Assembly: GCA_951812955.1 (NCBI GenBank)
Contig: OX638340.1
Location: 576,001 to 640,000, forward strand
Reading direction: 5' to 3'
DNA length: 64,000 nucleotides
Origin: an uncultured Gemmatimonadota bacterium
Lineage (GTDB): Bacteria; JAAXHH01
In this document: positions 1-64,000 of the stretch, one piece after another
Layout: each line of letters starts with the position of its first letter
Position numbering within the stretch: the first letter of the stretch is position 1
The notes under the pieces: model-generated
What the model was told of the DNA's origin: nothing
What the model saw: the letters and a program-made list of their open reading frames with translations, nothing else
Database searches by the model: none
Position numbers and translations under genes: made by a program

Positions 1-569
1 TCGATCCTGATATTCATCTGAACCGGGTCGGCGTAATCAACCAGACTACCATGCTCGCCAGCGAGACGCATGAAATCGCGCGGTTAATCAGAGAAGCGCT
101 GGAGGTACGGCATGGCACCGAACTTATATCCGATCATTTCGCCGATACCTCGGATACCCTGTGCTACGCCAGCAACGAAAATCAGAATGCCACATACGCC
201 ATGATTGACAAGGGGGCTGACGTCGCCCTTGTCGTCGGGGGCTACAACTCGTCCAACACTTCTCATCTCGTAGAGCTTTGCGGGGAAACGATCAGCACCT
301 TCTTCATCAACAGCAGCAAAGACATCCTCTCCGACAGGCAGATCCGCCACTTCGACCTGGAATCCAAGTCGATCCTCGCCACCATTGACTGGCTCCCGGC
401 CGCCCGGCCCGTGGACATCATCCTGACCTGCGGCGCTTCGTGTCCCGATATCATGCTGGACAACGTGCTGCTGCGCATTCTTTCATTCTTTCCCAATGCA
501 CCGCCGGTAGCGGAAGTCCTTGCCGATTACGAAAACACCGTACGGAAGCCGGTGGTTGCAGAATCGTGA
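1..569 (+). CDS. ispH: 4-hydroxy-3-methylbut-2-enyl diphosphate reductase (IspH/LytB), C-terminal part; 5' end outside window
   Basis: Frame is open from nt 3 ('DPDIHLNRVGVINQTTMLASET'). Motifs 'VINQTT' and 'VVGGYNSSNTSHLVE' are typical of IspH. Stop at 567-569. Confidence 0.85.
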   Translation, partial: DPDIHLNRVGVINQTTMLASETHEIARLIREALEVRHGTELISDHFADTSDTLCYASNENQNATYAMIDKGADVALVVGGYNSSNTSHLVELCGETISTFFINSSKDILSDRQIRHFDLESKSILATIDWLPAARPVDIILTCGASCPDIMLDNVLLRILSFFPNAPPVAEVLADYENTVRKPVVAES

Positions 570-675
570 ACTGGCCGCCGTCCCTTGAACGGCGGCGTGG
601 CGGAAGATCGCCTTGTGCCCGGTCGCCCGTACATTCGAGACACACTCGAGACACATTTCACTACAGGGGAGTTTC

Positions 676-1542
676 ATGCAGATCGGGGTGAGTTCATACA
701 GTTACAGCAGATTGATCCGAAGCGGTGCGATGACGGAATTCGACGCGGTCCGCCAGACGGCGGAACTCGGATTCGACGTGATCGAATTCTCCTCACTGAA
801 CCCGCCCGGGAACCAGTCATTCGAGGAGTATGCCCCTGAGATACGCGCGGCCTGCGACGAGGCGGGTCTGCCCATCGCCAACTACACGGTCGGAGCGGAT
901 TTCATCAACGGAAGCGAAGGAAACCGGGACGTCGAGGTTGAACGGGTGAAGGACGAGGTGCGTATCGCCCACTTGCTCGGTGCACCCGGCATGCGCCACG
1001 ACGCCACCCGGGGGTTTCCTGGAAGCCGTCCCGGCGAACGATCATTCGACGACGCCCTTGCCATCCTCGTGCCGGCGATCCGGGCGGTCACGGAGTTTGC
1101 CGAGGACCTGGGTGTCCGTACCATGGTGGAGAATCACGGGTTGTTCTGCCAGGACAGCGATCGCGTGGAGAAACTGGTCAATGCGGTAAATCACGAGAAC
1201 TTCGGTGTGCTCATCGACATGGGCAATTTCCTGTGCGTGGATGAACAGCCTGACATCGCCGTGGGACGTTTGATTCCGTACGCTTTTCACGTCCACGCCA
1301 AGGACTTCCACACCAAGCCGGGCACGGCGCCCGATCCCGGCGAGGGATGGTTCCGAACGCGGGGGGGCAACTATCTGAAGGGTGCTGTCGTCGGCCACGG
1401 CGAAGTACCCCTGACTTCGTGTCTGCAGGTGCTATCGCGGCACGGGTACGATGGCGTGCTTTCCATCGAATTCGAAGGCATGGAATATCCCGTCGACGGC
1501 GTTCGCATCGGGCTCGAAAACCTCAAGCGCTATCTGGGCTGA
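676..1542 (+). CDS. sugar phosphate isomerase/epimerase (xylose-isomerase-like TIM barrel)
   Basis: ORF 613-1542. I chose ATG 676 ('MQIGVSSYSYS') because it is preceded by AGGGGAG. 'VENH', 'LIDMGNF' and 'HVHAKD' are metal-ligand-type motifs of this fold. Confidence 0.75.
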   Translation: MQIGVSSYSYSRLIRSGAMTEFDAVRQTAELGFDVIEFSSLNPPGNQSFEEYAPEIRAACDEAGLPIANYTVGADFINGSEGNRDVEVERVKDEVRIAHLLGAPGMRHDATRGFPGSRPGERSFDDALAILVPAIRAVTEFAEDLGVRTMVENHGLFCQDSDRVEKLVNAVNHENFGVLIDMGNFLCVDEQPDIAVGRLIPYAFHVHAKDFHTKPGTAPDPGEGWFRTRGGNYLKGAVVGHGEVPLTSCLQVLSRHGYDGVLSIEFEGMEYPVDGVRIGLENLKRYLG

Positions 1543-1572
1543 GGATCAGACCGGACAGCTGCTCCGCGTTTC

Positions 1573-2538
1573 TTATCCGAGCCGGACGACCTCGCCCGTC
1601 TCCATGGATTCATTCGCTGCAAGCGTGACCGCCAGACTGTCGACCACGTCTCCGTAAGCCGACCGGATCAGAGACGGATTCTCTTCTTCGACGGCCTGCA
1701 GGAAGAGTTCGTTCTCGAGCTGGTAGGGGTTGTTCCGGCCCGGGTACCTTACCGTTTCATCTTCCCTTACGACCACGAGTTCTCCCCGCACGATCTCGAC
1801 CGTCAATCCGCGGGCGATGACCTGGAGTCCGGTGCCATACCCCTGTTCGGCGACACAGGACGAGAGAATCGTGGCCACGGCGCCGCTCGCGAAGGTAAGC
1901 GATACGGTGCTGGCATCCTCCACGTCGTAATTTTGCAGGTCTTCCATAAGGCCCTTCGTACCCGCGGCGTATACGCTGACCACGTCGCCCATGAGATACC
2001 GCGCGCAGTCGTACACGTGCGTGGTCTGTTCCACGATCTGTCCACCTGACTTGGATTTTACGCGCCACCAGGGTGAGCCGGGCGTGTTGCCGATCCAGTA
2101 TCCATAGGCCAGGGCCGGGCGAACGCCGGACAACAGCTCCCGTGCCTTCTGCGTTACGTCGAGGTACCGCCAGTTGTATCCGACGCAGGAGAGCACCCCG
2201 CTTTCCTCGACCTTCGCCGCGATAACCCGCGCGGTATCCATGTCCAGCGCCTGCGGTTTCTCGACGAACAGGTGGAGGTTGCGTTCCAGCACGGCCAACT
2301 CGGGCTCGCCATGGGCGAAGGGCGGGAGGCATACGTACACGGCATCCAGCTCTTCCCTGTCCAGCATCTCACGGTAGTCGCCGTATGCGCGACCGCCGCA
2401 CCGGTCAGCCGCCGCCTGCGCGCGATCGATAGAGATATCCGCGTACGCCACGAGTTCGGCCCGATCGATATCCGGCAAGAGCCCCAGATGCATGCCCGCT
2501 ATGCCGCCGGTTCCTATAAAACCAATACGAACGCCCAT
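1573..2538 (-). CDS. Gfo/Idh/MocA family NAD(P)-dependent oxidoreductase
   Basis: N-terminal Rossmann motif 'RIGFIGTGGIAGMH'. ATG at 2538 has GGAGGA 6 nt upstream. The longer ORF start (2637) adds an Arg-rich non-homologous extension. Confidence 0.8.
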   Translation of the reverse strand: MGVRIGFIGTGGIAGMHLGLLPDIDRAELVAYADISIDRAQAAADRCGGRAYGDYREMLDREELDAVYVCLPPFAHGEPELAVLERNLHLFVEKPQALDMDTARVIAAKVEESGVLSCVGYNWRYLDVTQKARELLSGVRPALAYGYWIGNTPGSPWWRVKSKSGGQIVEQTTHVYDCARYLMGDVVSVYAAGTKGLMEDLQNYDVEDASTVSLTFASGAVATILSSCVAEQGYGTGLQVIARGLTVEIVRGELVVVREDETVRYPGRNNPYQLENELFLQAVEEENPSLIRSAYGDVVDSLAVTLAANESMETGEVVRLG

Positions 2539-2614
2539 GTGCAGTCCTCCGCTGTTTCTGGTACGTGAAACCCTGGATGACCGGTCATACCCACCGCCGT
2601 TCATCCTTAAAAAG

Positions 2615-4369
2615 TCACTGTTCCCTCTTTGCGACAATCATCGTCGTGTCGTCGTCCTGGCTGTCGCCACCCACGAAGGCGCGCCACACTTCGATCACGT
2701 GGTCCCGGATCTCCTCGACCGTGCATGAATGGCAGTCCTTGATCGCCTGCTCCAGCCGGTCGATTCCGAAGATCTCGTCCCTGTCGTTGGATTTCTCGAT
2801 GAGACCATCGGAATACAGGACCACGACATCGCCTTCGTCCAGGTACACGCGTCCGTCCTCGAAACTCGCGTAGTCGAAGGAACCCACGATCAGGCCCCCG
2901 GTGTAAAGGTTGACCGTTTCGCCGGATTTCCTGCACAGCAAGGGCGGCGGATGGCCGGCATTGCAGTAGACGAAGGTGTTTTCCTGCAGGTTCGCGATGC
3001 CGTAGAACAGGGTGGCGAACCGGTCCGCGGACGTGACCTCGTACAGGACCTCGTTGACGTGCCCGATTACGTAACTCGGCAGGTATACGTAGTAATTGGC
3101 AAATTCGTGGAATGACGTGTAGAGCGAAGCCATGGTCAGCGCGGCGGGAATGCCCTTGCCGACCACGTCGCCCACGGCTAGGCCCAGTTGCTTGTCCGAA
3201 AAGGGAATGAAATCGTAGAAGTCGCCCCCGACCTCCCTGCTGGGCTCGCTGAATACGGCCAGGGAAAGGCCGGGCACTTCAGGCACGGCGCGCGGCAAAA
3301 GGGCGCGCTGGATCTCACCGGCGACCTCCAGCTCCCTGTCCAGCAACCGGCTTCGGCGCGCGTCCTCGAACAGGCGCGCGTTCTGTATAGCGATACTTGC
3401 CTGGGAAGCGAAGGCTTCGAGCAGGAACTGGGCTTCCTCGTTGTAAGCGTTTGCCTCGTCGTTTTCGATGTTGAAGACCCCGATCACCTGATCTCCTGAA
3501 AGTATAGGCACGGCCATCTCCGATTTGGTGCCCGGCCGGTGTTGCACGTACCGGTCGTCCCGGGACACGTCCGACACGATGATCGCCCGGCCGGTCTCGG
3601 CCGCTGATCCGCTGATGCCTTCGCCCATTTTCAGGTTGATCGCGTCCAGATCCGGCGAATATCCCCTGATGGTCCGTTCGACCACCGCGTTCCGGTCTTT
3701 GTCGAGAAGAAAGATGGCCGCTGCGTCGTAGGGCACCACGGTCTGCAGCGCATCGATGATCAGGTTCAGCACCTCGCTCAGATCCAGCGAACTGCTAATC
3801 CGCTTTCCCACCTCGTACAGGGCGGTTCGGTGAATCATCTGCTGACGGGCCAGCTTGAAATGCAAAAGGCGCGTGACCGAGTAGCCCGCGTGGCGCGCCA
3901 GAGAAATGGTGACTTCAAGGCGTTCGGAATCAAATTCGGTCTCGCCGGAATCCATGACCGCCAGCAGTACGCAGTGAAACCGGACGTCGATCTGGTGATG
4001 AAACAACACGGCATGGCCGGAGAGGGCATTCCGGTCAGTCATGGCATGCAGGGGCCAGTCCAATTGCTGCACGTCCTCGATCAACCGGGTACTCGGCTGC
4101 GGTCGCAGCCAGGACAGCAATAATTCGACTTCCCGCTCCTCAATGGGTTGGAAAAACCCGCATCCTGCAGTTTCGAAGACGATCCGATTCGAGTCACAGT
4201 CCACCATGAAGAATCGGCAGACTTCCGCGCCGGACAGCTCCAGCGTGATTTCTTCGATGGCGGCGGACAGGTCGGCTTCGTCCGTTGCGGCCGTCATCCG
4301 GGTCAGGCCCTCGACCACGCGGTGCCACAGGATGTCCGATCGCGCTTCTACGATATTTGGTTCCAGCAT
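2615..4369 (-). CDS. GAF-GAF-PP2C (SpoIIE/RsbU-type) serine phosphatase
   Basis: 584 aa. Second GAF domain: 'YDAAAIFLLD...GEGISGSAAETGRAIIVSDV...MAVPI'. C-terminal SpoIIE motifs: 'REVGGDFYDF', 'VGDVVGKGIPAAL', 'LYSDGL', 'DDDTTMIV'. Confidence 0.8.
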   Translation of the reverse strand: MLEPNIVEARSDILWHRVVEGLTRMTAATDEADLSAAIEEITLELSGAEVCRFFMVDCDSNRIVFETAGCGFFQPIEEREVELLLSWLRPQPSTRLIEDVQQLDWPLHAMTDRNALSGHAVLFHHQIDVRFHCVLLAVMDSGETEFDSERLEVTISLARHAGYSVTRLLHFKLARQQMIHRTALYEVGKRISSSLDLSEVLNLIIDALQTVVPYDAAAIFLLDKDRNAVVERTIRGYSPDLDAINLKMGEGISGSAAETGRAIIVSDVSRDDRYVQHRPGTKSEMAVPILSGDQVIGVFNIENDEANAYNEEAQFLLEAFASQASIAIQNARLFEDARRSRLLDRELEVAGEIQRALLPRAVPEVPGLSLAVFSEPSREVGGDFYDFIPFSDKQLGLAVGDVVGKGIPAALTMASLYTSFHEFANYYVYLPSYVIGHVNEVLYEVTSADRFATLFYGIANLQENTFVYCNAGHPPPLLCRKSGETVNLYTGGLIVGSFDYASFEDGRVYLDEGDVVVLYSDGLIEKSNDRDEIFGIDRLEQAIKDCHSCTVEEIRDHVIEVWRAFVGGDSQDDDTTMIVAKREQ

Positions 4370-4441
4370 GGGATGTAGGTGCTGTGTGCCCCGAGTCAGC
4401 GGGCGGTTTCCGGACCTTCTGGTTCGATCGGGGTCGATCGA

Positions 4442-5440
4442 TCAGATGCGGTCCGACAGTAAGGCGACAGCCTGTTGCATGTCGTCAGGCACAGGCGCGC
4501 TAAAGGTATGGGTCCGGCCCGAGTAGGGATGAATAAACTCCAGTTCGGATGCATGTAGCGCTTGCCGCTTCAGGATATCCAGCATCATGCGCAACCGGGG
4601 ACGGCGCCGTGGCGCAATACGGGCCAGCCGTTTGATCCTTCCCCCGTAGACAGGATCCCCGATGACGGGATGGCCCAGATGGGCAAGGTGGACCCTGATC
4701 TGGTGGGTACGGCCGGTTTCCAGCGCCAGGGCCAGCAACGTCCCGTCCTCCATGGAATCACGTACCCGGAAGTGGGTTACGGCCCGGCGGCCTCGGTCCT
4801 CTTCCACTACGGCCATCCGTTGTCTGTACCGTGGATGCCTGCCGATCGGCGCGTCTACCGTACCCGAAGACTCGGCGAACTGGCCCCACACCAGCCCGGT
4901 ATATCCGCGCTTGATGCGGCGCTCGGCCAGTTGGCGGGAAAGAAACGCATGGGCGTCTTCGCGTTTCGCTACGATCATCAGGCCGGACGTATCCTTGTCC
5001 AGACGATGCACGATTCCGGGCCGGACGGGATCGTCAAACCACTTCAGACTCTTGCAGTGGTGCAGCAACGCATTTACCAGCGTAGAACGCGAATGTCCAT
5101 ACGCGGGATGTACGACCATTCCCGCCGCCTTGTTCACAACCAGGAACGCTTCGTCTTCATAGACGATGTCCAGCGGGATGGACTCCGGTTCCACGGTAGA
5201 AGGAGGGGGATCTGGAACGGTCACGATGACGACGTCGCCTTCGCAAACACCGTGTCCACACTTCTCGACGACGATCGAGTTGACCGAAACCGCACCGGCC
5301 CGTATCCAGCGCTGAATCTTCGACCGGGTTACCGGCAGGTCCGTATCCGAAAGATACTGGTCCAGTCGCCTCTGGGACTGCGCGGCGGGCACCACGGTCT
5401 CAACGATGGATCCCTCGCTGTCATCCGGAAGGCGCTTCAT
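4442..5440 (-). CDS. rluD: RluA-family 23S rRNA pseudouridine synthase (RluD-like)
   Basis: N-terminal S4 domain ('RLDQYLSD...SKIQRWIRAGAVSVN'). Catalytic motif 'HRLDKDTSGLMIVAK'. 'RTHQIRVHLA'. Confidence 0.85.
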   Translation of the reverse strand: MKRLPDDSEGSIVETVVPAAQSQRRLDQYLSDTDLPVTRSKIQRWIRAGAVSVNSIVVEKCGHGVCEGDVVIVTVPDPPPSTVEPESIPLDIVYEDEAFLVVNKAAGMVVHPAYGHSRSTLVNALLHHCKSLKWFDDPVRPGIVHRLDKDTSGLMIVAKREDAHAFLSRQLAERRIKRGYTGLVWGQFAESSGTVDAPIGRHPRYRQRMAVVEEDRGRRAVTHFRVRDSMEDGTLLALALETGRTHQIRVHLAHLGHPVIGDPVYGGRIKRLARIAPRRRPRLRMMLDILKRQALHASELEFIHPYSGRTHTFSAPVPDDMQQAVALLSDRI

Positions 5441-5897
5441 CGTTCAAGATCCGGTTGATCGCGGGCAGCCGGGTGAACAGCAGGATGATTCCGATGGTAA
5501 TGGCAGTGTCCGCCACGTTGAATACGGGCCATCGGTACGCTCCCATCCCGATATCTATGAAATCCGTGACCTCGCCATAGAGCGCGCGATCGATCAGGTT
5601 GCCAAAGGCGCCGCCCAGGATACCCATCATGGCATAACGGCCCCACCGCTCGGCGGATGGAAGCCTTATAAGGTAATAGAGCATGACCACACAGGCAATG
5701 ACCGACAGAACCAGGTAGATCCATCGGCCGCCCAGCGTGATTCCGAACGCGGCCCCGGGATTCCGTATGTAGGTTAACTGGACCATTTCCCCAAGGAGGG
5801 GATAGGACTGGTGCAGCGCCATCCCCTGCTGAACGGCGATCTTGGTAATCTGGTCCAGGATCAGGATGACGGCGCAGACGACGGCCGGCTTTGTCAA
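5421..5897 (-). CDS. lspA: lipoprotein signal peptidase II
   Basis: 158 aa, polytopic. Motifs 'IRNPGAAFG' and 'WPVFNVADTAITIG'. TTG start. Overlaps the rluD start by 20 nt. Confidence 0.85.
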   Translation of the reverse strand: MTKPAVVCAVILILDQITKIAVQQGMALHQSYPLLGEMVQLTYIRNPGAAFGITLGGRWIYLVLSVIACVVMLYYLIRLPSAERWGRYAMMGILGGAFGNLIDRALYGEVTDFIDIGMGAYRWPVFNVADTAITIGIILLFTRLPAINRILNDEAPSG

Positions 5898-5916
5898 TGC
5901 TTGCAGTCTGGAGATG

Positions 5917-6291
5917 TTAGATCAGACCTCGTTCTTCTTTGGATTTACACTCAATGCACATCCGGGCGTGGGGTACGGCCTCGAGCCGCGCCTTGCCGAT
6001 ATCACTGTTACACACGTAGCAAAGGCCGTAGGCGCCGTTCTTGATTCGCTCCAGGGCTTCGTCGATATGAAACAGGAATCTGCCCTCCCGGGAGGCGAGA
6101 TCATAGGCCTGTTCCTGCTCCATGGACTCGGTGCCCTGGTCTGCCGGGTGTTCCGAGAAAGGATAGCTGCCCGCGACATCGCGCGCAGCGGAATTAATCG
6201 TCTTGTCACCGAAATAGCCCAGCTCATGCAACAGGGTTTCACGTTTCTCGAGCAGGAGCTTTTCGAATCGTTTCAAATCTGCACCCGTCAT
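5917..6291 (-). CDS. DksA/TraR family C4-type zinc-finger protein
   Basis: 'CYVCNSDIGKARLEAVPHARMCIECK' four-Cys finger. ATG 6291 has GGAGG 5 nt upstream. The longer ORF start (6411) lacks homology. Confidence 0.75.
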   Translation of the reverse strand: MTGADLKRFEKLLLEKRETLLHELGYFGDKTINSAARDVAGSYPFSEHPADQGTESMEQEQAYDLASREGRFLFHIDEALERIKNGAYGLCYVCNSDIGKARLEAVPHARMCIECKSKEERGLI

Positions 6292-7063
6292 CCATACCTC
6301 CACGACAAAGAAGACATTGATTGATGATTTCCGCCAGCCTTCCGTATACCTCACTTTGCGCGGGTATCGACGAAAATAAGGCATTTCCGTCGACCGGCCA
6401 ACACTTTTCAACGACCCCCACCGCGGCGACCGGCAAACCGCAATGCACGGCCGCGATCACTTCATCCAGCAATCCTTCGCCGACCACATCTATACCCGCA
6501 TCGATACCCGACTGCAACCACGTAGATGGATCGTCACCGGCCGTGGACCCGCCGATCCGGCCATACACAACGCTCCGCAAGTCAAGGCCCATCGATGCCG
6601 CACCGCGCTTCAGCCTGAACGACCAGAGCGCGTCATAAGGTTCGCTCATGTCGGGATAACGCGGACCCAGCCGTTCGTCGTTGGGGCCCCGCAGCGGGCT
6701 CTCACCTGTGCAGTTTACGTGATCGCCCACAAGCACGTAAGAACCGGCTTCGTATTCGTTATTCAGTGCGGTACAGCCTGCCGCGATTACCAGGCTCTCT
6801 GCGCGCAATATACGCAGGACCCGCACCGCATCGATTCTGCGTTCCGGTTCCACGTCGAATCCAAGGAAGGGAAGCACCACCGGTCCAGCCCGGTATACAG
6901 TCTCAAAGGGCGACCAGGATCCGGACGTCTTCATTTCCTTCCAGTTAAAGGCATGCGATGATTCACGGGGAAGCATCAGACCGACAATTCTGTTGCCCCG
7001 CAGTTGTTCTTCCATCCTGCCGGCCAGCATAGTAATTCGGTCGTAGGTCATCCTGCTGCGCAA
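6239..7063 (-). CDS. purine-nucleoside-phosphorylase-fold protein, divergent (several catalytic motifs not recognisable)
   Basis: 'GDHVNCTGESPLRGPNDERLGPRYPDMSEPYD' aligns with the PNP core 'DHINFMGTNPLIGPN..FG.RFPDMS.AYD'. Start uncertain (TTG 7063 or ATG 7051). The 3' end overlaps the dksA-like start by about 50 nt. Confidence 0.55.
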   Translation of the reverse strand: MRSRMTYDRITMLAGRMEEQLRGNRIVGLMLPRESSHAFNWKEMKTSGSWSPFETVYRAGPVVLPFLGFDVEPERRIDAVRVLRILRAESLVIAAGCTALNNEYEAGSYVLVGDHVNCTGESPLRGPNDERLGPRYPDMSEPYDALWSFRLKRGAASMGLDLRSVVYGRIGGSTAGDDPSTWLQSGIDAGIDVVGEGLLDEVIAAVHCGLPVAAVGVVEKCWPVDGNALFSSIPAQSEVYGRLAEIINQCLLCRGGMDDGCRFETIRKAPARET

Positions 7064-7087
7064 GTCAGCCCCTGGATATCGAGTGAA

Positions 7088-7606
7088 TCACGGAACTCGG
7101 CCCGATTGGGACTGCGGACCGGGTTCCAGCGTCTGGTTCTCGCCGCTTTCTTTCTTCATGCTCAGCATGGTGTCGAGCTGTTCCTGGTGAGATTCGAGCA
7201 GAATCCGGAATTTAACCTCGTAGTCTTTTCTCAAGGAAGTGAGCTCACGGAGTTCCCGTTTGATTTCGGTGACCTGGTTATTCGCGTCGGATATCCAGCG
7301 GTCCGCCTGGTTTTCCGCTTCCTTCAACACGTTCTCCGCTTCCTTCATGGCATTGGCTTTCATGTCGTGAATGACCCGCTGCGCCGACACCAGGGCGTCT
7401 TCGAGCAGTTTCCGCCGCCTGCCGACATCGGATAGCTCGTGATCCATCTTCGCCACCTGGCCGCGCAACGTTTCATTGTCCCTGACCAGTATTTCGAGCG
7501 CGGCGGCGGTAGAATTCAGAAACGCCTCCACTTCATCCATATCATATCCACTGACCCAACGTGTCTTGAATTTCTGACTCCGTATTTCATCGGGATTGAT
7601 GTCCAT
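7088..7606 (-). CDS. divIVA: DivIVA domain-containing cell-division protein
   Basis: N-terminus 'MDINPDEIRSQKFKTRWVSGYDMDEVEAFL' is the canonical DivIVA lipid-binding domain, followed by coiled coil. Confidence 0.8.
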   Translation of the reverse strand: MDINPDEIRSQKFKTRWVSGYDMDEVEAFLNSTAAALEILVRDNETLRGQVAKMDHELSDVGRRRKLLEDALVSAQRVIHDMKANAMKEAENVLKEAENQADRWISDANNQVTEIKRELRELTSLRKDYEVKFRILLESHQEQLDTMLSMKKESGENQTLEPGPQSQSGRVP

Positions 7607-7637
7607 GTATCACCTCTATTTCTAGTTCGCGCTCCGG

Positions 7638-8462
7638 TCAGATCCGAAGCAACAGGGGCAGGAGACTTACCTGGATAAACCTGAGGATCAGGATAGCGAT
7701 CAACGGCGAAAAATCGATGCCGTACGTCGTCGGAAGTAACCTGCGGATCGGTTCCAAAATGGGATCGCTGTACAGGATGAGCATTTGAAAGAGCGCGTTG
7801 CTCGTGTCCGGGTTGAAGAACGAGAGCACCGCGCGTACGAGTATCACGATAAAGAGCACGTCGAATATGAAGTCGACCAGGTAGACGATGCTTCCGAGGA
7901 TCATCCCCGCCGCCGAACCGGCCGCCTGTGCCGCCAGCACGCCGACCTGGTAAAACACCATACCGTGCAGAACACCCAGGAGCACGATGCCCAGCAGTGC
8001 GGAAACGTCCGCGCGACCGATACGGTAGCCGGTGAAGCGGCGGATTGGAGCAAGGAAGAAGTGGGCGATGTTGTGCATCATGTGCCCGGACTGGCTGAAT
8101 GCGAACGGAGACTCGATCGAGATGAAAAAGGCGCCTAGGAACAGGATGGCCAGCACCCGCACTGAAAAATCGAATACATCCAGCAATCCGGAAGTCATGG
8201 AGACGGTGAAGGGGACGCCCATGACGACTGTCGTGAGCATTCCCTGCACTACGACGAGCAAAAGAATGGCAAAGACGGGCGACCAGTCGAAACGGGGCTC
8301 GCCGCGCATGATGACCTGGCGAATCGGCCGCAGCACGGGTTCGGTCGCGGTGTACAGGCCCCTTTGGATCGGATTCTCGCTAAAGGGACTCGCAGCAGGC
8401 ATGAACAGGCGAATTCCGAAGGCCAGCATGTATATGTTGATGATTAACTCGATCAGTCCCAT
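7638..8462 (-). CDS. yggT: YggT family membrane protein with three YggT repeats
   Basis: Three repeats, each ending in a 'P(I/V)(L/R)..IRR' plus 'DFSP/DWSP/DVSA' pattern (e.g. 'DPILEPIRRLLPTTYGIDFSPLIAILIL'). ATG at 8462. The longer start (8531) would overlap yggS. Confidence 0.75.
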   Translation of the reverse strand: MGLIELIINIYMLAFGIRLFMPAASPFSENPIQRGLYTATEPVLRPIRQVIMRGEPRFDWSPVFAILLLVVVQGMLTTVVMGVPFTVSMTSGLLDVFDFSVRVLAILFLGAFFISIESPFAFSQSGHMMHNIAHFFLAPIRRFTGYRIGRADVSALLGIVLLGVLHGMVFYQVGVLAAQAAGSAAGMILGSIVYLVDFIFDVLFIVILVRAVLSFFNPDTSNALFQMLILYSDPILEPIRRLLPTTYGIDFSPLIAILILRFIQVSLLPLLLRI

Positions 8463-8496
8463 GTAGAGTCCCGTTCCATGCCAGGTCGGTGTCGCG

Positions 8497-9186
8497 TCAC
8501 GCCGGGCGTGCGCCGAAAATCGCCGTACCAACCCGGATCATATCCGCGCCTTCTTCAATGGCTACTTCAAAGTCATGGGACATGCCCATGGAGAGAACGT
8601 CCATGCCGATGCCCGTGACACCGGCGGAAGCAATGCGATCTCGCGTATCCCGGAGCATCCGGAAAGCAGGCCGGACATCTTCAGGATCGGGCGAGAAGGC
8701 GGGGATCGTCATCAGTCCCCTGACGGACAGCCCGGAGAGGACGGACAACTGCTCCGCGAGTTCCAGCGCGCGGTCAGGCTCCACACCTGCCTTCGTCTCC
8801 TCCGACGATGTGTTGACCTGGATCAGCACGGGCATGATCCTTCCCGCGGTCTGGAGACGCCGATCCAGTTCCTGTCCGAGCGAAAGGCGGTCGACTGAGT
8901 GGATCATGTCGAAAATCCGCACGGCAGACTTCGCCTTGTTACGCTGCAGCGGACCGATCATGTGCCACGTGGCGCCGTCTTCCGGACGGGCCTTCTCAAG
9001 CGCTTCCTGCACCCTGTTTTCACCGAAATCCGTGACACCGGCCCGCAAGGCTTCTTCGATCATCGCAAGGGGCTTGGTCTTCGATACCGCAATGAGGTGA
9101 ATGGACGAGGCCTCGCGGCCGGTTCGTTCGGCAGCCTTGGATATACGGTCGTACACCCGGACCAGATTGTCTTTGATCGTGGACAA
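8497..9186 (-). CDS. yggS: YggS family pyridoxal-phosphate homeostasis protein
   Basis: 'IHLIAVSKTKP', 'FGENRVQE', 'WHMIGPLQRNK', 'LSMGMSHDFEVAIEEGADMIRVGTAIFG'. I chose TTG 9186 ('LSTIKDNL') by alignment to the E. coli YggS N-terminus. The ORF extends to TTG 9246. Confidence 0.8.
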   Translation of the reverse strand: MSTIKDNLVRVYDRISKAAERTGREASSIHLIAVSKTKPLAMIEEALRAGVTDFGENRVQEALEKARPEDGATWHMIGPLQRNKAKSAVRIFDMIHSVDRLSLGQELDRRLQTAGRIMPVLIQVNTSSEETKAGVEPDRALELAEQLSVLSGLSVRGLMTIPAFSPDPEDVRPAFRMLRDTRDRIASAGVTGIGMDVLSMGMSHDFEVAIEEGADMIRVGTAIFGARPA

Positions 9187-9396
9187 AGGATCAGCCTCAT
9201 CGAAAAACAAGTCTGATAATATATGCGACCCGGGACTACGTCGCAATAGAAATCAGAAATTGTCGAGATTGCATCGGTGAACGAGATTCTGCCCGGCTTC
9301 TCCGACTGTAACAAAAGTGCAAACGGCTGCGATGCCGCGTTTCCGGACCGGCCGGCCGGCATGAGTGACGCAGCCTGAAATCGGAAAGGGAACATC

Positions 9397-10938
9397 TTGC
9401 TATCGCGAGTCTCAAGTGGCGCCGTGCAGGGCATCGACGCTATTCACGTAGCCGTGGAAACCCATATCACCAACGGCCTCCCTCATTTTTCCACCGTTGG
9501 GCTTCCGGACAGCGCCGTACGGGAGAGCAAGGATCGCGTGATGGCCGCAATCAAGCAGTCCGGTTTTAACTATCCGTACCGCCGGATCACCATCAACCTT
9601 GCGCCCGCGGACGTGCGGAAGGCGGGTACCTCCTTCGATCTCCCCATCGCCGTCGGCATTCTCGCCGCGTCGGCGCAGTTGCCGGCCCAGTCCCTTGAAG
9701 ATACGGTTCTGCTGGGCGAACTGTCATTGGACGGCGCCCTCCGGCCGGTCAGAGGCGCGCTATCCGTCGCGCTTGCGGCGCGGCGTCTGGGCGCGCGCAG
9801 GGTGATTGTTCCGCGCGAGAATGCCGATGAGGCCGCAATGGCCCGCGACATCGACGTTTACGGCGTACCGACTCTGGAATCCGCGGCCCGCTTCCTCCAG
9901 GGACGAACCGGTTTTGTCCGGTCCCGCCGCGATGCCTGTCAACTCCTCTCGTCCAACGGGGAGTATCCCTTCGATTTCGCCGAAGTAAAAGGACAGGATC
10001 ACGCGAAACGCGCCATAGAAGTAGCTGCCGCGGGATCACACAATCTGCTGCTCATCGGCCCACCGGGTTCGGGCAAAACGATGCTTGCCCGCTGCTTGCC
10101 GTCCATACTTCCCGATTTCACCCTGTCGGAGGCGTTGGAGACTACCCGGATTCATAGTGTGGCGGGCAAGATACCTGCGTTCTCTTCCCTGGTGACCTCA
10201 CGGCCCTTCCGTGCGCCTCACCACACCATTACCGAGGCGGGACTGATCGGCGGCGGGAGGAATCCTAAGCCCGGAGAGGTGTCCCTGGCTCACAACGGCG
10301 TGCTTTTTCTGGATGAACTGCCCGAATTCCGAAAGCACGTGCTGGAAATGCTCCGGCAACCCCTCGAAGACGGAAAAGTCAATCTTTCACGCGCTTCGAG
10401 GTCGCTGGCCTATCCAGCTCGATTTACCCTGGTCGCCGCCATGAATCCCTGTCCATGCGGATACTTCGGCGATCCGGCCCACGAATGCATCTGCCCGCCC
10501 AACCGGATTCATCAATACATGTCCCGGATTTCCGGACCGCTGCTCGACCGGATCGATTTGCACGTCGAGGTACCCCCGGTACCGTACGGGCTCCTCAGCG
10601 GCCGTTCCGGCGGCGAACCGTCCGATCGAATCAGAGATCGGGTCAACCGCTCCAGGGAACGCCAGTTGCCGCGTTTTTCCAACCATCCCGGCTCCTTTGG
10701 CAACGCGCACATGACGCCCCGCGATCTTCACCGCTATTGCAGTATGGACGGAAGCGCCCACGACCTGTTGCGGAGCGCCATCGCCCGTCTGGGTCTCTCC
10801 GCCAGGGCCTACGATCGTATTCTGAAAGTCGCCAGAACCATCGGCGACCTGGCCGGTGCGGAAGAGATCAACGCGGAACACGTGGGCGAAGCTATACAGT
10901 ACCGGTCACTCGACCGCGGCAAATGGATGGACTTCTGA
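9397..10938 (+). CDS. comM: YifB/ComM family Mg-chelatase-like AAA+ ATPase
   Basis: Lon-like N-domain, Walker A 'GPPGSGKTM', 'VLFLDELPEF', Cys-rich 'CPCGYFGDPAHECICPP'. TTG start with GAAAGGGA upstream. Confidence 0.9.
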   Translation: MLSRVSSGAVQGIDAIHVAVETHITNGLPHFSTVGLPDSAVRESKDRVMAAIKQSGFNYPYRRITINLAPADVRKAGTSFDLPIAVGILAASAQLPAQSLEDTVLLGELSLDGALRPVRGALSVALAARRLGARRVIVPRENADEAAMARDIDVYGVPTLESAARFLQGRTGFVRSRRDACQLLSSNGEYPFDFAEVKGQDHAKRAIEVAAAGSHNLLLIGPPGSGKTMLARCLPSILPDFTLSEALETTRIHSVAGKIPAFSSLVTSRPFRAPHHTITEAGLIGGGRNPKPGEVSLAHNGVLFLDELPEFRKHVLEMLRQPLEDGKVNLSRASRSLAYPARFTLVAAMNPCPCGYFGDPAHECICPPNRIHQYMSRISGPLLDRIDLHVEVPPVPYGLLSGRSGGEPSDRIRDRVNRSRERQLPRFSNHPGSFGNAHMTPRDLHRYCSMDGSAHDLLRSAIARLGLSARAYDRILKVARTIGDLAGAEEINAEHVGEAIQYRSLDRGKWMDF

Positions 10939-11056
10939 GCGGGGTACGCGTTCCATAAACAGCTTTGAATCCACCTTGACCCGTGCTATAGTTAACAGGA
11001 TGGAAGAGGGGGGCGCACCGAGCAGACCAATCACCGCAGGCGCGGAGTCCGAATCC

Positions 11057-12187
11057 ATGTCCAGAACTGGAACGAAGTTTATCGGTCTTTCCGTCGTGTT
11101 CCTGCTGATTGCGGGATGTGGATTTCCCGGGCAGGCGGATCCGGCCGTCTCATTTTCCCCGGAACGCTACGCGGCCCTGGTGGACAGCCTTTCCGAGCAG
11201 GGCGGCTTTTTCGACAGCGACAACCTCGTATCGAACGAGGCCGGTTATCTGCACGTTAAGCATGCGCTTAAGCGGATCGGCGTCGAAGGCGGGGTCTACA
11301 TCGGCGTGGGTCCTGATCAAAATTTCACCTACATTGCGCAGATCCGGCCCCGGTACGCTTTCATACTCGATATTCGCCGGGACAACCTCATCGAGCACCT
11401 GCTGTACAAGGCCATCTTCGCCCTGGCGGAATCGCGTACCGAATTTCTTTCCATCCTCTTCAGCAAACCCGTTTCGAACGCCCGATTCACCGGCGGTACG
11501 CCCACAATTGAAGAACTGGTTACGTATTTCGATCGTACCGAAGGGGACGCAGGTCTGTTCCGCCGCAATCAGGAACGCGTTCTGGCGCGCTTAGGTGCTT
11601 TCAAGGTCCTGTCGAGTGAAGCGGAGATGCAGCGGGTGTCCGAACTGTACCGCGCTTTTTTCGAGCGGCATCTGAACCTGAGGTGGGAGTACCGGTCGGA
11701 CGGAGACCGGGGTATCTCCTTTATTTCCTACAAATCGTTCCTGCTGGGCCAGGACCTCGATGGCGTCCACGGGAATTTCCTGGCATCGGACGAAGACTAC
11801 CAGTTCATCCGGGATATGCAGGAGCGAAACGCCATCATACCCGTAACGGGAGACTTTGCAGGCAGCCATGCCCTCAGGGCCATCGGGGATTTCGTTCGGG
11901 AAAGGGGAGATAGAGTATCTGCGTTCTATCTTTCGAATGTCGAGTACTACCTATATCCCGACGGACGTCTTGACGAATTCGCGGATAACGTCCGGTATCT
12001 GCCGACGGACGGCGGGAGCGTACTGATTCGCGCCTTCGTGAATCTGAGACAGCAGGCCCATCCGTTGCGGGTGGAACGGCACCTGATGACCACCGTACTC
12101 CAGTACACGCGATCCTTCAGCCAACTGTACGCCGACGGGGCCTACTCTTCCTACCTGGACCTGGGCGTGAAAAACTACATGCAGTAG
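11057..12187 (+). CDS. hypothetical lipoprotein (unknown function)
   Basis: ATG 11057 gives a signal peptide with lipobox 'VFLLIAGC'. Conserved-looking core 'GVYIGVGPDQNFTYIAQIRPRYAFILDIRRDN'. I do not recognise a family. Confidence 0.6.
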   Translation: MSRTGTKFIGLSVVFLLIAGCGFPGQADPAVSFSPERYAALVDSLSEQGGFFDSDNLVSNEAGYLHVKHALKRIGVEGGVYIGVGPDQNFTYIAQIRPRYAFILDIRRDNLIEHLLYKAIFALAESRTEFLSILFSKPVSNARFTGGTPTIEELVTYFDRTEGDAGLFRRNQERVLARLGAFKVLSSEAEMQRVSELYRAFFERHLNLRWEYRSDGDRGISFISYKSFLLGQDLDGVHGNFLASDEDYQFIRDMQERNAIIPVTGDFAGSHALRAIGDFVRERGDRVSAFYLSNVEYYLYPDGRLDEFADNVRYLPTDGGSVLIRAFVNLRQQAHPLRVERHLMTTVLQYTRSFSQLYADGAYSSYLDLGVKNYMQ

Positions 12188-12189
12188 GT

Positions 12190-13482
12190 TCAGAGCGTCC
12201 GCTCCACCGCTTCCACCGCTTCCCCGAGCACCGTGGCTATTCGTACAATCTCATCCTCGGTGACGGTGTAGGGCGGACTGATCGCGACGTGATCGCCGTT
12301 CACTCCATCCAGGGGACCAGGTGCGCCCGGCATGATCAACACGCCCCGTTCAAAGGCTTCCCGCACCACCCGGCCCGTCACGCCGAGCGACGGATCGAAG
12401 GTTGTGCCCCGCTCAGCGTCCGCCGCGAACTCGACTCCGCAGAGCAGGCCCTTACCACGCACTGTCCGCACCATGGACAGTCCGGTCAGCGCCTGCAGCT
12501 GGTCAAGCAGCGCTTCTCCCATTTCCGCGCACCGTGCAACGAGGTCATGGTTTTCGACATACTCCTGCACCGCCAGCGCGGTGGCGCAGGACAGGGGATT
12601 GCCGCCGTAAGTATGGCCATGCGCGAAGGCCGGCGCGGTTTCGTAGATGGTATCGTAAATCTCGTCCCTTGCGAGGGTCGCGGCGATCGGCGTGTATCCG
12701 CTGCTGAGTCCCTTCCCGGTGGCCATCAGGTCCGGGACGACCCCCCAGTGATCGATCCCGAAATTTACCCCGGTCCTTCCGTACCCGGTGACGACTTCAT
12801 CGACGATCAGGAGAATCCCGTAGTGATCGCAGATGTCCCTGACTGTGCGGAAGTAGTCGTCCGGCGGCGCCAGTCCGGCGGAGGAAGTCCCCAGGATGGG
12901 TTCGACGATAAAGGCGGATATGTATTCCGCGCCGACCTGAAGGATCTCGCGCTCCAGTTCGTCGGTGCTGTGTTGCGATATGTGGGGGAAATCCAGCAGG
13001 TACGGCGTGTAGTCCTTCCTCCAGGCCGATCGGCCCGACATGGACAGGGCGCCGATCGTGTTTCCGTGCCAGCTCTGCCAGCAGGAAATGACCTTGTATT
13101 TAGACGGGTTGCCGGATTCCACGTGGTATTTCCGCGCGATCTTCATCGCCGCTTCCGTGGCCTCCGACCCGCCGGATACGAAAAACACCCGGCTCATCCC
13201 TTCCGGCGCCAGATCGGTGATCTTCCGCGCCAGGTCGATCTGCGGCTGGCTGATGAACTGTCCATAGGCAAAGGTGATCTTCCGGGCCTGTTCGGACATG
13301 GCCTCGGCGATTTCCTCTACGCCGTGGCCGATGCTGACGACGTGCACCCCCGCGCAGGCATCCAGGTAGGCCATGCCTTCCGTATCATAAAGGTAGCACC
13401 CCCTTCCGTGTGATATCCGCGGCCAACGGTCCCTGCGCGCACGGTGGAAGATGCGCTCTCCCGGTTCGCCTCGATGTACCAT
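12190..13482 (-). CDS. class III (omega-type) pyridoxal-phosphate aminotransferase
   Basis: 'GRGCYLYDTEGMAYLDA', 'FFVSGGSEATEAAMKIARKY', 'LIVDEVVTGYGRTG', 'ATGKGLSSGYTPI' (PLP Lys). ATG 13482 has GGAG 5 nt upstream; ATG 13524 is the alternative. Confidence 0.8.
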   Translation of the reverse strand: MVHRGEPGERIFHRARRDRWPRISHGRGCYLYDTEGMAYLDACAGVHVVSIGHGVEEIAEAMSEQARKITFAYGQFISQPQIDLARKITDLAPEGMSRVFFVSGGSEATEAAMKIARKYHVESGNPSKYKVISCWQSWHGNTIGALSMSGRSAWRKDYTPYLLDFPHISQHSTDELEREILQVGAEYISAFIVEPILGTSSAGLAPPDDYFRTVRDICDHYGILLIVDEVVTGYGRTGVNFGIDHWGVVPDLMATGKGLSSGYTPIAATLARDEIYDTIYETAPAFAHGHTYGGNPLSCATALAVQEYVENHDLVARCAEMGEALLDQLQALTGLSMVRTVRGKGLLCGVEFAADAERGTTFDPSLGVTGRVVREAFERGVLIMPGAPGPLDGVNGDHVAISPPYTVTEDEIVRIATVLGEAVEAVERTL

Positions 13483-13529
13483 GTATACTCCAGGATTCGA
13501 TTGCCCACTTCGGAAGTGGTACATCCCAT

Positions 13530-14417
13530 CTACTTCAAAATGCGCTGGTCGCTCAGGTCCTTGCCCCCGACGGTTTCCACGATATTCGCGCCCCGGAAGG
13601 CGACCTGCTCCAGTTCCGAAAAAGCGTTTACTATATGATACTGCGTAGGAAGGTCCTGCCATTCCGCCCGGTGGAACCGCACGCTTCCCCGGCCTGTCTG
13701 CTGCGCCGTCACCCGGCGGTTCGGAGTATGGGAAGGGGTTAAAACGGCATAGGCAGCGTCGGCCCTGCCCCATTCCCCGGTACGTGGTATGTACTTGTAG
13801 TGAAGCGTTCCCGTCAAAGGCTCCTGGCCAGTCTCGGCCGCGACGTCTTCGTCTACGCCGTCCGGCGCAACTTCCACCGCCGCTTCACCTTCTGTCTCCG
13901 ATGCGGGGACTCCTGTCATCTCCGCCAGGCACATGTCCATGAAGACGAAACCGAGCCAGTCAGCCGTGCAGCGTGTGTGCCCGTTCAGGACAACCGGTGG
14001 CTGGATCGCGCAGTAGATCTTCGAGAACCCCAGTTGTTCCCTGCCGGTGAGAATGGGATCGGCAAGGTTTTCCCACAACACCGCAAGGAAGGATCCCCGG
14101 GCACGGTCCCGTTCCCCCGTGTATTCCGCAGGGAAACTCACTCCGAGGGTGTTGTATCCCCTGCCGGCCAGCCATTCGATTTCGGTGATGTAGGAAACCG
14201 TCACGGTAATCACGGGCTCTCCGGCCAGACTGAATCCCTGGGGAAGCAGCGCGTCCAGCTGATCCGCCCTGGTCAGGAAGCTCACGGAATACGAAGTGGT
14301 CCTCGGCGAATCCTTGCAGTCGAATCCGCGCCCGTCGGGTCCCTGCCGGGGTCCCGCCCCAGGCCCGAAATGAGTCGGCATCATATACATACGTCCGGGC
14401 TGAAGCTTATAGGGCAT
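13530..14417 (-). CDS. acetoacetate decarboxylase (ADC) family protein
   Basis: 'MYMMPTHFGP' N-terminus and 'FLTRADQLDALLPQGFSL...VSYITEIEWLAGRGYNTLGVSF' resemble the ADC-family fold signature. Family call is from memory only. Confidence 0.55.
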   Translation of the reverse strand: MPYKLQPGRMYMMPTHFGPGAGPRQGPDGRGFDCKDSPRTTSYSVSFLTRADQLDALLPQGFSLAGEPVITVTVSYITEIEWLAGRGYNTLGVSFPAEYTGERDRARGSFLAVLWENLADPILTGREQLGFSKIYCAIQPPVVLNGHTRCTADWLGFVFMDMCLAEMTGVPASETEGEAAVEVAPDGVDEDVAAETGQEPLTGTLHYKYIPRTGEWGRADAAYAVLTPSHTPNRRVTAQQTGRGSVRFHRAEWQDLPTQYHIVNAFSELEQVAFRGANIVETVGGKDLSDQRILK

Positions 14418-14442
14418 GGCGCACGCTCACACGAAAATCCGG

Positions 14443-14480
14443 CGGACCGCCTGGGTCGCACTCTGTCGGACCGCCTGGGT
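14443..14480. repeat. 14-bp perfect direct repeat CGGACCGCCTGGGT (two copies, 24-bp period) in a divergent intergenic region
   Basis: Copies at 14443-14456 and 14467-14480, between the ADC-like gene (minus) and the aldo-keto reductase (plus). Confidence 0.9.
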
Positions 14481-14618
14481 TTCCATCGGGTTCCGTTTCG
14501 TACCGAATTGCGCTAAAACAGTCCGAACATCCAGTTTTGTCTGGCATTGCATTGGTCCGACTATATACAATTCCTACAGTTCATGTCAAGTTCAGGGTAT
14601 ACCTCCGGCGGGACAATC

Positions 14619-15605
14619 ATGCGGCACAGAATCCTCGGCAGGACAGGTATTCGGGTAAGTGAAATCGGAATGGGCGGGCTGTTCGTTTCAAAGCACGGTT
14701 CGGAACGAGCCGGCGGGATTCGGGCGGTTCGGCGAGGACTGGAACTCGGCATTAACTACGTTGATACGGCCCCGTCATACATGGACTCCGAGGAAGTGAT
14801 GGGTCAGGCCCTGGACGGGGTTGCGCAGAATTACATCCTTTCTACCAAGCTGGGAGGGCGCCCAGATCCCTTCGATCCCCGGGACCGGAAACAGTTGCGG
14901 CAGTCGGTGGAAACCAGCCTGGAGCTGTTGAAGCGAGATAAAATCGATATTCTTATGATCCATGAACCGGATCGTCCCGGCCAGTACGACTGGTTTAACG
15001 ACTGGGAACGGTTTCATGGCCCGGTCTGCGATCTACTGACGGAATTGAAATCCGAAGGCGTAATCCGTTACACCGGCCTGGGAGGCACCACGGCGTATAC
15101 GCTGCCCGATATCATGGCGACCGGCGCGTACGATGTCGTGCTCACGGCTTTCAATTATAGTCTGCTCTGGCAGGAAGCGCTTCACGTGGTACTCCCTGAA
15201 GCGGTGAAACAGAACATGGGGATCGTCGTGGGATCCCCCCTGCAGCAAGGCGCGCTCTCCGCCTGTTTCACCGAGGAGGTGGAGCACGGAGCGCCGTGGC
15301 TGTCCCCACCACGGCGCGAGCAGTTCAGACAGCTTTACGACCTGGTGGCGGAACTGGATATGCCCCTTCCGGAACTGGCGATCCGCTGGGTGATCTCCAA
15401 TCCCATCGTCTCCACGGTCCTGTCGGGTTCGCGGTCGGTCGAGGAGGTAGAACAGAACGTTGGATACGTGGATTCGGGGCCCCTGCCGGACGCAGTCATG
15501 GAACGGGTGCAGGAGATCGCCGACCTGGTGCCTTTTCGGCCCTTCGAGGAGCCCTTTGGCCTGCCCTTCACGCGCGCTTACCGGGGGCCCGGAATGGCGC
15601 GTTAG
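14619..15605 (+). CDS. aldo/keto reductase
   Basis: 'MRHRILGRTGIRVSEIGMGG', 'INYVDTAPSY', 'DILMIHEPD', 'GLGGT'. The longer ORF start (14547) lacks homology. Confidence 0.85.
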   Translation: MRHRILGRTGIRVSEIGMGGLFVSKHGSERAGGIRAVRRGLELGINYVDTAPSYMDSEEVMGQALDGVAQNYILSTKLGGRPDPFDPRDRKQLRQSVETSLELLKRDKIDILMIHEPDRPGQYDWFNDWERFHGPVCDLLTELKSEGVIRYTGLGGTTAYTLPDIMATGAYDVVLTAFNYSLLWQEALHVVLPEAVKQNMGIVVGSPLQQGALSACFTEEVEHGAPWLSPPRREQFRQLYDLVAELDMPLPELAIRWVISNPIVSTVLSGSRSVEEVEQNVGYVDSGPLPDAVMERVQEIADLVPFRPFEEPFGLPFTRAYRGPGMAR

Positions 15606-15622
15606 ACCGAATCAGGAACAAT

Positions 15623-16975
15623 TTACCGATTATCGGGGCGAACATCCGTCATGCCCAGCACGTTCCTGAGCTTTGCGGCGGCCGTGGCGAGATCATATTC
15701 CGCCGTTACGTGATCGGTCTCGGCCTGTTTCAGGATGAGCTGGGCATCGATGAGTTCGAGCTGCGTGCTGACTCCGCCTTCGAACTGAACCTGGGCGATG
15801 GTCAGGCCTCGGCTGGCCAGTTCAACGGCCTCCGCGCCTGCCAAAACGCGTTCCGATGCTTCCACCAGGTTGAGCAGGGCCTCGGTGACGTCGACTTCGA
15901 TCTGCTTCCGAAGCTGGCGCTCGAAGTATCGTGACAGCTCATAGTCCGCCTGGGCCTGCATGATCCGGCCCGAATTCTCCCTACCGTCAAAGACCGGAAA
16001 CGACACGTTGATCAGCGTGTTCCAGCTCCGGGAGAAATCGTTGAATCCGAGTGACTTGAAACCCGGGTCGTTCACCTGGGCCTGCATGAGGTAGCCGGCG
16101 GAAAGCGATACGTCGGGACGGTTTTCGCCCCTGGCGAGCCGGATGGACGCATCGTTCATCGCCGCCTGCAGTTGGGCGGCTTTAAGGTCCGAACGGTTCG
16201 ACAGCGCCACGGCCACGGCCGATTCGATGTCGCCCGGCAAACCGGACACATCCACATCGAGACTGCCGGTACATCGAATCGGTACCTGCCGCGGCAACCC
16301 AATCAGGCGCTTGAGGTCCGCTTTTGCAATGGCGAGTCGGTTTTTGGCCTGGGTGACCGGCGGGTGGGCGTTGGTCACCTCCACCTTCGACCTGAGCACG
16401 TCGTATTCGGACACCGTTCCGGCCTCATAGAACCGCTGTATGCCTTCGTACTGGGCTACGGCGCGGTCATAGGCCGCCGTGGCGACCTCTACGATGGCTT
16501 CGGCCAGCAGGACGTCGTAGAACCCGTTACGTACCTGGTGCAAGGTGTTTTCGCGCATCTGGTCCGTGTTGGATTCGGAGATCTGTTGATAGAAACGCGC
16601 CATCTTCAGGCCGGCGCCAACCTGTCCCCCCCGGTAGATGGTCTGGGAAAGATCGAGCCCGAAGTTGATCACGTTGTCGGTGCCCACCTTGAAAGTCTGG
16701 CCGCCGAAATTGAACTCCGGCAGAGACCAGTTACGCGTGACCGTACTGCTGAAATCCAACTTGGGCAGCGCTTCGGAGTAGGCTTCCCGCACGCGCGCAC
16801 GCGCCCGGTCTTCTTCAAGCCTGGTGCTCAACAGGGATTCGTTATTCTTCAGCGCGAGTTCGAACGCCCGGTCGAGCGTAAGCACGATCTCATCGCCCTG
16901 CTGGGCGGAAGACGGGAATGCGATGCTTGTCGCGCATGCGACGGACACCAGTGTTTTCAGCATGGCGCGAATCAT
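15623..16975 (-). CDS. TolC-family outer-membrane efflux protein
   Basis: ATG 16975 (GGAGGA upstream) gives signal peptide 'MIRAMLKTLVSVACATSIAFPSSAQQ'. Two OEP repeats. Last gene of the RND operon. Confidence 0.8.
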   Translation of the reverse strand: MIRAMLKTLVSVACATSIAFPSSAQQGDEIVLTLDRAFELALKNNESLLSTRLEEDRARARVREAYSEALPKLDFSSTVTRNWSLPEFNFGGQTFKVGTDNVINFGLDLSQTIYRGGQVGAGLKMARFYQQISESNTDQMRENTLHQVRNGFYDVLLAEAIVEVATAAYDRAVAQYEGIQRFYEAGTVSEYDVLRSKVEVTNAHPPVTQAKNRLAIAKADLKRLIGLPRQVPIRCTGSLDVDVSGLPGDIESAVAVALSNRSDLKAAQLQAAMNDASIRLARGENRPDVSLSAGYLMQAQVNDPGFKSLGFNDFSRSWNTLINVSFPVFDGRENSGRIMQAQADYELSRYFERQLRKQIEVDVTEALLNLVEASERVLAGAEAVELASRGLTIAQVQFEGGVSTQLELIDAQLILKQAETDHVTAEYDLATAAAKLRNVLGMTDVRPDNR

Positions 16976-17007
16976 GTTATCCTCCGGATTCACTCTCTGG
17001 CTTCCGG

Positions 17008-20000
17008 TTACACCGCAGCCACGGGTTGTTCCACGGCGGTCCCGGTATCCGGGCCGCGCTCTTCCTCTGCCTCTCCGCCACCTCCACCACCCCGTTCCGC
17101 CCATCCCGATATGAAGTCATACATCACGGGAACCACGATCAGCGTCAGTACCGTGGCAATGGCCAGGCCGAAGATCACGGCCACCCCCATGGGCCCCCAC
17201 CACTGCGAGCTTTCTCCGCCGATTTCCAGGGTCAAAGTCCAGAAATTGAAACTCAACCCCGTGGTCAGGGGTATGAGCCCGAGAATCGTGGTAATTGCAG
17301 TCAACAAGACGGGGCGCAGACGGGTAACGCCTCCCTGGACGATCGCTTCCCGTTTGCGGAGTCCCCGGTTGCGCAGCTTTCGGATATAGTCGATCAGCAC
17401 GATAGCGTTGTTCACTACCACGCCCGCCAGGCTGATCACTCCGATGCCGGTCATGATGATTCCGAAAGGGGTCGCGGTAACAATCAATCCGAATAGGACG
17501 CCGATCAGCGAGAGCACCACGGACATCATGATGATGAGGGGCATGGTGACGGAATTGAACTGTGTGACGAGCACGAGCGTAATCAGGATCAGGGCGATGA
17601 GAAAGGCCTTGGATAAAAAGTCGGTGGCTTCGTCCTGCTCCACGTTTTCCCCGGTGTACCGCAGGCTGTATCCTTCTGGTAGCGACAGATCCGCGAGGGT
17701 AGTTTGCACGTCCTCGAGCACGTCGTTCGCCAGCCGGCCTTCCACGTCGCCCGCGATGGTCAGCACGCGTTCCTGGTCCTTCCGCTTGATGGATCCTACC
17801 CCGCCGGTCACGCGGGTCTGCGCCAGGGAACTGAGCGAGACCAGTTCGTCATCATGGATGATGTGGATTCTCTCCAGATCGGCGAATGTGGATCGCTCGG
17901 GTTCCGCGAACCGTACTATGATATCGTATTCTTCCTCCCCCACTCTGTATTTGGAGGCTTCCGTGCCATTGATGGCCGTACGCACCGCGCGGGCGATCTT
18001 GGCCGTGTTCAATTCAAGTAGCGCGGCCTGTTCTCTATCGATTTCCACCGTGAGTTCGGGCTTGCCCGAATCGTAATCGTCCTTGAGATCCACCAGGCCG
18101 GGTATATTCTCGATCATCAGCATGGCCTCGTCGGCAAGCCGGCCGAGCACGGAGAAATCCTCCCCGACGAATTCGATGTTTACGGGCGCCGCGGTGGGCG
18201 GTCCGGCCTGAGGCGTAATGATCTCCACGTCGGCGCCGATGAGACGTTCCATCCTTTGCCTGATCATTTCCACGGTCAGGAAAGAGGATTGCGTGCGGTC
18301 TTGCCGTTCGAAGAAGTCCACGATGATCCTGGACTTGTGCGGCGTACCGCCGCCTGCTGCGCTGAAGTCCTGTGGATTCGGCGATGCGCCTACGCTGGCG
18401 ACGTATTGTTTCATGTCCGGTACGTCCCGGATGTAATCCTCCGCCTGGCGTACGATATCATTTGATACGTCCAGCTTGGTGCCGATCGCAGAATTCACGT
18501 CGATATACGCCTGGTTGGGTTCGGTCTCGGGAAAGAACTCCACGCCCTTGCCGATCGCGGCGTAGAGTACGATCATTCCGAAGAGCGAGGCGCAGGTGAC
18601 CAGCATGACCACGGCCCTGTGCGCAAGCGCCCACATGAGAAACCGGCTGTAGCGGCGCCGCAGAACCATCAGCCAGCGTTGGTCCTCGCGTTTGCGGGTC
18701 ACACTGAGCAAAACCGAACAGACGGTAGGATTGATAATGAGACCGACGAACAGGGAAGCAGAGAGCGTGATGATCAGCGTGGCGGGCAGGTAGCTCATGA
18801 AATCACCGATTATGCCGGGCCAGAATAGCATGGGGGCGAAGGCGCACAACGTGGTCAGCGTGGAAGTGCACACCGGCACTGCCACCTCTCCCACGCCCTC
18901 TCGCGCGGCACGAACCAGGGGAGTTCCTTCCTCGCGGTGGCGATAAATGTTCTCGACTATGACGATGGCGTTATCCACGAGCATGCCCAGCGCCAGGATG
19001 AGGCTGAACAACACGACCATGTTCAGGGTGTAGCCGAGGATATCGAGTACGATGAAGGAGATCAGCATGGACAGCGGAATCGCAATAGCCACGAATAGTG
19101 CGTTGCGCACGCCCATGAACATGAACAGTACGCAGACCACCAGGATCAGCCCCGAGATGATGTTGTTCTCGAGGTCGCTGATCATGGACCTGATGTCCTT
19201 AGACTGGTCGGCCAGGACGGCCAGGTTGATGGTCTTCGGCAACCGTTCCCGTTCTTCGTCCAGCAATTCCTTCACGGCGTCGGCAATCTGTATCAGGTTC
19301 TCTCCGCTGCGTTTCTGCACATTCAGCGATACACACGGCAGTCCGTCCAGCCGCGCGTAGGTGGATACTTCCTTGAACCCGAACCGCACCTCCGCCACGT
19401 CCCCGATGGCGATAGGCTGACGATTGAAGGTCTTGATGACAAGCGCTCCGATCTCTTCCGGTGTCGTAAATTCGCCCGGCACCCTGACCGCGTATCTCAG
19501 CGTTCCGGTCTTGATCGAACCGCCGGGCATGTTGAGATTTTCCTGCCGGATCGTTTCGATGATATCCTCGAGTTCCAGCCCGTAATACACCATCCGATCC
19601 GGATCCACGTTGACCTGGACTTCCCTTTCCAACCCGCCCGCGACCGTAACGTCCAGTACGCCCGCGATCTGTTCGATCCGCTGTTCCAGGTCTTCCGCGA
19701 TATCCTTCAGCGTCACGAGGCTGTGCGTGCCGGCGACGTTGATCACCAGAATGGGGATATCGTCGAAGTTGATCTCCCGGATGGTTGATTCTTCCGCGTC
19801 GTCCGGGATCTCGGATCGCGCGAGGTCGACCTCTTCCCGCACCTTCTGGAGCGCGTTGTTGATGTCCACGTCGGTCTCGAATTCGATCACGACCGTCGAG
19901 ATGCCTTCACTGGAGGTCGAGGAGATCTCCTTCACGTTGGCAAGTTCTTCGAGGTGTTTCTCGAGCGGCTGGGTAACCAGGTTCTCTATGTCCGCTGGAG

Positions 20001-20163
20001 ACACCCCGAAATAGGGGGTGGCGACGAACACGATCGGTATGGTGATTGAAGGAGTGGATTCGCGCGGCAGCGAAAGGTAGGACATGAAACCGAGGAAGAT
20101 GACGGCCCCGGTCATGACGAAGATGCTGATTTTGTTTTTTATGGCGAGGTCAGAAACTCTCAA
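17008..20163 (-). CDS. RND (AcrB/HAE-type) efflux permease
   Basis: 1051 aa with 12-TM architecture and two large periplasmic loops; typical AcrB-family sequence throughout. TTG start. Gly/Glu-rich C-terminal tail. Confidence 0.9.
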   Translation of the reverse strand: MRVSDLAIKNKISIFVMTGAVIFLGFMSYLSLPRESTPSITIPIVFVATPYFGVSPADIENLVTQPLEKHLEELANVKEISSTSSEGISTVVIEFETDVDINNALQKVREEVDLARSEIPDDAEESTIREINFDDIPILVINVAGTHSLVTLKDIAEDLEQRIEQIAGVLDVTVAGGLEREVQVNVDPDRMVYYGLELEDIIETIRQENLNMPGGSIKTGTLRYAVRVPGEFTTPEEIGALVIKTFNRQPIAIGDVAEVRFGFKEVSTYARLDGLPCVSLNVQKRSGENLIQIADAVKELLDEERERLPKTINLAVLADQSKDIRSMISDLENNIISGLILVVCVLFMFMGVRNALFVAIAIPLSMLISFIVLDILGYTLNMVVLFSLILALGMLVDNAIVIVENIYRHREEGTPLVRAAREGVGEVAVPVCTSTLTTLCAFAPMLFWPGIIGDFMSYLPATLIITLSASLFVGLIINPTVCSVLLSVTRKREDQRWLMVLRRRYSRFLMWALAHRAVVMLVTCASLFGMIVLYAAIGKGVEFFPETEPNQAYIDVNSAIGTKLDVSNDIVRQAEDYIRDVPDMKQYVASVGASPNPQDFSAAGGGTPHKSRIIVDFFERQDRTQSSFLTVEMIRQRMERLIGADVEIITPQAGPPTAAPVNIEFVGEDFSVLGRLADEAMLMIENIPGLVDLKDDYDSGKPELTVEIDREQAALLELNTAKIARAVRTAINGTEASKYRVGEEEYDIIVRFAEPERSTFADLERIHIIHDDELVSLSSLAQTRVTGGVGSIKRKDQERVLTIAGDVEGRLANDVLEDVQTTLADLSLPEGYSLRYTGENVEQDEATDFLSKAFLIALILITLVLVTQFNSVTMPLIIMMSVVLSLIGVLFGLIVTATPFGIIMTGIGVISLAGVVVNNAIVLIDYIRKLRNRGLRKREAIVQGGVTRLRPVLLTAITTILGLIPLTTGLSFNFWTLTLEIGGESSQWWGPMGVAVIFGLAIATVLTLIVVPVMYDFISGWAERGGGGGGEAEEERGPDTGTAVEQPVAAV

Positions 20164-20208
20164 AGAATGACACTCCAGTGGATGCCGGTGGTGAATGCCG
20201 CCATCGCT

Positions 20209-21276
20209 TTACATTCTATCGTCTCTGACCTGAATGGACTCGCCGTTCACCAGGTTACGGTGGCCGACGACAATCAGGGTGTCACCGGCGGCCAGTCCAT
20301 CCGTTACAAGCACCTGGTCTCCCGAAATCGACCCCAGCGAAATCGGGACGGAACGTGCGACGCTTCCGTCCGCGACGAACACAATCCGGCCCTGATCGGT
20401 ATCGATCACCGCGTCCTGTGGAATGACGATCGCTTCCGGGATATAATCTTTGACGACGCGAATCGTTACGGCCATTTCAGGTTTCAGCAGGTGATCGGGG
20501 TTATCGAGCGTGATCTCAACCGGTACGGTGCGGCTGTCCGGATCCAGGGTCGTTCCGACGTAGGTTACGTCCGCCTCCACGCTGACGTCCGGATAGGCCG
20601 GAAACGCCAGTGCGGCGCGCGTGCCCACCGAGACGTGCTTCAGGTGGCGTTCAGGGACACCGGCCACGACTTTGACCCGGTCGATATCGACCACCTCCAC
20701 GAACTCCCGCCCTGGCGTGGCCAATTCACCCACCTCCATCATACGGCTGTCCACCACGCCGGAGATCGGCGACCGGATCACCGTTTTTCCCAGGTATGTC
20801 AGTGCCTGCTGGTGCCGCGCCCGGTCCATGTCGTTCCTGTACTGGGTGTCCAGGTACACGGATTCCGCAAGCGCCTTTTGTTCAAACAGTCTTTTCTGAT
20901 TGCGCAGGGCCAGGTCGCTGGCGTTAACCGCCGCTTCGGCTTCGTCCACCGCGGCTCTGAGCAACTCGTCGTCCAACCGCGCCAGTATGGTGTTCCGCGT
21001 AACCGATTCGCCTTTTTCAATCTCGATTTCCGTAATCAATCCGGTCGCTTCGATACTCACCACGACGCGCCGGGCCGGCTTGATCTCGCCCACGAGCCGG
21101 AGGTGATTGATGAATTCCCGAGGCTGGACGACCCGGGTCACCACATTCACGGCCCGCGTCTCCTTCACGGCGCCCGTATCGTTGGCGGCGCTGCCACTTT
21201 CACTGCAGCCCGCGGCCATCAGTACGCCTGCCAGGCATGCGGCCGAACCGAACCATTGCCAAACGCGGGTGATCAT
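20209..21276 (-). CDS. RND efflux periplasmic adaptor (membrane fusion protein)
   Basis: Lipoprotein signal 'LAGVLMAAGC'. Coiled-coil hairpin and beta-barrel regions ('VRSPISGVV', 'VPERHL'). GAGGAG SD. Confidence 0.85.
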   Translation of the reverse strand: MITRVWQWFGSAACLAGVLMAAGCSESGSAANDTGAVKETRAVNVVTRVVQPREFINHLRLVGEIKPARRVVVSIEATGLITEIEIEKGESVTRNTILARLDDELLRAAVDEAEAAVNASDLALRNQKRLFEQKALAESVYLDTQYRNDMDRARHQQALTYLGKTVIRSPISGVVDSRMMEVGELATPGREFVEVVDIDRVKVVAGVPERHLKHVSVGTRAALAFPAYPDVSVEADVTYVGTTLDPDSRTVPVEITLDNPDHLLKPEMAVTIRVVKDYIPEAIVIPQDAVIDTDQGRIVFVADGSVARSVPISLGSISGDQVLVTDGLAAGDTLIVVGHRNLVNGESIQVRDDRM

Positions 21277-21481
21277 CGATGACTGCTCCTCGTGTTCCTG
21301 CCATGTACCGTGTCAGCCCGTCAATACCGACTTGTGGGGCCGGCCCCAATAACGTAATATCAGGTAATCCTGTCAAGTACATCTATACAAGCGGGGAAGG
21401 CCCTTCATTCAATAAAACCGCGGTCCGTGCCGAAGCAGATTCTATCGGCCGGCGGCACGACGGGCCCGGCCTCGAATAGCC

Positions 21482-22699
21482 ATGTGGAAACAGTTCAACA
21501 ACCTAGCCTACCGGATCTTCTTCGCATACCGAAACCGGAAATCGCGCAGCAGGAGCCGGGGATGGGCGGTCCGGGCTCCACTCGCGGCCGAGGCGGGACC
21601 CAGGCCCGTGCTGTATGTGGCGTGGGGCCGCGTCGGGGACGTGGTTCTGAGCACGGGGCATCTGAAATGGTTGCGCCGGTGGTTTCACCCCAGTCCGGTC
21701 TGGTTCCTCGGAAGGTCGAGCGTGAAACCGATCGTCGAACCCCATGTCGACGTCTTCCTGCCGTTCCCGGTACCGTTTGAGCGGAATACCGGCTTCGGCA
21801 ACGTCCCCGCCGCGTCGCTCGGCCGCATGGCGAACCGATCGTTCCAATACCTCATTACGGACATCCACACGTTTTACGGCGGCCTGTTCACTCTGGATGG
21901 CCTGCTGGCCTCCGTGCGGGCGGAACGGAAGTTCGTCTACGAAGGATACCACCTGGGAAAAGACCTGGCTCCGGAGCGGCCTTATCCGGACGATTACGAG
22001 ATCGTGCCGAAGTACGGGGACCGGGATGACCGGGATACGGATTTCGCTGGTGGCCATATGTTGACACACAACGGCCATTACATCCGCCACGTGTTGGACC
22101 GCTGCGGTGTCGAGCCGGATGACGGGGCGCAGTGGCGTCCGGACCTTGGCCATGTCGGAGAGGGGACGGAGGAATGCCGCCGGTTGGGGATCGAACCGGG
22201 TGAATTCGTGGCCTGGCAGCCCACCAGCGCAAACAGGAGGAAAGACTACCCGTTGTCATGCTGGGCGGAGACGATCCGCGCATTTCCGGATCAGCAGTTT
22301 GTCGCGCTGGTCGAGCCGGGCGCCGCCGCCGGTCTGGACCAGGCCGCCTTGCCGGGCGTGCGCGTCGTCGAATCGGGTTTAGCCGTGGCGATGAAGCTGA
22401 TCAGGGAGGCGCGCCTGTTTGTCGGACTGGATTCCGGGCTGAGCCATATCTCGACGGTGCTGGGAACACCGACGGTGTGTGTCTGTCCGGACAGCCATCT
22501 CGGATACTTCTTTCCCTATCCCGACGGCTACGGCTTCACGAACCTGCGCACCGTCGCCCATCCGGACTACCTGTCGTGCCGGGGATGTTTCATGACTTGC
22601 GAACACGAACCCCTCATGTCGACGATCAGCCGGGGCGCGCTTTGCCTGCGCACATTGCCTCCCCGCCAGGTCATCGATGCGATAAAAGCCGCATTATAG
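21482..22699 (+). CDS. glycosyltransferase family 9 (heptosyltransferase-like) protein
   Basis: 'GRVGDVVLSTGHLKWLRRWFP' and 'FVGLDSGLSHISTVLGTPTVCV' match the GT9 pattern 'GD..l..p....Lr' / 'DSG..HlAaAlGtP.v'. Substrate unknown. Confidence 0.5.
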   Translation: MWKQFNNLAYRIFFAYRNRKSRSRSRGWAVRAPLAAEAGPRPVLYVAWGRVGDVVLSTGHLKWLRRWFHPSPVWFLGRSSVKPIVEPHVDVFLPFPVPFERNTGFGNVPAASLGRMANRSFQYLITDIHTFYGGLFTLDGLLASVRAERKFVYEGYHLGKDLAPERPYPDDYEIVPKYGDRDDRDTDFAGGHMLTHNGHYIRHVLDRCGVEPDDGAQWRPDLGHVGEGTEECRRLGIEPGEFVAWQPTSANRRKDYPLSCWAETIRAFPDQQFVALVEPGAAAGLDQAALPGVRVVESGLAVAMKLIREARLFVGLDSGLSHISTVLGTPTVCVCPDSHLGYFFPYPDGYGFTNLRTVAHPDYLSCRGCFMTCEHEPLMSTISRGALCLRTLPPRQVIDAIKAAL

Positions 22700-22706
22700 T
22701 TCGAAT

Positions 22707-22755
22707 GTCGCCTCCCGCGTCCGCCTTTCCTGTTGTTCGCCTCCCGCGTCCGCCT
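22707..22755. repeat. 20-bp perfect direct repeat TCGCCTCCCGCGTCCGCCTT (two copies, 29-bp period)
   Basis: Copies at 22707-22726 and 22736-22755 in the 68-bp convergent gap. The CGCGTCCG core recurs at 22771-22784. Confidence 0.9.
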
Positions 22756-22767
22756 TACCCGTCCGGC

Positions 22768-24711
22768 TCACGCGTCCGCGTCCGTTCTCAGATCGACCCG
22801 GACCGGGTGGGCCAGCGCGATGAGATCTTCGATATCGAACGAGGCGAGCAGGCCGAAACAGAAGAGCGGCGACAGCGTTTCATACCGTCCCGGTTCATCG
22901 ATCAGCCGTTGAAGGCTTGCAAGTCCCCGGCGCAGCTCGATTTCTTCCACCGCGTGACTGCTCAGGGACGATGCCATGAGCGCGACTACAGAAGAAGCGG
23001 GACCCACGGCCGTCAAGCCGGACAGGGCTGCTGCCTCGTGATCCAAGACCGCCGCGAGCTGCGCGACCTGCAGCCCCAGCATCCTTTCGCCGCCCGATGA
23101 GAGCATCATCGTCCACTGATGCGGCGCCTTGCCCAGTTCACACGCGCCCTGCATGACCACTTCCACCACCATGGCCGCGTTCCCTTCCCGCAGGGCTTCC
23201 GCTACCGGGGCCGACGCGCCCCGGCTTCCGGCGTCCGTCAGGATCAGTCGCTTTTTCGCGTATTCCCGCGTCGATGGAACGGTGGTACGGACAGGAAGCA
23301 CCCAGCCGTCCCGCAAATGGCAATGGCTGTAAGTCGTTTGGCGGCCGTCGCCGGATTCCGATGCCTGCTTGATCATTTCTTCAACCGGGAAGGGCCGGTA
23401 ACGTAGAATGGATCTGAGCCGGTCCCGTCCCGCCTTCTGCCATCGGCGCATCGCGGCCGGTTCCCCTGGTGGCTTTACGCGTTTCAGCCCAAGCGCCTCG
23501 GACCGGGCCAGGGTAACGAAATCGGCGTTTCCAATCGGCGTTCCTACGGTCAGTTCTTCTTCGGAACGCACCTCGTCGGCCGAGGGGATCTCCTCGTCGC
23601 GGCCGCACGCGCCCGGCAGAAAATGCCGGTTCAGGAACCGGTAGAAACTCTCCCTGTGCTCCCGTTCGTAGTTGTGGGTGCCCGGGTCGATGTTGTTGTG
23701 GAATTCAAAGGCATCCTGCCTTCCGTACGACGCGTAAAGCGGCCGGACCGGTTCGTAGACGGATGGTCTGGCCCTGGCGGTCTGGAAGCAGCAGTCGTCA
23801 TATTCGTTATACAGCAGCAGGGCCGGGCGCGGCGCAAGCATGGCCGTGAGTACAGGATAATCGGCCGTGGAGGCGAGATCCGCGGCATTCTGTTCGATGT
23901 CGCCGCGGTCGGCCGGGTGTTTGATCCGGCTGTCCAGGCCGATGTAACCGGCATTGGGCGCGGCGAGACGCACCCGCGTGTCCAGGGCGGCCAGGATAAT
24001 CGTCTGCCATCCGCCGCCGGACAGTCCGGTCACGGCTATACGCTCCGGATCGACATGTTCCTGATTCAGCAGCACGTCCAGCGCTCGGCTCATGGCGAGG
24101 TAGAAAACGGCGATACCGGCAACTCCGCACAGGTCCAGGTAAGCTGCGTTGTTGTGCTGGTAGCCCGGTCCCTGCAACTCGCCGAACCCCAGCCACTCGG
24201 GGTTCAGCGCTACCATGCCCCGCTTGGCCAGGTTGATGCATCGTTCCTGCTTGTAGTCCACCGCTTTGCCCGGGGGACCGACATGCCCGTTCAGGTTCAG
24301 CACCCCCGGCGTTGTATCTCCTAAATCATCCGGTTCATAAAGCAGCGCCGGGATGACGAGACCGGGCTGACCGGGCCAACCGGGCCGACCAGTACTGGCA
24401 GGACTACCGGGCAACGCGTGGTAGGTCAGCTTGCGGATCCGGTATCCTTTGCCGGTCTCGATCACGTCTTTCCACTCGACACGGAGCGCTCCCTCTCGCC
24501 ATTCGTCGGGAACGCCCTTGAAAATAACCTCCTCCAGCATGGTCCGACGCATCTTCGCGGCTTCTGCGTCCCAGGTATTCGCATCTGGAAGCCTGAAACC
24601 GGGAATACGGCCCAGCATATAAGTTCGGAGGGTCTCCATGGCATCGGGTTCACTGCGTGACGGCGATGGCCGCATTACCGCCCTGTCGTCATCCCGATCC
24701 GTTTCATTCAT
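22768..24711 (-). CDS. alpha/beta hydrolase (acetyl-xylan-esterase / dienelactone-hydrolase-like) with C-terminal extension
   Basis: Nucleophile elbow 'AVTGLSGGGWQT'. ATG 24711 has GAGGAG 8 nt upstream and overlaps the transglutaminase stop (ATGAATGA). Confidence 0.6.
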   Translation of the reverse strand: MNETDRDDDRAVMRPSPSRSEPDAMETLRTYMLGRIPGFRLPDANTWDAEAAKMRRTMLEEVIFKGVPDEWREGALRVEWKDVIETGKGYRIRKLTYHALPGSPASTGRPGWPGQPGLVIPALLYEPDDLGDTTPGVLNLNGHVGPPGKAVDYKQERCINLAKRGMVALNPEWLGFGELQGPGYQHNNAAYLDLCGVAGIAVFYLAMSRALDVLLNQEHVDPERIAVTGLSGGGWQTIILAALDTRVRLAAPNAGYIGLDSRIKHPADRGDIEQNAADLASTADYPVLTAMLAPRPALLLYNEYDDCCFQTARARPSVYEPVRPLYASYGRQDAFEFHNNIDPGTHNYEREHRESFYRFLNRHFLPGACGRDEEIPSADEVRSEEELTVGTPIGNADFVTLARSEALGLKRVKPPGEPAAMRRWQKAGRDRLRSILRYRPFPVEEMIKQASESGDGRQTTYSHCHLRDGWVLPVRTTVPSTREYAKKRLILTDAGSRGASAPVAEALREGNAAMVVEVVMQGACELGKAPHQWTMMLSSGGERMLGLQVAQLAAVLDHEAAALSGLTAVGPASSVVALMASSLSSHAVEEIELRRGLASLQRLIDEPGRYETLSPLFCFGLLASFDIEDLIALAHPVRVDLRTDADA

Positions 24712-25621
24712 CGGCGCGTCTCCTCTCGACCGGATTGCGCCGTATCGGGTTATTTTCCGAAAGAGGCCGCATGGTCACAGCTACTTCGATCTCGATCTCA
24801 CCACCGCCCTGCAACACGCCGTGCGTGGGAGAAACGTCCCTGTAATCTCTACCCACGGCCACGCGCACATACCGCTCATCGACCAGGGTTGCATTCGTGG
24901 GATCGAATGCGGTCCAGCCGAGTTCGGGCAACTGGCACTCCACCCAGGCGTGCGTGGTCGTCATTCCATCTCCGCTGACTTCCGCTGCAACGTCATGGAG
25001 ATAGCCGGATACGTACCGGGCGGGTATGCCCCAGGTACGCGCGATGGCGATCATGACGTGGGCGTAATCCTGGCAGACGCCGCGTCCGCTATCCAGTATA
25101 TGTTCAATTGTCGAGGAAAACGTAGTGGTTCCAGGATCATAGTGGAAGCGATCGTACAGCGTGGCCGAAAGCCGCCCCAACGCGTTCAGCGGGTCGTCCG
25201 TGGGCTTGATCCCGTTCTCTCGAACGAAGCGTTCAAGGACTGATGAAGGCCTGGCCAGGGCGCTATGGTCCAGAAAAACCCGATGATGAAACGAGTTGCG
25301 CCAACCCCTGATGGTCGCCCATGCCTCGTCTTCTATACGCTCCGAAGATGATTCGCAAGGAGTCACATCGACCGTGGATCGTGCCGTGATTACCAGTGAC
25401 CGGTGTTCGCGGTACAGGTGAAACTGGTGCCTGGTATTTCCGAAACTGTCCTCGACTTGAAAGAGCGATCCGGTCGGCTCCGTATCGATCCGGAAACCAG
25501 ATACGCGCTGTCTGCGGTCTTCCGTCGGTTTCAAAGCCAGCGACATCGCGCAGTTGCGCACGGGAATGCCGTAGCGGTATTTCGTGACGTGTTCGAGTTC
25601 GTAACGTACGTTTCCGACCAT
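24704..25621 (-). CDS. transglutaminase-like cysteine peptidase family protein
   Basis: N-terminal 'YELEHVTKYRY' (Bact_transglu_N type). Core 'GRGVCQDYAHVMIAIARTWGIPARYVSGY' with catalytic Cys; 'HAWVE' His. Confidence 0.85.
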   Translation of the reverse strand: MVGNVRYELEHVTKYRYGIPVRNCAMSLALKPTEDRRQRVSGFRIDTEPTGSLFQVEDSFGNTRHQFHLYREHRSLVITARSTVDVTPCESSSERIEDEAWATIRGWRNSFHHRVFLDHSALARPSSVLERFVRENGIKPTDDPLNALGRLSATLYDRFHYDPGTTTFSSTIEHILDSGRGVCQDYAHVMIAIARTWGIPARYVSGYLHDVAAEVSGDGMTTTHAWVECQLPELGWTAFDPTNATLVDERYVRVAVGRDYRDVSPTHGVLQGGGEIEIEVAVTMRPLSENNPIRRNPVERRRADE

Positions 25622-25625
25622 GGCG

Positions 25626-26594
25626 TCAGTGAGCCGGTAGAATCTCCAGCGGGTAGTCTATGTATGCGTCTATGACAAGGTGATGGAGTTTTTTGCTGTC
25701 GGCATGTACCCGGTCGAGTACCGGTTGCCATACCGCTACGTCGTTCCGGCGTGCCGTTACGCATTTGCACAGCGTGTCGCCCAGTCCAAGCGCTTCCCGG
25801 CTCGAATTCGGCGCCGGACCGTGGCCTATGGCGCGCAAAACTTCGGCGGCCGAATCGACGGAACGGCGGATCGAAGCAGGAAGCAGGCCATCTGTTACGA
25901 GCAGATCCAGCACCTGGCCGGGCTGGACCACCACGCTGTAGGTATGCACGTAGGCGTCGAATGCGTGAAACGCGTGCAGCAGGTTCGCCCAGTCCGCGTC
26001 GAAGGATTCGTCCTGCCGGCCGTGATCGGCGATCTGCGCGAGCATGACCGCGGCGGAGAGCTGCACCCTTTCGATATATCTACCCAGCTGAATGAAATGC
26101 CAGCCTTCGTCGCGGTACATGGTGGCGTCGGTCACGCCGGCAAACGTGTTGATTTCCACTGAAGTGCCGGCGTAAAACGACTCGGGGGTCGTCTTCCAGA
26201 TTTCCTGGATGTTCAGCTTCTGCAGGTGCAGATAGGCCGTGTTTAATGAAAGCCACATCTCCGCGCTGATGTAGTTGCGGACCTGCCTGGCGTTTTCCCT
26301 TGCGTACACGAAACAATTCCAGATGGAATCCGGATTCGTGGGCTCGAAGGTAAGATGGTCGGCAAGGGTGTACGAATCAGCGAGTGTGTAGTCATCACTG
26401 CGGAAGGCTTCAAGTGTGCCCGCGGGCGGCGCCTGGTTCATGCTGCGGTAAACCCGGTTCCAGCCGAAGTGGATTTCCCTCAGCGGACGATCCACGAGCG
26501 TTTCCACCTGCAGTTGCATCAAACGACACAGGTGCGCCGCACGTTCCAGGTATCTCCCCATCCAATAAAGACCTTGAGCGCTTCTGGACAGCAT
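25626..26594 (-). CDS. alpha-E domain protein (DUF403 type)
   Basis: 'MLSRSAQGLYWMGRYLERAAHLCRL' is the hallmark N-terminus. The start codon directly abuts the ATP-grasp stop (TAAATG). Confidence 0.8.
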   Translation of the reverse strand: MLSRSAQGLYWMGRYLERAAHLCRLMQLQVETLVDRPLREIHFGWNRVYRSMNQAPPAGTLEAFRSDDYTLADSYTLADHLTFEPTNPDSIWNCFVYARENARQVRNYISAEMWLSLNTAYLHLQKLNIQEIWKTTPESFYAGTSVEINTFAGVTDATMYRDEGWHFIQLGRYIERVQLSAAVMLAQIADHGRQDESFDADWANLLHAFHAFDAYVHTYSVVVQPGQVLDLLVTDGLLPASIRRSVDSAAEVLRAIGHGPAPNSSREALGLGDTLCKCVTARRNDVAVWQPVLDRVHADSKKLHHLVIDAYIDYPLEILPAH

Positions 26595-28028
26595 TTAATC
26601 TCCCAGGACCCAGATGTCTTTGCCTCCCCCGCCCTGGCTGGAGTTCACGACGAGACTTCCCTCACGCAGCGCCACACGGCAGAATGCCCCCGGGACGATG
26701 CGCGTCTCGCGTCCGTGCAGGACAAAAGGGCGCAGGTCCACGTGTCGCGCCGCGGCGCGGCCCTCGATCATGCAGGGAGCGCGTGAAAGGTCGAGCACGG
26801 GTTGCGCAATGAAATCGGCCGGATTTTCCAGGATCTCGCGGATGTAGGCATCCCGCACCGCAGAGGTCGATCGGGGACCGACCAGCATGCCATAGCCCCC
26901 GGACTCGCCCACCCTTTTAACGATGAGATCCTCCAGATTGTCCAGCGTGTATTCCAGGTCTTCCTCCCTCCGGCAGATGTAGGTTTTTACGTTCATAAGC
27001 AGCGGTTCTTCGCCCAGATAGTAACGTATCATGTCCGGAACGTAGGCGTACACGCTCTTGTCGTCTGCAACCCCCGTGCCCGGTGCATTCGCCAGGGTAA
27101 CGTTTCCGGCCCGATAGACTCCCATCAGCCCGGGAAGTCCCAGCAGAGAGTCCGGACGGAAAACCAAAGGGTCAAGGAAGTCGTCGTCCACCCGCCGGTA
27201 TATGACGTCCACCTTGCGCAGGCCCGACGTGGTGCGCATGTACACGTAACCCCCGTTGACAAGCAGGTCCCGGCCTTCTACCAGGGTCGCACCGATCTCT
27301 TCGGCCAGGTAAATATGTTCGTAGAACGCCGAATTGTATACGCCAGGCGTCAGCAAAACCACGCACGGATCGGGATCTTCCCGGGGTGCGAGTTCCTTCA
27401 GGATTTCACGAAGCAGGCGGCCGTAGTGCTCGACCTCCTGTACCCGGCAACTGCGATAAAGCCTTCGAAGATTGGCCTTCACCGCCTTCCGGTTGGCGAC
27501 CATGTAGGACACGCCGGAGGGCACACGGAGGTTGTCCTCGAGGACGTGGAACCCCTCGTTCGTGCGCACCAGATCCGTTCCACAGACGGCGACATACGTG
27601 CCGTGGGGGACGTTTATGCCCCGCATTTCCACGCGATACTGGGGACAACCGTGCACCATGTCGACGGGAATGACCCCGTCCTCGACGATACGGGCTGATC
27701 CGTAGATGTCGGCCAGGAAAAGGTTCAGGGCTTTCAGGCGCTGGGTAAGTCCGGCTTCGAGTTGCCGCCATTCCCCGGCTGTGATAAGACGGGGTAGACA
27801 GTCGACCGGCATAATTCGTTCATTGGCCTCATCGCCGCCGTAGACTGTAAACGTGATGCCTTCGCTGGAAAAGGAATGGGTGACCCTTTCCTGCATGCGA
27901 ACGAGTTCTTCAACAGGAAGCCTGAGCAGGGAATCGTAGAGCGTACGGCAGTGATCACGGGGGTTGCCGTCGGGCTGGAACATCTCGTCGTAGAAAGCGC
28001 TGTCGATTTCGTAATCTTCAAAGTCCAT
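26595..28028 (-). CDS. circularly permuted type-2 ATP-grasp protein
   Basis: 477 aa. 'YRRVDDDFLDP', 'NAPGTGVADDKSVYAYVP' and 'VKRVGESGGYGMLVG' are characteristic of the DUF404/DUF407 ATP-grasp family. AGGAGA SD. Confidence 0.85.
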   Translation of the reverse strand: MDFEDYEIDSAFYDEMFQPDGNPRDHCRTLYDSLLRLPVEELVRMQERVTHSFSSEGITFTVYGGDEANERIMPVDCLPRLITAGEWRQLEAGLTQRLKALNLFLADIYGSARIVEDGVIPVDMVHGCPQYRVEMRGINVPHGTYVAVCGTDLVRTNEGFHVLEDNLRVPSGVSYMVANRKAVKANLRRLYRSCRVQEVEHYGRLLREILKELAPREDPDPCVVLLTPGVYNSAFYEHIYLAEEIGATLVEGRDLLVNGGYVYMRTTSGLRKVDVIYRRVDDDFLDPLVFRPDSLLGLPGLMGVYRAGNVTLANAPGTGVADDKSVYAYVPDMIRYYLGEEPLLMNVKTYICRREEDLEYTLDNLEDLIVKRVGESGGYGMLVGPRSTSAVRDAYIREILENPADFIAQPVLDLSRAPCMIEGRAAARHVDLRPFVLHGRETRIVPGAFCRVALREGSLVVNSSQGGGGKDIWVLGD

Positions 28029-28451
28029 AACGAGGGTCTCCTATCTTTGGACCAGCGAGATCCTTGTCCTGGAACGGCAGGATATTTCGGGCTCAAAGGC
28101 GCCCTTCATACCTTGCTCATGCATTTATCACATCTTTCTCATGCTTTCTACTGCATAAGCATGTTATATGTGGTCATGCAATAGATCAAGCGAAGTTCTG
28201 AATCATCGCGATGCCGGCCAGACACGCAGAATTGATCCTGCACATTTGGAGAATTTCCAAACATTTTCAATACTGAAGTAAATTGAAACATTTTCATTGC
28301 GCTTTCCCTGTGCAGGGGTATTTTGCGTTTTAGTTCGAGTTAGCCAGCCGGTTTTCGTCACAGAATAGACAATTCAACAACCTCAAATTGCTACGCTTTA
28401 ATGTAATATGTTGATAACCGCGGGTTTATCCATCGTGCGGGAGGCGGACGA

Positions 28452-30788
28452 ATGGTAATGGAGTTTGGCAATATCCTTACCGCTTACTTCGATTTCATCT
28501 GGATGTCGTTCCTGCTTCTGGGTCCGATGTTGATGCTGGGTCTGCTGCTTTCGGGCCTGATCCACGTTTTCATCTCCCGGGAAGCGATACTCAGATGGCT
28601 TCAGGACGACAGCCTTCGCTCGGTCTCAATCAGTTCCGCCGTAGGCGTTCCGGTACCGCTCTGCAGCTGTTCCGTCGTTCCCGTAGTTGCCGAAATGCGA
28701 CGAAAGGGGGCTTCCCGCTCATCCTGCATGGCCTTCCTGATTACGGCGCCTGAAACCGGGGCCGACTCCATCCTCGTCACGAACGCTTTTTTCGGCTTCA
28801 TCGCCGCCGTTGTGCGACCTGTCATCAGTTTTATCACAGCCGTCGTGGCGGGTATTTTCTGCATCGGCCTGATCCGGGACGATAGTGGCGAGGCCAAGCC
28901 GGAGGAGGAAGACCACGGACACGCCCACCACGACCATGACCACGGTCACGACCATGGACATGACCACGATCATGACCACGATCACTCGGTCCACGATCCG
29001 CTGCTGTCGGACAAGGATGACTGCTATGTAAGCCCCTCCGCCATGAAGATCCTCATGACGAAGTGGATCAAGGGGTTGACTACCGTGGCGTCCACCTGGA
29101 GGTTCGGATCGTGGATCAAACCGGAATTCTACCGGGAGATCATCGGAGAGCAACCGGCGAAATCCGCGAATCGGACCGAACTGGATGAGGTGGAAGAAAA
29201 ATACCCCGGGCTCGATTTCAAGAAGATCGTCAAGCATATCTTCCACTACGGCTTTGTCGAGATCGCCGATGATATACTCTTCGCGCTGCTCGTCGGTATC
29301 GCGCTGGGCGGCGTGCTGTTCCTGGTCATACCGGCCGACCTGATGTCCAACGAATACGCACGCTGGCTTTCCTACCCCGTAATGATCATCGTCGGCGTGC
29401 CCCTTTACATCTGCGCCTCCGCCAGCACGCCGATTGCCGCCGCGCTGGTCGCCCGGGGCGTCAGTCCAGGGGCCGCCCTGATATTCCTGATGACAGGCCC
29501 CGCGACCAACACAAGCACCATCGCCATCATCATGAGTCAGTTCGGCGCGCGTTTCGCGGCCGTATACGTCACGTCAGTCATCGCGGTCACCGCGGTGATC
29601 GGCATAGCCATCGATTTCATACTGGTGGCCACCGGGTTTGCCATTTCCGTCAACCTGTTGCCTTCCGATTCCCCCACGCTTCAAATTCTGCAGTGGGGCG
29701 GCGCGCTCGGGCTGATCGCGCTTATCGTCTGGAGGTACCGCGCCGGCGCCATGCGCAGCGGTTACGAAGACCTCATGCTCAACATCCGACCCTTCTCCCG
29801 GCCATGGCGGAACACGTGGAAGCGGCTGACCCGTGACCGGTCGTTCCGGGGTACGATTTCACCCACCACACCCATGGGCATGATGCTGTGGGGCTTGCTG
29901 CTGGTCCTCTTTCTTGGCAGCGGGTTCACGGCCGTGCCGCCGGGTCACGTCGGATACGGCCGGTTGTTCGGCGAGGTATACTGGAAAGACCTTCAGCCCG
30001 GGCTTCATTACCTGGCGCCGCGCCCCCTCGTCCAGGTCGACAAGTGGCCAGTCAGGGAAGTAAAATCAATTATGTCCGAGACACCGTACGAGTACGTGTC
30101 GGGCGACCTGAACATGCTCACGCTCACCCTGGACGTCCAGTACCGGGTAAACGACCCGTACACGTATCACTACCGTACGGTCGATCCGGAAGAGATCATC
30201 GAAGACGCGGTGCGCGAGCACGTTCGTACTTTTGTCAACGCACGTGACCTGGATCGGCTCCTCACTGCATACCGGGCGGAACTGGAAGATGAGCTGACGA
30301 ATCTCTTCGTGACGGATGCCCGGATGCACGGCGACAAGTCGGTGCTTGGCACCGTCGACCTCGTGAAGGTCAGCCTGCTGAACGTCACCCCGGCGGCGGA
30401 AGCCCTGAGTTCCTTCCGGGAGATTTCAAGCGCCCAGGAAGACAGGGAAAGAATCATCGTCAACGCGCAACGGTTCATGGTGTCCCTGGTGCCGCGCGCT
30501 CACGGCAATGCCGAGTATGAGAAAGAACAGGCCGATGGAGAGGCATTTCGCAAGGTGGCGACCTCCGCGGCGGAAGCGGATGCCATTATGGTCATTTCTT
30601 CTGCCATGCAGACGGCGCCGGAAGTCCTGCGGAACATGCTGTGGCGGGAAAAGTTGGAATCCGCTCTCGCCGGCAATCCCAAGATTATCGTGCCCAACAG
30701 ACAGAGTTTCAACAAGGTCGCGATCTGGAAAAAGAGGCCGGCGGAAGCCGCCGCCCCATCCGCCAAGACAGGAGGTAAAGGCAAATGA
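28452..30788 (+). CDS. fusion protein: DUF318/ArsP-type (SO_0444-like Cu/Zn efflux) permease + His-rich loop + HflK-like SPFH (Band 7) domain
   Basis: One uninterrupted 778-codon ORF. N-terminal half is polytopic with 'VPVPLCSCSVVPVVAEM' and 'APETGADS'. Loop with 14 His in 29 residues. From about aa 474, a TM anchor 'MGMMLWGLLLVLFLGSGF' followed by 'VPPGHVGYGRLFGEVYWKDLQPGLHY' and a coiled-coil tail. Confidence 0.75.
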   Translation: MVMEFGNILTAYFDFIWMSFLLLGPMLMLGLLLSGLIHVFISREAILRWLQDDSLRSVSISSAVGVPVPLCSCSVVPVVAEMRRKGASRSSCMAFLITAPETGADSILVTNAFFGFIAAVVRPVISFITAVVAGIFCIGLIRDDSGEAKPEEEDHGHAHHDHDHGHDHGHDHDHDHDHSVHDPLLSDKDDCYVSPSAMKILMTKWIKGLTTVASTWRFGSWIKPEFYREIIGEQPAKSANRTELDEVEEKYPGLDFKKIVKHIFHYGFVEIADDILFALLVGIALGGVLFLVIPADLMSNEYARWLSYPVMIIVGVPLYICASASTPIAAALVARGVSPGAALIFLMTGPATNTSTIAIIMSQFGARFAAVYVTSVIAVTAVIGIAIDFILVATGFAISVNLLPSDSPTLQILQWGGALGLIALIVWRYRAGAMRSGYEDLMLNIRPFSRPWRNTWKRLTRDRSFRGTISPTTPMGMMLWGLLLVLFLGSGFTAVPPGHVGYGRLFGEVYWKDLQPGLHYLAPRPLVQVDKWPVREVKSIMSETPYEYVSGDLNMLTLTLDVQYRVNDPYTYHYRTVDPEEIIEDAVREHVRTFVNARDLDRLLTAYRAELEDELTNLFVTDARMHGDKSVLGTVDLVKVSLLNVTPAAEALSSFREISSAQEDRERIIVNAQRFMVSLVPRAHGNAEYEKEQADGEAFRKVATSAAEADAIMVISSAMQTAPEVLRNMLWREKLESALAGNPKIIVPNRQSFNKVAIWKKRPAEAAAPSAKTGGKGK

Positions 30789-31678
30789 CCGGTAAGGGAC
30801 GTGGCATCCGAACGGCCATCGTCGCGCTCGTGCTGGCGGCGATCGTTTACGACTGTTTCTATGTGATCAACGAAACCCAGCAGGGGGTCCTGACGAACTT
30901 CGGCCGGATTTCGCCTCCGGTGAAGCAGCCCGGACTACATGTCAAGTGGCCCCGACCGATTTCAAGAGTCTACAAGGTGGACCGGAGGCTGCAGACACTC
31001 ACCGACGTGTCCCATGAGTTGATTACCGAAGATCAGAAGAACATCCTGATCAGCGGCTACCTGCTCTGGCGCATCGTAGACCCAATCCTGTATGTCGAGG
31101 CGATACGCACGGGCGCCAATGCAGCCGAACGTCTGCGGGATCTCTACCTTTCGAGCAGTGGGATCGTGATCAGTAACAAGGCCCGTGATGCATTCATCAG
31201 CCTTGGGCTGGAACACGAAGACCTGCACGAAGCGGCCCGTGACATCCTGAGCAGTGTCGCCCCGATTGCCAGTACCAACTATGGTATCGAGGTGCTGAAA
31301 GCCGGTATCATCGAATACACGCTGCCCATGGAAAACCGCCCGGCCGTGATCCAGCGTATGATATCGGAGCGCGCGCGCATCGCGGCCCGGTACCGCAGCG
31401 AGGGCGAGGAGATGGCCATCCGCATCGAAGCGCTGGCAATAAACGAACATGAGAAGCTTATGGCGGAGGCGCACGCGGAAGCCACGGCCATACTCGGTGA
31501 GGCCGAAGCGGAAGCGATGGCTTTGCTGGGCAGGGCTTACCGGAGGGACCCGGCGTTCTACCGGTTCATCCGGGCCCTTGACAGTTATGATCTGATTATC
31601 GACAAAAACACGACCCTTATGTTGCCGGCCGACAACGAACTGTTCAGATACCTGGACAGCAGAACGGTTCCCAGGTAG
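30785..31678 (+). CDS. hflC: HflC-like SPFH-domain protein
   Basis: ATG overlaps the upstream stop (ATGA). 'YVINETQQGVLTNFGRI..PGLHVKWP'. The C-terminus 'DPAFYRFIRALDSY...LFRYL' parallels E. coli HflC 'DPDFYAFIRSLRAY...FFRYM'. Confidence 0.8.
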   Translation: MTGKGRGIRTAIVALVLAAIVYDCFYVINETQQGVLTNFGRISPPVKQPGLHVKWPRPISRVYKVDRRLQTLTDVSHELITEDQKNILISGYLLWRIVDPILYVEAIRTGANAAERLRDLYLSSSGIVISNKARDAFISLGLEHEDLHEAARDILSSVAPIASTNYGIEVLKAGIIEYTLPMENRPAVIQRMISERARIAARYRSEGEEMAIRIEALAINEHEKLMAEAHAEATAILGEAEAEAMALLGRAYRRDPAFYRFIRALDSYDLIIDKNTTLMLPADNELFRYLDSRTVPR

Positions 31679-31695
31679 AGCGAGATCTCAAACCC

Positions 31696-33033
31696 ATGAC
31701 GAACGAAAAGCGACCTTTACCTTACAGCACGCGCGTAATCTATGCCATGTTCGATTGGGCGCGCACCTACGGCTGGAACCGGCTGTTCTGGAGCGTGATC
31801 GCCTTTTCCATCGTGGCCGTGCTGGCCAGCGGGTTTTATATCATAAAGAAAGAAGAGCAGGGCGTCCTCGTTCGTTTCGGCAAGGTGGTGGACGAGAACC
31901 TTGGTCCGGGCATTCATTACTGCGTTCCGTTCATATACGAAACCCACATACGCAAGGTGAAGCGCATCGTCCGTGTCTCTATCGTCAGCGAAGGGACGGC
32001 TGGGGATACGCACGTCACGCTGCTGTCCGGCGACACGAACCTTGTGGAGGTGGATGTGGCCGTGCAGTACAAGATAGACAACCTGCGAAACTATCTCTTT
32101 GCGGTTTCGGACCCGACGATGTTGATGACCATGATCGTACGGGAAGAAATGGTCAATATCGTGGGGCAGAATTTCATCGACCTTATACTCACGTCTAACC
32201 GGAACATCATCGAACGTCATCTCCACGACTTCCTCGCCGGACGTCTCGAAACGATTGACATCGGTATCGAACTCGTCGACCTGAACATCCTGGACATCCG
32301 CCCCATCGAAGAGACCGTAGAGGCCTTCCGGGACGTCAACGATGCCATTTCCGAGCGCATGCAGTCCATCAGCAACGCCAACCTGCGCAGGGAGAAACTG
32401 GTCGCCCGCACGAAGGGCCAGACGGAAGCGATTGTCATGGATGCGAAAGCCACGGCGAGAGAACGCGTTCTGCAGGCCGAAAGCAGTGCCGGCGCATTCT
32501 CGAAACTGCTAGACGAATACGCCAAGCAACCGGCCCAGGTGGGCATTACCCGTTACTGGCAGCGGATGCGAACGATTTTCGCCGAAGCGAACCTGGCCGC
32601 GGTTAATCCCGGCAACGACGCGAATATCGAAGTCAACCTGGTAGACAGCGGCACGGCGTTGACGCCGGTGGAAATGGCTTTCGATTCGCCGGAAGCGTTG
32701 TCGGCCGCCGGCCCCGATTCGCTGGACAGGCCGGTTTATTCGACCTTGCCCCCGGATATTCATCGATATGAGAACATCGACAGGGACGGTTTCCTGATCG
32801 AAGGCAGATTCCATAGCAGGAACACCGAACGGGATCACCTTCCCGTCGCCAGGCCTCGATCGCTCATTTTCGACACGCCTTCCATCTTCAGCCATGGACA
32901 CGTGGCGACAAGCAGCACGGACACGGCGAATCAATCAGGCGAGAAGGCCATGGTCGATACCATGCACGACGAAGAAAGCGAAGAAGAATCTAAAGAGGGC
33001 ACGGAAGGGAGCCAAAGTGATCCGAAGCAATAA
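31696..33033 (+). CDS. hflK: HflK-like SPFH-domain protein with long acidic C-terminal tail
   Basis: 'FYIIKKEEQGVLVRFGKVVDENLGPGIHYCVPF', 'VEAFRDVNDAISE', then a coiled coil. The last 110 aa or so are non-homologous, ending 'DEESEEESKEGTEGSQSD'. Confidence 0.75.
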   Translation: MTNEKRPLPYSTRVIYAMFDWARTYGWNRLFWSVIAFSIVAVLASGFYIIKKEEQGVLVRFGKVVDENLGPGIHYCVPFIYETHIRKVKRIVRVSIVSEGTAGDTHVTLLSGDTNLVEVDVAVQYKIDNLRNYLFAVSDPTMLMTMIVREEMVNIVGQNFIDLILTSNRNIIERHLHDFLAGRLETIDIGIELVDLNILDIRPIEETVEAFRDVNDAISERMQSISNANLRREKLVARTKGQTEAIVMDAKATARERVLQAESSAGAFSKLLDEYAKQPAQVGITRYWQRMRTIFAEANLAAVNPGNDANIEVNLVDSGTALTPVEMAFDSPEALSAAGPDSLDRPVYSTLPPDIHRYENIDRDGFLIEGRFHSRNTERDHLPVARPRSLIFDTPSIFSHGHVATSSTDTANQSGEKAMVDTMHDEESEEESKEGTEGSQSDPKQ

Positions 33034-34180
33034 ATCGCCCGGTCTTGCCTCGCTGGCAGCCGCCATTTTCATCACATTGCTGGCACACCCCTTGCCGGCC
33101 AGGGCGGAAACAGGCATATCCTCGGATGCCATCGTATTCGGTCAAAGCGCATGCTTTACGGGTCCCAACCGGAATCTGGGACTGTACTACAGGGCAGGCA
33201 TTCTTTCCGCATTCGAGGAACGGAACCGAGAGGGCGGGATCAACGGAAGGACGTTAAGGCTGCTTTCGCTGGATGATGGATATGAGCCGGAACAGGCCGC
33301 AGCGAACGCGGAGCGGTTTGCGGCGGAAAATGACGTCTTCGCGGTAATCGGCGGCGTGGGGACGCCGACTGCAAAGCGCATCGCCCCCGTTCTCCGCTCA
33401 GCCGACATACCCTTCGTCGGTCCTTTCACTGGCGCGGATTTCCTGCGTAATTTCGACCGGTTCCCCAACGTCATCAACCTCCGGGCCGCGTACCTGGATG
33501 AAGTCGTGACCATGGTTGATTATATCGTAAATGATCTGGGAAAGAACCGGTTCGGCGTCATCTACCAGGACGACGCCTTTGGACGCTCTGTACTTCGAGA
33601 CTTCCAGATTGCGCTCAACGCCCATGACCTGCCAATCCTTGCAAAGACCGCCCATTCCCGGAACACCCACGCGGTACACGCGGGGTTGTTTATGATCTCC
33701 AAGGCGGACCTCGATGCCATTCTGATTGTGGGATCGTATGCCGCAAACTCTGAGATCATCAACCTGTCCCACTCCCTGGGTCATGACTACATCGTTGCGA
33801 ATCTTTCTTTTGTCCTTTCCCACGAACTGAAGAAGCTGGTCGAAAACCATTCGAACAAAATCCTGGTGACCGAGGTAATACCGGATCCGAACAGCACTTC
33901 CAGCCTGGTAGTCCAGCGTTTCCTGGACGCGTTGCGGCCGGAATACGGAGAGGCCGAGACTGTCACGGCCCTGGTGAACGAAGTGGCCCTGGAAGGCTAC
34001 ATCCTCGGACGTTTCGTAATTGATGTGCTGGAGCGCATGGAAGGCGTTTTGACACGGGAACAATTCATGAACGTCGCGCTGTCTCCCGATAAAGTCATGA
34101 TCGACGACTGGACCCTGGAGTTCGCGCCCGGTACGAATACGGGGTCAAGATACATCCGGCTTACCAATCTGGGCGAATAG
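33017..34180 (+). CDS. periplasmic substrate-binding protein (Leu/Ile/Val-binding, Peripla_BP_6 type), orphan
   Basis: GTG 33017 (GGAAGGGA upstream) gives signal peptide 'LASLAAAIFITLLAHPLPARA'. 'IVFGQSACFTGPN...LDDGYEP...VIGGVGTPT'. No ABC permease or ATPase gene nearby. Confidence 0.75.
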   Translation: MIRSNKSPGLASLAAAIFITLLAHPLPARAETGISSDAIVFGQSACFTGPNRNLGLYYRAGILSAFEERNREGGINGRTLRLLSLDDGYEPEQAAANAERFAAENDVFAVIGGVGTPTAKRIAPVLRSADIPFVGPFTGADFLRNFDRFPNVINLRAAYLDEVVTMVDYIVNDLGKNRFGVIYQDDAFGRSVLRDFQIALNAHDLPILAKTAHSRNTHAVHAGLFMISKADLDAILIVGSYAANSEIINLSHSLGHDYIVANLSFVLSHELKKLVENHSNKILVTEVIPDPNSTSSLVVQRFLDALRPEYGEAETVTALVNEVALEGYILGRFVIDVLERMEGVLTREQFMNVALSPDKVMIDDWTLEFAPGTNTGSRYIRLTNLGE

Positions 34181-34204
34181 CAACCTTTACACGAGGACTG
34201 ACCT

Positions 34205-34693
34205 GTGAAGAAGGTGGATGAGTTTACGGTCGAGGAAATCGGCGAGGAGTGGTTGCGCGAGCTTTACAAGGTCGTCGCGCTCCGGCGCGGTACCATGTTC
34301 AGGATGATTACTGAATCGACCCGTCTTCTCTTGTTCGGTAACGCGGGTGGCGCGGCGCTGATCATCGGCTTCATGAGCGCGGCAACGGGCGACCAGGCGT
34401 CCTCCTACCACTGGTTCAGCTTGTTTTCACTGCTCTCGTTCGCGCTAGGCACCCTTGCCTCCGCCCTGACGATGATCCTGGTGGCCGTAGTCTCGGTAAA
34501 AGAAGCCCACGGCGCCGAGAACGCGCTGAAACGTTTCGTCGATGGAGAAATCAACCGGTCACAGGTCATGTTCACCGTTGAAGAGCAAACCTTCCGTCTC
34601 GCCGATTCGGCCACCGTATCGGGTATTGTGAGTGCACTGGGGTTCATGGTGGGCGGGTTGGTCACGATAGCACTGCTTACGATTTTCTTCTAA
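34205..34693 (+). CDS. hypothetical small membrane protein (3-4 predicted TM segments)
   Basis: GTG start with GAGGA 7 nt upstream. Hydrophobic stretches 'LLLFGNAGGAALIIGFM', 'FSLFSLLSFALGTLASALTMILVAVV', 'GIVSALGFMVGGLVTIALLTIFF'. No family recognised. Confidence 0.5.
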   Translation: MKKVDEFTVEEIGEEWLRELYKVVALRRGTMFRMITESTRLLLFGNAGGAALIIGFMSAATGDQASSYHWFSLFSLLSFALGTLASALTMILVAVVSVKEAHGAENALKRFVDGEINRSQVMFTVEEQTFRLADSATVSGIVSALGFMVGGLVTIALLTIFF

Positions 34694-34766
34694 ATCGGCA
34701 CGCCGCAGTATAGCATACGTCCTCGCAGGAACATACACGCACATAGATGGTTAGGACGCTTCCGCT

Positions 34767-35642
34767 GTGTTGAATGATATTGTATTGCTTCTCCTGACCT
34801 ACTCGGCGGCGATCTTTGCCGTATCCCTTCTGGGCGGCAAACTTTCGGCCATCGTCACCATGACCCATTTCCGCACGCAACTGGTCATGAGTCTCGTGGC
34901 GGGGTTTCTGCTGGGCGTCGCCATGTACCACCTCCTGTTGCACAGCCTGGAGGATATCCCCGGACCGTATGCCGGTGAAATCGCCGTGGGGTGTGCGGTA
35001 CTTGGCGTCATCATGATTATCGTGCTGCTGCGAATATTCCGGTTTCATCAACACGAATTCGATCACGAAGCAGTGGAGACGCCGGACCAGCATGGCCACC
35101 ACGATCATCATGGTTCGGTAAACGTCAACCCCCGCAGCGTGTTCGGTGTCGCCACGGGTCTCGGGCTGCACACGGTAACCGAAGGTATCGCCCTCGGCGC
35201 GAGCATGCGTATCGGTTTGATTCATGAAGGGGAAACGATTCTTGTCGGCCTGGGGGTATTTCTGGCGATCATGCTGCATAAGCCGTTGGACGCGTACTCC
35301 ATTATAGGATTGATGAGAGTGTCGGGCTACGGCGACCGGGCTTGTACGTTGACTAACGTCGGTTTCGCCCTGTTGTGTCCGCTCATTACGATATTGACCT
35401 ACCTTGGCGTCGGCGTGTTGAGTGAACTCAACGAGCTGCATGTCGTGGGATACATCATGGCCTTCGCCGCCGGAGTCTTTCTGTGCATCTCCCTGAGCGA
35501 TCTGCTGCCCGAGATACAGTTTCACACTCACGACCGCGGAATACTCGCCGTCGCCTTCCTCATCGGGATCGGTCTCGCCTACGCCCTGTTCTATTTCGAA
35601 TCCGACACCATGCATGGGCTGGAGACGCTGGACACCCATTAG
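34767..35642 (+). CDS. ZIP family divalent-metal transporter
   Basis: 8-TM-like profile. 'GLHTVTEGIALGAS' and 'MLHKPLDAYSIIG' metal-site helices. His-rich cytoplasmic loop 'HQHEFDHEAVETPDQHGHHDHHG'. 'CISLSDLLPE'. Confidence 0.75.
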   Translation: MLNDIVLLLLTYSAAIFAVSLLGGKLSAIVTMTHFRTQLVMSLVAGFLLGVAMYHLLLHSLEDIPGPYAGEIAVGCAVLGVIMIIVLLRIFRFHQHEFDHEAVETPDQHGHHDHHGSVNVNPRSVFGVATGLGLHTVTEGIALGASMRIGLIHEGETILVGLGVFLAIMLHKPLDAYSIIGLMRVSGYGDRACTLTNVGFALLCPLITILTYLGVGVLSELNELHVVGYIMAFAAGVFLCISLSDLLPEIQFHTHDRGILAVAFLIGIGLAYALFYFESDTMHGLETLDTH

Positions 35643-35669
35643 CGTTCCCCCGCACTGCGAGTACTGGAG

Positions 35670-37898
35670 ATGACGACAAACTCCACGCAAGCGCAGCACT
35701 TCGACGTGGATACCGAAACCCGCGTATTCCACGTAGAGGGCATGACCTGCAGCGCGTGTTCCGCGCGGGTTGAGAAAATCCTTTCCGATGTCCCGGGTGT
35801 CGCCGCCGCCCACGTAAACCTTGCCCTTGAACGTGCGACACTTACAGTCAGGCCAACCCTGGATGTTGACACGCTGGCCGGGCCCGTGGCCGATGCCGGA
35901 TACAGGCTGACTCCCGTACAGGATGATCGATACGAACCTGAAATGGCACGCGGTCAGGCAAGCCGGGATCGTGTCGCCATGATCACCGCGATCATCGTGA
36001 CCTCCCCCTTTCTTCTGCAGATGCTGAGCAGACTGCTGCAAAGCTGGACCGGCATCGAATGGCATATGCCGGTCTACGCGGAAGCGCTGGCGGCTACTGT
36101 TCTGCAGATCGGTATCGGCGCCCGTTATTACCGGAGCGCTTTTCACGCGTTGCGCGGCGGCGGCGCGAACATGGACGTCCTGGTGGCCCTGGGCACGTCG
36201 TCCGCCTTCGCATACAGCTGGTACCTGGTGATCAGTCAGGGTTCCGGCGCGTCGGGGCAACTCTACTTCGAAGCCTCGGCGATCATCATTACTCTCGTGC
36301 TCGTCGGCAAGCACATCGAAACCCGTGCGCGGCGAAGCGCGGGCCGTGCGATACGCGAGCTGCTCGCCATCCGGCCGGTTACCGCGCAGATACGAACGGC
36401 GGACGGTACGGAGTGGGAAATGCCGGTGCACGCTTTGAAGGTGGGTGACGTCGTGATCTGCCGCCCCGGCGACCGGGTAGCCGTGGACGGCGTCGTGCTG
36501 CGGGGAGAGGCCGAAGTCGACGAGGCCCTCATCACCGGCGAGAGCGTACCCGTTCCGAAAAGCCCTGCCGACACCGCGATTGCCGGATCGTTGAATATCA
36601 ACGGCTTCATGGAAATCGAGGCCCGAGCCGTCGGAAGTGATTCGACCCTGGGCCGGGTGATCCGCCTGGTCGAAAACGCCCAGGCCGCCAAACCAGCCAT
36701 CCAGCGCCTGGTGGATCGAATCAGCGGCGTATTCGTACCTGTTGTCGTAGGCCTGGCCGTGATCACTTTTGCCGGGTGGATCCTCGCAGGGGGCGATCTT
36801 GAAACTGCTTTGATAAATGCCGTTTCCGTCCTCGTCATCGCCTGTCCCTGCGCGCTGGGACTGGCGACACCGACGGCGATCGTGGCCGGCGCCGGAGCGG
36901 CGGCCCGGGCAGGTATCCTGGTTAAGGACATCGAATCCCTGGAACAGGCTCACGGGCTGACTCACATCGTATTCGACAAGACGGGAACGCTGACCGAAGG
37001 CAGGTCAGTCCTCGCGTCCCTGGTTCCCCTGGCCGACCGAGGCGAAGAGGAGTTGCTTTCAATCGCCGCGGGGCTGCAGCAGGGCAGTGAGCATCCCTTC
37101 GCCAGGGCATTCAAGTTGGCCGCGGCCGGACGGAGCGTGTCACCCGCCGGGGTTGAACGATTCAGAAGCGTGGTGGCGCGCGGCGTCGAGGGCGAAGTCG
37201 AAGGGACGCGTTACCTGCTCGGCAACCGAAGACTCTTCCACGAGGCCTGCGGGGATACGCCACCGCCAGATTCCCCGCAATCCGGCGGCGTGTCCGCGGT
37301 CTGGCTGGCCGCCCGAGGAGATGCCGGATGCGAATACCTGGCTCGCTTCGATCTCGTCGATGCATTACGCGCCGACGCGGCTGAAGTGGTTGACAGGCTC
37401 AGGAAGCTCGGGGTAAGGATCTTGCTCGTATCGGGCGATGCGGAATCCGTAGTGGCGCAGATCGGCAGCGCGGCGGGTGTCGACGAATCGTACGGCGGCG
37501 CCACGCCGGAAGACAAGGAGCGTATCGTCGGACGATTGACGGAGAGCGGGGCGAAGGTCTGCATGGTCGGCGACGGGATCAACGACGCGCCGGCCCTCGC
37601 CCGCGCAACCGTGGGTATCGCCATGGGTTCCGGTACGGACGTGGCGATGGAAACGGCAGCGATCACGCTGATGAGACCCGAACCGGTCCTGGTGGCCGGC
37701 GCCATCGACGTGAGTCGAAGGACAATCCGGAAAATAAAGCAGAATCTGTTCTGGGCGTTTATCTACAACGTAATCGGACTTCCGCTGGCCGCAACGGGAT
37801 TCCTCTTCCCGGCGCTCGCCGCGGCCATGATGGCCTGCTCCAGCATCAGCGTCGTGCTCAACTCTATGACGCTCCGCGCATGGCGGCCCGATTCGTAA
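35670..37898 (+). CDS. copA: copper-translocating P1B-type ATPase
   Basis: HMA domain 'GMTCSACSARVEK'. TM 'CPCALGLATP'. 'DKTGTLTEG', 'SEHPFARA', 'MVGDGINDAPAL'. Confidence 0.9.
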   Translation: MTTNSTQAQHFDVDTETRVFHVEGMTCSACSARVEKILSDVPGVAAAHVNLALERATLTVRPTLDVDTLAGPVADAGYRLTPVQDDRYEPEMARGQASRDRVAMITAIIVTSPFLLQMLSRLLQSWTGIEWHMPVYAEALAATVLQIGIGARYYRSAFHALRGGGANMDVLVALGTSSAFAYSWYLVISQGSGASGQLYFEASAIIITLVLVGKHIETRARRSAGRAIRELLAIRPVTAQIRTADGTEWEMPVHALKVGDVVICRPGDRVAVDGVVLRGEAEVDEALITGESVPVPKSPADTAIAGSLNINGFMEIEARAVGSDSTLGRVIRLVENAQAAKPAIQRLVDRISGVFVPVVVGLAVITFAGWILAGGDLETALINAVSVLVIACPCALGLATPTAIVAGAGAAARAGILVKDIESLEQAHGLTHIVFDKTGTLTEGRSVLASLVPLADRGEEELLSIAAGLQQGSEHPFARAFKLAAAGRSVSPAGVERFRSVVARGVEGEVEGTRYLLGNRRLFHEACGDTPPPDSPQSGGVSAVWLAARGDAGCEYLARFDLVDALRADAAEVVDRLRKLGVRILLVSGDAESVVAQIGSAAGVDESYGGATPEDKERIVGRLTESGAKVCMVGDGINDAPALARATVGIAMGSGTDVAMETAAITLMRPEPVLVAGAIDVSRRTIRKIKQNLFWAFIYNVIGLPLAATGFLFPALAAAMMACSSISVVLNSMTLRAWRPDS

Positions 37899-37959
37899 TG
37901 GTAATACGCTGTTCCCGCGATGATCCGGTCATCCGACCGTTCGCCGTACTGATGAAACG

Positions 37960-40116
37960 CTAGGAGGATTCCTGCGGGGCTACGGCAGGTTCGAACGGAA
38001 GGCTAATGGCCATCTCGGTGTACTCCCCCGGTTCGGAATCCACCTCGATGTTACCCCCGTGCTCGCGGACGATATCGTTGGAGAGCGCCAGACCGAGGCC
38101 TGTGCCCTGGTCGGTAGGCTTGGTGGTAAAAAAGGGATTGAAGATCTTCTCCCGCACGTGGGGCGGTATCCCCTTGCCATTGTCCTTTATGCGCACGACG
38201 ATATGATCTTCCTCGCGGCGGGTGGACAGCCAGATCGCGGGTACGTATCCGCTTTCCGTATCCGGGTCTTCTCTTTTCTCGTTGGTCGCATGGCAGGCAT
38301 TGTTCACCATATTCAGAAACACACGGGCCATTTCCTGCGAAACGATCTCAATCTTTCCGAGATCGGGGTCGAAGTCCTCGTTGATTTCGAGTTGAAAATC
38401 CGGGTTGGATGCCCTGGCGGCGTGGTACGCCAGCCGGGCATGTTCTTCCAGTAACGCGTTTACGTCCGTGGACTGCTTGTCTCCCGATCCGCGCCCCATC
38501 TGCAACATGTCCCGCACGATCCGGTTGGCCCGTTCGCCGTGTTCCCTGATCCGGCGCAGATTATCCGTAAGATCACCGCCGATTTCCCGGATGAGATCGT
38601 TCTGCGCTTCGTCGAGCGAACCGCCGCCTTCAGGCAGTTCTTCATGCAGTTCCTCCAGCAGTTCTTCCGACGACTCCGCGAAGTTTTTTACGAAGTTCAG
38701 CGGGTTCTGGATTTCGTGGGCAACGCCTGCAGTTAGTTCGCCGAGGGCCGCCAGCTTTTCCCGCATGACGATCTGGTTCTGCGCCCGCTGCAGTTCGCCC
38801 AACGTTTCTTCCAGTTTGTCGTTCTTGCCCCGCAATTCCTCCGCGAGTTTTTCCACGAGGTTCAGCCGTTGCGCTTCGATCGAATGCAACCTGAACACTT
38901 CAAGCGCCGAGGCCATGTCCGCCACCTCGTCGCGGCCGTCCAGCTCCACTTTTTGTTTCAAGTCGCCCCCCGCCATGCGCCGCATGTGTTCGGACAGAAA
39001 ACCCAGGCGACGCAGCAGGACTTTTCCCACGAACAACCAGGCGATCAGCAAAGCGCCAATCAGGCTGACCGCGTTCAGAGCGAGCAGGAGCTGTCTTCCC
39101 ACCTGGATCGTCCGGGTCGACGCGACCGTCGCGGCCTGGGTGCTTGTCTGCGCCGAGTTTACGAGATTTTCCACCTCAGCAACCAGATCGACCGCGATAT
39201 TCCGATTGTTCTCTATCAGTGCTCGCTGCTGGTCAAGGAGTTCCAGATCTTCCGCACGAATCTGAAATATCTGCTCGTTTCCGCTTCCCAGTTCAAACAA
39301 TTGAGCGAATACCGGTTCGAGCCTCTGTCTCAGTGAAGACGTACCCAGGCCGGCGAGACTTCTTTCCACTCCCCCGCTGGCCGATTCGAACCGTTCCAGC
39401 AAGGGCTCTATCCTGTCGGCGTCGACGAGATTGAAGACATTCGACAGGATCCGGGTACTGACAGTCGCCTCGGTCTGCAATTCAGCGAGGTGGCGGTACC
39501 GCTGAAGTTCCAGCTCGGAAAGATACTCCGAACGGGGCGCCGCGGGCTCGTCGATGTTCCGGTAACCCGTCGTCGTGTAAAACAGCTGGTCGTCCAGGGC
39601 CGGGACAAGAATACCGGTCAGTTCGGATTGCAGCCGCCCCAGTTCCCTTCGTAACAACTGGCTTTGTTCTTCAAGGATGAAACGGCGCGCCACAGACTCC
39701 TCGATCATCCTGATGTTGGACATCAGCGTATTCCCGCTTTCGCTGATGCGTTGAAAGCGCTCGTTTTCCATGCTGTACGCGGCGATTGCCTCCAACTGAT
39801 CCGCGAAACTCTCCCGCTCGTTGGCAATACTCGCGGTCACGGCTTCGAAAGCCTCGGGGGTCTCCGCGGCCGCCAGACGAGGAGCGGCCGCCGCCAGCGT
39901 TCCGCTCCGCTGCGCCACCCCGAAGGCCGCGGCGATTTCGGGTACGGCTACCTCGTTCACTTCGCGCTGTGCTTCACCTACCTCGTTGAAGGCGAACCAC
40001 GCCACCAGACTTGCGAACATGGTGATCGCTACCGCAGTCCCGATACCCAGGTACAGCTGCCCCGAAATTCGGGACGGGCCCTTGTCGTATAACCACAGCA
40101 GCCACTTTTTGATCAT
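37960..40116 (-). CDS. sensor histidine kinase (two TM segments, large extracytoplasmic helical domain, HAMP, HisKA, HATPase_c)
   Basis: HAMP 'MRRMAGGDLKQKVELDGRDEVADMASALEVFR'. H-box 'VAHEIQNPLNFV'. N/G boxes 'NMVNNACHA' and 'DNGKGI...GTGLGLALS'. No receiver domain. Confidence 0.85.
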   Translation of the reverse strand: MIKKWLLWLYDKGPSRISGQLYLGIGTAVAITMFASLVAWFAFNEVGEAQREVNEVAVPEIAAAFGVAQRSGTLAAAAPRLAAAETPEAFEAVTASIANERESFADQLEAIAAYSMENERFQRISESGNTLMSNIRMIEESVARRFILEEQSQLLRRELGRLQSELTGILVPALDDQLFYTTTGYRNIDEPAAPRSEYLSELELQRYRHLAELQTEATVSTRILSNVFNLVDADRIEPLLERFESASGGVERSLAGLGTSSLRQRLEPVFAQLFELGSGNEQIFQIRAEDLELLDQQRALIENNRNIAVDLVAEVENLVNSAQTSTQAATVASTRTIQVGRQLLLALNAVSLIGALLIAWLFVGKVLLRRLGFLSEHMRRMAGGDLKQKVELDGRDEVADMASALEVFRLHSIEAQRLNLVEKLAEELRGKNDKLEETLGELQRAQNQIVMREKLAALGELTAGVAHEIQNPLNFVKNFAESSEELLEELHEELPEGGGSLDEAQNDLIREIGGDLTDNLRRIREHGERANRIVRDMLQMGRGSGDKQSTDVNALLEEHARLAYHAARASNPDFQLEINEDFDPDLGKIEIVSQEMARVFLNMVNNACHATNEKREDPDTESGYVPAIWLSTRREEDHIVVRIKDNGKGIPPHVREKIFNPFFTTKPTDQGTGLGLALSNDIVREHGGNIEVDSEPGEYTEMAISLPFEPAVAPQESS

Positions 40117-41327
40117 GGCATTACGTCCCGGAGGGTATTGATGGGATGGTAACGGCCATCCTTTCCGATCACCGTGAGGAAAACGGCGTCGGAACCCTGG
40201 TTGTCCCCGGCTCCGAATTCAAGACGAAGACCGCCCATATCGATGGTCCCGGCCTGGTTCAGACTTTCCACGAGACAAGTCCGCCTTACGTCGGGACCGC
40301 AGCCTTCGAGCGCGGTGATGGCCAGTCTGCCCGCCAGGTATCCTTCGAAAGAAACGAATCCGGGTGTGGAGCCGGGCGCGTGCGCGGCGAGTGCGCGGCG
40401 ATACCGCACTGCAATGGCAATATTGCCGGCTGCAGGGAAGGGTACTACCTGGGAAACCAGTACACCCTGGCCATCGGGACCCAGCTCACCGGCCAGGGCG
40501 TTGCTTCCCACGAAGGAGATCGTCGCGAACACCGGGTTGAATCCCACGTGCCGCGCCCATGAGATGAGCGTAGCGACCGGATGGTACGCGCCGATGACGA
40601 CCACGGCGTCCGGCTTGCCGGCCTGCAGATCTAGCAGCCCCGCCTTGATCGCCGTGGTGTTCCGGGGATACACGCCGATCGCCACCGGATCCAGGTTCCT
40701 TCGATCCAGCGCTCGCCGCACACCCCGGTAACCCACCCGGCCGAAGGAATCGTTCTGGTACATCACGCCTATGCGCGTGATCCCCAGATCGCGCGAAAGG
40801 CGGTCGACGATTTCCTCGGTTTCCTGGAAATAGGAGGCGCGTAGATTGATGACGCCGGTTTCCGTGTTGTCCCTTAGGAAGATCGCGCCGGTAAATGGCG
40901 CGATATAGGGCACACCGGCCTGCGACGTGATGGGAACGGCCGAACGGGAAGTCGGCGTGCCGACCGCGCCGATCAGCGCGAATACGCCTTCGTCCTCAAT
41001 CAGCTTGCGCGTGTTTGCGATGGCGGCTTCGGGTTCGTAGGCGTCGTCGAGCGTAATGAGCGCAAGCCGCCGTCCATGTACGCCGCCCCTGCGGTTTGCT
41101 TCCTGGAAGGCCGCCTCGATGCCGAGGTTCATGTTGCGGCCGAGTTCCCTGGCAGGACCGCTGAACGCCGCCGACTGTCCGAACAGAATTTGTTCGTCCG
41201 TTACGCCGGGTTCTTCGATCTGGGAGGCGTTCGCGCCGCTGTGTGCTGGAATTAAAGCGGGAGAGAACGCCGTCGCACCAAGGGCGAGTAGTATGGCGAC
41301 CGCCCAGTGGTCACGCGTTCGTCTCAT
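40113..41327 (-). CDS. periplasmic substrate-binding protein (Peripla_BP_6 type), translationally coupled to the kinase
   Basis: Signal peptide 'AVAILLALGATAFSPALIPAHS'. 'ILFGQSAAFSGPA...LDDAYEP...LIGAVGTPT'. 4-nt overlaps at both ends (41324-41327 and 40113-40116). Confidence 0.8.
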   Translation of the reverse strand: MRRTRDHWAVAILLALGATAFSPALIPAHSGANASQIEEPGVTDEQILFGQSAAFSGPARELGRNMNLGIEAAFQEANRRGGVHGRRLALITLDDAYEPEAAIANTRKLIEDEGVFALIGAVGTPTSRSAVPITSQAGVPYIAPFTGAIFLRDNTETGVINLRASYFQETEEIVDRLSRDLGITRIGVMYQNDSFGRVGYRGVRRALDRRNLDPVAIGVYPRNTTAIKAGLLDLQAGKPDAVVVIGAYHPVATLISWARHVGFNPVFATISFVGSNALAGELGPDGQGVLVSQVVPFPAAGNIAIAVRYRRALAAHAPGSTPGFVSFEGYLAGRLAITALEGCGPDVRRTCLVESLNQAGTIDMGGLRLEFGAGDNQGSDAVFLTVIGKDGRYHPINTLRDVMP

Positions 41328-41749
41328 CCATTTTCCTTCCGCTTGACGATCGTCAGGACGTTCTTGTCGTTTTCCCGGCGGTAGCTCAGTTCATCCATCA
41401 TGGTCCGAACCAGATAGATGCCGAGACCGCCGACGGGCCGGTCTTCAACCCCAGACTCGATATCCGGTTCCGGGGAGTCGGTAAGCGGGTTGAACGCCGG
41501 GCCTTCGTCCCGCAACTCGATGGTCAACGTTTCGGAATCGGAGTCCAGTACCACTTCGAATTCGTGTTCCGGGTCGTTGGCGTGGCCGTGGGTAACGATG
41601 TTGACGCCCAGTTCCTCAAGGACCAGCTTGACCTGGTACACCATGCCCGGCGGCCATTCTTCCGACTCGCCAAGTTCGTCCACGGCCTCGTAAATCCGTT
41701 CGAGTTGGTCCAGTCTGGTAGGCAGGCGAAGAGAGAGTTTTCTACGCAT
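41324..41749 (-). CDS. RsbW/SpoIIAB-like anti-sigma-factor-type serine kinase (HATPase_c_2)
   Basis: 141 aa. 'VKLVLEELGVNIVTHG' (N-box region), 'IELRDEGPAFNP', 'GGLGIYLVRTMMDELSY'. Confidence 0.75.
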   Translation of the reverse strand: MRRKLSLRLPTRLDQLERIYEAVDELGESEEWPPGMVYQVKLVLEELGVNIVTHGHANDPEHEFEVVLDSDSETLTIELRDEGPAFNPLTDSPEPDIESGVEDRPVGGLGIYLVRTMMDELSYRRENDKNVLTIVKRKENG

Positions 41750-41757
41750 GGGCGAAC

Positions 41758-42915
41758 CTAGCGTTGAAGCACGGTGACACAGGTTATATCATCCGACTGC
41801 GCCGTCTCCCCCGCGAAATCATGAACCGCTTTGAACACGGCCTTGTTCGCTTCTTCCGTGGTGGCGGGAGGGGAATCCGAGAATACCGCCTGCAGGCGAT
41901 CCATACCGAATTCCTCGCCGTCGGCGTTCATGGCTTCGGTAACTCCGTCCGTGTAGAGCACAAGCAAATCGCCGGGCGAGACCGAGATGGCAGACTGGCC
42001 AAACTCGACGCCGGGGAAGACCCCGAGGGCCATCCCGTCGGTTCCGGGGAGCAGGGTCGAAGAGCCATCGGGATGGACTACGAGCGGGGGATTGTGTCCT
42101 CCATTGGCGTAGTCGACCTGGCCGGTTTCGGGGGTGTACACCGCGTAGAACGTGGTGACGAACATAGCCGCTTCGTTTTCTTCAGTAAGGAGATCGTTGA
42201 CTTCCTTCAATACGGCGCCGGGATCCATGGCCCCGATTGCCGATCCCTTCAGCAGGGTCCGGCTCGACATCATGAACAGGGCCGCCGGCACGCCCTTGTC
42301 GGATACATCGGCGATGGCCAGGCCGATTCTACCGCCAGGCAAGGGAAAGACGTCGAAAAAATCGCCGCCGACTTCTCGGGCGGGCTCCATGTTCGCGAAG
42401 ATCGTGCAGTGATCGGAATCGGGAAACTCGGTCGGCAGAATCGACTGCTGCATCTTGCTGGCCACGTTCAGTTCGTTCTGCAGCCGAACCAGCTTATCCC
42501 GCGACTCCAGGGCTTCGCGCCATTCCTCCATGTTCTTCAGGGTGCGTTCGATGGTTACACGAAGGTCCTGGAAATCGATAGGCTTGGTAATGAAGTCGAA
42601 AGCACCCCGGTTCATGGCCGTCCGGATGTTCTTCATGTCCCCGTATGCGGATACCACGACGGCGCGGATGTCGGGGGCGATGTTCGGTATCTGCGCCAAC
42701 AGGGTCAGACCGTCCATCCTGGGCATGTTGATATCCGATAACACCATATCGATATCGGGGATCTCGCTCAGACGTTCCAGGGCTTCCACGCCGTTCTGGG
42801 CGAAAAACAGGGTGTATTGGCCGGAACGGACATCACGGCGCAATCGCTGACGCATGAGGTGTTCGAGATCCGGCTCATCGTCCACTACAAGGATTTTATA
42901 CGGTGTCTGCGTCAT
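41758..42915 (-). CDS. response regulator receiver fused to PP2C (SpoIIE) phosphatase
   Basis: REC: 'KILVVDDEPD...DMVLSDINMPRMDGL'. PP2C: 'REVGGDFFDVF', 'IADVSDKGVPAALFM', 'LYTDGVTEA', 'QSDDITCV'. Confidence 0.85.
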   Translation of the reverse strand: MTQTPYKILVVDDEPDLEHLMRQRLRRDVRSGQYTLFFAQNGVEALERLSEIPDIDMVLSDINMPRMDGLTLLAQIPNIAPDIRAVVVSAYGDMKNIRTAMNRGAFDFITKPIDFQDLRVTIERTLKNMEEWREALESRDKLVRLQNELNVASKMQQSILPTEFPDSDHCTIFANMEPAREVGGDFFDVFPLPGGRIGLAIADVSDKGVPAALFMMSSRTLLKGSAIGAMDPGAVLKEVNDLLTEENEAAMFVTTFYAVYTPETGQVDYANGGHNPPLVVHPDGSSTLLPGTDGMALGVFPGVEFGQSAISVSPGDLLVLYTDGVTEAMNADGEEFGMDRLQAVFSDSPPATTEEANKAVFKAVHDFAGETAQSDDITCVTVLQR

Positions 42916-43007
42916 CGCATCCCTGGACGCCGGCGCATCCGTTCGCTATCGACGCGCCCGGCATTTGAGCAGGTTTCTACCGTGAAGCGATCGGCCCGCA
43001 CGGCTAC

Positions 43008-43346
43008 TTACTGACCGATCTTATCCACGGCTTCCGCCTGGGTATCGTGGATGGAAATGATCTTGTCAAATCCGCTGATTTCGAAGACTTCACGGATCGG
43101 GTCCGACAGGGAGCACAGCGCGAAAGCGGCATTCCGCTTCTGAAGCAATCTAGCGATCAGCAGGATGACCCTCAGCCCGGCGCTGCTTATATAGGACAGC
43201 GCTCCGAAATCAAGCAACACCTTGCTGTCGTCTTCCGCAATGGCGCCGTTAAGCGCATCCTCGAATTCCCGGGCGTTCGCACCGTCGATTCGACCTTCAA
43301 CCTTCGCAATCAGTACCTCGTTTGCTCGGTCGACACTGATCTCCAT
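43008..43346 (-). CDS. STAS-domain anti-sigma-factor antagonist (RsbV/SpoIIAA-like)
   Basis: 112 aa. 'LLDFGALSYISSAGLRVILL' contains the conserved phosphorylatable Ser context. 'IREVFEISGFDKI'. GGGGGA SD. Confidence 0.85.
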   Translation of the reverse strand: MEISVDRANEVLIAKVEGRIDGANAREFEDALNGAIAEDDSKVLLDFGALSYISSAGLRVILLIARLLQKRNAAFALCSLSDPIREVFEISGFDKIISIHDTQAEAVDKIGQ

Positions 43347-43485
43347 GAAACCATCCCCCTTTATCAGGTTTATAAAATCACCCTATTTGGCAAAAAGGCT
43401 TTATGTACTCCAATGGTAAAACTCGGTTGCGTATCCGGCAGGTGACCCATTGCCGGCCTGATCAATTCCCTGATACGGTACCTAC

Positions 43486-44277
43486 CTATCCCGAGGCGAG
43501 AATGGGATGCAACGGTCCACCGAACGGCTCGCCCGGTTTCAGTGTCTGGTCGCCTCCTGCGTCCCATCGGCCGTTGTAGTTCACGTATTCGGGAATATAG
43601 ATGATCGCCAGGGCTCTCCTGGGCGAATCGGTACGGTTCGATGTGGCGTAATGGAACGTGCATCCGTGATGAAAGGTGACGCCGCCTGCTTCCATTTCCA
43701 TTATGACGGGTTCAACCTCGTCATCGACGTCCGTACCTTCGATTTCTTTCAGTACGCTCGCACCCTCCGTACTCAAGGGCACGGGCGCCAGCCGGCCGTA
43801 TTGGTGCGAGCCTGGTATGAACTGCATGCAGCCGTTGTCTACAGTGACATCGTCCACGGCGATCCAGGCCGACAGCGCACCCACCTGCTCCATGGGCCAG
43901 TAAGGAGCGTCCTGATGCCAGTTGGTTTCCTTGCTCCGCTCGCCACCAGGCTTGATCAGTCCATGGTCATGGTAGATGACCAGGCGTTTGCACTTCGATA
44001 TCTTACGGGCGATCTCCGCCAGGCGCGCGTCAAAGGAATACTTGCGGATTACTTCGTGGTCCACCCACAGGTTGACCATCTGGTTGAATACGCGGTTGTA
44101 ATCCTCGTCCGTTTCACGCCCGCCGCCCAGTATGCGTTCCCTCTTCTCCGCTACCGTTTTGTCCAGCGCTTCTCTCAGTTCCGTCACTTCATCCTTCGAG
44201 AAGAACCTCGGAATCCGGAGATAACCATTCTCCTGAAAAAACTCAACCTCTTCGGCGCCAATGTGATTTGGATTCAT
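43486..44277 (-). CDS. phytanoyl-CoA dioxygenase (PhyH) family Fe(II)/2-oxoglutarate oxygenase
   Basis: 'FFQENGYLRIPRFF'. Facial triad 'NWHQDAPYW' (HxD) and 'TFHHGCTFHYATSNRT'. Confidence 0.7.
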   Translation of the reverse strand: MNPNHIGAEEVEFFQENGYLRIPRFFSKDEVTELREALDKTVAEKRERILGGGRETDEDYNRVFNQMVNLWVDHEVIRKYSFDARLAEIARKISKCKRLVIYHDHGLIKPGGERSKETNWHQDAPYWPMEQVGALSAWIAVDDVTVDNGCMQFIPGSHQYGRLAPVPLSTEGASVLKEIEGTDVDDEVEPVIMEMEAGGVTFHHGCTFHYATSNRTDSPRRALAIIYIPEYVNYNGRWDAGGDQTLKPGEPFGGPLHPILASG

Positions 44278-44501
44278 GTTAACGTAGAACCCGGGATTTA
44301 ATCGAATAAATCATATATAATCCTGGTCAACACAAATCAACAATAATAAACGTTTCAATGTCACAATCCGCACAAATCAAGTAATTTAACATTCGGTCTA
44401 TATTTATCAACCCTTTTCAAGTAGAAAGGGATATTTTACTTTATTGAACCGTACCGAAAACGCTTCGAATTTCGAATTCGTACCGCCGCAAGGAGCCGAC
44501 C

Positions 44502-45479
44502 ATGCCGCAAGACCGTTATCAAATCGGTGTCCAGGACTATATCGACTACCACCGGGATGGCTACCTGGTTGCCCGGGGACTCGTACCCGACACGGAAGTG
44601 GAGGAAATCCGCCGCCATACCGAGGAACTGATGCATGGCAGGATCATCATCGACGGTGTTGAGCCACCGCCGCCTGGCCTTACTCCCGAGCAGATGGGGC
44701 AGCACTGGCTGCGTATACACATGCTCCACCGGAAGCATGAACTGCATGAACGGTACCTGCTGCAACCCCGGATTCTGGATGTGCTAGAAGCCCTGATCGG
44801 TCCCGATGTGTCGGCGCTCCAGACCATGTTGTTTCTCAAGCCGCCGGGACGTGAGGGCCAGGGTTACCACCAGGACGCCTACTATATCCCCACCTATCCC
44901 GATACGCTGATCGGTTCGTGGCTGGCCGTGGATCCGGCGGATGAAGAGAATGGCTGCATGAAGGTCATACCGGGATCACACCATGAACCAATCTATCCGG
45001 ACGAAAACAAGCTGGGCCAAAACCATACCGACGGATCCATCGAGGATCTTGCCGTGATCGCGGGCGCCAGCGCGACGGATGAATCCGTGAACGGACTGAC
45101 GCCTGTCGCGGCAAAATACGGTGGCCGCGAGGTGGCTGCCTGCATGGCCCCGGGCGACGTCCTGTTCTTCCACAGCCATCTCCTGCACCGGTCGCACGCC
45201 AACCGGACGCAGACGCGTTTCCGCAGGGCCTTTGTAAGCCACTATTGTAACGCGAGGTCATTGGTGCCGTGGAACCACGGCGCCGAATTCGAGGGGACGA
45301 CCGCGAACAATCTCCATATCCTCGCCCGGGGAAATACTCACCTTGACTACGCGTTGCCGAAGTTCGGCACCCCGTGCGACGCGCTCAATCCCAGGGAGAC
45401 GGCCCGGGGTGTCCGCCCGGCGCGCATGATGGGCGGCATGCCTGCTTCGACCGTAAAGGGTGTTATGGTAACACGCTGA
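44502..45479 (+). CDS. phytanoyl-CoA dioxygenase (PhyH) family Fe(II)/2-oxoglutarate oxygenase
   Basis: 'YHRDGYLVARGLV', 'GYHQDAYYIP' (HxD), 'LFFHSHLLHRSHANRT'. AGGAG SD 6 nt upstream. Confidence 0.75.
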   Translation: MPQDRYQIGVQDYIDYHRDGYLVARGLVPDTEVEEIRRHTEELMHGRIIIDGVEPPPPGLTPEQMGQHWLRIHMLHRKHELHERYLLQPRILDVLEALIGPDVSALQTMLFLKPPGREGQGYHQDAYYIPTYPDTLIGSWLAVDPADEENGCMKVIPGSHHEPIYPDENKLGQNHTDGSIEDLAVIAGASATDESVNGLTPVAAKYGGREVAACMAPGDVLFFHSHLLHRSHANRTQTRFRRAFVSHYCNARSLVPWNHGAEFEGTTANNLHILARGNTHLDYALPKFGTPCDALNPRETARGVRPARMMGGMPASTVKGVMVTR

Positions 45480-45564
45480 TCACTGGCAGGCCGGGCCGGT
45501 GATGGCTTTTAATGTAAACGGTGACCGGAAAGATCGTTTCAACGCGGTCGGAATGCCGCATGCC

Positions 45565-46845
45565 CTAAGCCCTGAAGAGATTCCGCGCCTTGTGAATGGC
45601 GGCGATCATGACATCGATCTCTTCGGAGGTGTTGTAGAAGTAGACACTTGCGCGCGCCGTAGCGCCATAGGGCGTGCCGAGTCGCCGCATCAGCGGTTGC
45701 GCGCAGTGATGACCCGCGCGGATGGCGACCCCCTGCCGATCCAGCACGGTGGACAGATCGCTGGGATGCATGTCTTCCAGGTTGAAAGAAACGGCGCCTC
45801 CCCTGCCCGGCGCGTGGCCGTAGACGGTCAGGCCGTCAATTTCCTCGAGCCGTCCGACCATGTAGTCCGTCAGCGCTCTTTCATGGGTATGAATCTGCTC
45901 CATGCCGACAGCTTCGAGGTAATCCACCACGTCTCCGAACACGATGGCATGGGCGATATTCGGGGTGCCTGCTTCGAATTTCTCTGGTATGTCCGCACAG
46001 GTAAACCCATCGAGGCGGACTTCGTCGATCATCGATCCCCCGCCCATGTACGGATCCATGGCTTCCAGCAGTTCCTCACGCCCGTAGAGTCCGCCGATAC
46101 CGGTCGGACCGCACATCTTGTGGCCGGAGAAGGCAAAGAAGTCGCAATCCAGACGCTGTACGTCCACCGGCATGTGAGGAACGCTTTGCGCGGCGTCTAA
46201 GAAGACCAGCGCGCTGGCCTGGCGGGCCCGCGTTACGATGTCGTCGATGGGGTTGACGGTACCGAGTACGTTCGACATGTGTGCGAGGGCGACGATGCGC
46301 GTCTTCTCCGAGATCAGCCGGTCCGCCTGTTCCATGTCGAGGGACCCGTCGTCTCGAATGTCGAAATACCGGATGACAGCGCCGGTTTCCTTCGCGAGCA
46401 TCTGCCAGGGCACGATATTGCTATGGTGCTCCATGACGGACAGCACGATTTCGTCCCCTGCCCGGACGTTCTTCCGGCCCCAGGCAGTGGCGACCAGGTT
46501 TATGCCTTCGGTGGTGTTGCGGACGAACACCAGGTTCCGGGCCGGCGCGTTGATGAATCGAGCCACTCGCTCCCGGGCGCCTTCGTAGGCATTGGTCGCT
46601 TCCTCGCTGAGCGTGTGGAGGCCGCGGTGTACATTGGCGTTGAGCCTGGTATAGTAATCGTCGAGGGCGTCGAGTACGACCCGGGGTTTCTGCGACGTCG
46701 CGCTGTTGTCCAGGTAGACCAGCGGTTTCCCGTGTATCCTGCGATCTAGAATTGGAAAATCACCGCGGTACCGCAGGGCGTGTTCGTCCGACCGGCGTAC
46801 CGCTTCATCCAGTTCTCGTGGCGTCTCAACCAGCGTTTCCGACAT
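45565..46845 (-). CDS. sufS: SufS cysteine desulfurase (class V aminotransferase)
   Basis: 'YLDNSATSQKP', 'HHSNIVPWQ', 'FSGHKMCGPTGIGGLYG' (PLP Lys), 'RAGHHCAQPL' (catalytic Cys). ATG 46845 has AAGGGA upstream. The ORF's longer start (46890) would overlap sufT. Confidence 0.9.
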   Translation of the reverse strand: MSETLVETPRELDEAVRRSDEHALRYRGDFPILDRRIHGKPLVYLDNSATSQKPRVVLDALDDYYTRLNANVHRGLHTLSEEATNAYEGARERVARFINAPARNLVFVRNTTEGINLVATAWGRKNVRAGDEIVLSVMEHHSNIVPWQMLAKETGAVIRYFDIRDDGSLDMEQADRLISEKTRIVALAHMSNVLGTVNPIDDIVTRARQASALVFLDAAQSVPHMPVDVQRLDCDFFAFSGHKMCGPTGIGGLYGREELLEAMDPYMGGGSMIDEVRLDGFTCADIPEKFEAGTPNIAHAIVFGDVVDYLEAVGMEQIHTHERALTDYMVGRLEEIDGLTVYGHAPGRGGAVSFNLEDMHPSDLSTVLDRQGVAIRAGHHCAQPLMRRLGTPYGATARASVYFYNTSEEIDVMIAAIHKARNLFRA

Positions 46846-46867
46846 AGATCCCTTACCAGCCAGGTGT

Positions 46868-47182
46868 TCAGTAGTCGATGCCAAGTTCAAGCTTGGCGTC
46901 TTCGGTCATCATGTCGATATGCCAGGTCGGTTCCCAGACGATCTCGATCAGCGCGTCCGAGACCTGTTCCAGGTCCTTCACCTTGGTCTCCACCTCGGCG
47001 GGGAGCGACTGGGCCGCCGGACAGTTCGGCGAGGTGAGCGTCATCTTGATGTTCGTCATACCGTCCTGTTGCACGTCGATCTCGTAGATCAGTCCCATTT
47101 CGTAGATGTTGACCGGGATCTCGGGATCGTAACACGACTTCAATACGTCCACGATCTGCTCTTTAACGGCATCCGTATCCAT
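46868..47182 (-). CDS. sufT: SUF-system Fe-S assembly protein, DUF59/SufT type
   Basis: 'CYDPEIPVNIYEMGLIY', 'MTLTSPNCPAA'. Sits between sufD and sufS. Confidence 0.8.
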   Translation of the reverse strand: MDTDAVKEQIVDVLKSCYDPEIPVNIYEMGLIYEIDVQQDGMTNIKMTLTSPNCPAAQSLPAEVETKVKDLEQVSDALIEIVWEPTWHIDMMTEDAKLELGIDY

Positions 47183-47213
47183 CCATAGACTCCTGTAAGC
47201 GTGAATGCGCCGG

Positions 47214-48584
47214 TTATCTTCCCGCCTTGTCCCTGGCCAACGAAAGATCCCGGATCGTGGTCTCGAAAAGCGTATCCAGCGAGGACCTGACCGCGTCGAT
47301 CCTGAGACGCCGTATCAGGTCCGCCGCAAACCCGTAGGTGAGTAGACTGCATGCGCTGTCGTGTGACAGACCGCGGGTTCGCAGGTAGAAAATCTGGTCT
47401 TCGTCGAGCTGGCCCACGGTGGCGCCATGGGTGCATTTCACCTGGTCCGCGTAGATTTCGAGCTGCGGCTTGGTGTGTATCATCGCATCGGGCGACAGCA
47501 TCAGATTCTTGTTCAGTTGCTTGGCATCCGTTTCCTGGGCGTCCTGGTGGACGAACACTTTGCCGTTGAATACTCCGCGCGACCGGCCTTCAAGGATGCC
47601 CTTGTAAACCTCGTAGCTATCGCAGTTGGGTACGGCATGATCAATCGCGGTGTGATTGTCCACATGCTGATTTCCCGTAACCAGGAACAGTCCGTTCATG
47701 CGAACCACCGCGTGCTCGCCGTCAAGTCGGGCATTGGTGTCGTTGCGGGTCAACGCGCCGCCCATGCACATGTTGAAGGTTGAGATCCGGCCGTTCCCTT
47801 CCAGGTGCAGTTGTGTGGTGGAAAGGTGCGCGGCTCCGGCGCCTTCCCGGTTGATCCGGTAGTGATCCACGTTGCCGTCCCGGCCCACGGCGATCTCAGT
47901 CACCGCGTTGGTCAGGTAAGCCTGTTCGGTGAGCCCGGTATAGCTTTCGACCACTTTGAGGCTCGCGCCGTCGCCCGCCGCGATGAGCGTACGCGGCTGC
48001 GTGGCCAATGGCGTATCATGACCGGCGGTGACGTAGTGGACGTGCACGGGCGTTTCAAGGTGCCCGCCACGGGGTACATAAACGAACAGCCCATTCTCGA
48101 AGAGTGCCGAGTTCAAGGCCGTCAGGCCGGTTCGTTCAAACTCGGCATATCGTGCAAGGTGAGGACGAACCAACTCCGGGTGTTCGACCAGCGCTTCGGC
48201 AAGGGTGCTCACCACGGCGCCACCGGGCAGGCCGTCTACACGCGACAACGCGGGCGAGAACACACCGTTCACAAAAACCAGCCGGTGCCAGTCGTCCTGA
48301 CCGAATTCGTAAGGCGCAAGCGCGGCCTCATCGAGTCGAGCTTCTACCGGCCCTGCGTGATAGGATGTTTCCGCGATGCCTCGAAGATCGGTGTATACCC
48401 AGTCTTCCCTGAGCGGGAAGGCAATCTCACGTGCGACCGGCATCCCCAGTTCCCTGAAGTGCGCCATGGCATCCGAGCGAAGCCGGTGCAGCCACAACGG
48501 CGCGTCCTGGGACAGGACACGGTCGAAAGCATCATAGAACGTGGTGTAACGAGCCGTCTCTGCCTGTTTTATTGCTTCTGTCAT
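47214..48584 (-). CDS. sufD: Fe-S cluster assembly protein SufD
   Basis: C-terminal beta-helix region 'KPQLEIYADQVKCTHGATVGQLDEDQIFYLRTRG'. ATG 48584 sits just after the sufC stop. Confidence 0.85.
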   Translation of the reverse strand: MTEAIKQAETARYTTFYDAFDRVLSQDAPLWLHRLRSDAMAHFRELGMPVAREIAFPLREDWVYTDLRGIAETSYHAGPVEARLDEAALAPYEFGQDDWHRLVFVNGVFSPALSRVDGLPGGAVVSTLAEALVEHPELVRPHLARYAEFERTGLTALNSALFENGLFVYVPRGGHLETPVHVHYVTAGHDTPLATQPRTLIAAGDGASLKVVESYTGLTEQAYLTNAVTEIAVGRDGNVDHYRINREGAGAAHLSTTQLHLEGNGRISTFNMCMGGALTRNDTNARLDGEHAVVRMNGLFLVTGNQHVDNHTAIDHAVPNCDSYEVYKGILEGRSRGVFNGKVFVHQDAQETDAKQLNKNLMLSPDAMIHTKPQLEIYADQVKCTHGATVGQLDEDQIFYLRTRGLSHDSACSLLTYGFAADLIRRLRIDAVRSSLDTLFETTIRDLSLARDKAGR

Positions 48585-48612
48585 TTCGTGTTCCCGTTCT
48601 CCCTGTGATCGC

Positions 48613-49377
48613 TTAACCGGCTGCTTCCACTTCCTCCCGAATCCACTCGTAACCTCGTTCTTCCAGCTGGAGAGCGAGGTCTTTTTCACCAGACTTGACG
48701 ATCCGGCCCTCGTACATGACGTGCACGTAGTCCGGCACCACGTAATCCAGCAGTCGCTGGTAGTGGGTGATGACGATCATCGCATTGTCGGCTGATCGCT
48801 GCTGGTTGATCCCGCGCGCCACGATCCGCATGGCATCGATGTCCAGGCCGGAATCGGTCTCGTCCAGTATGGACAGAGTCGGCTCGAGCACGGCCATGTG
48901 GAAGATCTCGTTGCGTTTCTTCTCGCCGCCGGAGAAGTCCTCGTTCACCGGCCGCCTCGCCAGATCGGGGTCCATGTCGACCTGCTTCATCTTTTCGTTC
49001 ATCAACCGGCGGAACGCACCAGCGCTCATCTCCGACTCGCCCCGGTACTTCAGGCGCTCGTTCAGCGCGGCCCGCAGGAAGTAGGCATTGCTTACGCCGG
49101 GAATCTCGACGGGATACTGAAAGGCCAGGAACATGCCCTCGTTAGCCCGCTCCTCGGGTGTCAGCTCGAAGAGGTCCTTGCCATGGAACCGTACCGTGCC
49201 ACCGGTCTCCGCGTATTCCTCGTGGCCGGCCAGGATTTTGCCCAGGGTACTTTTGCCGGATCCGTTGGGACCCATGATCGCGTGCACCTCGCCCCGGTTG
49301 ACCGTCAGGTCGATCCCGTTTATGATGTCCAGGTCCTTGATGCCGCCGCGCAGATTTCTGATTTCCAGTAATGCCAT
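48613..49377 (-). CDS. sufC: Fe-S cluster assembly ATPase SufC
   Basis: Walker A 'GPNGSGKST'. Signature 'FSGGEKKRNEI'. Walker B 'ILDETDSGLD'. Confidence 0.95.
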   Translation of the reverse strand: MALLEIRNLRGGIKDLDIINGIDLTVNRGEVHAIMGPNGSGKSTLGKILAGHEEYAETGGTVRFHGKDLFELTPEERANEGMFLAFQYPVEIPGVSNAYFLRAALNERLKYRGESEMSAGAFRRLMNEKMKQVDMDPDLARRPVNEDFSGGEKKRNEIFHMAVLEPTLSILDETDSGLDIDAMRIVARGINQQRSADNAMIVITHYQRLLDYVVPDYVHVMYEGRIVKSGEKDLALQLEERGYEWIREEVEAAG

Positions 49378-49434
49378 GTTACGTTCCGTCTCCCGTTAAT
49401 GTATTGAACAGATTCCCGACTGCCGTCCGCTCCG

Positions 49435-50868
49435 TTAGCCTACGCTGCCTTCCAAGCTGATCCCCAGCAGCTTCTTCGCCTCCACGGCGAATTCCATGGG
49501 CAGTTCCTGAAACACTTCCTTGCAGAACCCGTTGATAATCATGGAAATGGCGTCTTCCGTGGATATGCCCCGGGTCTTGCAGTAGAATAACTGGTCTTCG
49601 CTGATCCGCGCCGTAGACGCTTCGTGTTCCACGCTCGCGGTGTTATTGCCCACGTCGATATAGGGGAAGGTGTGGGCACCGCAGCGGTCGCCGATGAGCA
49701 TCGAATCGCACTGGGTATAGTTCTTGGCTCCATCGGCCTTCTTCAGTACCTGGATCCGGCCCCGGTATACGTTCTGGCCGTTTCCGGCGGATATCCCTTT
49801 CGATACCACCGTGCTGCGCGTGTCCTTTCCCACGTGGATCATCTTGGTTCCCGTATCGGCCACCTGCTTGTTGCGGGTCAGCGCCACGGAATAGAACTCG
49901 CCGATCGAATGGTCGCCCTGCAGGATCACGCTGGGGTACTTCCAGGTGATGGCGGACCCCGTTTCCACCTGCGTCCAGGAGATCTTGGCGTTGTCCCCCT
50001 TGCAGATTCCGCGCTTGGTCACGAAGTTGTATACGCCGCCCTTTCCCTCTTCATTGCCGGGATACCAGTTCTGCACCGTGGAGTACTTGATCTGGGCGTC
50101 CTTCAGCGCAACCAGTTCCACGACGGCCGCGTGCAGTTGATTCTCGTCGCGCATCGGCGCGGTACAACCCTCGAGGTAGCTGACGTAGGAGCCCTCGTCG
50201 GCAATGATCAGCGTACGCTCGAATTGTCCCGTTCCGGCCGTGTTGATCCGGAAATAGGTGGACAGTTCCATGGGACACCGTACGCCGGGAGGGATGTAGC
50301 AGAAGGAACCGTCGCTGAAGACGGCCGAGTTCAGCGATGCAAAGTAGTTGTCCCTGTAGGGCACCACGGTACCCAGGTACTTCTCCACCAGGTCGGGATG
50401 TTCCTGCGCCGCTTCCGAGAAGGAACAGAAGATGATGCCCAGTTCTGCCAGCTTGTCCTTGAAGGTCGTGTGGACCGACACGCTGTCGAAAACCGCGTCC
50501 ACGGCCACGCCCGCTAGCATCTTCTGTTCCTCCAGCGGTATACCGAGCTTGTTGTAGGTTTCCAGCAGCTCGGGATCCACCTCGTCAAGGCTGTTGAATT
50601 CCGGCGTGTTCTTCGGCGCGGCGTAATAGACGATGTTCTGGTAATCGACCGGCGGATAGGCCATGTACTGCCAGTTGGGCTCCTTCATCTTGAGCCAGTG
50701 GCGATACGCCTTCAGACGCCATTCCAGCAGGAACCCGGGCTCATTCTTCTTTGCGGATATGAACCGGACTATATCCTCGTTGAGTCCCGGCGGCGCCGTT
50801 TCCATCTCGATATCGGTAACCCAGCCTTCTTTGTATTCCTGTTGGGCCAGGGTCTCAATGGCTTCCAT
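49435..50868 (-). CDS. sufB: Fe-S cluster assembly scaffold SufB
   Basis: Highly conserved SufB sequence, e.g. '[10 protein letters not shown]', '[18 protein letters not shown]', '[21 protein letters not shown]'. Confidence 0.95.
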
Positions 50869-50901
50869 TTTCTCTCCTTGAAACGAATGTAACCCGCCGC
50901 G

Positions 50902-51420
50902 CTAGCGGCCTATCTTGATCGTACTGCCCATCGCCTGGTCCCGCGAGGTATCCTGGGAGACCTGCTCCACCACCTCGAGTACCTGGAATTCCGTCTGCAG
51001 CAGGTCCGACAGGGATATGTGATCGAGCACACCGGACAGGTACCGGGCCAGCACCGTCCAGACGGGACGGATGGCGCATGCGTTCAGGTGCGTGCACGCT
51101 TCCAGGTGACCGGAGAAATGTTCGCACATGTGGCTGTCCGGGCTGGTGAGCACAACCCCGTCTTCCGAACTCAGGGCGCGCATGACTTCGCCCAGCGAAA
51201 TGGTGTGCGGTTCCTTCTCCAGTGCGTAGCCACCCCTGATACCCCTTACGCTTCGTACAAGACCTGACCGCCTGAGGATCATCAGCAGTTTCGAGACGTA
51301 GTCCAGGGAAATGCCTTCCGATTCTGCGATTTGACGGCCCGTGACCGGGTCACGGGAATGGTGCCGTGCCAGCTGCAGAATGCAACGAAGGCCATATTCT
51401 TCCTGGGCGGTCACTTTCAT
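50902..51420 (-). CDS. Rrf2 family transcriptional regulator (IscR/SufR-like), first gene of the suf operon
   Basis: wHTH 'EEYGLRCILQLARH...ISLDYVSKLLMILRRSGLVRSVRGIRGGY'. Cys residues 'MCEHFSGHLEACTHLNAC' are candidate cluster ligands. Confidence 0.85.
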   Translation of the reverse strand: MKVTAQEEYGLRCILQLARHHSRDPVTGRQIAESEGISLDYVSKLLMILRRSGLVRSVRGIRGGYALEKEPHTISLGEVMRALSSEDGVVLTSPDSHMCEHFSGHLEACTHLNACAIRPVWTVLARYLSGVLDHISLSDLLQTEFQVLEVVEQVSQDTSRDQAMGSTIKIGR

Positions 51421-51457
51421 GCCTTTGTCTCCTCTTTCCGTTCAATTTGCCTAACTG

Positions 51458-51485
51458 AATATAGCAAACCGGACTTTTATGTCAA
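51458..51485 (-). promoter_or_regulatory. putative sigma70-type promoter of the Rrf2-suf operon
   Basis: On the minus strand: TTGACA (51485-51480), 16-nt spacer, TATATT (51463-51458). This lies 37 nt upstream of the ATG, and AGAGGAGA lies between. Motif match only. Confidence 0.45.
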
Positions 51486-51675
51486 GTATTAAATCCGCAG
51501 CAGTCGGCTGGGTATCCCGTGCGTGATTTGCCTGTAACGTGTGACGACGAAGCCGGATCTGCAACGGCATGCGGAATGACCTGTTCTATCTCCTTGACAT
51601 GGGGGACATCAGAAGTTACCGTCGATCCCAATCCACTTTAATCCCACTAAGCTACTAAAAGGACATTCTCATCAA

Positions 51676-52758
51676 ATGCCCAAGAAACTGGATGTACGCA
51701 TGATACCCGGCACCCGTTCCGTCGACGCGCTGACTGGCGAAGGCTATTTCCCTGTCATCACCTGTCTGGGTGGCAATGAACTGCTCCTGGCCTACCGGGC
51801 CGGCGCAGCGCACATGGGCCTGGGCGGCCGGCTGGACGTGAGACGGTCGGTCGACGGGGGCCTTAACTGGACTGCGCCTGTGACCGTGGCCGACAGCGAA
51901 AGGGACGACCGTAACCCCGCGCTGGGTCTGGCGCCGGACGGTACGCTTGTACTGGCCTATCACTGGCAGGGGTCCTACGATGACGAAGGCGCATGGAAAC
52001 TGGAATTGGGCAGGGCCGATACTCGGGTCGTATTCTCCGAGGATGGCGGCCATACCTGGACCGGTGACGAGCTCATCGATTTCACTCCGATCAACGGCGC
52101 CTCGCCCTTCGGCAAGATCTTCACGGTAGACGGCGTCATGCACATGCTGATCTATGGCGGTTCGCCCTGCTGCGAGGCCGGATCTGGAACGGTCAGGGTC
52201 GGGCCGGCTTCGACGCCGACGTACATCCTCAGATCCAGGGACAACGGGCGATCCTGGGGGGATCCCACGCTGGTCGCACTGGGACTCAACGAATCGGACG
52301 CAGCCATCCTACCCGACGGCCGCTGGCTCTTCGTCGCCCGTTCCGAGGACCGCGCCGAACAGGCGCTTTATGCCTGCGTTTCTGAGGACGGCGGGTACAC
52401 ATGGCGCAACGTGGGACGGGTCACGGACGCAAAGGAACATCCGCCGGACATCACCCTGATGTCCAACGGATGGCTGCTGCTGCTCTTCGGGCGACGGCAT
52501 CCTCCCTTCGGCGTGGAGGGCCTGATCAGCCGGGACGGCGGGATGACCTGGGATGATCGAAGACTGGTTCTGGACGACTCCCTGCCCGGCGGCGACATCG
52601 GTTATCCCTCCACTGCCCGCCTCGAAGACGGTCGTCTGGTTACCGCCTATTACACCGCGGGAACAGCGGAGAGAAAGTGGGAGATGTTCCGTGCCGCAGA
52701 CGTAGCATGCAAGGTCGTGTCTTACGACGAGTCCAGCCTTATTGATCACTGGAGCTAA
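51676..52758 (+). CDS. BNR/Asp-box repeat (sialidase-fold) protein, no signal peptide
   Basis: Five Asp-boxes: 'SVDGGLNW', 'SEDGGHTW', 'SRDNGRSW', 'SEDGGYTW', 'SRDGGMTW'. Confidence 0.75.
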   Translation: MPKKLDVRMIPGTRSVDALTGEGYFPVITCLGGNELLLAYRAGAAHMGLGGRLDVRRSVDGGLNWTAPVTVADSERDDRNPALGLAPDGTLVLAYHWQGSYDDEGAWKLELGRADTRVVFSEDGGHTWTGDELIDFTPINGASPFGKIFTVDGVMHMLIYGGSPCCEAGSGTVRVGPASTPTYILRSRDNGRSWGDPTLVALGLNESDAAILPDGRWLFVARSEDRAEQALYACVSEDGGYTWRNVGRVTDAKEHPPDITLMSNGWLLLLFGRRHPPFGVEGLISRDGGMTWDDRRLVLDDSLPGGDIGYPSTARLEDGRLVTAYYTAGTAERKWEMFRAADVACKVVSYDESSLIDHWS

Positions 52759-52806
52759 ATATCGTAATGCGCTGTCCAAGAGCAGGTTACGTATCAGGAA
52801 CCTTGT

Positions 52807-53937
52807 GTGAGACTCGTTGATTCCGGTGAAATCCGCGACGGCCGTGCCATCCCGGATCACCGCAGGAACTGCGCCTTCACCACCATCAACAGGCTGAACG
52901 ACGGCACGATCCTCGTTTCAGGCCGGTGGGGAACGGCGCGGGATTCGGTGGACGGGCACGCCTGCATCTGGGCCACGTCGGACACCGGCCGTACCTGGCG
53001 CCTTCGATATGACGGAAACGGGAAGGGGACTTGGGACGGAACAGCGGGTGAAGTCAAGGGACTGACGAGTACGGAGCTGTCCCCAGGCACGCTCACGGCG
53101 ACGGCCCTGTGGGTCGACCGTTCCAATCCGGATCTTCCTTTCATCCATCCGGAAACGCAGGGCCTGCTGCCCATGCGCATCATGCACGTCGACTCGGGGG
53201 ACGGTGGCCGCACATGGGGTCCGCCGCGCCGAATGGACACAACGCCCCACCTCGCCGCTTCCCCCTGTTCACACCATATCATCCGGTTGTCCGGCGGTAC
53301 CCTTGTCCAGCCCTACGAACAGTGGAAGGAATACGGGGACACGTCGCCGGGCCGGCCCGCCGCGAGGCTGCGGTTATCACGGGACGGTGGGCGTAGCTGG
53401 CCGGATTTCGTCACCGTGGCCCGGCATCCGGACAACAAGCTCGCCTACTGGGACCAGCGGCTGGCTGTCCATCCCGTTGACGGCCGCCTGGCCGCCACCT
53501 TCTGGACCCACGATTTCGATGCGGGCGTCGACATCGACATCCATATCGCCTACGGGTCGCCGGACGGCCGTGCGTGGACGATCCCCCGCGGCACCGGACT
53601 TCCCGGCCAGCACTGCCAGCCCCTCGCCCTTGGTGGGGATCGCCTGCTGGCCGCTTATCCGCGACGCGGGGATCCTCCCGGCATCGTGCTTTCCATCAGC
53701 GAGGATTTCGGCGAAAGCTGGGACCGGAGCCGGGATCTCCTAGTCTACGACAGCATCGCCGGCAATGAGTCCGGATCCCGCGGCAGCCGTACGCAGTCCG
53801 AATTGTGGGGTGACATGGAGCGCTGGCGCTTCGGACATCCCCGGATGGTGCGATTGCCGGACGACGAGGTGTTCGTCGTCTACTACGCGGGAGATGATGC
53901 CGTCAAGACCGCGCGGTGGGCGAGGGTCCGCGTTTAG
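52807..53937 (+). CDS. BNR/Asp-box repeat (sialidase-fold) protein, no signal peptide
   Basis: Asp-boxes 'SDTGRTW', 'SGDGGRTW', 'SRDGGRSW', 'SPDGRAW', 'SEDFGESW'. GTG start with AGGAA 6 nt upstream. Confidence 0.7.
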   Translation: MRLVDSGEIRDGRAIPDHRRNCAFTTINRLNDGTILVSGRWGTARDSVDGHACIWATSDTGRTWRLRYDGNGKGTWDGTAGEVKGLTSTELSPGTLTATALWVDRSNPDLPFIHPETQGLLPMRIMHVDSGDGGRTWGPPRRMDTTPHLAASPCSHHIIRLSGGTLVQPYEQWKEYGDTSPGRPAARLRLSRDGGRSWPDFVTVARHPDNKLAYWDQRLAVHPVDGRLAATFWTHDFDAGVDIDIHIAYGSPDGRAWTIPRGTGLPGQHCQPLALGGDRLLAAYPRRGDPPGIVLSISEDFGESWDRSRDLLVYDSIAGNESGSRGSRTQSELWGDMERWRFGHPRMVRLPDDEVFVVYYAGDDAVKTARWARVRV

Positions 53938-54072
53938 CCCGGCTTCGACACTGTCTGCAGGGCAGTGCCGCTGAGGATACGGTCCGACGATCAGTGCAGC
54001 GCCTGGGGTGAACGACTCTGGCTCAGCCTCGCACATCCCGCCAGAGCCGCGCTTGCGGCGTTCGATCCGGGC

Positions 54073-55263
54073 TCAGCCCCTCACATCCCGCCAGGGACGA
54101 ACCATAATCCGCTCGAAACCTGCCGGATCGATGTCCACGCCGAGTCCCGGGCCCGGTGGTACCGCCACGCAGCCGTCCTCATCCAACACAAAAGGCTCGG
54201 CGAAATAACCCTTGCCGATGAACGTCCGCCCATCCTCGCGCCAGCAATTCACTTCATTGTGTTCCTGGACCAGGAAGTTCGACGCGCAGGCGTCGATCTG
54301 AATGGATGCGGCGAGGGCCAGCGGGCTTAAGGGGCAGTGCAGGGCGAGTTTCGCATAGGCGCTTTCACCCATCACCGCGATCTTGTGACACTCGGTGATG
54401 CCGCCGGCGTGGCACAGGTCCGGCTGCATCACGGACAGGGCGTTCTTGCGCAGGGCGTCGTAGAAGATCCACTTGCCCATCCAACGTTCGCCGGCTGCGA
54501 TAGGGATTTCGCTGTTGCGCGCGATGTCCGCGAGCACGTCGACCCGTTCCACGGGCATGGGTTCCTCGATGAACAGGGGCCGGTGCGGCGTCAGGGCCGA
54601 TATCATCTGTTTGGCCATCACGGGGTGTGGATTATGGATATCCACGGCCACTTCCACATCGGGCCCGGCGCCCCTGCGCACGGCGGCGAAGGCTTCGGCG
54701 ATCCGCTCCACCTCCGAGGTGGGTTCCAGTCCGGTGCCCATGCCCACGTGCAGCTTCATGCACCGGAAGCCCCACTCCTCGACAATGACCCTGGCCGCCT
54801 CCTCATGCGCCCCGGGAAAATCCACGTCCGGGTCATACGAAGGATGATAACCCGCGTCGTAGGGCTGCCCGGGTTCCACGTACCAGGGCAGTTGTCCCCC
54901 CACAGCGCGGTACATGCGTATCCGGTCGCGGCAGGCTCCGCCAAGCATGGCATGGACCGGAAGCCCTGCGGCTTTGCCGGCAAGGTCCCAGAGCGCCATG
55001 TCGATTCCGCTGATCGCGCTCATCTTCACCGGTCCGCCGACATATCCCGAACCGCCCTCGTACATGGTATGCCAGAGCGACTCGACGCGGCAGGGGTCTT
55101 TCCCGACAAGCAACGGCTCCAGGCGCCGCACCTCGGCGATGACGCTTTCCGGGTGGTTTTCCAGGTAGGGTTCGCCCCAGCCGAACAGTTCGGTGTCCGT
55201 GTGGATCTTCAGCCATACCCAACTCGGCGGAACGCGCAGGATTTCGAAGTGAGTGATTCGCAT
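54073..55263 (-). CDS. enolase-superfamily (mandelate racemase/muconate lactonizing) sugar-acid dehydratase, galactonate-dehydratase-like
   Basis: N-terminus 'MRITHFEILRVPPSWVWLKIHTDTELFGWGEP' parallels the DgoD pattern. Metal ligands in 'VAVDIHN', 'LFIEEP', 'AAGERW'. 'QPDLCHAGG'. Confidence 0.8.
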   Translation of the reverse strand: MRITHFEILRVPPSWVWLKIHTDTELFGWGEPYLENHPESVIAEVRRLEPLLVGKDPCRVESLWHTMYEGGSGYVGGPVKMSAISGIDMALWDLAGKAAGLPVHAMLGGACRDRIRMYRAVGGQLPWYVEPGQPYDAGYHPSYDPDVDFPGAHEEAARVIVEEWGFRCMKLHVGMGTGLEPTSEVERIAEAFAAVRRGAGPDVEVAVDIHNPHPVMAKQMISALTPHRPLFIEEPMPVERVDVLADIARNSEIPIAAGERWMGKWIFYDALRKNALSVMQPDLCHAGGITECHKIAVMGESAYAKLALHCPLSPLALAASIQIDACASNFLVQEHNEVNCWREDGRTFIGKGYFAEPFVLDEDGCVAVPPGPGLGVDIDPAGFERIMVRPWRDVRG

Positions 55264-55340
55264 GCTCGGCTTTGCTCCCTGTTCTTGATGGCATCATGTT
55301 CTGACGGTATCACAAATCGTGCAATGGCCAGGACGCCTAC

Positions 55341-56318
55341 CTATCGGCCATAGACCGTCTGGATCATCGCACGGATGTAGCCGTTCGCGTAGGCCTTGCC
55401 TGCCGGACCAGCCATTGATTGGGGGAAGCCCGGTGTGTGGTCCATGCCGAAGGGGCCGCTGTACCCGTTATCGCGGTAGGTTTCCATGGCCCGGCGCATA
55501 TCCACTTCGCCCTCGTCGATGAAAACCTCCGCGAACCTCGGCAGCCGGCCTCTGACGTTCCGGAAATGGACCAGGGCGATCTTTTTCCGGGAGGCCATCT
55601 CGGCGATGATATGGTAGACGTCCTGTGGACCCGCCAGTTCGGTCATGCAACCCTGGCAGAAGAGCATCCTGTGATATGCGCTGGGTACCGCGTCGAAAAT
55701 CCGGCGGAAATGCTCCACCGTGGAGCAGATCTGCGCGACGCCGCCCAGAGGCTCCGGTATGGGCGGGTCGTCCGGGTGGAGCGCCAGGTTTACCCCGGCC
55801 TTTTCGGCCGCCGGGACCGCGGCGCGCATGAAGGCGACCATGTTGTCCCACATCACCTCGGCCGAGACGGGCGGCTCGTGGGGCTGCGGGCGGCTCCGGT
55901 CGAATTCGGCATAATCGAAGGTACTGTACACCGCGCCGCCGCGGCCGATGTCGGAAATGGTGCGGAAGTTGCCCATGGGCTTGAAATTCCAGGCCAGGGT
56001 CGGTATCCCTGCCTTGCCCAGGCATTCGATAAGCCGGACGAAAGCGCCCAGTTCTTCGTCCCGTTCCGCCGTGGCCAGCGTGATCCCCTCCAGGACCGGC
56101 ATGAAGACGGTCTGCAGTTTCAGCCCATGGGACTCGGTCTTTTCCCGGGCCTGTTCGAAAAGCTCGGTACTGTCTTTGCCCGCACGAACGTGCCGTTCCG
56201 CTTCGACCTTCCCTCCGGTCCTCAGGTCCAGCTGGATCATGTCCACGCTGATCGCGCGATAGAAACTAAGGGTCTCGTCGTTGAAATCGGACCAGTTTAC
56301 GACATCATGCAGGTACAT
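55341..56318 (-). CDS. uxuA: mannonate dehydratase (UxuA) family protein
   Basis: 'LALHPDDPPIPEPLGGV', 'LVHFRNVRG', 'GEVDMRRAMETY', 'PFGMDHTPG' parallel E. coli UxuA 'MAVHPDDPPRPILGLP', 'THLRS', 'GDVDMYEVV', 'PMRPDHGH'. GGAGG SD. Confidence 0.7.
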   Translation of the reverse strand: MYLHDVVNWSDFNDETLSFYRAISVDMIQLDLRTGGKVEAERHVRAGKDSTELFEQAREKTESHGLKLQTVFMPVLEGITLATAERDEELGAFVRLIECLGKAGIPTLAWNFKPMGNFRTISDIGRGGAVYSTFDYAEFDRSRPQPHEPPVSAEVMWDNMVAFMRAAVPAAEKAGVNLALHPDDPPIPEPLGGVAQICSTVEHFRRIFDAVPSAYHRMLFCQGCMTELAGPQDVYHIIAEMASRKKIALVHFRNVRGRLPRFAEVFIDEGEVDMRRAMETYRDNGYSGPFGMDHTPGFPQSMAGPAGKAYANGYIRAMIQTVYGR

Positions 56319-56380
56319 CGATCGCCTCCAATGCTGGCGCTACGGGTTGGACGACTTCCGCTTCGACCTGACCTACGGGA

Positions 56381-56428
56381 TGGTGATCTGGTGATCTGGT
56401 GATCTGGTGATCTGGTGATCTGGTGATA
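56381..56428. repeat. octanucleotide tandem repeat (TGGTGATC)x5 + TGGTGATA
   Basis: Read directly. Perfect 8-bp phasing from 56381. Creates five GATC sites 8 bp apart. Lies 63-110 bp upstream of the uxuA-like start codon. Confidence 0.95.
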
Positions 56429-56534
56429 AGATAACCCCCCGGGCCAGTGCAGCAATTCGAAAATCGATCAGACACCACGTATATCCATATTGGGCTAACG
56501 CAAAGCGGAATCATGTATTATAATCGGTAGTCCG

Positions 56535-56619
56535 GCGCACCCGTAGGCATAGCGCATCCATAGGCTAAGCGCATCCGTAGACTGAGCGCATCCGTAAGCC
56601 GGCGCATCCGAATATCGCG
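56535..56619. repeat. five phased 17-bp tandem repeats, core GCGCAYCCRTARR
   Basis: 'GCGCA' recurs at 56535, 56552, 56569, 56586 and 56603, exactly 17 bp apart. Units: gcgcacccgtaggcata / gcgcatccataggctaa / gcgcatccgtagactga / gcgcatccgtaagccgg / gcgcatccgaatatcgc. Confidence 0.95.
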
Positions 56620-56687
56620 TACGGAAACACGGAGTCAATCCCATCCCATTTCAATCTCGGCAGGCAAACGACACAGGAGCCCTTCCA

Positions 56688-57413
56688 ATGGCGGAACGCA
56701 ACTTGAAACAGCGCATCGGCGCGGGAGAACAGGTCATCGGCGCTAACGTCGGCATGTCCCATACAAGGGAACAGCTTAAAAAGGTAGTAGAGTCAGGTGA
56801 GTACGACTTTCTCTGGGTAGACGGACAGCACAGCGCTTTCAGCGAAGACTCCCTGGTGGAATTCTGCGACAGGGCCGATGCGCTGGATGCCGACGTCATG
56901 TTCCGCATCAAGCACACGTTTCACAGCTACCTGGTCGGTAACCTGCTCGACCTTGGGCCCGCCGGGATCGAAGTGCCCCAGGTCGAATTGGAATCAACGG
57001 TGGATGAGGCGGTCGACTTCTTCTACTATCCTCAGCAGGGCATGCGGAGCTGGGGAGGCGGAGCGCGGCGTAAAGTGGATGAACAGGGCGGCGACCGGCT
57101 GGGCTATGCCGAGTGGTGGAACAACTACGGCGTGCTGATGATGCAGCTTGAATCGATACCCGCGGTGACAGGTGCGCGGAGACTGGCCAAAGCGGGGGTA
57201 GACTGCCTGTCCTTCGGTCCAAACGATCTCATGTACAGTATCGAGGCCCATCCGCACCATCCGTTCCGCGACGTGGACGATTGCGTTCGCCACGTGGTCG
57301 AACAGCTCGCCGGTTCCGGTACGAGGGTGTGTTTCCGGAACCACCCGGCCAGCATGCGGCAGCGGTACGTTGACATGGGTGTAACGGTGTTTCTGGAGAG
57401 TCCGTCGCTGTAG
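56688..57413 (+). CDS. HpcH/HpaI family 2-keto-3-deoxy-sugar-acid aldolase
   Basis: 'LKQRIGAGEQVIG', 'YDFLWVDGQHS', 'MFRIKH', 'GIEVPQVE', 'MMQLES', 'DCLSFGPNDL'. AGGAG SD 8 nt upstream. Confidence 0.8.
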   Translation: MAERNLKQRIGAGEQVIGANVGMSHTREQLKKVVESGEYDFLWVDGQHSAFSEDSLVEFCDRADALDADVMFRIKHTFHSYLVGNLLDLGPAGIEVPQVELESTVDEAVDFFYYPQQGMRSWGGGARRKVDEQGGDRLGYAEWWNNYGVLMMQLESIPAVTGARRLAKAGVDCLSFGPNDLMYSIEAHPHHPFRDVDDCVRHVVEQLAGSGTRVCFRNHPASMRQRYVDMGVTVFLESPSL

Positions 57414-57416
57414 AGG

Positions 57417-57456
57417 CTGCCGCCAGATAGAATTTGCCGATGCCGGCGGAGTTTTT
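57417..57456 (+). terminator. possible intrinsic terminator after the aldolase gene
   Basis: Stem CTGCCGCC (57417-57424) pairs with GGCGGAG (57445-57451): 7 bp with one bulge, 20-nt loop. It is followed by TTTTT (52-56). Hand-folded only. Confidence 0.35.
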
Positions 57457-57486
57457 CCCATTGCGGACGCGGTCCCCACGAATCTG

Positions 57487-59316
57487 TTATGCGCCGGGAC
57501 GCCCTCCGGCAATGTCGGATTTCGCATCGAAATCCAAAGACTGAGCCTCGTACATCTTCGCGAATAGACCACCCTGTTCTACCAGTTCCTTCGGCGTACC
57601 CGATTCGGCCAGTCGGCCCTCACTGATAACCAGGATGCGATCCGCGTGCCGGATCGTCGAGAGTCTGTGGGCGATGACCATGATGGTTCGGCCGGTCCTT
57701 GCCCGTTCGACGGCGATTCGGATCTCTTCTTCGGCCAGTGCATCCAGGGCCGAAGTGGCCTCGTCAAGCACGAGAATACAGGTCGAGGTCCGCATGAGCG
57801 CACGGGCCATGGCGATGCGTTGCTTTTCACCACCGGATAGCAGGATACCGTCTTCTCCCGCCTCGGTAGCGTACCCTTCCGGCAGATTCTCAACGAATTC
57901 GTGCAGTGCGGAAGAACGCGCGGCTCGCTCCACCGCCTCAATTTCATAGTCCGCAACGGGGTAAGCGATGTTGTCGGCAAGCGAAGCGTTCCACATGAAA
58001 ACATCCTGGGGCACGACGGCGATTCGCGACCTGAGAGAGGCCAGCGTCATCTCGCGTACATCCGTTCCGCCAATGGAAATGCTTCCGCTTTCTGGTTCCT
58101 GCATACGGGTCAGCAGGTCGATGATCGTGGTCTTCCCGCCGCCGCTCGGCCCCACGATGCCGACGAACTCACCCCCGTTGACCGTGAAGGAGAGATCTTT
58201 CACCTCGTATCCCCGTTCATAACTGAACCAAATGTCGGAAAACTCGATAGTCGGAGGCGTGATGTCGATCCGTTCCACCGGGCGTCCACGGCCGAATCCT
58301 TCCTCAGCGGGAAGCGCGAATAATCCGTCCAGGCTCTTCACGGAGACGTCGATGAGTTTTGTGCCGGTATAGGTCGCAATTACGGACCGCAACGCGGCGG
58401 AGGCTCTCGGCGTATAGGCCATGACGGCCACGAGACTGCCGATGGTGATATCACCGGCCATGGCCTGGAAAGCGCCATATCCGAGGAGGACGCCCAGGAC
58501 CAGTCCGCTGATCACTTCGTTCGGAAAGTTGAGCACGATATCGTGGAGGGCCGCACCACGCATCTTAACCCGGGCGTGTTTTTCTAATAGCCCCCCACAT
58601 CGCTTCCTGGTATGCGTTTCCCCATTGAACAGGCGTATCGTACGAAACGCGCCGACCATCTCGTAGAGGAAGCTCTCGACGGCCTTGCTCTGTTCGTTCG
58701 AACGGCGGTCCATTTCCTTCGAGTACCTGGACAGGAACCGGGTGGCCAGGTACGTCGCCGGCATCGCGACACAGAAAATCACCGCGAGTTCGACATTTAG
58801 CAGGAACACCATGATCAGCGTCCCCGCCAGCATGATCGAGCTTGTAAAGACGGGGAGCAGTTCCTGCGCGATGTACATCTCGCCGATCCGGCCGGTATCC
58901 CGCGTAACGCGAAAGACGATGTTCCCCCTGGGGATCTTTTCCAGGGCGTCCAGCCTGACATGCAGAAGGTGGTTCAGGACCGCCTTGCGCAGGGCAAGGG
59001 TAACCGACGCACCGATGCGGACCCGCAGATGTCCCTGTACGTAGGAGAAAGCGATCGCCACCAGCGGCGTGGCGACCATGGCCACCAGCAGTCTCCACGC
59101 CAGTGTTGTATCCGACTCCGGGATCGCCGTGTCGAAGAGCATTTTGAAGAACAGGGGCTGGATCAGCATGACCGCTGATCCAGCGAGCATCATGATAACC
59201 GCGGCGCCAATAGTATACTTATGTTGATACAGCGTCTGCCGAACGACTTTGGCGGCATGTGCCACCGGTTCTTTGTTCCTGTGGACTCGATTGGCTTTCC
59301 GATCGTCTGATGGCAT
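57487..59316 (-). CDS. ABC exporter, fused permease/ATPase (MsbA-like type I exporter)
   Basis: Six-TM N-terminal domain. Walker A 'GPSGGGKTT'. Signature 'LSGGEKQRIAMARAL'. Walker B 'ILVLDEATSALD'. AGGAGA SD. Confidence 0.9.
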   Translation of the reverse strand: MPSDDRKANRVHRNKEPVAHAAKVVRQTLYQHKYTIGAAVIMMLAGSAVMLIQPLFFKMLFDTAIPESDTTLAWRLLVAMVATPLVAIAFSYVQGHLRVRIGASVTLALRKAVLNHLLHVRLDALEKIPRGNIVFRVTRDTGRIGEMYIAQELLPVFTSSIMLAGTLIMVFLLNVELAVIFCVAMPATYLATRFLSRYSKEMDRRSNEQSKAVESFLYEMVGAFRTIRLFNGETHTRKRCGGLLEKHARVKMRGAALHDIVLNFPNEVISGLVLGVLLGYGAFQAMAGDITIGSLVAVMAYTPRASAALRSVIATYTGTKLIDVSVKSLDGLFALPAEEGFGRGRPVERIDITPPTIEFSDIWFSYERGYEVKDLSFTVNGGEFVGIVGPSGGGKTTIIDLLTRMQEPESGSISIGGTDVREMTLASLRSRIAVVPQDVFMWNASLADNIAYPVADYEIEAVERAARSSALHEFVENLPEGYATEAGEDGILLSGGEKQRIAMARALMRTSTCILVLDEATSALDALAEEEIRIAVERARTGRTIMVIAHRLSTIRHADRILVISEGRLAESGTPKELVEQGGLFAKMYEAQSLDFDAKSDIAGGRPGA

Positions 59317-59470
59317 GCCCTCGCTCTCCTATGGTCGTCGATTCTCACCAGTAGAGTACGAAATCGTACACGGACAGGGATCGTTCCGGCAGATTCCACA
59401 AAAAGGCAAAGCCCCCGGCGGCATTTACCACCGGGGGCCTGGATCTGCATACCTCTGGAGCGACCTGCGT

Positions 59471-60742
59471 CTATCCCTGCCCCGATCCGCCGAGGACGTC
59501 TTCCAACTCGTTCACGAACACCTCGAGTTCGTCCGGCTTCCCGATGGTTACCCGCAGGTGATTGCTCAGGAGATTGATCTCCCTCGTCCGGTACCCGGAA
59601 CCGCCCCGTACCATCACGCCGCGTTCCATAAGCGCGGAGCCCATGCGGCGGCTGTCCCGCTTGACGTCCACGATCATGTAATTGCCGTGGCTCGGTGTGT
59701 ATGCCAGTCCCAGACGGTCGAATTCGGCGGACAGGTAGTCCTTGCCGTCGCTCACGACCTCTTTCGTACGGGCTACGAATTCGTGATCGTCCAGGGCCGC
59801 GAGGGCCGCGTGCATGCCCAGGGTGCTCAGTCCGCCGCCGAAGAACCCCATGTGCGCCATCAGCATATCCATCATGCGCTGGCTGCCGATCGCGTACCCG
59901 ATTCGCATGCCGGCCAAGCCGTAGATCTTGGAAAAAGTACGGGCGACGACCACATTGTCTCGCTCCAGGGCGAGTTTCGCGGCATCCCGGTAGTCCGGAT
60001 CCCGGACGAAGTGGATGTAGGCCTCGTCGATGAGGACGATGGCCTGCGCTGGCGCCGCGTCTACGAGGGACACCAGGTCCTCGTAGGGCACGATCGTTCC
60101 CGTGGGATTGTTGGGATTGGTGACGACGATCAGGGATGTTCTTGGAGTGATTGCCGCCTTCATGGCGTCGAGGTCGTGAACGAAGTCAGCCGTCGTGGGA
60201 ACGCGGACGGTACTGACGTCCTTGCCCATCATCTGATAGGTTTGAAAACCACGCGCGACCGATCCATAACCCGGGACCGCCTCGATGCACTCCCCGCCAT
60301 TGCTCGCGGCTATTACGGCCAGCGCCTGTAGTATCGGACCGGAACCAGGCGTGACCATTACCCGGTTCAACTCCCTGAAACGCATGAATGACCGCATGTC
60401 GCTAAAGCTCAGTTCGAAATCCTCGACACCCGGAACGCCGTGTAATTTGTTGAGACGAACGGGCAGATCGACACCGAAATCGTACCGGTTGATCTTGTGC
60501 AGGTTTTCGGCAATGGCCGCAACGGCGCGTGGCGAAGCGCCCAGGGGATTCTCGTTGGCTCCAATCTGGACCCGGCCCGGTTCCACGCCGTATCCGCGGA
60601 CGTCGCCGGCCTTCTTACCGGTCGCCATGGCCTGCGCGATCTCCCAGGCCGAACCTGAGGCGAGGGCGCCGGCACCCAGCAGGGCGCCTTTCATGAATCG
60701 ACGCCGCGTAAACCCGTTTTTTAATACACTCCCGAAACCCAT
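59471..60742 (-). CDS. class I/II (HisC-like) pyridoxal-phosphate aminotransferase with twin-arginine (Tat) signal peptide
   Basis: ATG 60742 has GGAGG 8 nt upstream. 'MGFGSVLKNGFTRRRFMKGALLGAGALASGSA' is a Tat-type signal. 'GANENPLG', 'NPNNPTG', 'ARTFSKIYGLAGMRIGY' (PLP Lys). Confidence 0.8.
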   Translation of the reverse strand: MGFGSVLKNGFTRRRFMKGALLGAGALASGSAWEIAQAMATGKKAGDVRGYGVEPGRVQIGANENPLGASPRAVAAIAENLHKINRYDFGVDLPVRLNKLHGVPGVEDFELSFSDMRSFMRFRELNRVMVTPGSGPILQALAVIAASNGGECIEAVPGYGSVARGFQTYQMMGKDVSTVRVPTTADFVHDLDAMKAAITPRTSLIVVTNPNNPTGTIVPYEDLVSLVDAAPAQAIVLIDEAYIHFVRDPDYRDAAKLALERDNVVVARTFSKIYGLAGMRIGYAIGSQRMMDMLMAHMGFFGGGLSTLGMHAALAALDDHEFVARTKEVVSDGKDYLSAEFDRLGLAYTPSHGNYMIVDVKRDSRRMGSALMERGVMVRGGSGYRTREINLLSNHLRVTIGKPDELEVFVNELEDVLGGSGQG

Positions 60743-60903
60743 GGTATGAACCTCCATTCAATGATTACTCGTAAATTGCATCGTATCTACAAAGTGTACA
60801 CCACCTAAGAGTCTGAACCTCCAACTAAAGATTGCCTGCGGATTTCCCACCATCCAAATGTGTAACGCCTGAATTCGAAACCTTATTTCGCTACCTTATT
60901 TCG

Positions 60904-62568
60904 TTACCTGATGTTGAGCCTTGCCATTTGCGTGACGATGTAGTCGGCGCAGCGGAACGCGAGCGCCTGTATGGTTAGCGTCGGGTTGCTCTTGCCGCTG
61001 GTGACGAAGGACGAACCGTCGACGATGAACAGGTTGTCCACGTCGTGGGCCTGGTTGAACTTGTTCACGACCGACGTCGCCGGATCGTTGCCCATTCGGC
61101 AAGTGCCCATGAGATGGGCGTCGCCATGGGGCACGAAATTCGGAGAGGCCACGATCCCATGGGCGCCGGCGGTGTCCAGCAGTTCGCGTGCGCGGTCCCG
61201 AAAGAAGTCGCCGAGTTTGTGCTCGTTCGGATGCACGTTGTACGTCACACGCGGTACCGGCAGGCCCCACTTGTCGTTTACGTCCGGGTCCAGGTCGATC
61301 ATGTTGGATTCCTGGGACATGGACTGCATGCTGGTAAGGGCGACCATGTACCGGGTGTAATTGTCCATGATCCATTTCTTGCGGCGGGCGCCCCACCTGC
61401 GGAGCCGGGGCATGTTCAGGTTGGCGAAGGAAATGGTTTCGCCGTCACCCCGCGGTTCCAGCACGCCTCCGCCGAAGAAACCGTACTTGTCCGGATCCGG
61501 GTCGTAGAAATCCTGGATAATGCGTGAATCCATGACGCCTTTGTACTCGTTGAGATCCTTTTCGTAGAATCCCCGGGCGGACTGGTAGTAGTTGAACATC
61601 AGGTGCCTTCCCACCTTGCCGCTGCTGTTGGCGAGGCCGTCCGGAAAGAGATTGGACTTCGACATGAGCAGCAGGCGCGGCGTATGGACGCCGTTACAGC
61701 AAACGATTACCGCGCGGGCTTCCAACCGGTGTTCACGCAGGTCTTTATCCAGATAGATCACTCCCTCGGCCCGGCCATCCTCGTCGACCACGATCTCCCG
61801 AACGCAGGCATCGGCCCGTATCTGGCAGTTGCCCGTCCTCAGCGCCTGGGGAATCATGGTAACCAGCATGCTGGACCGCGCGCCGATGGTACAGACGTAA
61901 CTTTCGCAGAAACCGCAATTCATGACCGGCGGCCGGCCTCCGTATTCCCGCGAGTTGATTGCCAGCGGCGCCGGATACGAGTGCCATCCCAGCTTCTGGG
62001 CGGCCATGTCTGCCAGGGCGCCCGAACTGGTTCGCGGCACCGGCGGCATGGGGTAGGGACGGCGTCGCGGCGGATCGAAGGGATTGGCGCCCGCCAGGCC
62101 GGATATCCCGACTTCGTATTCGGCCTTCTCGTAGTAATGTTCCAGGTCCCAGTAGTCGATGGGCCAGTCCTGCACGTCCGCGCCGTCCAGGTCGCCGAAA
62201 AGGCTTCTTTCCTTGAAATCGTTCTCGTGCAGCCGCCAGGAAATACCGGTGTAATGGAGCGTGCTGCCGCCCACCGTGCTTTGCATGTGAATCCCGTGAT
62301 CTTCAACGGCCTGATCGTCCGACGACTGCCGGTACGTATTGGGCTGATCGTGGCGATAGATGTTGGGATGGTCATGGTTATTGCTGGCGGGATGCATCGC
62401 CTGGAGTTCGTCCTGGTCGAAGTGGCGCGTCTTTTGAAATGATCCCATTTCCATGGCGACCACCTGCAGGCCCTTCGTGCTCAGTTCCTTGGCCATGACC
62501 GCGCCGGCGGCGCCTGTGCCGATGACGATGACGTCCGGTCGTCGAATCGTGGGATTGGGCAGGGACAT
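60904..62568 (-). CDS. GMC family FAD-dependent oxidoreductase (catalytic subunit; no signal peptide of its own)
   Basis: '[18 protein letters not shown]' FAD fold. C-terminal 'HLMGTCRMG...[22 protein letters not shown]'. Start lies 13 nt after the subunit-3 stop. Confidence 0.85.
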
Positions 62569-62581
62569 GGGGACTCCGAAA

Positions 62582-63262
62582 CTACGCTTCGCCGACGATT
62601 CTACTCTTCATCGGACCGTCATATGGCTTCCATTCGGGGTATTCGATCTCCGGAATGGTCATGTCGAATTCACTGAAAGGGGGATCGTAGCCAAAAGCCG
62701 CGCGACCTGGAAATCGGATCAGCTTCCATCCGGTCTCGCGATAGTTTCCGCCATAGGAGGGATCACTGAACATGCCCTCCATGGTATGCGTGACCAGCAT
62801 GCGCAGGAAATCCCTGGCGCCCATGGGGGCGTCGTCCGGCCAGTTCCGCGGGGACCTTGCACGGTCGATACCCATCAGGGCCCTGCGCTGATTTCTTGTA
62901 TCGAGATCCAGGAAGCCGGCTTCGTGCGAGAGCTGACAGTACCGGTCGAAAGCGGCCAGGCCGGAGACATAGGACTCCTTGTATTCGGCCCGGTGGCTGC
63001 CGAGGGCCCGGTCGATGTATACGATCACGCGGGCTTCCGCCGCACCGGGGTCGTTGTCGTCGGACGGCATGATCATCCGGGTCAGCGCGTCCACGGTACG
63101 GCCCTGGCGGGCGTCCAGGTTCTGCCAGGTGTATTCGAAGGGAGGTGTTTCCTGGGCGTCGATCGCACCGGTACGGGACAGCACGCCAAGTGTTATCACT
63201 CCACCGGTCGCCCGTGCGGTATTGGAAAGAAACGATCGGCGGGAAAACGGCTTTGACGTCAT
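62582..63262 (-). CDS. gluconate 2-dehydrogenase subunit 3 family protein (Tat-signal small subunit)
   Basis: ATG 63262 gives 'MTSKPFSRRSFLSNTARATGGVITLGVLS' (a Tat motif, SRRSFL). Size and position upstream of the GMC gene fit the family. Confidence 0.7.
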   Translation of the reverse strand: MTSKPFSRRSFLSNTARATGGVITLGVLSRTGAIDAQETPPFEYTWQNLDARQGRTVDALTRMIMPSDDNDPGAAEARVIVYIDRALGSHRAEYKESYVSGLAAFDRYCQLSHEAGFLDLDTRNQRRALMGIDRARSPRNWPDDAPMGARDFLRMLVTHTMEGMFSDPSYGGNYRETGWKLIRFPGRAAFGYDPPFSEFDMTIPEIEYPEWKPYDGPMKSRIVGEA

Positions 63263-63424
63263 GGATTCCAGGCTCCCGACTCTATAGTTTCCATCGTTCG
63301 AATGCACATCAGGACTGTATACACATATCGCGTTGATTTATTCAATCTATCCGCTTCGAAAATACGGTTGAAAACCGGGTTGACAATAGAATTCGGCAGG
63401 GTTCTGATCGCGCGGGCAAAGAGG

Positions 63425-63452
63425 TTGACGGCAATACCCGCGAATCTATATT
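63425..63452 (+). promoter_or_regulatory. putative sigma70-type promoter of ldcA (would give a leaderless or near-leaderless mRNA)
   Basis: TTGACG (63425-63430), 16-nt spacer, TATATT (63447-63452). The ATG is at 63461, only 8 nt after the -10, and no SD is visible. Motif match only. Confidence 0.4.
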
Positions 63453-63460
63453 CATAAAGC

Positions 63461-64000
63461 ATGAACATTCTGAAGCCGCAGGCCCTCAAACCAGGTGATA
63501 CAATCGGGATCGTCGCACCGGCCAGCCATTCCGCGCTCCCGAGCGCGCTGCTGAACGGCCGCCGTTCACTCGAAGCCCTCGGATTCCACACGGTGACCGC
63601 ACCGCACCTGGCGGACAGGCACGGTTTTCTGGCCGGCCGGGACGCCGACCGCCTGGCCGACCTGGAAGGCATGTTCACCGATCCAGATATCCATGGAATC
63701 GTTTGCCTTCGCGGCGGATACGGGTCCGTCCGCATGCTGCAGCGCATGGATTTCGATATCGTCCGCACCAACCCCAAGGTCTTCGTCGGATACAGCGACA
63801 TAACCGCCCTCCATGGGGCAATCCATCAACGTACCGGCCTGGTCACCTTTTGGGGTCCCATGGTTGCCTCGGATATGAGTCCGGGTTTCCACCCATACAA
63901 CCGGGATGCCTTCATGAAGGCGGTTACAGGAGCCGATTCCATAGGCAGCATCGTGCATCCCGAGGACATGCCTCCCGTGCAGACCATTCATGGCGGCATG
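63461..64000 (+). CDS. ldcA: LD-carboxypeptidase (peptidase S66), N-terminal part; 3' end outside window
   Basis: Absent from the ORF track because no stop lies in the window. My translation: 'MNILKPQALKPGDTIGIVAPAS...RLADLEGMFTDPDIHGIVCLRGGYGSVRML...VFVGYSDITALH' (catalytic Ser in GYSDIT). Confidence 0.8.
   Translation, partial: MNILKPQALKPGDTIGIVAPASHSALPSALLNGRRSLEALGFHTVTAPHLADRHGFLAGRDADRLADLEGMFTDPDIHGIVCLRGGYGSVRMLQRMDFDIVRTNPKVFVGYSDITALHGAIHQRTGLVTFWGPMVASDMSPGFHPYNRDAFMKAVTGADSIGSIVHPEDMPPVQTIHGGM

Follow-up and report, generated by a model that had tools for sequence, protein, structure and literature searches.

The four-gene cluster in the window (the whole 64,000-nucleotide stretch of DNA analysed) joins a known gene triad to a two-domain alpha/beta hydrolase that is probably a passenger or accessory gene, specific to one lineage and co-transcribed with the triad, and no part of the triad machine. 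The first three genes are best read as an ordinary member of the widespread ATP-grasp/alpha-E/transglutaminase-like triad, i.e., the core of the Anbu operon without Anbu. All four reading frames lie on the minus strand with near-zero spacing (Table 1), and this layout and all three junctions are the same in the ORF listing and in our reading of the sequence as in the original prediction. The ATP-grasp stop abuts the alpha-E start (TAAATG; sequence gatTAAATGctg), and the alpha-E TGA is separated from the transglutaminase ATG by the 4 nt cgcc. At the third junction, the hydrolase start ATGAATGA contains the transglutaminase TGA (24706–24704), with the hydrolase ATG at 24711–24709 and an overlap of 8 nt. 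A GAGGAG Shine-Dalgarno sequence lies within the coding end of the transglutaminase gene, its 3' end 8 nt upstream of the hydrolase ATG, and the proposed geometry of translational coupling can be read directly from this arrangement. The cluster ends on the hydrolase side at a convergent GT9 gene (68 nt past the hydrolase stop) and on the ATP-grasp side at a 423-nt divergent intergenic region that it shares with an ArsP-SPFH gene.

Table 1. Features of the four-gene cluster and its borders in the window.
Feature	Coordinates	Strand	Description
ATP-grasp	26595..28028	-	Circularly permuted, COG2308-type amidoligase, 477 aa; operon gene 1
Alpha-E protein	25626..26594	-	COG2307, 322 aa; ATG abuts ATP-grasp stop
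Transglutaminase-like cysteine peptidase/transamidase	24704..25621	-	COG1305, 305 aa; 4-nt gap from alpha-E
Two-domain alpha/beta hydrolase	22768..24711	-	647 aa; start overlaps transglutaminase stop (ATGAATGA)
Divergent intergenic region	28029..28451	-	Likely operon promoter and leader; conserved blocks
Spacer hydrolase/GT9	22700..22767	no strand	68 nt; operon end

The ATP-grasp protein matches the Pfam families CP_ATPgrasp_2 (E 1.3e-154) and CP_ATPgrasp_1 (E 2.2e-140), and is 87–97% identical to its clade relatives and 47–53% identical to plasmid genes annotated as "circularly permuted type 2 ATP-grasp protein". The alpha-E protein is matched over its full length by Alpha-E (E 5.9e-63), and its translation shows two ER motifs, GRYLER and GRYIER. 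In the transglutaminase, which matches Bact_transglu_N (E 1.1e-19) and Transglut_core (E 4e-23), Cys183 (GVCQDY), a histidine (THAWVE) and an aspartate (FDPTN) are present. The gene identities given beforehand are supported by these Pfam matches and, for the hydrolase, by fold matches. The triad is predicted to be a cytoplasmic system in which an amide bond would be formed through an acyl-phosphate, and its papain-like Cys-His-Asp enzyme is predicted to process the amide-linked product. The Anbu-operon literature (PMC6376114, PMC3235984) still describes the triad as it was described at the outset, as a predicted amidoligase, or system for peptide modification, without a defined substrate. For the M. 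tuberculosis homologs Rv2411c and Rv2567, one activity was assayed and none was found (2026 preprint, 10.64898/2026.04.15.718621).

As for the hydrolase, Pfam returns weak alpha/beta-hydrolase matches alone (AXE1, 3e-6; GCE_fung, 4.5e-6); its AlphaFold model has a pLDDT of 85 and a pTM of 0.88. An active esterase-like domain occupies approximately residues 75–365 (nt 23617–24489), followed by a degenerate domain of alpha/beta-hydrolase fold at approximately residues 440–642 (nt 22786–23394). The predicted nucleophile elbow GLSGGG is found at residues 229–234, and the nucleophile Ser231, Asp305/306 in DDCCF and His346 in GTHNY are invariant in 20 homologs, including the proteins of loci L002 and L008 described below. 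Foldseek searches with the model gave the methylesterase BT1017 (PDB code 6goc, E 4e-14), CE15 glucuronoyl esterases and BF1801/BVU_4111, and a profile search against PDB sequences gave 6goc (E 9e-14). By fold and by profile, the closest structures are carbohydrate esterases, not peptidases or isopeptidases. A separate model of the C-terminal domain matched CE7 esterases at E 1e-8 and 3nuz at a TM of 0.75; the domain has no conserved serine or histidine, and no Pfam match. The extra C-terminal region of roughly 250 aa that had been pointed out is real and conserved family-wide, but it is not an unknown extension: it is modelled as a second alpha/beta-hydrolase domain that duplicates the esterase fold but is catalytically dead. 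The presumed reaction of the enzyme is hydrolysis of an ester bond, or perhaps an amide bond, in a sugar derivative or a small molecule.

The four-gene cluster was found only in one Gemmatimonadota-like clade, at 13 loci including the window (assemblies may overlap), in a collinear neighbourhood of ArsP-SPFH, triad, hydrolase, GT9 and HlyD-RND genes. The synteny in relatives on which the original prediction depended is present at the twelve further loci, in L002 with a decayed triad. A tight transglutaminase/hydrolase junction, where the genes overlap by 8 or 4 nt or stand 1–2 nt apart, is clear in 10 of the 13 loci, window included, at 69–92% protein identity; the hydrolase start is unplaced in L003 and L006, and L002 is the locus with the decayed triad. 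One pattern of relatedness is also common to the triad, the hydrolase and GT9. Such close association is what would be expected if the hydrolase were a functional fourth component that occupies the slot of Anbu and acts on the amide- or ester-linked ATP-grasp product by hydrolysis, recycling or proofreading, in one four-protein pathway. Because the entire neighbourhood is collinear in this clade, however, linkage there says little beyond common descent, which alone explains the adjacency.

The hydrolase and the triad also separate in both directions within the clade. In L086 and L087, the most divergent clade members in every gene, the triad at the same site borders on the convergent GT9 gene with no hydrolase in between; the L086 state may be one in which the hydrolase was never gained or one in which it was lost, a polarity that rests on midpoint rooting. 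In L002 the triad is pseudogenised, with the ATP-grasp gene in four pieces and three frames, the alpha-E gene in three pieces with a deletion, and the transglutaminase gene truncated, while the hydrolase, GT9, HlyD and ArsP are single intact matches. At the corresponding locus of its sister L008, the triad is absent and the hydrolase alone is present; for both genomes, the state of the triad is that read at this locus. Hydrolase dN/dS is 0.195 for the L002–L008 pair and 0.21–0.32 for triad-bearing pairs, although much of the L002–L008 divergence may predate triad loss. The hydrolase is under purifying selection, and its dN/dS stays the same in L002 and L008, which have no working triad at this locus.

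Outside the clade, the hydrolase query gave 3163 matches, full-length in Poribacteria, Planctomycetota, Verrucomicrobiota, Latescibacterota and others. The family consists of ~640-aa two-domain proteins, in which an active domain resembling carbohydrate esterases is paired with a degenerate copy of itself. None of 71 hydrolase loci from other phyla (38–54% identity; at least 3.4 kb of upstream sequence in 53 of them) has an ATP-grasp, alpha-E or transglutaminase gene in the fetched flanks. Immediate neighbours of the homologs vary (95 of 121 are singletons), and those that recur are sulfatase, PmbA/TldD, PhyH, MetE-like and Nudix genes. An N-terminal hydrophobic segment occurs in 45 of 52 homologs at 50% identity or less, and is absent from the clade proteins. 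Triad-less relatives at 51–57% identity (L029 was checked for context) also lack the segment, and its loss therefore predates recruitment to the triad. The clade hydrolase thus appears to be cytoplasmic, in a large family whose members elsewhere stand alone and mostly look exported.

Conversely, no homolog of the window hydrolase (E <= 1e-3) accompanies any of the 14 triads examined outside the clade, and a hydrolase of this type behind the triad, the subject of a survey suggested with the prediction, is confined to the one clade. The position after the triad is empty in most of the 14; it holds an Anbu/proteasome-type gene in L085 and on a Klebsiella plasmid, and in L095 a Hydantoinase_B gene that overlaps the transglutaminase stop. 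The operon may accordingly contain a variable hydrolase slot, by analogy with L095 and with the canonical order in which Anbu is the hydrolase after the transglutaminase (PMC6376114; L085, L100). A clade hydrolase without a signal peptide could meet a cytoplasmic product, selection for coupled expression would at least fit the junction, which is tight wherever the start is clear, and the ATP-grasp protein Rv1722 makes sugar esters (10.64898/2026.04.15.718621), which would suit a carbohydrate-esterase-like fold. All of this speaks for a fourth component, and against a passenger. The claim of a dedicated component that releases or recycles the ligated product nevertheless loses ground to the lack of linkage in the 71 hydrolase loci and 14 triads, to the separation of the modules in L086/L087, L002 and L008, and to the unchanged selection on the hydrolase, and we regard it as unlikely.

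With regard to expression, a likely operon promoter is located at ~28160–28190 (CTTGATCT, 15–17 nt, TATAACAT), followed by a ~150-nt leader with the blocks GGAAAGCATGAG, GCATGAGCAAGG, TTCCAGGACAAGGATCTCGC and GATNGGAGACCC conserved in 14 relatives. A consensus promoter scan of the intergenic region by a stricter rule gave no site, an Rfam search of the promoter/leader region gave no family match, and no terminator-like site was returned by a scan of the 68-nt spacer past the hydrolase. This spacer holds two copies of a 20-nt exact direct repeat. The blank promoter and terminator scans, and the frequency of gene overlaps in compact genomes, would be in keeping with mere adjacency: a promoter within the transglutaminase gene would give the hydrolase a transcript of its own, and the overlap would be a by-product of compaction. 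Such an arrangement is highly improbable: no locus with a clear start has intergenic room for a promoter, and the Shine-Dalgarno sequence sits inside the transglutaminase coding end. In L008, moreover, the hydrolase ATG directly follows the conserved promoter/leader block GGAAAGCATGA. Because this deletion joined the hydrolase to the triad upstream region and left no transglutaminase-internal sequence, we argue that the hydrolase needs the upstream promoter.

Retention of the triad promoter region in L008 is also consistent with a more specific form of the passenger explanation, namely that the hydrolase was captured as useful under the same condition as switches the triad on (most likely a shortage of nitrogen or nutrients), without a common substrate. 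The hydrolase might then, for instance, act on a cytoplasmic ester or amide and release a group that the cell can assimilate. The triad is best read as linked to nitrogen limitation. An ammonium-transporter gene lies between the ATP-grasp and alpha-E genes in all six nearest outgroup triad species sampled, and an NtrC study in Burkholderia (PMC5491218) is among the DUF403/DUF407 literature. Nitrogen starvation induces Anbu-type operons (PMC6376114, citing transcriptome work). However, the promoter region yielded no nitrogen-regulator site and, by eye, no sigma-54-type motif, and the clade's own triad is without an Amt gene. A shared regulon in this narrow sense is rather improbable. For the broader passenger or accessory explanation, we envisage that in the ancestor of the clade, a hydrolase gene landed directly behind the transglutaminase gene. 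From then on, the triad promoter would have driven its transcription, and its translation would have been coupled to that of the transglutaminase gene. The hydrolase would share the regulation of the triad yet do its own job, and be kept where the triad was lost.

The closest known system is the Anbu operon, composed of ATP-grasp (COG2308), alpha-E (COG2307), transglutaminase (COG1305) and Anbu (Valas & Bourne 2008, PMC3235984; Piasecka et al. 2018, PMC6376114). The window cluster resembles it in the first three genes, their order and tight spacing, and in a hydrolytic enzyme directly after the transglutaminase gene. Unlike Anbu, a ~240-aa Ntn-hydrolase, the fourth gene in the window encodes a 647-aa Ser-Asp-His alpha/beta hydrolase; within the clade this gene and the triad come apart, and no proteasome-like gene was seen adjoining the cluster. 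Iyer et al. 2009, as cited in that literature, reportedly also treated the Anbu-operon genes. Closest outside the clade are the Amt-embedded triads (ATP-grasp, Amt, alpha-E, transglutaminase; L088–L095, e.g., Acidobacteriota GCA_028874215.1), with ATP-grasp 72–76% and transglutaminase 53–57% identical to those in the window, and the same 4-nt alpha-E/transglutaminase spacing. These have an Amt gene and no alpha/beta hydrolase, whereas the window operon has no Amt gene.

The N-domain of the hydrolase shares the Ser-Asp-His alpha/beta-hydrolase fold with BT1017, CE15, the "putative acetyl xylan esterases" BF1801/BVU_4111 and CE7 acetyl xylan esterases, and the C-domain matches the same carbohydrate-esterase families by fold. 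Identity to these enzymes is 14–19%, and unlike them, the window hydrolase contains the fold twice, the second time in inactive form, and lacks a signal peptide. Its nucleophile motif, GLSGGGW, also differs from that of CE15, GCSRxG. The free-standing ~640-aa homologs ("acetylxylan esterase" or "dienelactone hydrolase") have in common with it the two-domain architecture over the full length, 38–54% identity and the invariant residues, but most carry an N-terminal signal-like hydrophobic segment and none is near a triad, and the window hydrolase differs in both respects. The triad itself is well known, whereas the hydrolase-bearing four-gene form is limited to one narrow lineage.

The alpha/beta hydrolase that follows the ATP-grasp, alpha-E and transglutaminase-like genes is best explained as a lineage-specific, co-transcribed passenger or accessory gene, and not as a dedicated part of the triad. 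The arrangement itself is exactly as the original prediction described it, with four minus-strand genes and almost no space between them. The ATP-grasp TAA abuts the alpha-E ATG (TAAATG), the alpha-E TGA and the transglutaminase ATG are separated by "cgcc", and the transglutaminase/hydrolase junction is ATGAATGA, where the transglutaminase TGA lies within the first hydrolase codons and a GAGGAG upstream of the hydrolase ATG ends at a distance of 8 nt. On the hydrolase side the cluster is bounded by a convergent GT9 glycosyltransferase gene, 68 nt beyond the hydrolase stop, and on the ATP-grasp side by a 423-nt divergent intergenic region common to the operon and an ArsP-permease/SPFH fusion gene. 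Base composition is uniform over the whole window, and the database proteins nearest to those of the window are named as Gemmatimonadota MAGs. Three observations make co-transcription of the four genes with translational coupling likely: there is hardly any space between them, a Shine-Dalgarno sequence lies within the transglutaminase gene, and a deletion in a related locus (L008, discussed below) points the same way. This would imply shared regulation but not shared chemistry. With PADLOC defence-system models, none of the four proteins gave a match at E <= 1e-3.

Genes of the ATP-grasp/alpha-E/transglutaminase/hydrolase cluster in the window
Gene	Position (nt)	Strand	Source
ATP-grasp (477 aa)	26595-28028	minus	ORF listing
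alpha-E (322 aa)	25626-26594	minus	ORF listing
transglutaminase (305 aa)	24704-25621	minus	ORF listing
hydrolase (647 aa)	22768-24711	minus	ORF listing

Strongly conserved blocks upstream of the triad (window 28029-28200, minus strand) recur at the corresponding place in 14 related loci. The pair CTTGATCT ... TATAACAT is a likely candidate for the -35 and -10 elements of the operon promoter; the proposal is based on block conservation and not on a consensus scan, which over 22300-28600 returned no promoter-like site, and terminator-like sites at chance level. The leader of about 150 nt contains GCATGAG-AAG twice and a TTCCAGGACAAGGATCTCGC block, has a fold z-score of -2.4, and lacks about 85 nt in L005 and L007, two loci of the clade. 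An Rfam scan of the leader assigned it to no family and gave only a chance miRNA match (E 4.6). A second conserved block (28250-28330) reads ATACC, about 14 nt, GTGCAAT, or on the other strand TTGCAC, 16-17 nt, TATCTT/TATTTT, and probably serves the divergent ArsP-SPFH gene as its promoter. The latter encodes a 778-aa protein in which an ArsP_1 permease is joined to an SPFH/Band_7 domain; two further SPFH-domain genes (297 and 445 aa) come next (28452-33033 in all). The fusion is kept in several relatives, and L086, one of the two most divergent loci of the clade, has ArsP only. At the other end of the cluster, a 20-nt exact direct repeat, AAGGCGGACGCGGGAGGCGA (22708-22727 and 22737-22756, period 29 nt), takes up most of the 68-nt hydrolase/GT9 spacer and is unique to it within the window, where 0.01 chance matches are expected.

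The triad of the window is a normal member of a known family. The ATP-grasp protein matches Pfam CP_ATPgrasp_1/2 (CP_ATPgrasp_2 at E 1.3e-154, full-length), the alpha-E protein matches Alpha-E (E 5.9e-63) with both ER motifs, GRYLER and GRYIER, and the transglutaminase-like protein matches Bact_transglu_N and Transglut_core with Cys183 and the His and Asp motifs in place. As in the core of Anbu operons, the circularly permuted ATP-grasp gene is directly followed by alpha-E, and the third gene encodes a transglutaminase with Cys, His and Asp. No NCBIfam model matched the triad proteins. An ORF of the same length as the ATP-grasp gene (477 aa, 49435-50868) was considered as a paralog and rejected as SufB/D; it is adjoined by a SufC-like ABC ATPase in what is an Fe-S cluster assembly operon (48613-50868), unrelated to the four-gene cluster. 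The order ATP-grasp, alpha-E, transglutaminase, Anbu is conserved, and operons of this type are induced by nitrogen starvation and have no demonstrated substrate (PMC3235984, PMC6376114); both papers credit the amidoligase prediction to Iyer et al. 2009. In the literature consulted, ATP hydrolysis by the Yersinia homolog is the sole activity shown (PMC6376114). Our search of newer literature on the triad found no functional assignment. According to a 2026 preprint, the expressed Mycobacterium tuberculosis homologs Rv2411c and Rv2567 make no GABA-trehalose, which is instead made by the unrelated ATP-grasp Rv1722 via ester formation (10.64898/2026.04.15.718621). Since its first description in 2008-2009 the triad, which is widespread in bacteria, has been without a known substrate. 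An extra enzyme reliably linked to it would provide a handle on its chemistry. In the literature searched there was no description of an alpha/beta hydrolase at the fourth position of a triad operon.

The hydrolase has the hallmarks of the alpha/beta-hydrolase superfamily, with a GxSxG elbow, Asp and His in canonical order, and a fold match at E 4e-14. Ser231 (GLSGGGW), Asp305/306 (DDCCF) and His346 (GTHNY) are invariant across 20 aligned homologs with identities as low as 44%, as is a C-terminal FCFGLL...FD motif. Pfam and NCBIfam gave weak local matches at the nucleophile elbow to AXE1, GCE_fung, DLH, Peptidase_S9, PHB depolymerase and Atxe2. The AXE1 (26.6 bits, cut-off 21) and GCE_fung (27.1 bits, cut-off 27) matches each span about 50 residues around the nucleophile, and for this reason do not establish membership in the CE15/AXE1 families. 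The NCBIfam matches, to PHB depolymerase and the lasso-peptide isopeptidase Atxe2, are below threshold, and assignment as an isopeptidase was rejected (17.8 bits for Atxe2 against a cut-off of 400). Carbohydrate esterases match the AlphaFold model (pLDDT 85, pTM 0.88) best: the BT1017 methylesterase 6goc (E 4e-14 by fold, 9e-14 by sequence profile), glucuronoyl esterases of CE15, two Bacteroides proteins labelled "putative acetyl xylan esterases" (3nuz and 3g8y), and CE7 esterases. The likeness to them is one of fold only, at 14-19% identity; esterase activity on acetylated or uronate-ester carbohydrates is putative.

The C-terminal region had been regarded as extra, a description that does not hold for the family. 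Nearly all of the 3163 homologs retrieved in a database search are about 620-700 aa long and align over 94-100% of the query, which makes the region a regular feature of the family and no add-on. Modelled separately, the C-terminal ~240 residues (pLDDT 86) adopt an alpha/beta-hydrolase fold nearest to the same esterase families (E 1e-8; TM 0.75 to 3nuz), a resemblance seen solely through this model, since searches against Pfam and PDB sequences gave no match. In the homolog alignment this domain has Ala, Val, Met, Asn or Thr where the nucleophile would be, and conserves neither a Ser nor a His. With an esterase-like fold present twice and catalytic residues missing from the second copy, the hydrolase is an internal duplication, with one active and one dead esterase-like domain. 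A by-product of the analysis is the recognition of a large uncharacterised two-domain esterase family in Poribacteria, Planctomycetota and relatives.

Pairing of hydrolase and triad was surveyed from both sides. With one genome per species, 80 hydrolase loci, each with flanks of up to 10 kb, were searched with the window's own proteins, and triad sequences were found only near L001-L007 and L009, where the hydrolase is at least 69% identical to that of the window and where the triad of L002 is decayed. At the 71 loci with hydrolases of 38-54% identity, no ATP-grasp, alpha-E or transglutaminase gene was present in the fetched sequence, which extended at least 3.4 kb upstream in 53 of them. These loci come from Poribacteria, Planctomycetota, Verrucomicrobiota, Latescibacterota, Hydrogenedentota, Armatimonadota, Acidobacteriota and a more distant Gemmatimonadota. 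The search was sensitive enough, because the same ATP-grasp query detects genes of 47-53% identity in Proteobacteria and Deinococcus. The genes directly beside the distant homologs show no conservation: 95 of 121 occur once, and sulfatase, PmbA/TldD, PhyH, MetE-like and Nudix genes are the few that recur. A signal-like segment at the N-terminus, scored with a simple measure of hydrophobicity, is present in 45 of 52 homologs with at most 50% identity; such a segment is missing from the hydrolases of the clade and from a group at 51-57% identity; the locus fetched for a member of that group (L029) has no triad. From the other side, outgroup triads were located via transglutaminase homologs and their contigs, and on annotated plasmids; a metagenome scan with ATP-grasp peptide patterns was too specific, returning five loci with L085 alone informative. 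None of the 14 triad loci sampled outside the clade has the hydrolase beside it. The hydrolase is thus a member of a broadly distributed, normally free-standing family distinct from the triad.

Within the clade, L001-L007 and L009 are collinear with the window in the order ArsP-SPFH, triad, hydrolase, GT9, HlyD/RND. The intact four-gene cluster occurs in the window, L001, L081, L003-L007, L009, L090 and L096-L098. This list may include some genomes more than once, taken from different sources; L001 and L081, for instance, are almost identical. At every junction with a clear hydrolase start, the transglutaminase and hydrolase genes overlap by 8 or 4 nt or lie 1-2 nt apart. In L086 and L087 the triad is preceded by ArsP and directly followed by the convergent GT9 and RND genes, with no hydrolase. 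These two loci are the most divergent for every gene compared, and form the deepest branch of the midpoint-rooted HlyD tree. The L086 transglutaminase is called at 293 aa, and in-frame similarity to the window's C-terminus runs past the stop and overlaps the 3' end of GT9 (L086 6880-7017), which suggests a recent premature stop or remodelling where other genomes have the hydrolase. Relatedness over the clade follows the same pattern for ATP-grasp, alpha-E, transglutaminase, hydrolase and GT9, and the block has therefore been inherited together, with no piecemeal exchange. In L006, HlyD is 94% identical to that of L004 and L005 while the ATP-grasp-to-GT9 block groups with L003 and L009 (hydrolase identity 72% to L004/L005 against 78-83% to L003/L009), which indicates a recombination breakpoint between the GT9 and RND efflux genes.

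Two sister loci in the HlyD and hydrolase trees, L002 and L008, retain the hydrolase next to a ruined or missing triad. In L002, the complete 3.7-Mb chromosome OZ252103.1, the ATP-grasp gene is split into four parts over three frames, alpha-E is split into three with a loss of about 50 codons, and the transglutaminase lacks its first 44 codons and carries a frameshift. The hydrolase, GT9, HlyD and ArsP genes are each one uninterrupted match, and since these genes adjacent to the broken triad are intact, random assembly error is unlikely. L008, from assembly CBDEKM01, has no triad at the hydrolase locus. Its 270-nt region between ArsP and hydrolase aligns with the upstream region of the triad through the conserved blocks and ends in "...GGAAAGCATGA aa ATGAATGAC", where the hydrolase begins; a deletion has therefore taken the triad and the remaining leader, leaving the hydrolase behind the triad's promoter region. 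Both hydrolases (P0019 in L002, P0013 in L008) have intact catalytic residues, and their pairwise dN/dS of 0.195 is no higher than the 0.21-0.32 of triad-bearing pairs.

The original prediction made the hydrolase a dedicated fourth component that might release or recycle the ligated product. The extension of the operon is real, but a dedicated role is unlikely. Beyond closely related, collinear genomes the pairing was seen at none of the 71 distant hydrolase loci and beside none of the 14 triads sampled outside the clade. Neither are the partners kept or lost together, as the hydrolase persists with a decayed (L002) or deleted (L008) triad, and the triad occurs without the hydrolase in L086/L087. 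The hydrolase took its place in the operon once, in one lineage. In the simplest scenario the gene would have been gained after the split from L086, and triad and hydrolase would then have been lost independently of each other, which is not expected of parts of one machine. A functional link between the two would accord with a junction that is tight throughout the clade wherever it can be resolved, with the predicted cytoplasmic location of the clade hydrolase, which has no signal-like segment, and with the canonical fourth gene of Anbu-type operons being likewise a hydrolase, Anbu (PMC6376114); we consider such a link rather unlikely. As a passenger or accessory gene, the window's hydrolase offers no handle on triad chemistry, and pathway work on the four-gene cluster would likely be misdirected, because the linkage is young, restricted to one lineage and dispensable in both directions. 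Of more use, as a by-product, are the relatives that naturally lack either the triad or the hydrolase at this site of the chromosome, which are ready comparative controls.

Triads outside the clade differ in what accompanies them. In the nearest outgroup triads (L088/L089 and L091-L095; transglutaminases 53-57% identical to that of the window), none of which has the hydrolase, the gene order is ATP-grasp, ammonium transporter (Amt), alpha-E, transglutaminase. Amt lies between ATP-grasp and alpha-E in 6 of the 6 species sampled from this group, one of them a named Acidobacteriota (e.g., L092 852-5879). The embedded Amt fits the reported nitrogen-starvation induction of Anbu operons, supporting the nitrogen link proposed for them, and may say more about function than the hydrolase does. 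In L095 (Acidobacteriota MAG GCA_028874215.1) a Hydantoinase_B (oxoprolinase/hydantoinase B-type) gene (5863-7590) overlaps the transglutaminase stop by 11 nt, and is another non-Anbu hydrolase-type gene at the fourth position. Taken jointly, these arrangements could be read as a slot after the transglutaminase for a product hydrolase (Anbu, Hydantoinase_B or esterase), in which the clade hydrolase would reverse a conjugate made by the ATP-grasp. By analogy with the ester-forming Rv1722, the conjugate could be a sugar or sugar acid that carries an ester or amide. If so, the esterase substrate would point to the long-sought triad product, and the survival of the hydrolase in L002 and L008 would call for a moonlighting role or for another triad copy in those genomes. 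We regard this reading as a long shot, and prefer that of a passenger or accessory gene.

Plasmid triads from Deinococcus, Klebsiella, Sphingomonas, Sinorhizobium, Burkholderia, Kozakia and Acinetobacter are likewise without the hydrolase. On the Sphingomonas plasmid (L101, NZ_CP155750.1) the triad is directly followed by a convergent arginyltransferase (protein arginylation) gene (8843-9640). The Klebsiella pneumoniae plasmid (L100, NZ_CP084831.1) carries a 304-aa "alpha/beta hydrolase" gene (4383-5297) on the same strand, 183 nt upstream of the Anbu operon; it was rejected as evidence of a recurrent link, being unrelated to the window hydrolase (BLASTP E 0.3). The triad of this plasmid belongs to a canonical Anbu operon, as does that of L085; the plasmid carries an annotated "proteasome-type protease", and the fourth gene of L085 weakly matches the Proteasome family (E 4e-4, below Pfam's cut-off). 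In the canonical operon the fourth gene is Anbu, a proteasome beta-like Ntn hydrolase, whereas in the window the corresponding position is held by an alpha/beta hydrolase.

Follow-up and report, generated by a model that had tools for sequence, protein, structure and literature searches.

An uncultured Gemmatimonadota bacterium encodes a 778-residue protein in which a metal permease of the SO_0444/ArsP_1 type is joined to an HflK-like SPFH domain. The protein is a genuine, ancient gene fusion, and the permease-SPFH architecture is real, widespread and unstudied. There is a somewhat better than even case that it belongs to a zinc-limitation module whose permease is built permanently into an HflK/C-type ring of three paralogues. 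SPFH proteins (HflK/C, prohibitins, stomatin, flotillin and erlins) form membrane cages whose enclosed clients and purpose are debated, and a client encoded within the scaffold gene itself, in thousands of genomes, offers a direct handle on the use of an SPFH cage to a transporter.

ORF calling on the window (the whole 64,000-nt stretch of DNA that was analysed) recovers the fusion as a single uninterrupted ORF of 778 codons at 28452-30788 on the plus strand, in agreement with the preliminary description. The permease half (28452-29744; aa 1-431) matches Pfam PF03773 (ArsP_1) at aa 24-388 (1.3e-43; 149.7 bits against a cut-off of 32.3) and, at aa 19-426, the NCBIfam equivalog NF033936 for SO_0444 Cu/Zn efflux, whose cut-off of 300 bits it barely exceeds with 314. 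The vicinal Cys-x-Cys expected in the first repeat of an ArsP_1/SO_0444 permease is present as CSC within VPLCSCSVVP (aa 71-73, nt 28662-28670), with C71 and C73 invariant in 54 close homologues and 10 distant ones, and a His-rich loop (aa 155-181, nt 28914-28994) holds 14 His. The remainder (29871-30788, plus strand) consists of an HflK-type TM anchor (aa 474-497) followed by a periplasmic SPFH domain and coiled coil (aa 498-778). Pfam PF01145 (Band_7) matches aa 495-671 (8e-13), E. coli HflK (7vhp) aligns with aa 482-758 (8.5e-17), and the top Foldseek match of this half is HflK 7vhq_E (3e-11); the TIGR01933 hflK model gives 124.4 bits over aa 510-752, below its cut-off of 159.4. The AF2 model of the fusion, of moderate confidence (pLDDT 64.6), resembles HflK, prohibitin, erlin and stomatin in Foldseek comparisons. 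By both sequence and fold the SPFH half is HflK-like. The Pfam scan of the 778-aa protein places PF03773 N-terminally and PF01145 C-terminally, and bears out the initial reading of a polytopic permease with Cys motif and His loop, followed by a new anchor and an HflK-like domain.

The last permease TM helix (aa 408-431) belongs to the SO_0444 model and precedes an Arg-rich cytoplasmic connector (29745-29870, plus strand; aa 432-473). The linker had been put at about 60 aa and is actually about 45 aa long (aa 429-473). Rather than a mere spacer, it is a predicted helix (aa 433-460 in the AF2 model) with invariant residues: W427, R428, G432, A433, G437, D440 and N444 at the junction are the same in all 54 sequences, and there are 11 K/R across aa 406-473.

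One relative (L048) encodes the permease and SPFH parts as separate ORFs, so split forms or errors do occur, and this would favour the view that an indel or mis-assembly has joined two ordinary genes. However, hundreds of independent assemblies from many phyla carry the same uninterrupted architecture and the junction is conserved residue by residue; an artefactual origin is vanishingly improbable and is effectively refuted. The architecture search (E<=1e-20) returns no fewer than 1,896 protein clusters, spread over many phyla. Among the best 120 homologues listed, identity is 59-97% and nearly all are full length and two-domain, and ArsP_1 and Band_7 occur together in all ten distant representatives (26-47% identity). 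The preliminary description knew of no transporter-SPFH fusion, which holds true as a gap in the literature but not as a sign of rarity, since so many clusters share the architecture; their database names are either 'SO_0444 family Cu/Zn efflux transporter' or 'HflK protein'.

Gene order was compared in 80 loci of close relatives, 69 of them with full flanks, and in nine distant contexts. The fusion is followed by an HflC-like SPFH gene (30785-31678, plus strand; 297 aa) whose start overlaps the fusion stop as ATGA at 30785-30788, confirming the translational coupling first noticed. It passes the NCBIfam model TIGR01932 (158.7 against 134.4), in keeping with its earlier assignment, and no other cassette gene is as well conserved (present in 79 of 80 close loci at 66-99% identity), as would fit a common partner of two K-type subunits. 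The second HflK-like gene (31696-33033, plus strand; 445 aa), present in 77/80 close loci, passes TIGR01933 marginally (160.0 against 159.4). Its initial reading as HflK-like with an acidic C-terminal tail stands; the tail is ~145 aa (aa 301-445, nt 32596-33030; 28 D+E versus 11 K+R). All three proteins match PF01145, with a long coiled-coil helix and a single anchor N-terminal to the SPFH domain. Two SPFH-sized genes follow the fusion in eight of the nine distant contexts, and the three-SPFH-gene module is conserved over a large evolutionary distance; because the trio is conserved, it is reasonable to infer from these comparisons an SPFH assembly devoted to a transporter client that is wired into it.

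The equivalog scores of genes 2 and 3, together with the fold match to HflK/C-FtsH complexes, could also mean that a specialised HflK/C trio still encloses the zinc metalloprotease FtsH, the fusion serving either to bring the permease to FtsH for fast turnover when zinc returns or to tune FtsH in zinc starvation, and an FtsH link with Zur-regulated HflK/C-like genes has been raised in P. aeruginosa (PMC9431628; PMC11761036). However, the E. coli-type models NF008181 and NF008259 score far below cut-off for all three SPFH proteins. No ORF of at least 200 aa in the window pairs a Walker A motif with HExGH, so the window lacks FtsH, as had been noted, and neither ftsH nor hfq or hflX occurs in the window or among the recurrent neighbours of the 80 loci, which leaves the trio outside hfq-hflX synteny. 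P. aeruginosa, moreover, has a canonical hflKC in addition to, and distinct from, the Zur-regulated trio (PMC13086221), and we regard FtsH enclosure as very unlikely.

The cluster had been described as a three-gene unit ending at 33033. It continues to 37898 as seven tightly packed genes on one strand (28452-37898), in the order fusion, HflC-like, HflK-like, binding protein, 3-helix protein, ZIP and P1B ATPase, with overlaps or gaps of no more than 73 nt throughout. No convincing internal terminator is found within these limits and, judged by its layout, the array looks like a single operon. In this lineage a fixed five-gene core (fusion, HflC-like, HflK-like, periplasmic binding protein and 3-TM protein) is accompanied by ZIP.

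The fourth gene (33017-34180, plus strand) has a GTG start with GGAAGGGAG upstream, overlaps the preceding gene by 17 nt, and encodes a secreted type I binding protein of the Peripla_BP_6 family (PF13458, 3e-44) with a signal-peptide-like N-terminus; it is present in 76 of the 80 close loci. Its nearest solved relative is 4kv7, and its conserved residues point to a ligand that is an organic anion or resembles an amino acid, in preference to a bare metal ion. A second binding protein (40116-41390), 37% identical to that of the array, is paired with a TorS-like kinase. The fifth gene (34205-34693, plus strand; 162 aa; 74/80 close loci) encodes a membrane protein, 'TMunk', modelled by AF2 as three long helices (pLDDT 75), for which there is no Pfam match and, in a structure search with the predicted model, no fold match in the PDB; its 338 homologues are all unnamed and 162-163 aa long. 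Binding protein and 3-helix protein are lineage-specific additions. An SPFH-NfeD arrangement is not what is seen, as a search for NfeD with a C-terminal OB-fold or ClpP-like domain gives no NfeD match and the 162-aa partner is all-helical and without family. The sixth gene (34767-35642, plus strand) encodes a ZupT-like ZIP-family transporter with its own His-rich loop (PF02535, 2e-16; 60.6 bits against 35.1), and a ZIP gene follows the cassette in 45 of the 80 loci; in 40 of these it shares the strand of the cassette, after a gap of 16-292 nt. Starting 27 nt beyond it, the seventh (35670-37898, plus strand) is a P1B-type heavy-metal ATPase with an N-terminal HMA domain (TIGR01525, 574.7 bits against 346; TIGR01511, 540 bits) whose core is 37% identical to P. 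aeruginosa HmtA; such an ATPase adjoins the cassette in only eight close relatives among the 80 loci.

A role as a Cu/Zn exporter, as first proposed, rests on the family name, and the neighbours point elsewhere. ZIP or ZnuABC, never both, adjoins the cassette in 61 of the 69 loci with full flanks. In three loci (L046, L053 and L056) the order is znuA-cassette-znuC-znuB on one strand, in another (L068) it is znuCBA-cassette, and ZnuABC is adjacent in five of the nine distant contexts, on the same strand in four. Zur-type boxes occur upstream in L065, L070, L078 and L079, with similar boxes before znuA-cassette units; L065 has a perfect TGTTATnnnATAACA box and a second with one mismatch, 230-254 nt upstream of the fusion. 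One distant relative (L096) sits in a textbook Zur island, with FUR, ZnuABC, the fusion, two Band_7 genes and FolE2-type GCHY-1, and with S18 and a dihydroorotase-like gene nearby. No recognisable Zur box is found in the window, where the consensus sought may not be that of this phylum. Upstream of the fusion lies an intergenic region of 423 nt with a near-palindrome, ATAAGCATGTTAT (28155-28167), which an upstream alignment of the window with L001-L007 shows to be built from the same hexamers as Zur/Fur-type boxes; L004 has the palindrome ATAACATGTTAT without mismatch, and L002 and L020 have it with one mismatch each. ATAAGCATGTTAT is a candidate operator, and could equally serve the divergent ATP-grasp gene.

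Among permeases of this family, ArsP is an exporter. The only experimental data on the family likewise point to efflux, since SO_0444 is needed under ZnSO4 and CuCl2 stress, its mutants being Zn- and Cu-sensitive, and the gene is ZntR-linked (PMC3219624). These data, with RND genes of the CzcAB type flanking 27 of the 80 loci and CopA-like ATPases in 8/80 and in the window array, count against zinc acquisition, and together with the NF033936 score they favour an alternative in which a Cu/Zn exporter active under metal excess has an SPFH cage of its own, for confinement, gating or quality control. This alternative is nevertheless unlikely given the association with ZIP, znu operons, Zur-type boxes and the FUR- and FolE2-containing island. 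No MerR/ZntR-type regulator lies beside the fusion gene in the window, and the core includes a periplasmic binding protein, which is typical of uptake or sensing and not of efflux. In place of a stand-alone permease of ~350 aa in a MerR/ZntR setting, there is a 778-aa fusion among Znu, ZIP and Zur-island genes, a context that argues against a plain Cu/Zn exporter and points to zinc shortage. Of the two directions of transport, acquisition is tentatively favoured for the permease.

The permease ends in the cytoplasm, from where the conserved Arg-rich helix leads into the HflK-type part, with its N-in anchor, its SPFH domain in the periplasm and its coiled coil. In the proposed assembly, the three SPFH paralogues would together build a ring or cage of the HflK/C type at the periplasmic side of the membrane, in which the HflC-like subunit may alternate with two K-type subunits; as one of these bears the permease, the transporter would be built into the scaffold and not recruited to it. 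The permease would carry Zn(II), or another divalent metal that is likewise thiophilic, over the inner membrane, presumably using the Cys-x-Cys site and His-rich loop, and the module, beside the zinc importer ZIP or ZnuABC, would act as part of a Zur-type zinc-limitation response rather than as a stand-alone Cu/Zn efflux pump. A bolder proposal, which we consider quite unlikely, is that binding protein, 3-helix protein, ArsP-type permease and SPFH trio constitute a new kind of secondary transporter that depends on a binding protein and handles zinc or a zinc chelate, housed in an SPFH-walled periplasmic nano-compartment, and that horizontal transfer has carried the five-gene cassette between sponge and coral symbionts from ten or more phyla, in adaptation to hosts in which zinc is scarce.

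If the zinc-limitation module is as outlined, many proteins named 'Cu/Zn efflux transporter' may instead serve the zinc-starvation response, and zinc homeostasis in many uncultured bacteria would be read differently. The near-identical cassette in symbionts of many phyla hints at zinc supply as a selective pressure inside sponges, and the P. aeruginosa trio of Zur-regulated SPFH genes, so far unexplained, would gain a possible role.

That trio lies in PA2439-PA2434 (locus L087), a distant analogue of the fusion cassette. Zur binds its promoter (10.1101/2021.05.28.446167), mutation of znuA raises its transcripts 9-14-fold (PMC4542158) and its proteins increase on zinc depletion (PMC11761036). 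As in the window, three consecutive SPFH genes (PA2439-PA2438-PA2437; PaFlo5-7), the first with a polytopic N-terminal domain (330 aa), are followed in the same array by a P1B ATPase, HmtA, and there is a link to zinc limitation. Unlike the fusion, however, PA2439 has an N-terminal domain with no Pfam match and no detectable ArsP_1 homology; the hhalign alignment is confined to the TM anchor and SPFH part, the SPFH proteins are only 23-27% identical to those of the window and do not qualify as orthologues, and the P. aeruginosa cluster lacks a binding protein, 3-TM protein or ZIP. Deletion there gives only subtle phenotypes (PMC13086221).

The E. coli HflK/HflC-FtsH complex (7vhp, 7wi3, 9cz2) shares the N-in anchor, periplasmic SPFH domain and coiled coil, and its HflK-like/HflC-like pair is likewise encoded by adjacent, translationally coupled genes, but the window has three paralogues and not two, one K-type member is covalently fused to a transporter, ftsH and the hfq-hflX surroundings are missing, and the E. 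coli-type models stay far under their cut-offs. Shewanella oneidensis SO_0444 and ArsP (PF03773) share the Cys-x-Cys, the duplicated permease core and an HMM score above cut-off, whereas SO_0444 itself is stand-alone, ~350 aa, and adjoins a ZntR-like regulator; the window permease has ~350 extra HflK-like residues and zinc-uptake genes as neighbours. TRAP/TTT tripartite secondary transporters consist of a binding protein and two membrane subunits, one small and one large. The set of parts in this lineage (secreted binding protein, small 3-helix membrane protein, large secondary permease) resembles theirs formally, as an analogy, and no sequence or fold relationship of the window parts to DctPQM or TctABC was detected. 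Stomatin with aquaporin 1 (9zd2) and the SPFH-NfeD pair QmcA-YbbJ (8z5g) each combine an SPFH oligomer that matches the window SPFH fold with a membrane transport protein or partner; in both the client is a separate polypeptide, whereas in the window there is no NfeD and the client is fused in cis.

The fusion of an SO_0444/ArsP-type permease to an HflK-like SPFH half is encoded at window 28452-30788 (+; 778 aa) and is followed by an HflC-like gene at 30785-31678 (297 aa) and an HflK-like gene at 31696-33033 (445 aa). These are the three reading frames of the preliminary description, and the ATGA overlap between the fusion and the HflC-like gene is confirmed. The assignment of the first half as a permease holds, with Pfam ArsP_1 matching residues 24-388 and the NCBIfam SO_0444 Cu/Zn efflux equivalog covering residues 19-426 at 314 bits (cut-off 300); both the Cys-x-Cys motif and the 14-His run are present. 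Searches of solved structures, by sequence and by fold, gave no relative of the permease half. The SPFH domain proposed for the second half is recovered as Pfam Band_7 at residues 495-671; the NCBIfam hflK model scores this half at 124, under its cut-off of 159, and E. coli HflK aligns with it at 8.5e-17. In a fold search, a model of the C-terminal half matches the HflK, HflC, prohibitin, erlin, QmcA and stomatin cages, and a stomatin-aquaporin complex is among the matches. The junction had been read as an Arg-rich linker of about 60 aa, but the connector measures about 45 aa; being conserved and predicted to be helical, it is not a loose linker. It is preceded by the last permease helix, which falls within the SO_0444 model, and the topology signals consist of the Arg-rich nature of the connector and the HflK-type anchor that comes after it.

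Look-up of the exact 778-aa sequence returned no database record, and the architecture itself is widespread. A whole-protein search gave at least 120 clusters at 59-97% identity, and among the matches listed nearly all are full length and nearly all have both domains. Searching 50%-identity representatives exhaustively yielded 1,100 matches at E<=1e-30; among the best 150, most measure 650-940 aa and align from the permease into the SPFH part. All ten distant representatives tested (26-47% identity) contain ArsP_1 and Band_7, and a profile built from the distant representatives finds at least 1,896 clusters at E<=1e-20, drawn from Myxococcota, Burkholderiales, Limnocylindrales, Eisenbacteria and others. 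Because the architecture recurs in the homologue, representative and profile searches, with both domains retained in distant proteins, an origin of the fusion as an indel artefact is excluded. The preliminary description had counted a common, already annotated family as evidence against its reading, and this applies by half: the fusion is indeed common in databases and automatically named ('SO_0444 family Cu/Zn efflux transporter' or 'HflK protein' in the 1,896-cluster set), yet it is functionally unexplored, and our literature searches found no paper describing a permease::SPFH fusion.

Two of the 80 close loci that carry the fusion (L001-L080) show variants that could be either natural or assembly errors. 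In L048 (7986-11577) two distinct reading frames encode the permease (450 aa) and the SPFH part (288 aa), and the HflC-like gene was not detected. In L020 (8001-13228) a shortened fusion of 648 aa is followed directly by ZIP and ATPase genes, and the genes for the HflC-like, HflK-like, binding and three-helix membrane proteins are missing. A tblastn search of a plasmid collection found plain hflK/hflC genes only and no fusion. Such pairs are found on plasmids of marine Rhodobacterales, Methylophaga, Vibrio and others, where their neighbours are chaperone, cation antiporter or heavy-metal genes; the two contexts inspected (L085, NZ_CP031601.1; L086, NZ_CP143310.1) are stress islands unrelated to the fusion.

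The locus had been under-read as a three-gene unit, and the array runs past the HflK-like gene. On the same strand as the fusion are genes for a Peripla_BP_6 binding protein (33017-34180; GTG start, signal peptide), a 162-aa membrane protein with three long predicted helices (34205-34693) and, by domain match, a ZIP transporter (34767-35642) and a P1B ATPase (35670-37898). The packing is operon-like, with the seven genes overlapping or at most 73 nt apart. Counting genes that follow the fusion co-directionally and in this order in 80 genomes of a species-level collection, the HflC-like gene is found in 79 loci, the HflK-like gene in 77, the binding-protein gene in 76 and the 162-aa membrane-protein gene in 74. 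The last two are both missing from all nine of the distant contexts (surroundings of the fusion in distant relatives) and are therefore lineage-specific additions. The 162-aa protein has 338 homologues, every one unnamed and without a Pfam family, and a PDB fold search with it gave no significant match. A metal-binding site in the binding protein is unlikely, as just one His, and no Cys, is conserved; the lack of a conserved His/Cys cluster, the retained motifs GTPT and QxDxFG and the abundance of Arg residues make an organic anion or amino-acid-like molecule the more likely ligand.

At 37960-41390 (-), converging on the end of the cassette, a histidine kinase with TorS-sensor, HAMP and HisKA domains lies directly beside a second Peripla_BP_6 protein that is 37% identical to the cassette's binding protein (7e-78). 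This pair, kept only in L001-L007, may sense the same ligand. Divergent from the cassette at 24704-28028 (-) are transglutaminase-like, Alpha-E and circularly permuted ATP-grasp genes, a trio kept beside it only in the closest relatives.

The SPFH trio itself is conserved more broadly. The second gene passes the NCBIfam hflC model and the third, which has the described acidic tail, just passes the hflK model; as reported, an FtsH-like reading frame is absent from all 64 kb. Two SPFH-sized genes follow the fusion in eight of the nine distant contexts, often with stop and start codons overlapping; the three-SPFH core is old. Within the close clade identity is highest for the HflC-like protein (66-99%), against 57-97% for the fusion and 44-97% for the HflK-like protein, a pattern that may be the signature of a shared partner fitting two different K-type subunits. 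In two distant contexts (L084, 4830-6907; L097, 3534-5567) the fusion has a fourth Band_7 gene just upstream, together with a gene for an FmdA/AmdA-type amidase.

The best 80 genomes with the fusion are all metagenome-assembled and represent at least ten phylum-level groups, with labels including Gemmatimonadota, Latescibacterota, Gamma-, Alpha- and Deltaproteobacteria, Terriglobia, Opitutales, Nitrospinota, Spirochaetia and Binatia. L001 and L005 (the latter Gemmatimonadetes bin APA_bin_41) each share about 97% identity with the window; the APA bins are symbionts of the sponge Aplysina aerophoba, RHO-bin and Poriferihabitaceae names would suggest sponge hosts as well, and the names of many carriers hint at sponge or coral hosts. 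Cassette identity among the 80 carriers is 57-97%. Across phyla it is 57-72%, against 26-47% for other members of the family, and these values suggest that the cassette has spread horizontally within host-associated communities.

The cassette is associated with zinc importers. In 45 of the 80 close loci a ZIP gene lies downstream of it; 40 of these genes share its strand, at gaps of 16-292 nt, and five lie on the other. ZnuABC is adjacent in 21 loci; the two importers never occur together, and one or the other is beside the cassette in 61 of the 69 loci with full flanks. In three loci (L046, L053, L056) the five-gene cassette stands between znuA and znuC-znuB, all on one strand; L068 has znuCBA with the cassette 18 nt on; and in six more, znuA lies immediately upstream in the orientation of the cassette while znuCB is divergent. 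ZnuABC is also adjacent in five of the nine distant contexts (same strand in four), and L096 (1-11400) is a compact island of a FUR-family regulator, ZnuABC, the fusion, two Band_7 genes and genes for a FolE2-type GTP cyclohydrolase, S18 and a dihydroorotase-like protein, which we take to be a typical zinc-starvation island from what is known of Zur regulons. Efflux genes are less consistent neighbours, with CzcA-type RND genes in 27 and P1B ATPase genes in eight of the 80 loci. In the window an AcrB-type RND pump and a CusB/HlyD-like adaptor are encoded at 17011-21312 (-), about 7 kb upstream of the cassette.

A k-mer search upstream of 78 fusion genes found lineage-specific words only and no universal operator, and Zur-box patterns have no match in the window and are confined to a few proteobacterial loci. 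In L065 two TGTTATTTTATAACA boxes, one perfect and the other with a single mismatch, lie 230-254 nt upstream of the fusion, and similar boxes precede the znuA-cassette units of L049, L054, L059 and L066; by a rough estimate, about 0.002 occurrences of a given 12-base palindrome are expected by chance in the sequence scanned. The window's own upstream intergenic region contains two copies of AAACATTTTCA 30 nt apart (28259-28300), a pair partly present in L005 and absent from other close relatives. Sigma-70 promoter and terminator scans gave no more sites than shuffled sequence, and an Rfam scan of 27900-38100 at E<=1 gave no matches.

A plausible scenario is that the three SPFH proteins build one HflK/C-type ring to which the permease is attached, that the module is expressed under zinc limitation, and that the permease carries Zn(II). 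The earlier idea of an SPFH scaffold with a built-in transporter has support as an inference; its 'Cu/Zn exporter' label is doubtful. Efflux is the direction in the SO_0444 family precedent (PMC3219624) and has a reasonable though smaller share of the probability; we favour acquisition, to which the operon setting, the Zur boxes and the inclusion of a binding protein all point. As far as the literature could be searched, a link of the fusion to zinc limitation is undescribed, and no SPFH-zinc-sponge link involving this architecture was found.

A studied parallel is the P. aeruginosa PA2439-PA2434 locus (L087), which we located through a published primer sequence. The PA2439 promoter is bound by Zur (10.1101/2021.05.28.446167), PA2439-PA2434 transcripts rise 9-14-fold in a znuA mutant (PMC4542158), and zinc depletion raises the proteins (PMC11761036); a 2026 study named the three SPFH proteins PaFlo5-7 and found only subtle deletion phenotypes (PMC13086221). 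The gene layout parallels the window array, with PA2439 (665 aa; a 330-aa polytopic N-terminal domain and Band_7) followed by two further Band_7 genes and the HmtA ATPase. However, the N-terminal domain of PA2439 has neither a Pfam match nor profile similarity to ArsP_1, which rules it out as the same fusion, and the SPFH proteins are merely 23-27% identical to those of the window. By these comparisons the P. aeruginosa cluster is an analogue of the window array rather than its orthologue.

Follow-up and report, generated by a model that had tools for sequence, protein, structure and literature searches.

The two paralogous periplasmic binding proteins encoded in the 64-kb stretch of DNA that we analysed (the window), here called BP1 and BP2, are sister proteins that probably work in two independent systems, BP2 with a histidine kinase and BP1 with a permease/SPFH module. 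What is observed directly is the domain content, the paralogy, the overlapping genes, the synteny conserved in each module and the TorS fold of the kinase sensor.

The binding proteins and their predicted pockets

33017..34180, plus strand: BP1, periplasmic Peripla_BP_6 protein, 387 aa (Pfam E 2.4e-44), component of the permease/SPFH module
40113..41327, minus strand: BP2, periplasmic Peripla_BP_6 protein, 404 aa (Pfam E 2.7e-53), proposed co-sensor of the kinase

Both reading frames lie where the original prediction had placed them and both are Peripla_BP_6 members by Pfam; its count of 56 identical residues among 107 positions of the N-terminal lobes was reproduced exactly. BLASTP aligns the proteins with 133 of 357 residues identical (37%; E 3e-78), and the two are sisters within a single Peripla_BP_6 sub-clade; 4kv7, 3lop and 4m88 are the three leading PDB relatives of each, and 4kv7 is the best solved relative of BP2 (E 7.7e-69). 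Homology searches returned more than 7500 homologues of BP2, with relatives in the genomes of at least 587 species, and 2299 homologues of BP1. On inspection of the sequences, each protein carries an N-terminal hydrophobic signal-like segment and neither has a lipobox cysteine. The start codon of BP1 is GTG, with GGAAGGGAG ahead of it, and the gene overlaps by 17 nt the end of the upstream Band_7 (HflK-like) gene, which stops at 33033; the identical overlap is present in the gene calls for the orthologues of loci L005 and L006. The open frame of BP1 reaches further upstream, to an ATG at 32894.

Eleven of the 13 columns equivalent to the LivJ pocket are identical between the BP1 and BP2 families, and the two families may bind related ligands, since their predicted pocket columns are nearly the same. 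In an approximate alignment the LivJ anchors Y18, Y202 and E226 correspond to Leu, Ala/Ser and Ser in BP1 and BP2; Y202 and E226 are the residues that hold the alpha-amino and alpha-carboxylate groups in LivJ. The near-identity of the pocket columns also leaves room for functional cross-talk between BP1 and BP2.

The BP2 signalling cassette

BP2 lies in a five-gene cassette on the minus strand (System A, 37960-43346), between the last two of the following genes.

43008..43346, minus strand: STAS anti-sigma-factor-antagonist-like protein, 112 aa, first gene of the cassette (Pfam STAS E 3.7e-21)
41758..42915, minus strand: REC-PP2C (Response_reg plus SpoIIE-type phosphatase), 385 aa (Pfam E 2.8e-25 and 8.9e-54)
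41324..41749, minus strand: RsbW-like serine kinase/anti-sigma-type protein, 141 aa (Pfam HATPase_c_2 E 4.1e-29)
37960..40116, minus strand: membrane histidine kinase, 718 aa (Pfam TorS_sensor_domain E 4.1e-9, HAMP, HisKA, HATPase_c)

The two 4-nt ATGA overlaps described earlier for BP2 are present, with the RsbW-like gene at 41324-41327 and with the kinase gene at 40113-40116. We compared 80 orthologous loci, the best of at least 587 genomic relatives, with binding proteins 62-93% identical to BP2; these are the best-scoring relatives chosen via two peptide patterns, and distant family members could differ in context. The histidine kinase gene is directly downstream of the BP2 orthologue on the same strand in every one of the 80, and the REC-PP2C gene is upstream on the same strand in every one as well; the RsbW-like gene is adjacent in 74, and a STAS homologue is found within 4 kb in 72. 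The 4-nt start/stop overlap of BP2 and kinase is possible in 74 of the 80 loci, and the ATGA overlap of the RsbW-like gene and BP2 in 59 of 74. The loci come from more than ten phyla or classes according to their MAG labels (Gemmatimonadota, Latescibacterota, Acidobacteriota, Alphaproteobacteria, Chloroflexota, Binatia, Opitutales, Nitrospinota, Spirochaetia, Rhodothermales and Acidimicrobiia). Conversely, the most divergent homologues of the kinase sensor domain that were checked (36-41% identity) also lie within the same cassette.

The STAS protein scores 79.6 bits against NCBIfam ant_ant_sig (cutoff 53.45). The translation of REC-PP2C shows the acceptor Asp (LSDINMP) and the PP2C Asp motifs, and this protein is presumed to be the cognate regulator of the histidine kinase. 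No sigma factor or other obvious target gene is present in the cassette. Ammonium transporter genes flank it in 32 of the 80 loci. Another recurrent neighbour is a triad that the metal cluster separates from the cassette here:

24704..28028, minus strand: Transglutaminase-like/Alpha-E/circularly permuted ATP-grasp triad (Pfam)

In 24 of the 80 loci the triad is no more than 10 kb from the cassette; it comes directly after the kinase gene in L121 and, in L002, 4.5 kb after it, past the ATPase and a truncated permease.

The kinase and its sensor domain

The kinase is laid out as TM, TorS-fold periplasmic domain (about residues 46-345), TM, HAMP, HisKA and HATPase_c; Pfam finds no REC or HPt domain in it, and the protein ends after HATPase_c. 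Residues 17-447 align to positions 2-435 of the TorS model TIGR02956, which the whole kinase matches in two stretches with E 2e-52 (178 bits against a cutoff of 676.5). When an AF2 model of the kinase (pLDDT 83.8) was compared with the PDB using Foldseek, the top six matches were all TorS sensor domains, the matches including the TorS-TorT complex 3o1i at a target TM-score of 0.83. Because the kinase gene is directly downstream in all 80 loci, the overlap is conserved and the sensor has a TorS fold, BP2 is very probably a TorT-like co-sensor of this kinase, with output via a PP2C partner switch.

The proposed pathway would begin with export of BP2 to the periplasm, where it would bind a small ligand and, like TorT on TorS, dock onto the TorS-fold domain of the co-translated kinase. 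This kinase, which is not a hybrid, would then phosphorylate the receiver domain of REC-PP2C; the latter, acting against the RsbW-like kinase, would set how far the STAS protein is phosphorylated, and the resulting partner switch would free or sequester a target encoded outside the cassette.

The BP1 module

BP1 is part of a different unit, a five-gene membrane module on the plus strand (System B, 28452-34693), followed by two metal transport genes.

28452..30788, plus strand: SO_0444-family (ArsP_1/DUF318) permease with a His-rich loop and a C-terminal SPFH fusion, 778 aa, first gene of the module (Pfam ArsP_1 E 1.3e-43, Band_7 E 8.1e-13)
30785..31678, plus strand: HflC-like SPFH protein, 297 aa (Pfam Band_7 E 1.7e-20)
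31696..33033, plus strand: HflK-like SPFH protein, 445 aa (Pfam Band_7 E 4.1e-19)
34205..34693, plus strand: 162-aa protein with three predicted TM segments, after BP1
34767-35642, plus strand: ZIP metal transporter (Pfam Zip)
35670-37898, plus strand: HMA-domain P1B-type ATPase (Pfam E1-E2_ATPase/HMA/Hydrolase)

The permease scores 314 bits against NCBIfam NF033936 (cutoff 300), the HflC-like protein 158.7 bits against TIGR01932 (cutoff 134.4) and the HflK-like protein, which passes marginally, 160.0 bits against TIGR01933 (cutoff 159.4); the 162-aa protein matches no Pfam or NCBIfam family. The context of BP1 is fixed across the loci compared (L005-L007 and L088-L115; BP1 orthologues 53-95% identical). 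Among those that were informative, the permease core is upstream of BP1 in 21 of 22, the HflC-like gene is present in 24 of 25 and the HflK-like gene in 26 of 26, and the 162-aa gene follows BP1 by 13-45 nt in 26 of 26 (60-99% identity). All permease orthologues examined have the His-rich loop, with 8-15 His per 40 aa. The ZIP and P1B-type ATPase genes (34767..37898), convergent with the kinase gene, are lineage-specific neighbours: about 10 of 31 BP1 loci have ZIP after the module, on the opposite strand in two, and the ATPase adjoins it only in close relatives.

We found no description in the literature of this arrangement of permease-SPFH fusion, HflK/C-like proteins, binding protein and 162-aa protein. 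BP1 would act within it; its likeliest role is that of a periplasmic receptor for a ligand, or of an accessory to an SPFH-scaffolded permease, the SPFH domains presumably lying in the periplasm, and BP1 would provide no second input to the kinase. The mechanism suggested for BP1 is the weakest part of our explanation, because a role for a binding protein in an apparently efflux-type permease module is without precedent.

Relationship of the two systems and alternative explanations

The original prediction took both proteins to be ligand co-sensors and suggested that BP1 could feed the same kinase. For BP2 the co-sensor role is strongly supported by the comparative evidence; BP1 has its own module, and nothing supports a link between it and the kinase. 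The BP1 module lies beside the cassette only in L001, L008-L011 and L088, where BP2 is at least 85% identical; 76 of the 80 BP2 cassettes have no BP1 module within 10 kb, and in at least 25 other loci BP1 orthologues keep their own module with no kinase nearby. The near-identical strain L002 retains an identical BP2 protein and an intact cassette, and has lost BP1 together with both SPFH genes, the 162-aa gene and ZIP. Here the plus-strand unit and the cassette are convergent, with a gap of 61 nt. These observations make it very improbable that BP1 and BP2 are both co-sensors of one kinase, coupling the metal cluster to the partner switch, even though they are sister proteins with common PDB relatives and nearly the same pocket columns, and their genes are about 6 kb apart in the source lineage. 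Some alphaproteobacterial cassettes do have a second Peripla_BP_6 gene directly after the kinase; its product, however, shares only about 31% identity with BP1, and an sCache-domain protein of its own comes next.

Two further readings concern transport. BP2 might primarily serve a distant Liv-type ABC importer, its place beside the kinase reflecting a dual role, as in ChvE and maltose-binding protein, or co-regulation; the Peripla_BP_6 fold and the source-database label "ABC transporter substrate-binding protein" would fit, and binding proteins with both transport and signalling roles are established (review PMC8050422). We regard this as unlikely for BP2; a distant importer might also be served by BP1. 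As had been predicted for the neighbourhood of both genes, the Pfam scan, which covered most of the window's ORFs of at least 200 aa, detected neither a Liv-type permease (BPD_transp_2) nor a Liv ATPase; the ABC ATPases in it were limited to SufC (48613-49377) and a fused ABC_membrane exporter (57487-59316). Liv-type ABC genes adjoin the cassette in just two of the 80 loci, L047 and, by motif scan, its close relative L057, and the Liv system of L047 has its own 498-aa binding protein. The replacement of the Y202 and E226 anchors also counts against an importer, the 4-nt coupling, conserved in 74 of 80 loci, points to the kinase as the stoichiometric partner of BP2, and binding proteins that stimulate kinases are encoded together with signalling genes (PMC8050422). 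The other reading makes the BP1 half of our explanation more specific: BP1 would be the extracytoplasmic substrate receptor of a new binding-protein-dependent secondary transporter, and the SO_0444-type permease, within an HflK/C-like SPFH assembly, would receive a metal or metal chelate from it. It is possible but doubtful. The strict co-occurrence and tight spacing of the module genes, the His-rich loop, the recurrence of ZnuA/ABC-3, ZIP and P1B-ATPase genes nearby and the joint loss of BP1, the SPFH genes and the 162-aa gene in L002 and L012 speak for it. However, L012 retains the permease core, ZIP and ATPase, so BP1 co-varies with the SPFH genes and not with the core; the permease family is named for Cu/Zn efflux in NCBIfam, and efflux needs no substrate-delivering binding protein. 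To our knowledge, moreover, no LIVBP-type protein is a metal binder. Two independent systems remain our preferred explanation.

Comparison with known systems

TorT-TorS, the TMAO sensor of E. coli and Vibrio parahaemolyticus (PDB 3o1h/3o1i), had been named as a precedent and is the right one for BP2 and its kinase, because the kinase has a TorS-fold sensor domain. The TM-sensor-TM-HAMP layout is also that of TorS, and in both cases the gene for a type-I periplasmic binding protein adjoins the kinase gene without a transporter. TorS is a hybrid kinase (REC plus HPt) that signals to the DNA-binding regulator TorR, whereas the cassette kinase lacks these domains. Unlike in TorT-TorS, no TMAO reductase genes are found near the cassette, and TorT is classed under Peripla_BP_1 (PMC8050422), not Peripla_BP_6.

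On the output side, the cassette resembles the RsbK-RsbY-RsbV-RsbW pathway of Bacillus cereus, in which a histidine kinase has as its partner a receiver-PP2C phosphatase that acts on a STAS/RsbW-like pair; PMC9912610 describes phosphotransfer from RsbK to RsbY. Unlike that pathway, the cassette has no sigma-factor gene in or beside it in any locus examined, would receive its input through a periplasmic binding protein and a TorS-fold domain, and occurs in diderm and monoderm environmental lineages. A REC-PP2C paired with a STAS antagonist is likewise seen in HptB-HsbR-HsbA and RssB-RssC of Pseudomonas, partner switching by HsbR-HsbA being described in PMC6482189. The Pseudomonas RssB model is the best NCBIfam match of our REC-PP2C (E 1e-33; 117 bits against an equivalog cutoff of 700), but in the cassette RsbW has a gene of its own, and the operon also includes the kinase and the binding protein.

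BP1 and BP2 have the Peripla_BP_6 fold of LivJ/LivK, but score 43-53 bits against PRK15404 (cutoff 477) and have no LivHMGF neighbours. The BP1 module recalls the SO_0444 Cu/Zn efflux permease and the HflK/HflC complex, whose models its proteins match; unlike these, its permease carries a third SPFH domain as a fusion and occurs together with a Peripla_BP_6 protein and the 162-aa membrane protein, and no FtsH gene is associated with it. TRAP and TTT transporters, which combine DctP/TctC binding proteins with DctQM/TctAB membrane parts, belong to unrelated protein families; as a concept, they provide a precedent for non-ABC permeases served by periplasmic binding proteins, substrate delivery being a candidate role for BP1.

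Organization of the two loci

The two Peripla_BP_6 proteins of the window, BP1 (387 aa) and BP2 (404 aa), are encoded on opposite strands, BP1 within a metal cluster and BP2 within a signalling cassette.

Genes of the two units
28452-37898 (+), metal cluster; the first gene encodes a fusion of an ArsP_1/SO_0444-type permease, which has a long His/Asp loop, with an SPFH domain
30785-31678 (+), HflC-like SPFH protein (TIGR01932, 158.7 bits against a cutoff of 134.4)
31696-33033 (+), HflK-like SPFH protein (TIGR01933, 160.0 bits against 159.4, marginal)
33017-34180 (+), BP1 (Pfam Peripla_BP_6)
directly after BP1 (+), 162-aa protein with three TM segments, matching no family
end of the plus-strand unit (+), ZIP transporter, then HMA-domain P1B ATPase with its stop at 37898
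43346-37960 (-), cassette: STAS protein, REC-PP2C, RsbW-like kinase, BP2 (40113-41327) and 718-aa histidine kinase, in that order (Pfam)

The stops of the ATPase (37898) and the histidine kinase (37960) face each other across 61 nt, and because the units are convergent they do not form one transcript; a terminator scan of this gap found none there. BP1 starts with GTG, with a Shine-Dalgarno-like sequence (GGAAGGGAG) 5′ of the start, and its first 17 nt also belong to the end of the upstream gene.

Both proteins match Peripla_BP_6 in Pfam (BP1, E 2.4e-44; BP2, E 2.7e-53) and are 37% identical across 357 residues (E 3e-78). For both, 4kv7, 3lop and 4m88 are the nearest solved structures, and the two are thus sisters in one sub-clade of the family. 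The original prediction described them as orphan paralogues, with 56 of 107 positions identical in the N-terminal lobes and with 4-nt overlaps on both sides of BP2. A recount gives exactly the same figure, and ATGA is found at both the RsbW-like/BP2 and the BP2/kinase junctions. Their orphan status also holds: among most ORFs of at least 200 aa in the 64-kb window, Pfam reveals neither a BPD_transp_2 permease nor a Liv-type ATPase; just two ABC ATPases are encoded, SufC and that of a fused ABC_membrane exporter. An RND efflux set (OEP outer-membrane factor, AcrB-family pump and HlyD-type adaptor) is located at 15623-21276 (-), 7 kb upstream of the metal cluster.

Conservation of the BP2 cassette

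An exact-sequence look-up of BP2 gave no match, and the genomic context was therefore taken from homologues. These number more than 7500, many of them approximately 70% identical despite source labels from several phyla; a scan using one genome per species returned at least 587 relatives. The cassette counts below refer to the 80 best of these loci (L008-L087; BP 62-93% identical), examined by tblastn with the proteins of the window; the sample is skewed to close family members, and the taxon labels are the depositors' own. L-numbers denote loci in other genomes or contigs.

Immediately 3′ of the binding protein gene, on the same strand, 80/80 loci have a kinase whose sensor domain is homologous, and REC-PP2C is upstream of the binding protein gene in all 80. 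The RsbW-like gene is situated between REC-PP2C and the binding protein gene in 74 loci, and a STAS gene is found within 4 kb in 72. The kinase start codon could overlap the BP stop by 4 nt in 74/80 cases, as could the BP start the end of the RsbW gene in 59/74. The same cassette surrounds the most divergent sensor-domain homologues examined (36-41% identity). Locus labels include Gemmatimonadota, Latescibacterota, Acidobacteriota, Alphaproteobacteria, Chloroflexota/Dehalococcoidia, Binatia, Opitutales, Nitrospinota, Spirochaetia, Rhodothermales and Acidimicrobiia.

Across more than 10 labelled phyla or classes, including the monoderm Chloroflexota and Acidimicrobiia, BP2 orthologues are 62-74% identical and REC-PP2C mostly 59-73%. 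Such conservation is out of the ordinary in signalling proteins, suggesting that the cassette has travelled horizontally as a unit. Several of the MAG names (RHO3_bin, COS4_bin, APA_bin, SB06xx_bin) resemble names from sponge-microbiome studies. In alphaproteobacterial variants (L015 13408-15457; also L014, L016 and L021) the cassette has no adjacent RsbW or STAS gene, and the kinase is followed by a second, distant Peripla_BP_6 gene (433 aa) and then by a gene for an sCache_3_2-domain protein.

An ABC-ATPase motif scan flagged 14 of the 80 loci, with imperfect sensitivity, since it overlooked the SufC of the window. Liv-type ATPases were flagged near the cassette in two loci, L047 and its close relative L057 (the latter by motif scan). 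As a transporter for BP2 this pair was rejected, since the Liv system of L047 is complete and includes a 498-aa binding protein of its own. The ABC genes 3′ of the kinase in Acidobacteriota were likewise rejected as BP2 partners, being MacB/FtsX/HlyD exporters. Such MacB-type sets (ABC_tran, FtsX/MacB_PCD, HlyD) follow the kinase on the same strand in L037, L050, L052, L054 (13245-17599, for example), L065, L074 and L079.

The kinase and its sensor domain

The kinase possesses a predicted periplasmic TorS-type sensor between two TM segments, followed by HAMP, HisKA and HATPase_c domains, and ends at residue 718; Pfam reveals neither REC nor HPt domains in it. TorS_sensor_domain (PF21689) matches residues 58-327 with 36.8 bits against a cutoff of 27 (E 4e-9). 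Positions 2-435 of the TorS equivalog TIGR02956 align with residues 17-447, and the whole kinase scores 178 bits, far under the cutoff of 676.5. An AF2 model of residues 1-360, built with 27 homologues, is all-helical with a mean pLDDT of 83.8. TorS sensor domains occupy all of ranks 1-6 in a Foldseek search of the PDB with this model, with target TM-scores of 0.85 (3i9y, the top value) and 0.83 (3o1i, the TorS-TorT complex), and PilJ ligand-binding domains come next. Searching the PDB with the kinase sequence returned relatives of the catalytic core only, the TorS sensor not being among the matches, so that the Pfam and NCBIfam profiles and the fold search were needed to recognize the kinship. 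A word-index search with the sensor domain returned 51 proteins, mostly fragments, which were used for alignment and not as a census. On these profile matches and the model, the kinase is TorS-like in its predicted sensor and not in its output.

In some of the solved TorS sensor structures the periplasmic binding protein TorT is bound in a complex, and the TorT-TorS mechanism has been summarised (PMC8050422). BP2 itself matches only Peripla_BP_6, ANF_receptor and Peripla_BP_5 in Pfam, and the TorT model is absent from its NCBIfam matches at E <= 1e-5.

A putative partner switch as output

The components of a partner switch are encoded together in the cassette, with Pfam matches to SpoIIE (E 8.9e-54), STAS (E 3.7e-21) and HATPase_c_2 (E 4.1e-29). 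The receiver is fused to the PP2C phosphatase, and the kinase is in the same operon in 80/80 loci. The acceptor Asp of the receiver and the PP2C motifs are visible in the REC-PP2C translation. The Ser in "YISSAGL" of the STAS protein aligns by eye with Ser58 of SpoIIAA.

A four-step chain is likely, of which the parts list is what is seen directly. BP2, ligand-loaded or ligand-free, would dock on the sensor dimer; the HAMP domain would carry the signal to the kinase core; the kinase would pass phosphate to the receiver of REC-PP2C; and the PP2C and the RsbW-like kinase would between them determine how far the STAS protein is phosphorylated. Neither the cassette nor any other scanned ORF of the window has a sigma-factor domain, and none is listed for six other loci with gene tables (L001-L004, L120 and L121); no sigma factor or other target gene lies inside the cassette in any locus examined. 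A second partner-switch-type PP2C (GAF + SpoIIE, 584 aa) is encoded at 2615-4369 (-), 37 kb from the cassette, and could act on its STAS protein.

The BP1 module

The gene order permease(-SPFH)/SPFH/SPFH/BP/162-aa protein recurs in three unrelated genomes with BP1 orthologues 62-69% identical, among 2299 BP1 homologues. No kinase is found near BP1 in these three genomes; ZnuA/ABC-3 genes are located near two of the three strings. Counts of flanking genes were drawn from 31 loci, these three and those of a metagenome scan, the denominators being the informative loci.

Genes flanking BP1 (informative loci)
HflK-like gene, upstream of BP1: 26/26
HflC-like gene: 24/25
permease core: 21/22
162-aa gene, 13-45 nt downstream of BP1: 26/26

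The sole exception, L100, has neither the HflC-like gene nor the permease. Residues 19-426 of the permease score 314 bits (cutoff 300) with the SO_0444 Cu/Zn efflux model NF033936, the C-terminal SPFH fusion lying outside the model, and each orthologue contains a 40-residue stretch with 8-15 His. In the window the loop (HGHAHHDHDHGHDHGHDHDHDHDHSVHD; 28900-29000, residues ~150-180) is a near-perfect His-Asp repeat, the length of which varies between orthologues. No FtsH gene was seen in the BP1 module or in the gene tables of three BP1 loci, and these three tables contain no Liv genes around BP1. The context of BP1 is a conserved, uncharacterised metal-permease/SPFH module.

Direct binding of metal by BP1 was considered and rejected, its sole support being two family-invariant His in "SRNTHAVH", which are outside the LivJ pocket positions.

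Separation of the two loci and recurrent neighbours

It had been proposed that both binding proteins are ligand co-sensors rather than transport components, and that BP1 could feed the same kinase as BP2, linking the two loci; co-occurrence of the paralogues with the kinase in other genomes was suggested as a check. The proposal is borne out in part. For BP2 the comparison favours it: the kinase is directly downstream in every one of the 80 loci and has a TorS-fold sensor, and a role for BP2 as its co-sensor, as predicted from gene order and the model, is well supported. BP1, in contrast, has its own metal-permease/SPFH module without a kinase and adjoins the cassette in close relatives only. 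The module is within 10 kb of the cassette solely in L001, L008-L011 and L088, where BP2 is at least 85% identical. L001 and L002 encode one and the same BP2 protein (P0008). The cassette of L002 is intact, and a deletion in it (L002 13421-17482 compared with L001 13421-21215), on the far side of the ATPase from the kinase, has removed both SPFH genes, BP1, the 162-aa gene and ZIP; the permease beside the ATPase retains residues 1-604 and has lost its SPFH C-terminus. L002 thus presents, as a natural variant, the complete kinase cassette in the absence of BP1. L012 has kept the permease core, ZIP and the ATPase, and is without the SPFH genes, BP1 and the 162-aa gene. From the losses in these two loci it follows that BP1 varies in step with the SPFH and 162-aa genes, and not with the kinase. 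A co-sensor function of BP1 for the kinase of BP2 is not supported.

An Amt ammonium-transporter gene (PF00909) lies within 10 kb of the cassette in 32/80 loci of at least seven lineages, often directly 3′ of the kinase (among others L013, L017-L019, L022, L024-L026, L028, L030 and L033-L035). Amt is also found at L003 11378-12760 and L121 1217-2392; there is none in the window. A triad of CP_ATPgrasp, Alpha-E and transglutaminase-like genes is near the cassette in 24 of the 80 (triad-bearing loci include L012, L029, L030, L033 and L121), and either Amt or the triad in 42. In the window the triad is located at 24704-28028 (-), just past the metal cluster, the 9.5 kb of which part it from the kinase; the metal cluster therefore looks as though it had been inserted between the cassette and its usual neighbour. 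The triad of Chloroflexota is interrupted by Amt, which is inserted between its ATP-grasp and Alpha-E genes.

Divergent genes for PhyH-family dioxygenases (43486-44277 (-) and 44502-45479 (+)) stand directly beside the STAS gene; L001 and L002, both close relatives, retain the pair, and L005 also has a PhyH gene close to its BP1 module. A GPP34 (Golgi phosphoprotein 3-like) gene is found near the cassette in nine loci, such as L015 (7872-8525, directly upstream of REC-PP2C) and L003 (1789-2439, ~3 kb upstream of STAS). This family was recently linked to sponge symbiosis (PMC11706023), in a paper that does not mention the cassette. In the distant L003 (12715-17049) the cassette and Amt are followed by a housekeeping string of RluD-like, LspA, DksA, NUDIX, PNP_UDP_1, DivIVA and YggT genes. 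Parts of this string (pseudouridine synthase, PNP_UDP_1, YGGT) are present in the window at 4442-8531, ~30 kb from the cassette, which hints at an older common neighbourhood split by insertions.

Ligand pocket

Against PRK15404, the model of high-affinity branched-chain amino-acid binding proteins, BP1 scores 43 bits and BP2 52.9 bits, compared with a cutoff of 477. The pockets were compared in a MAFFT alignment of both families with the LivJ sequence verified against 1z15, which at ~20% identity is approximate. In the LivJ/LivK structures the residues holding the amino acid include Tyr18, Ser79, Thr102, Tyr202 and Glu226 of LivJ, the last four anchoring its alpha-amino and alpha-carboxylate groups. 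In this approximate alignment Tyr202 is replaced by Ala in BP2 and by Ser, Pro, Thr or Ala in BP1, and in both families Glu226 is replaced by Ser, Tyr18 by Leu and Ser79 by Thr; the Thr102 column is possibly off by one position. Hydrophobic and aromatic residues predominate in the pocket-equivalent columns (L, V, G, T, F, T, G, Y, F, S, F). As a lead and not a result, both proteins may have lost the amino-acid anchors of LivJ.

Peripla_BP_6 includes urea- and amide-binding members. In marine metagenomes, urea-metabolism domains are reported to vary together with those of the triad (PMC3597751), and these two points, together with the linkage to Amt, suggest with low confidence a small nitrogen compound as the ligand of BP2. 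The pocket columns are invariant inside each family and, within the limits of the approximate alignment, identical between the two at 11/13, which is the reason for considering that BP1 and BP2 may bind the same or a closely related small molecule. We regard as rather improbable the combined reading, in which the two share such a ligand and one LIVBP sub-clade would have been put to two uncharacterised uses: a TorS-fold kinase/PP2C cassette of more than 10 phyla tied to ammonium transport and the triad, and an SPFH-caged metal permease of a new, binding-protein-equipped kind with BP1 as receptor or gatekeeper in an HflK/C-like periplasmic assembly.

Implications

To our knowledge, only a handful of binding-protein-dependent histidine kinases have been studied. 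The cassette would be a widespread further case, in at least 587 species-level genomes. No Peripla_BP_6 protein is among the kinase stimulators listed in a review (PMC8050422), and neither the cassette nor the permease/SPFH/BP1 module was found described in the literature searched. As a solved close relative of BP2, 4kv7 is usable in ligand screening, and the frequent linkage to Amt and the triad provides a handle on the signal to which the uncharacterised triad responds. The conserved and apparently undescribed permease-SPFH-BP1-162-aa module could reveal the role of bacterial SPFH assemblies for transporters. Two cautions apply to annotation: BP1 and BP2 should not be named [quoted passage not shown], and paralogy together with proximity should not be read as a functional link.

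Comparison with known systems

LivJ and LivK have the Peripla_BP_6 fold in common with BP1 and BP2, neither of which is a LivJ/K orthologue. The SO_0444 permeases and HflK/C are known families, which the BP1 module joins in one arrangement.

BP2 and its kinase would work in the manner of TorT-TorS, with which they have the stacked four-helix-bundle type of sensor in common. Unlike the kinase of the window, TorS is a hybrid kinase with a C-terminal receiver and HPt domain, and TorT is listed under Peripla_BP_1, whereas BP2 belongs to Peripla_BP_6. Since the hybrid architecture and a TorT-type partner are absent and the equivalog score falls short, the pair are not members of the TorT-TorS system. 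The output resembles that of the RsbK/RsbY and HsbR/RssB families; RsbK-RsbY of Bacillus cereus has the nearest described logic of a kinase acting through a REC-PP2C on a partner switch (PMC9912610). The cassette would combine the TorS sensor fold with another family of binding protein and replace a DNA-binding regulator with a post-translational partner switch; that the predicted BP2-kinase pair adds a variant to the known binding-protein/kinase systems is well supported by gene order, domain matches and modelling.
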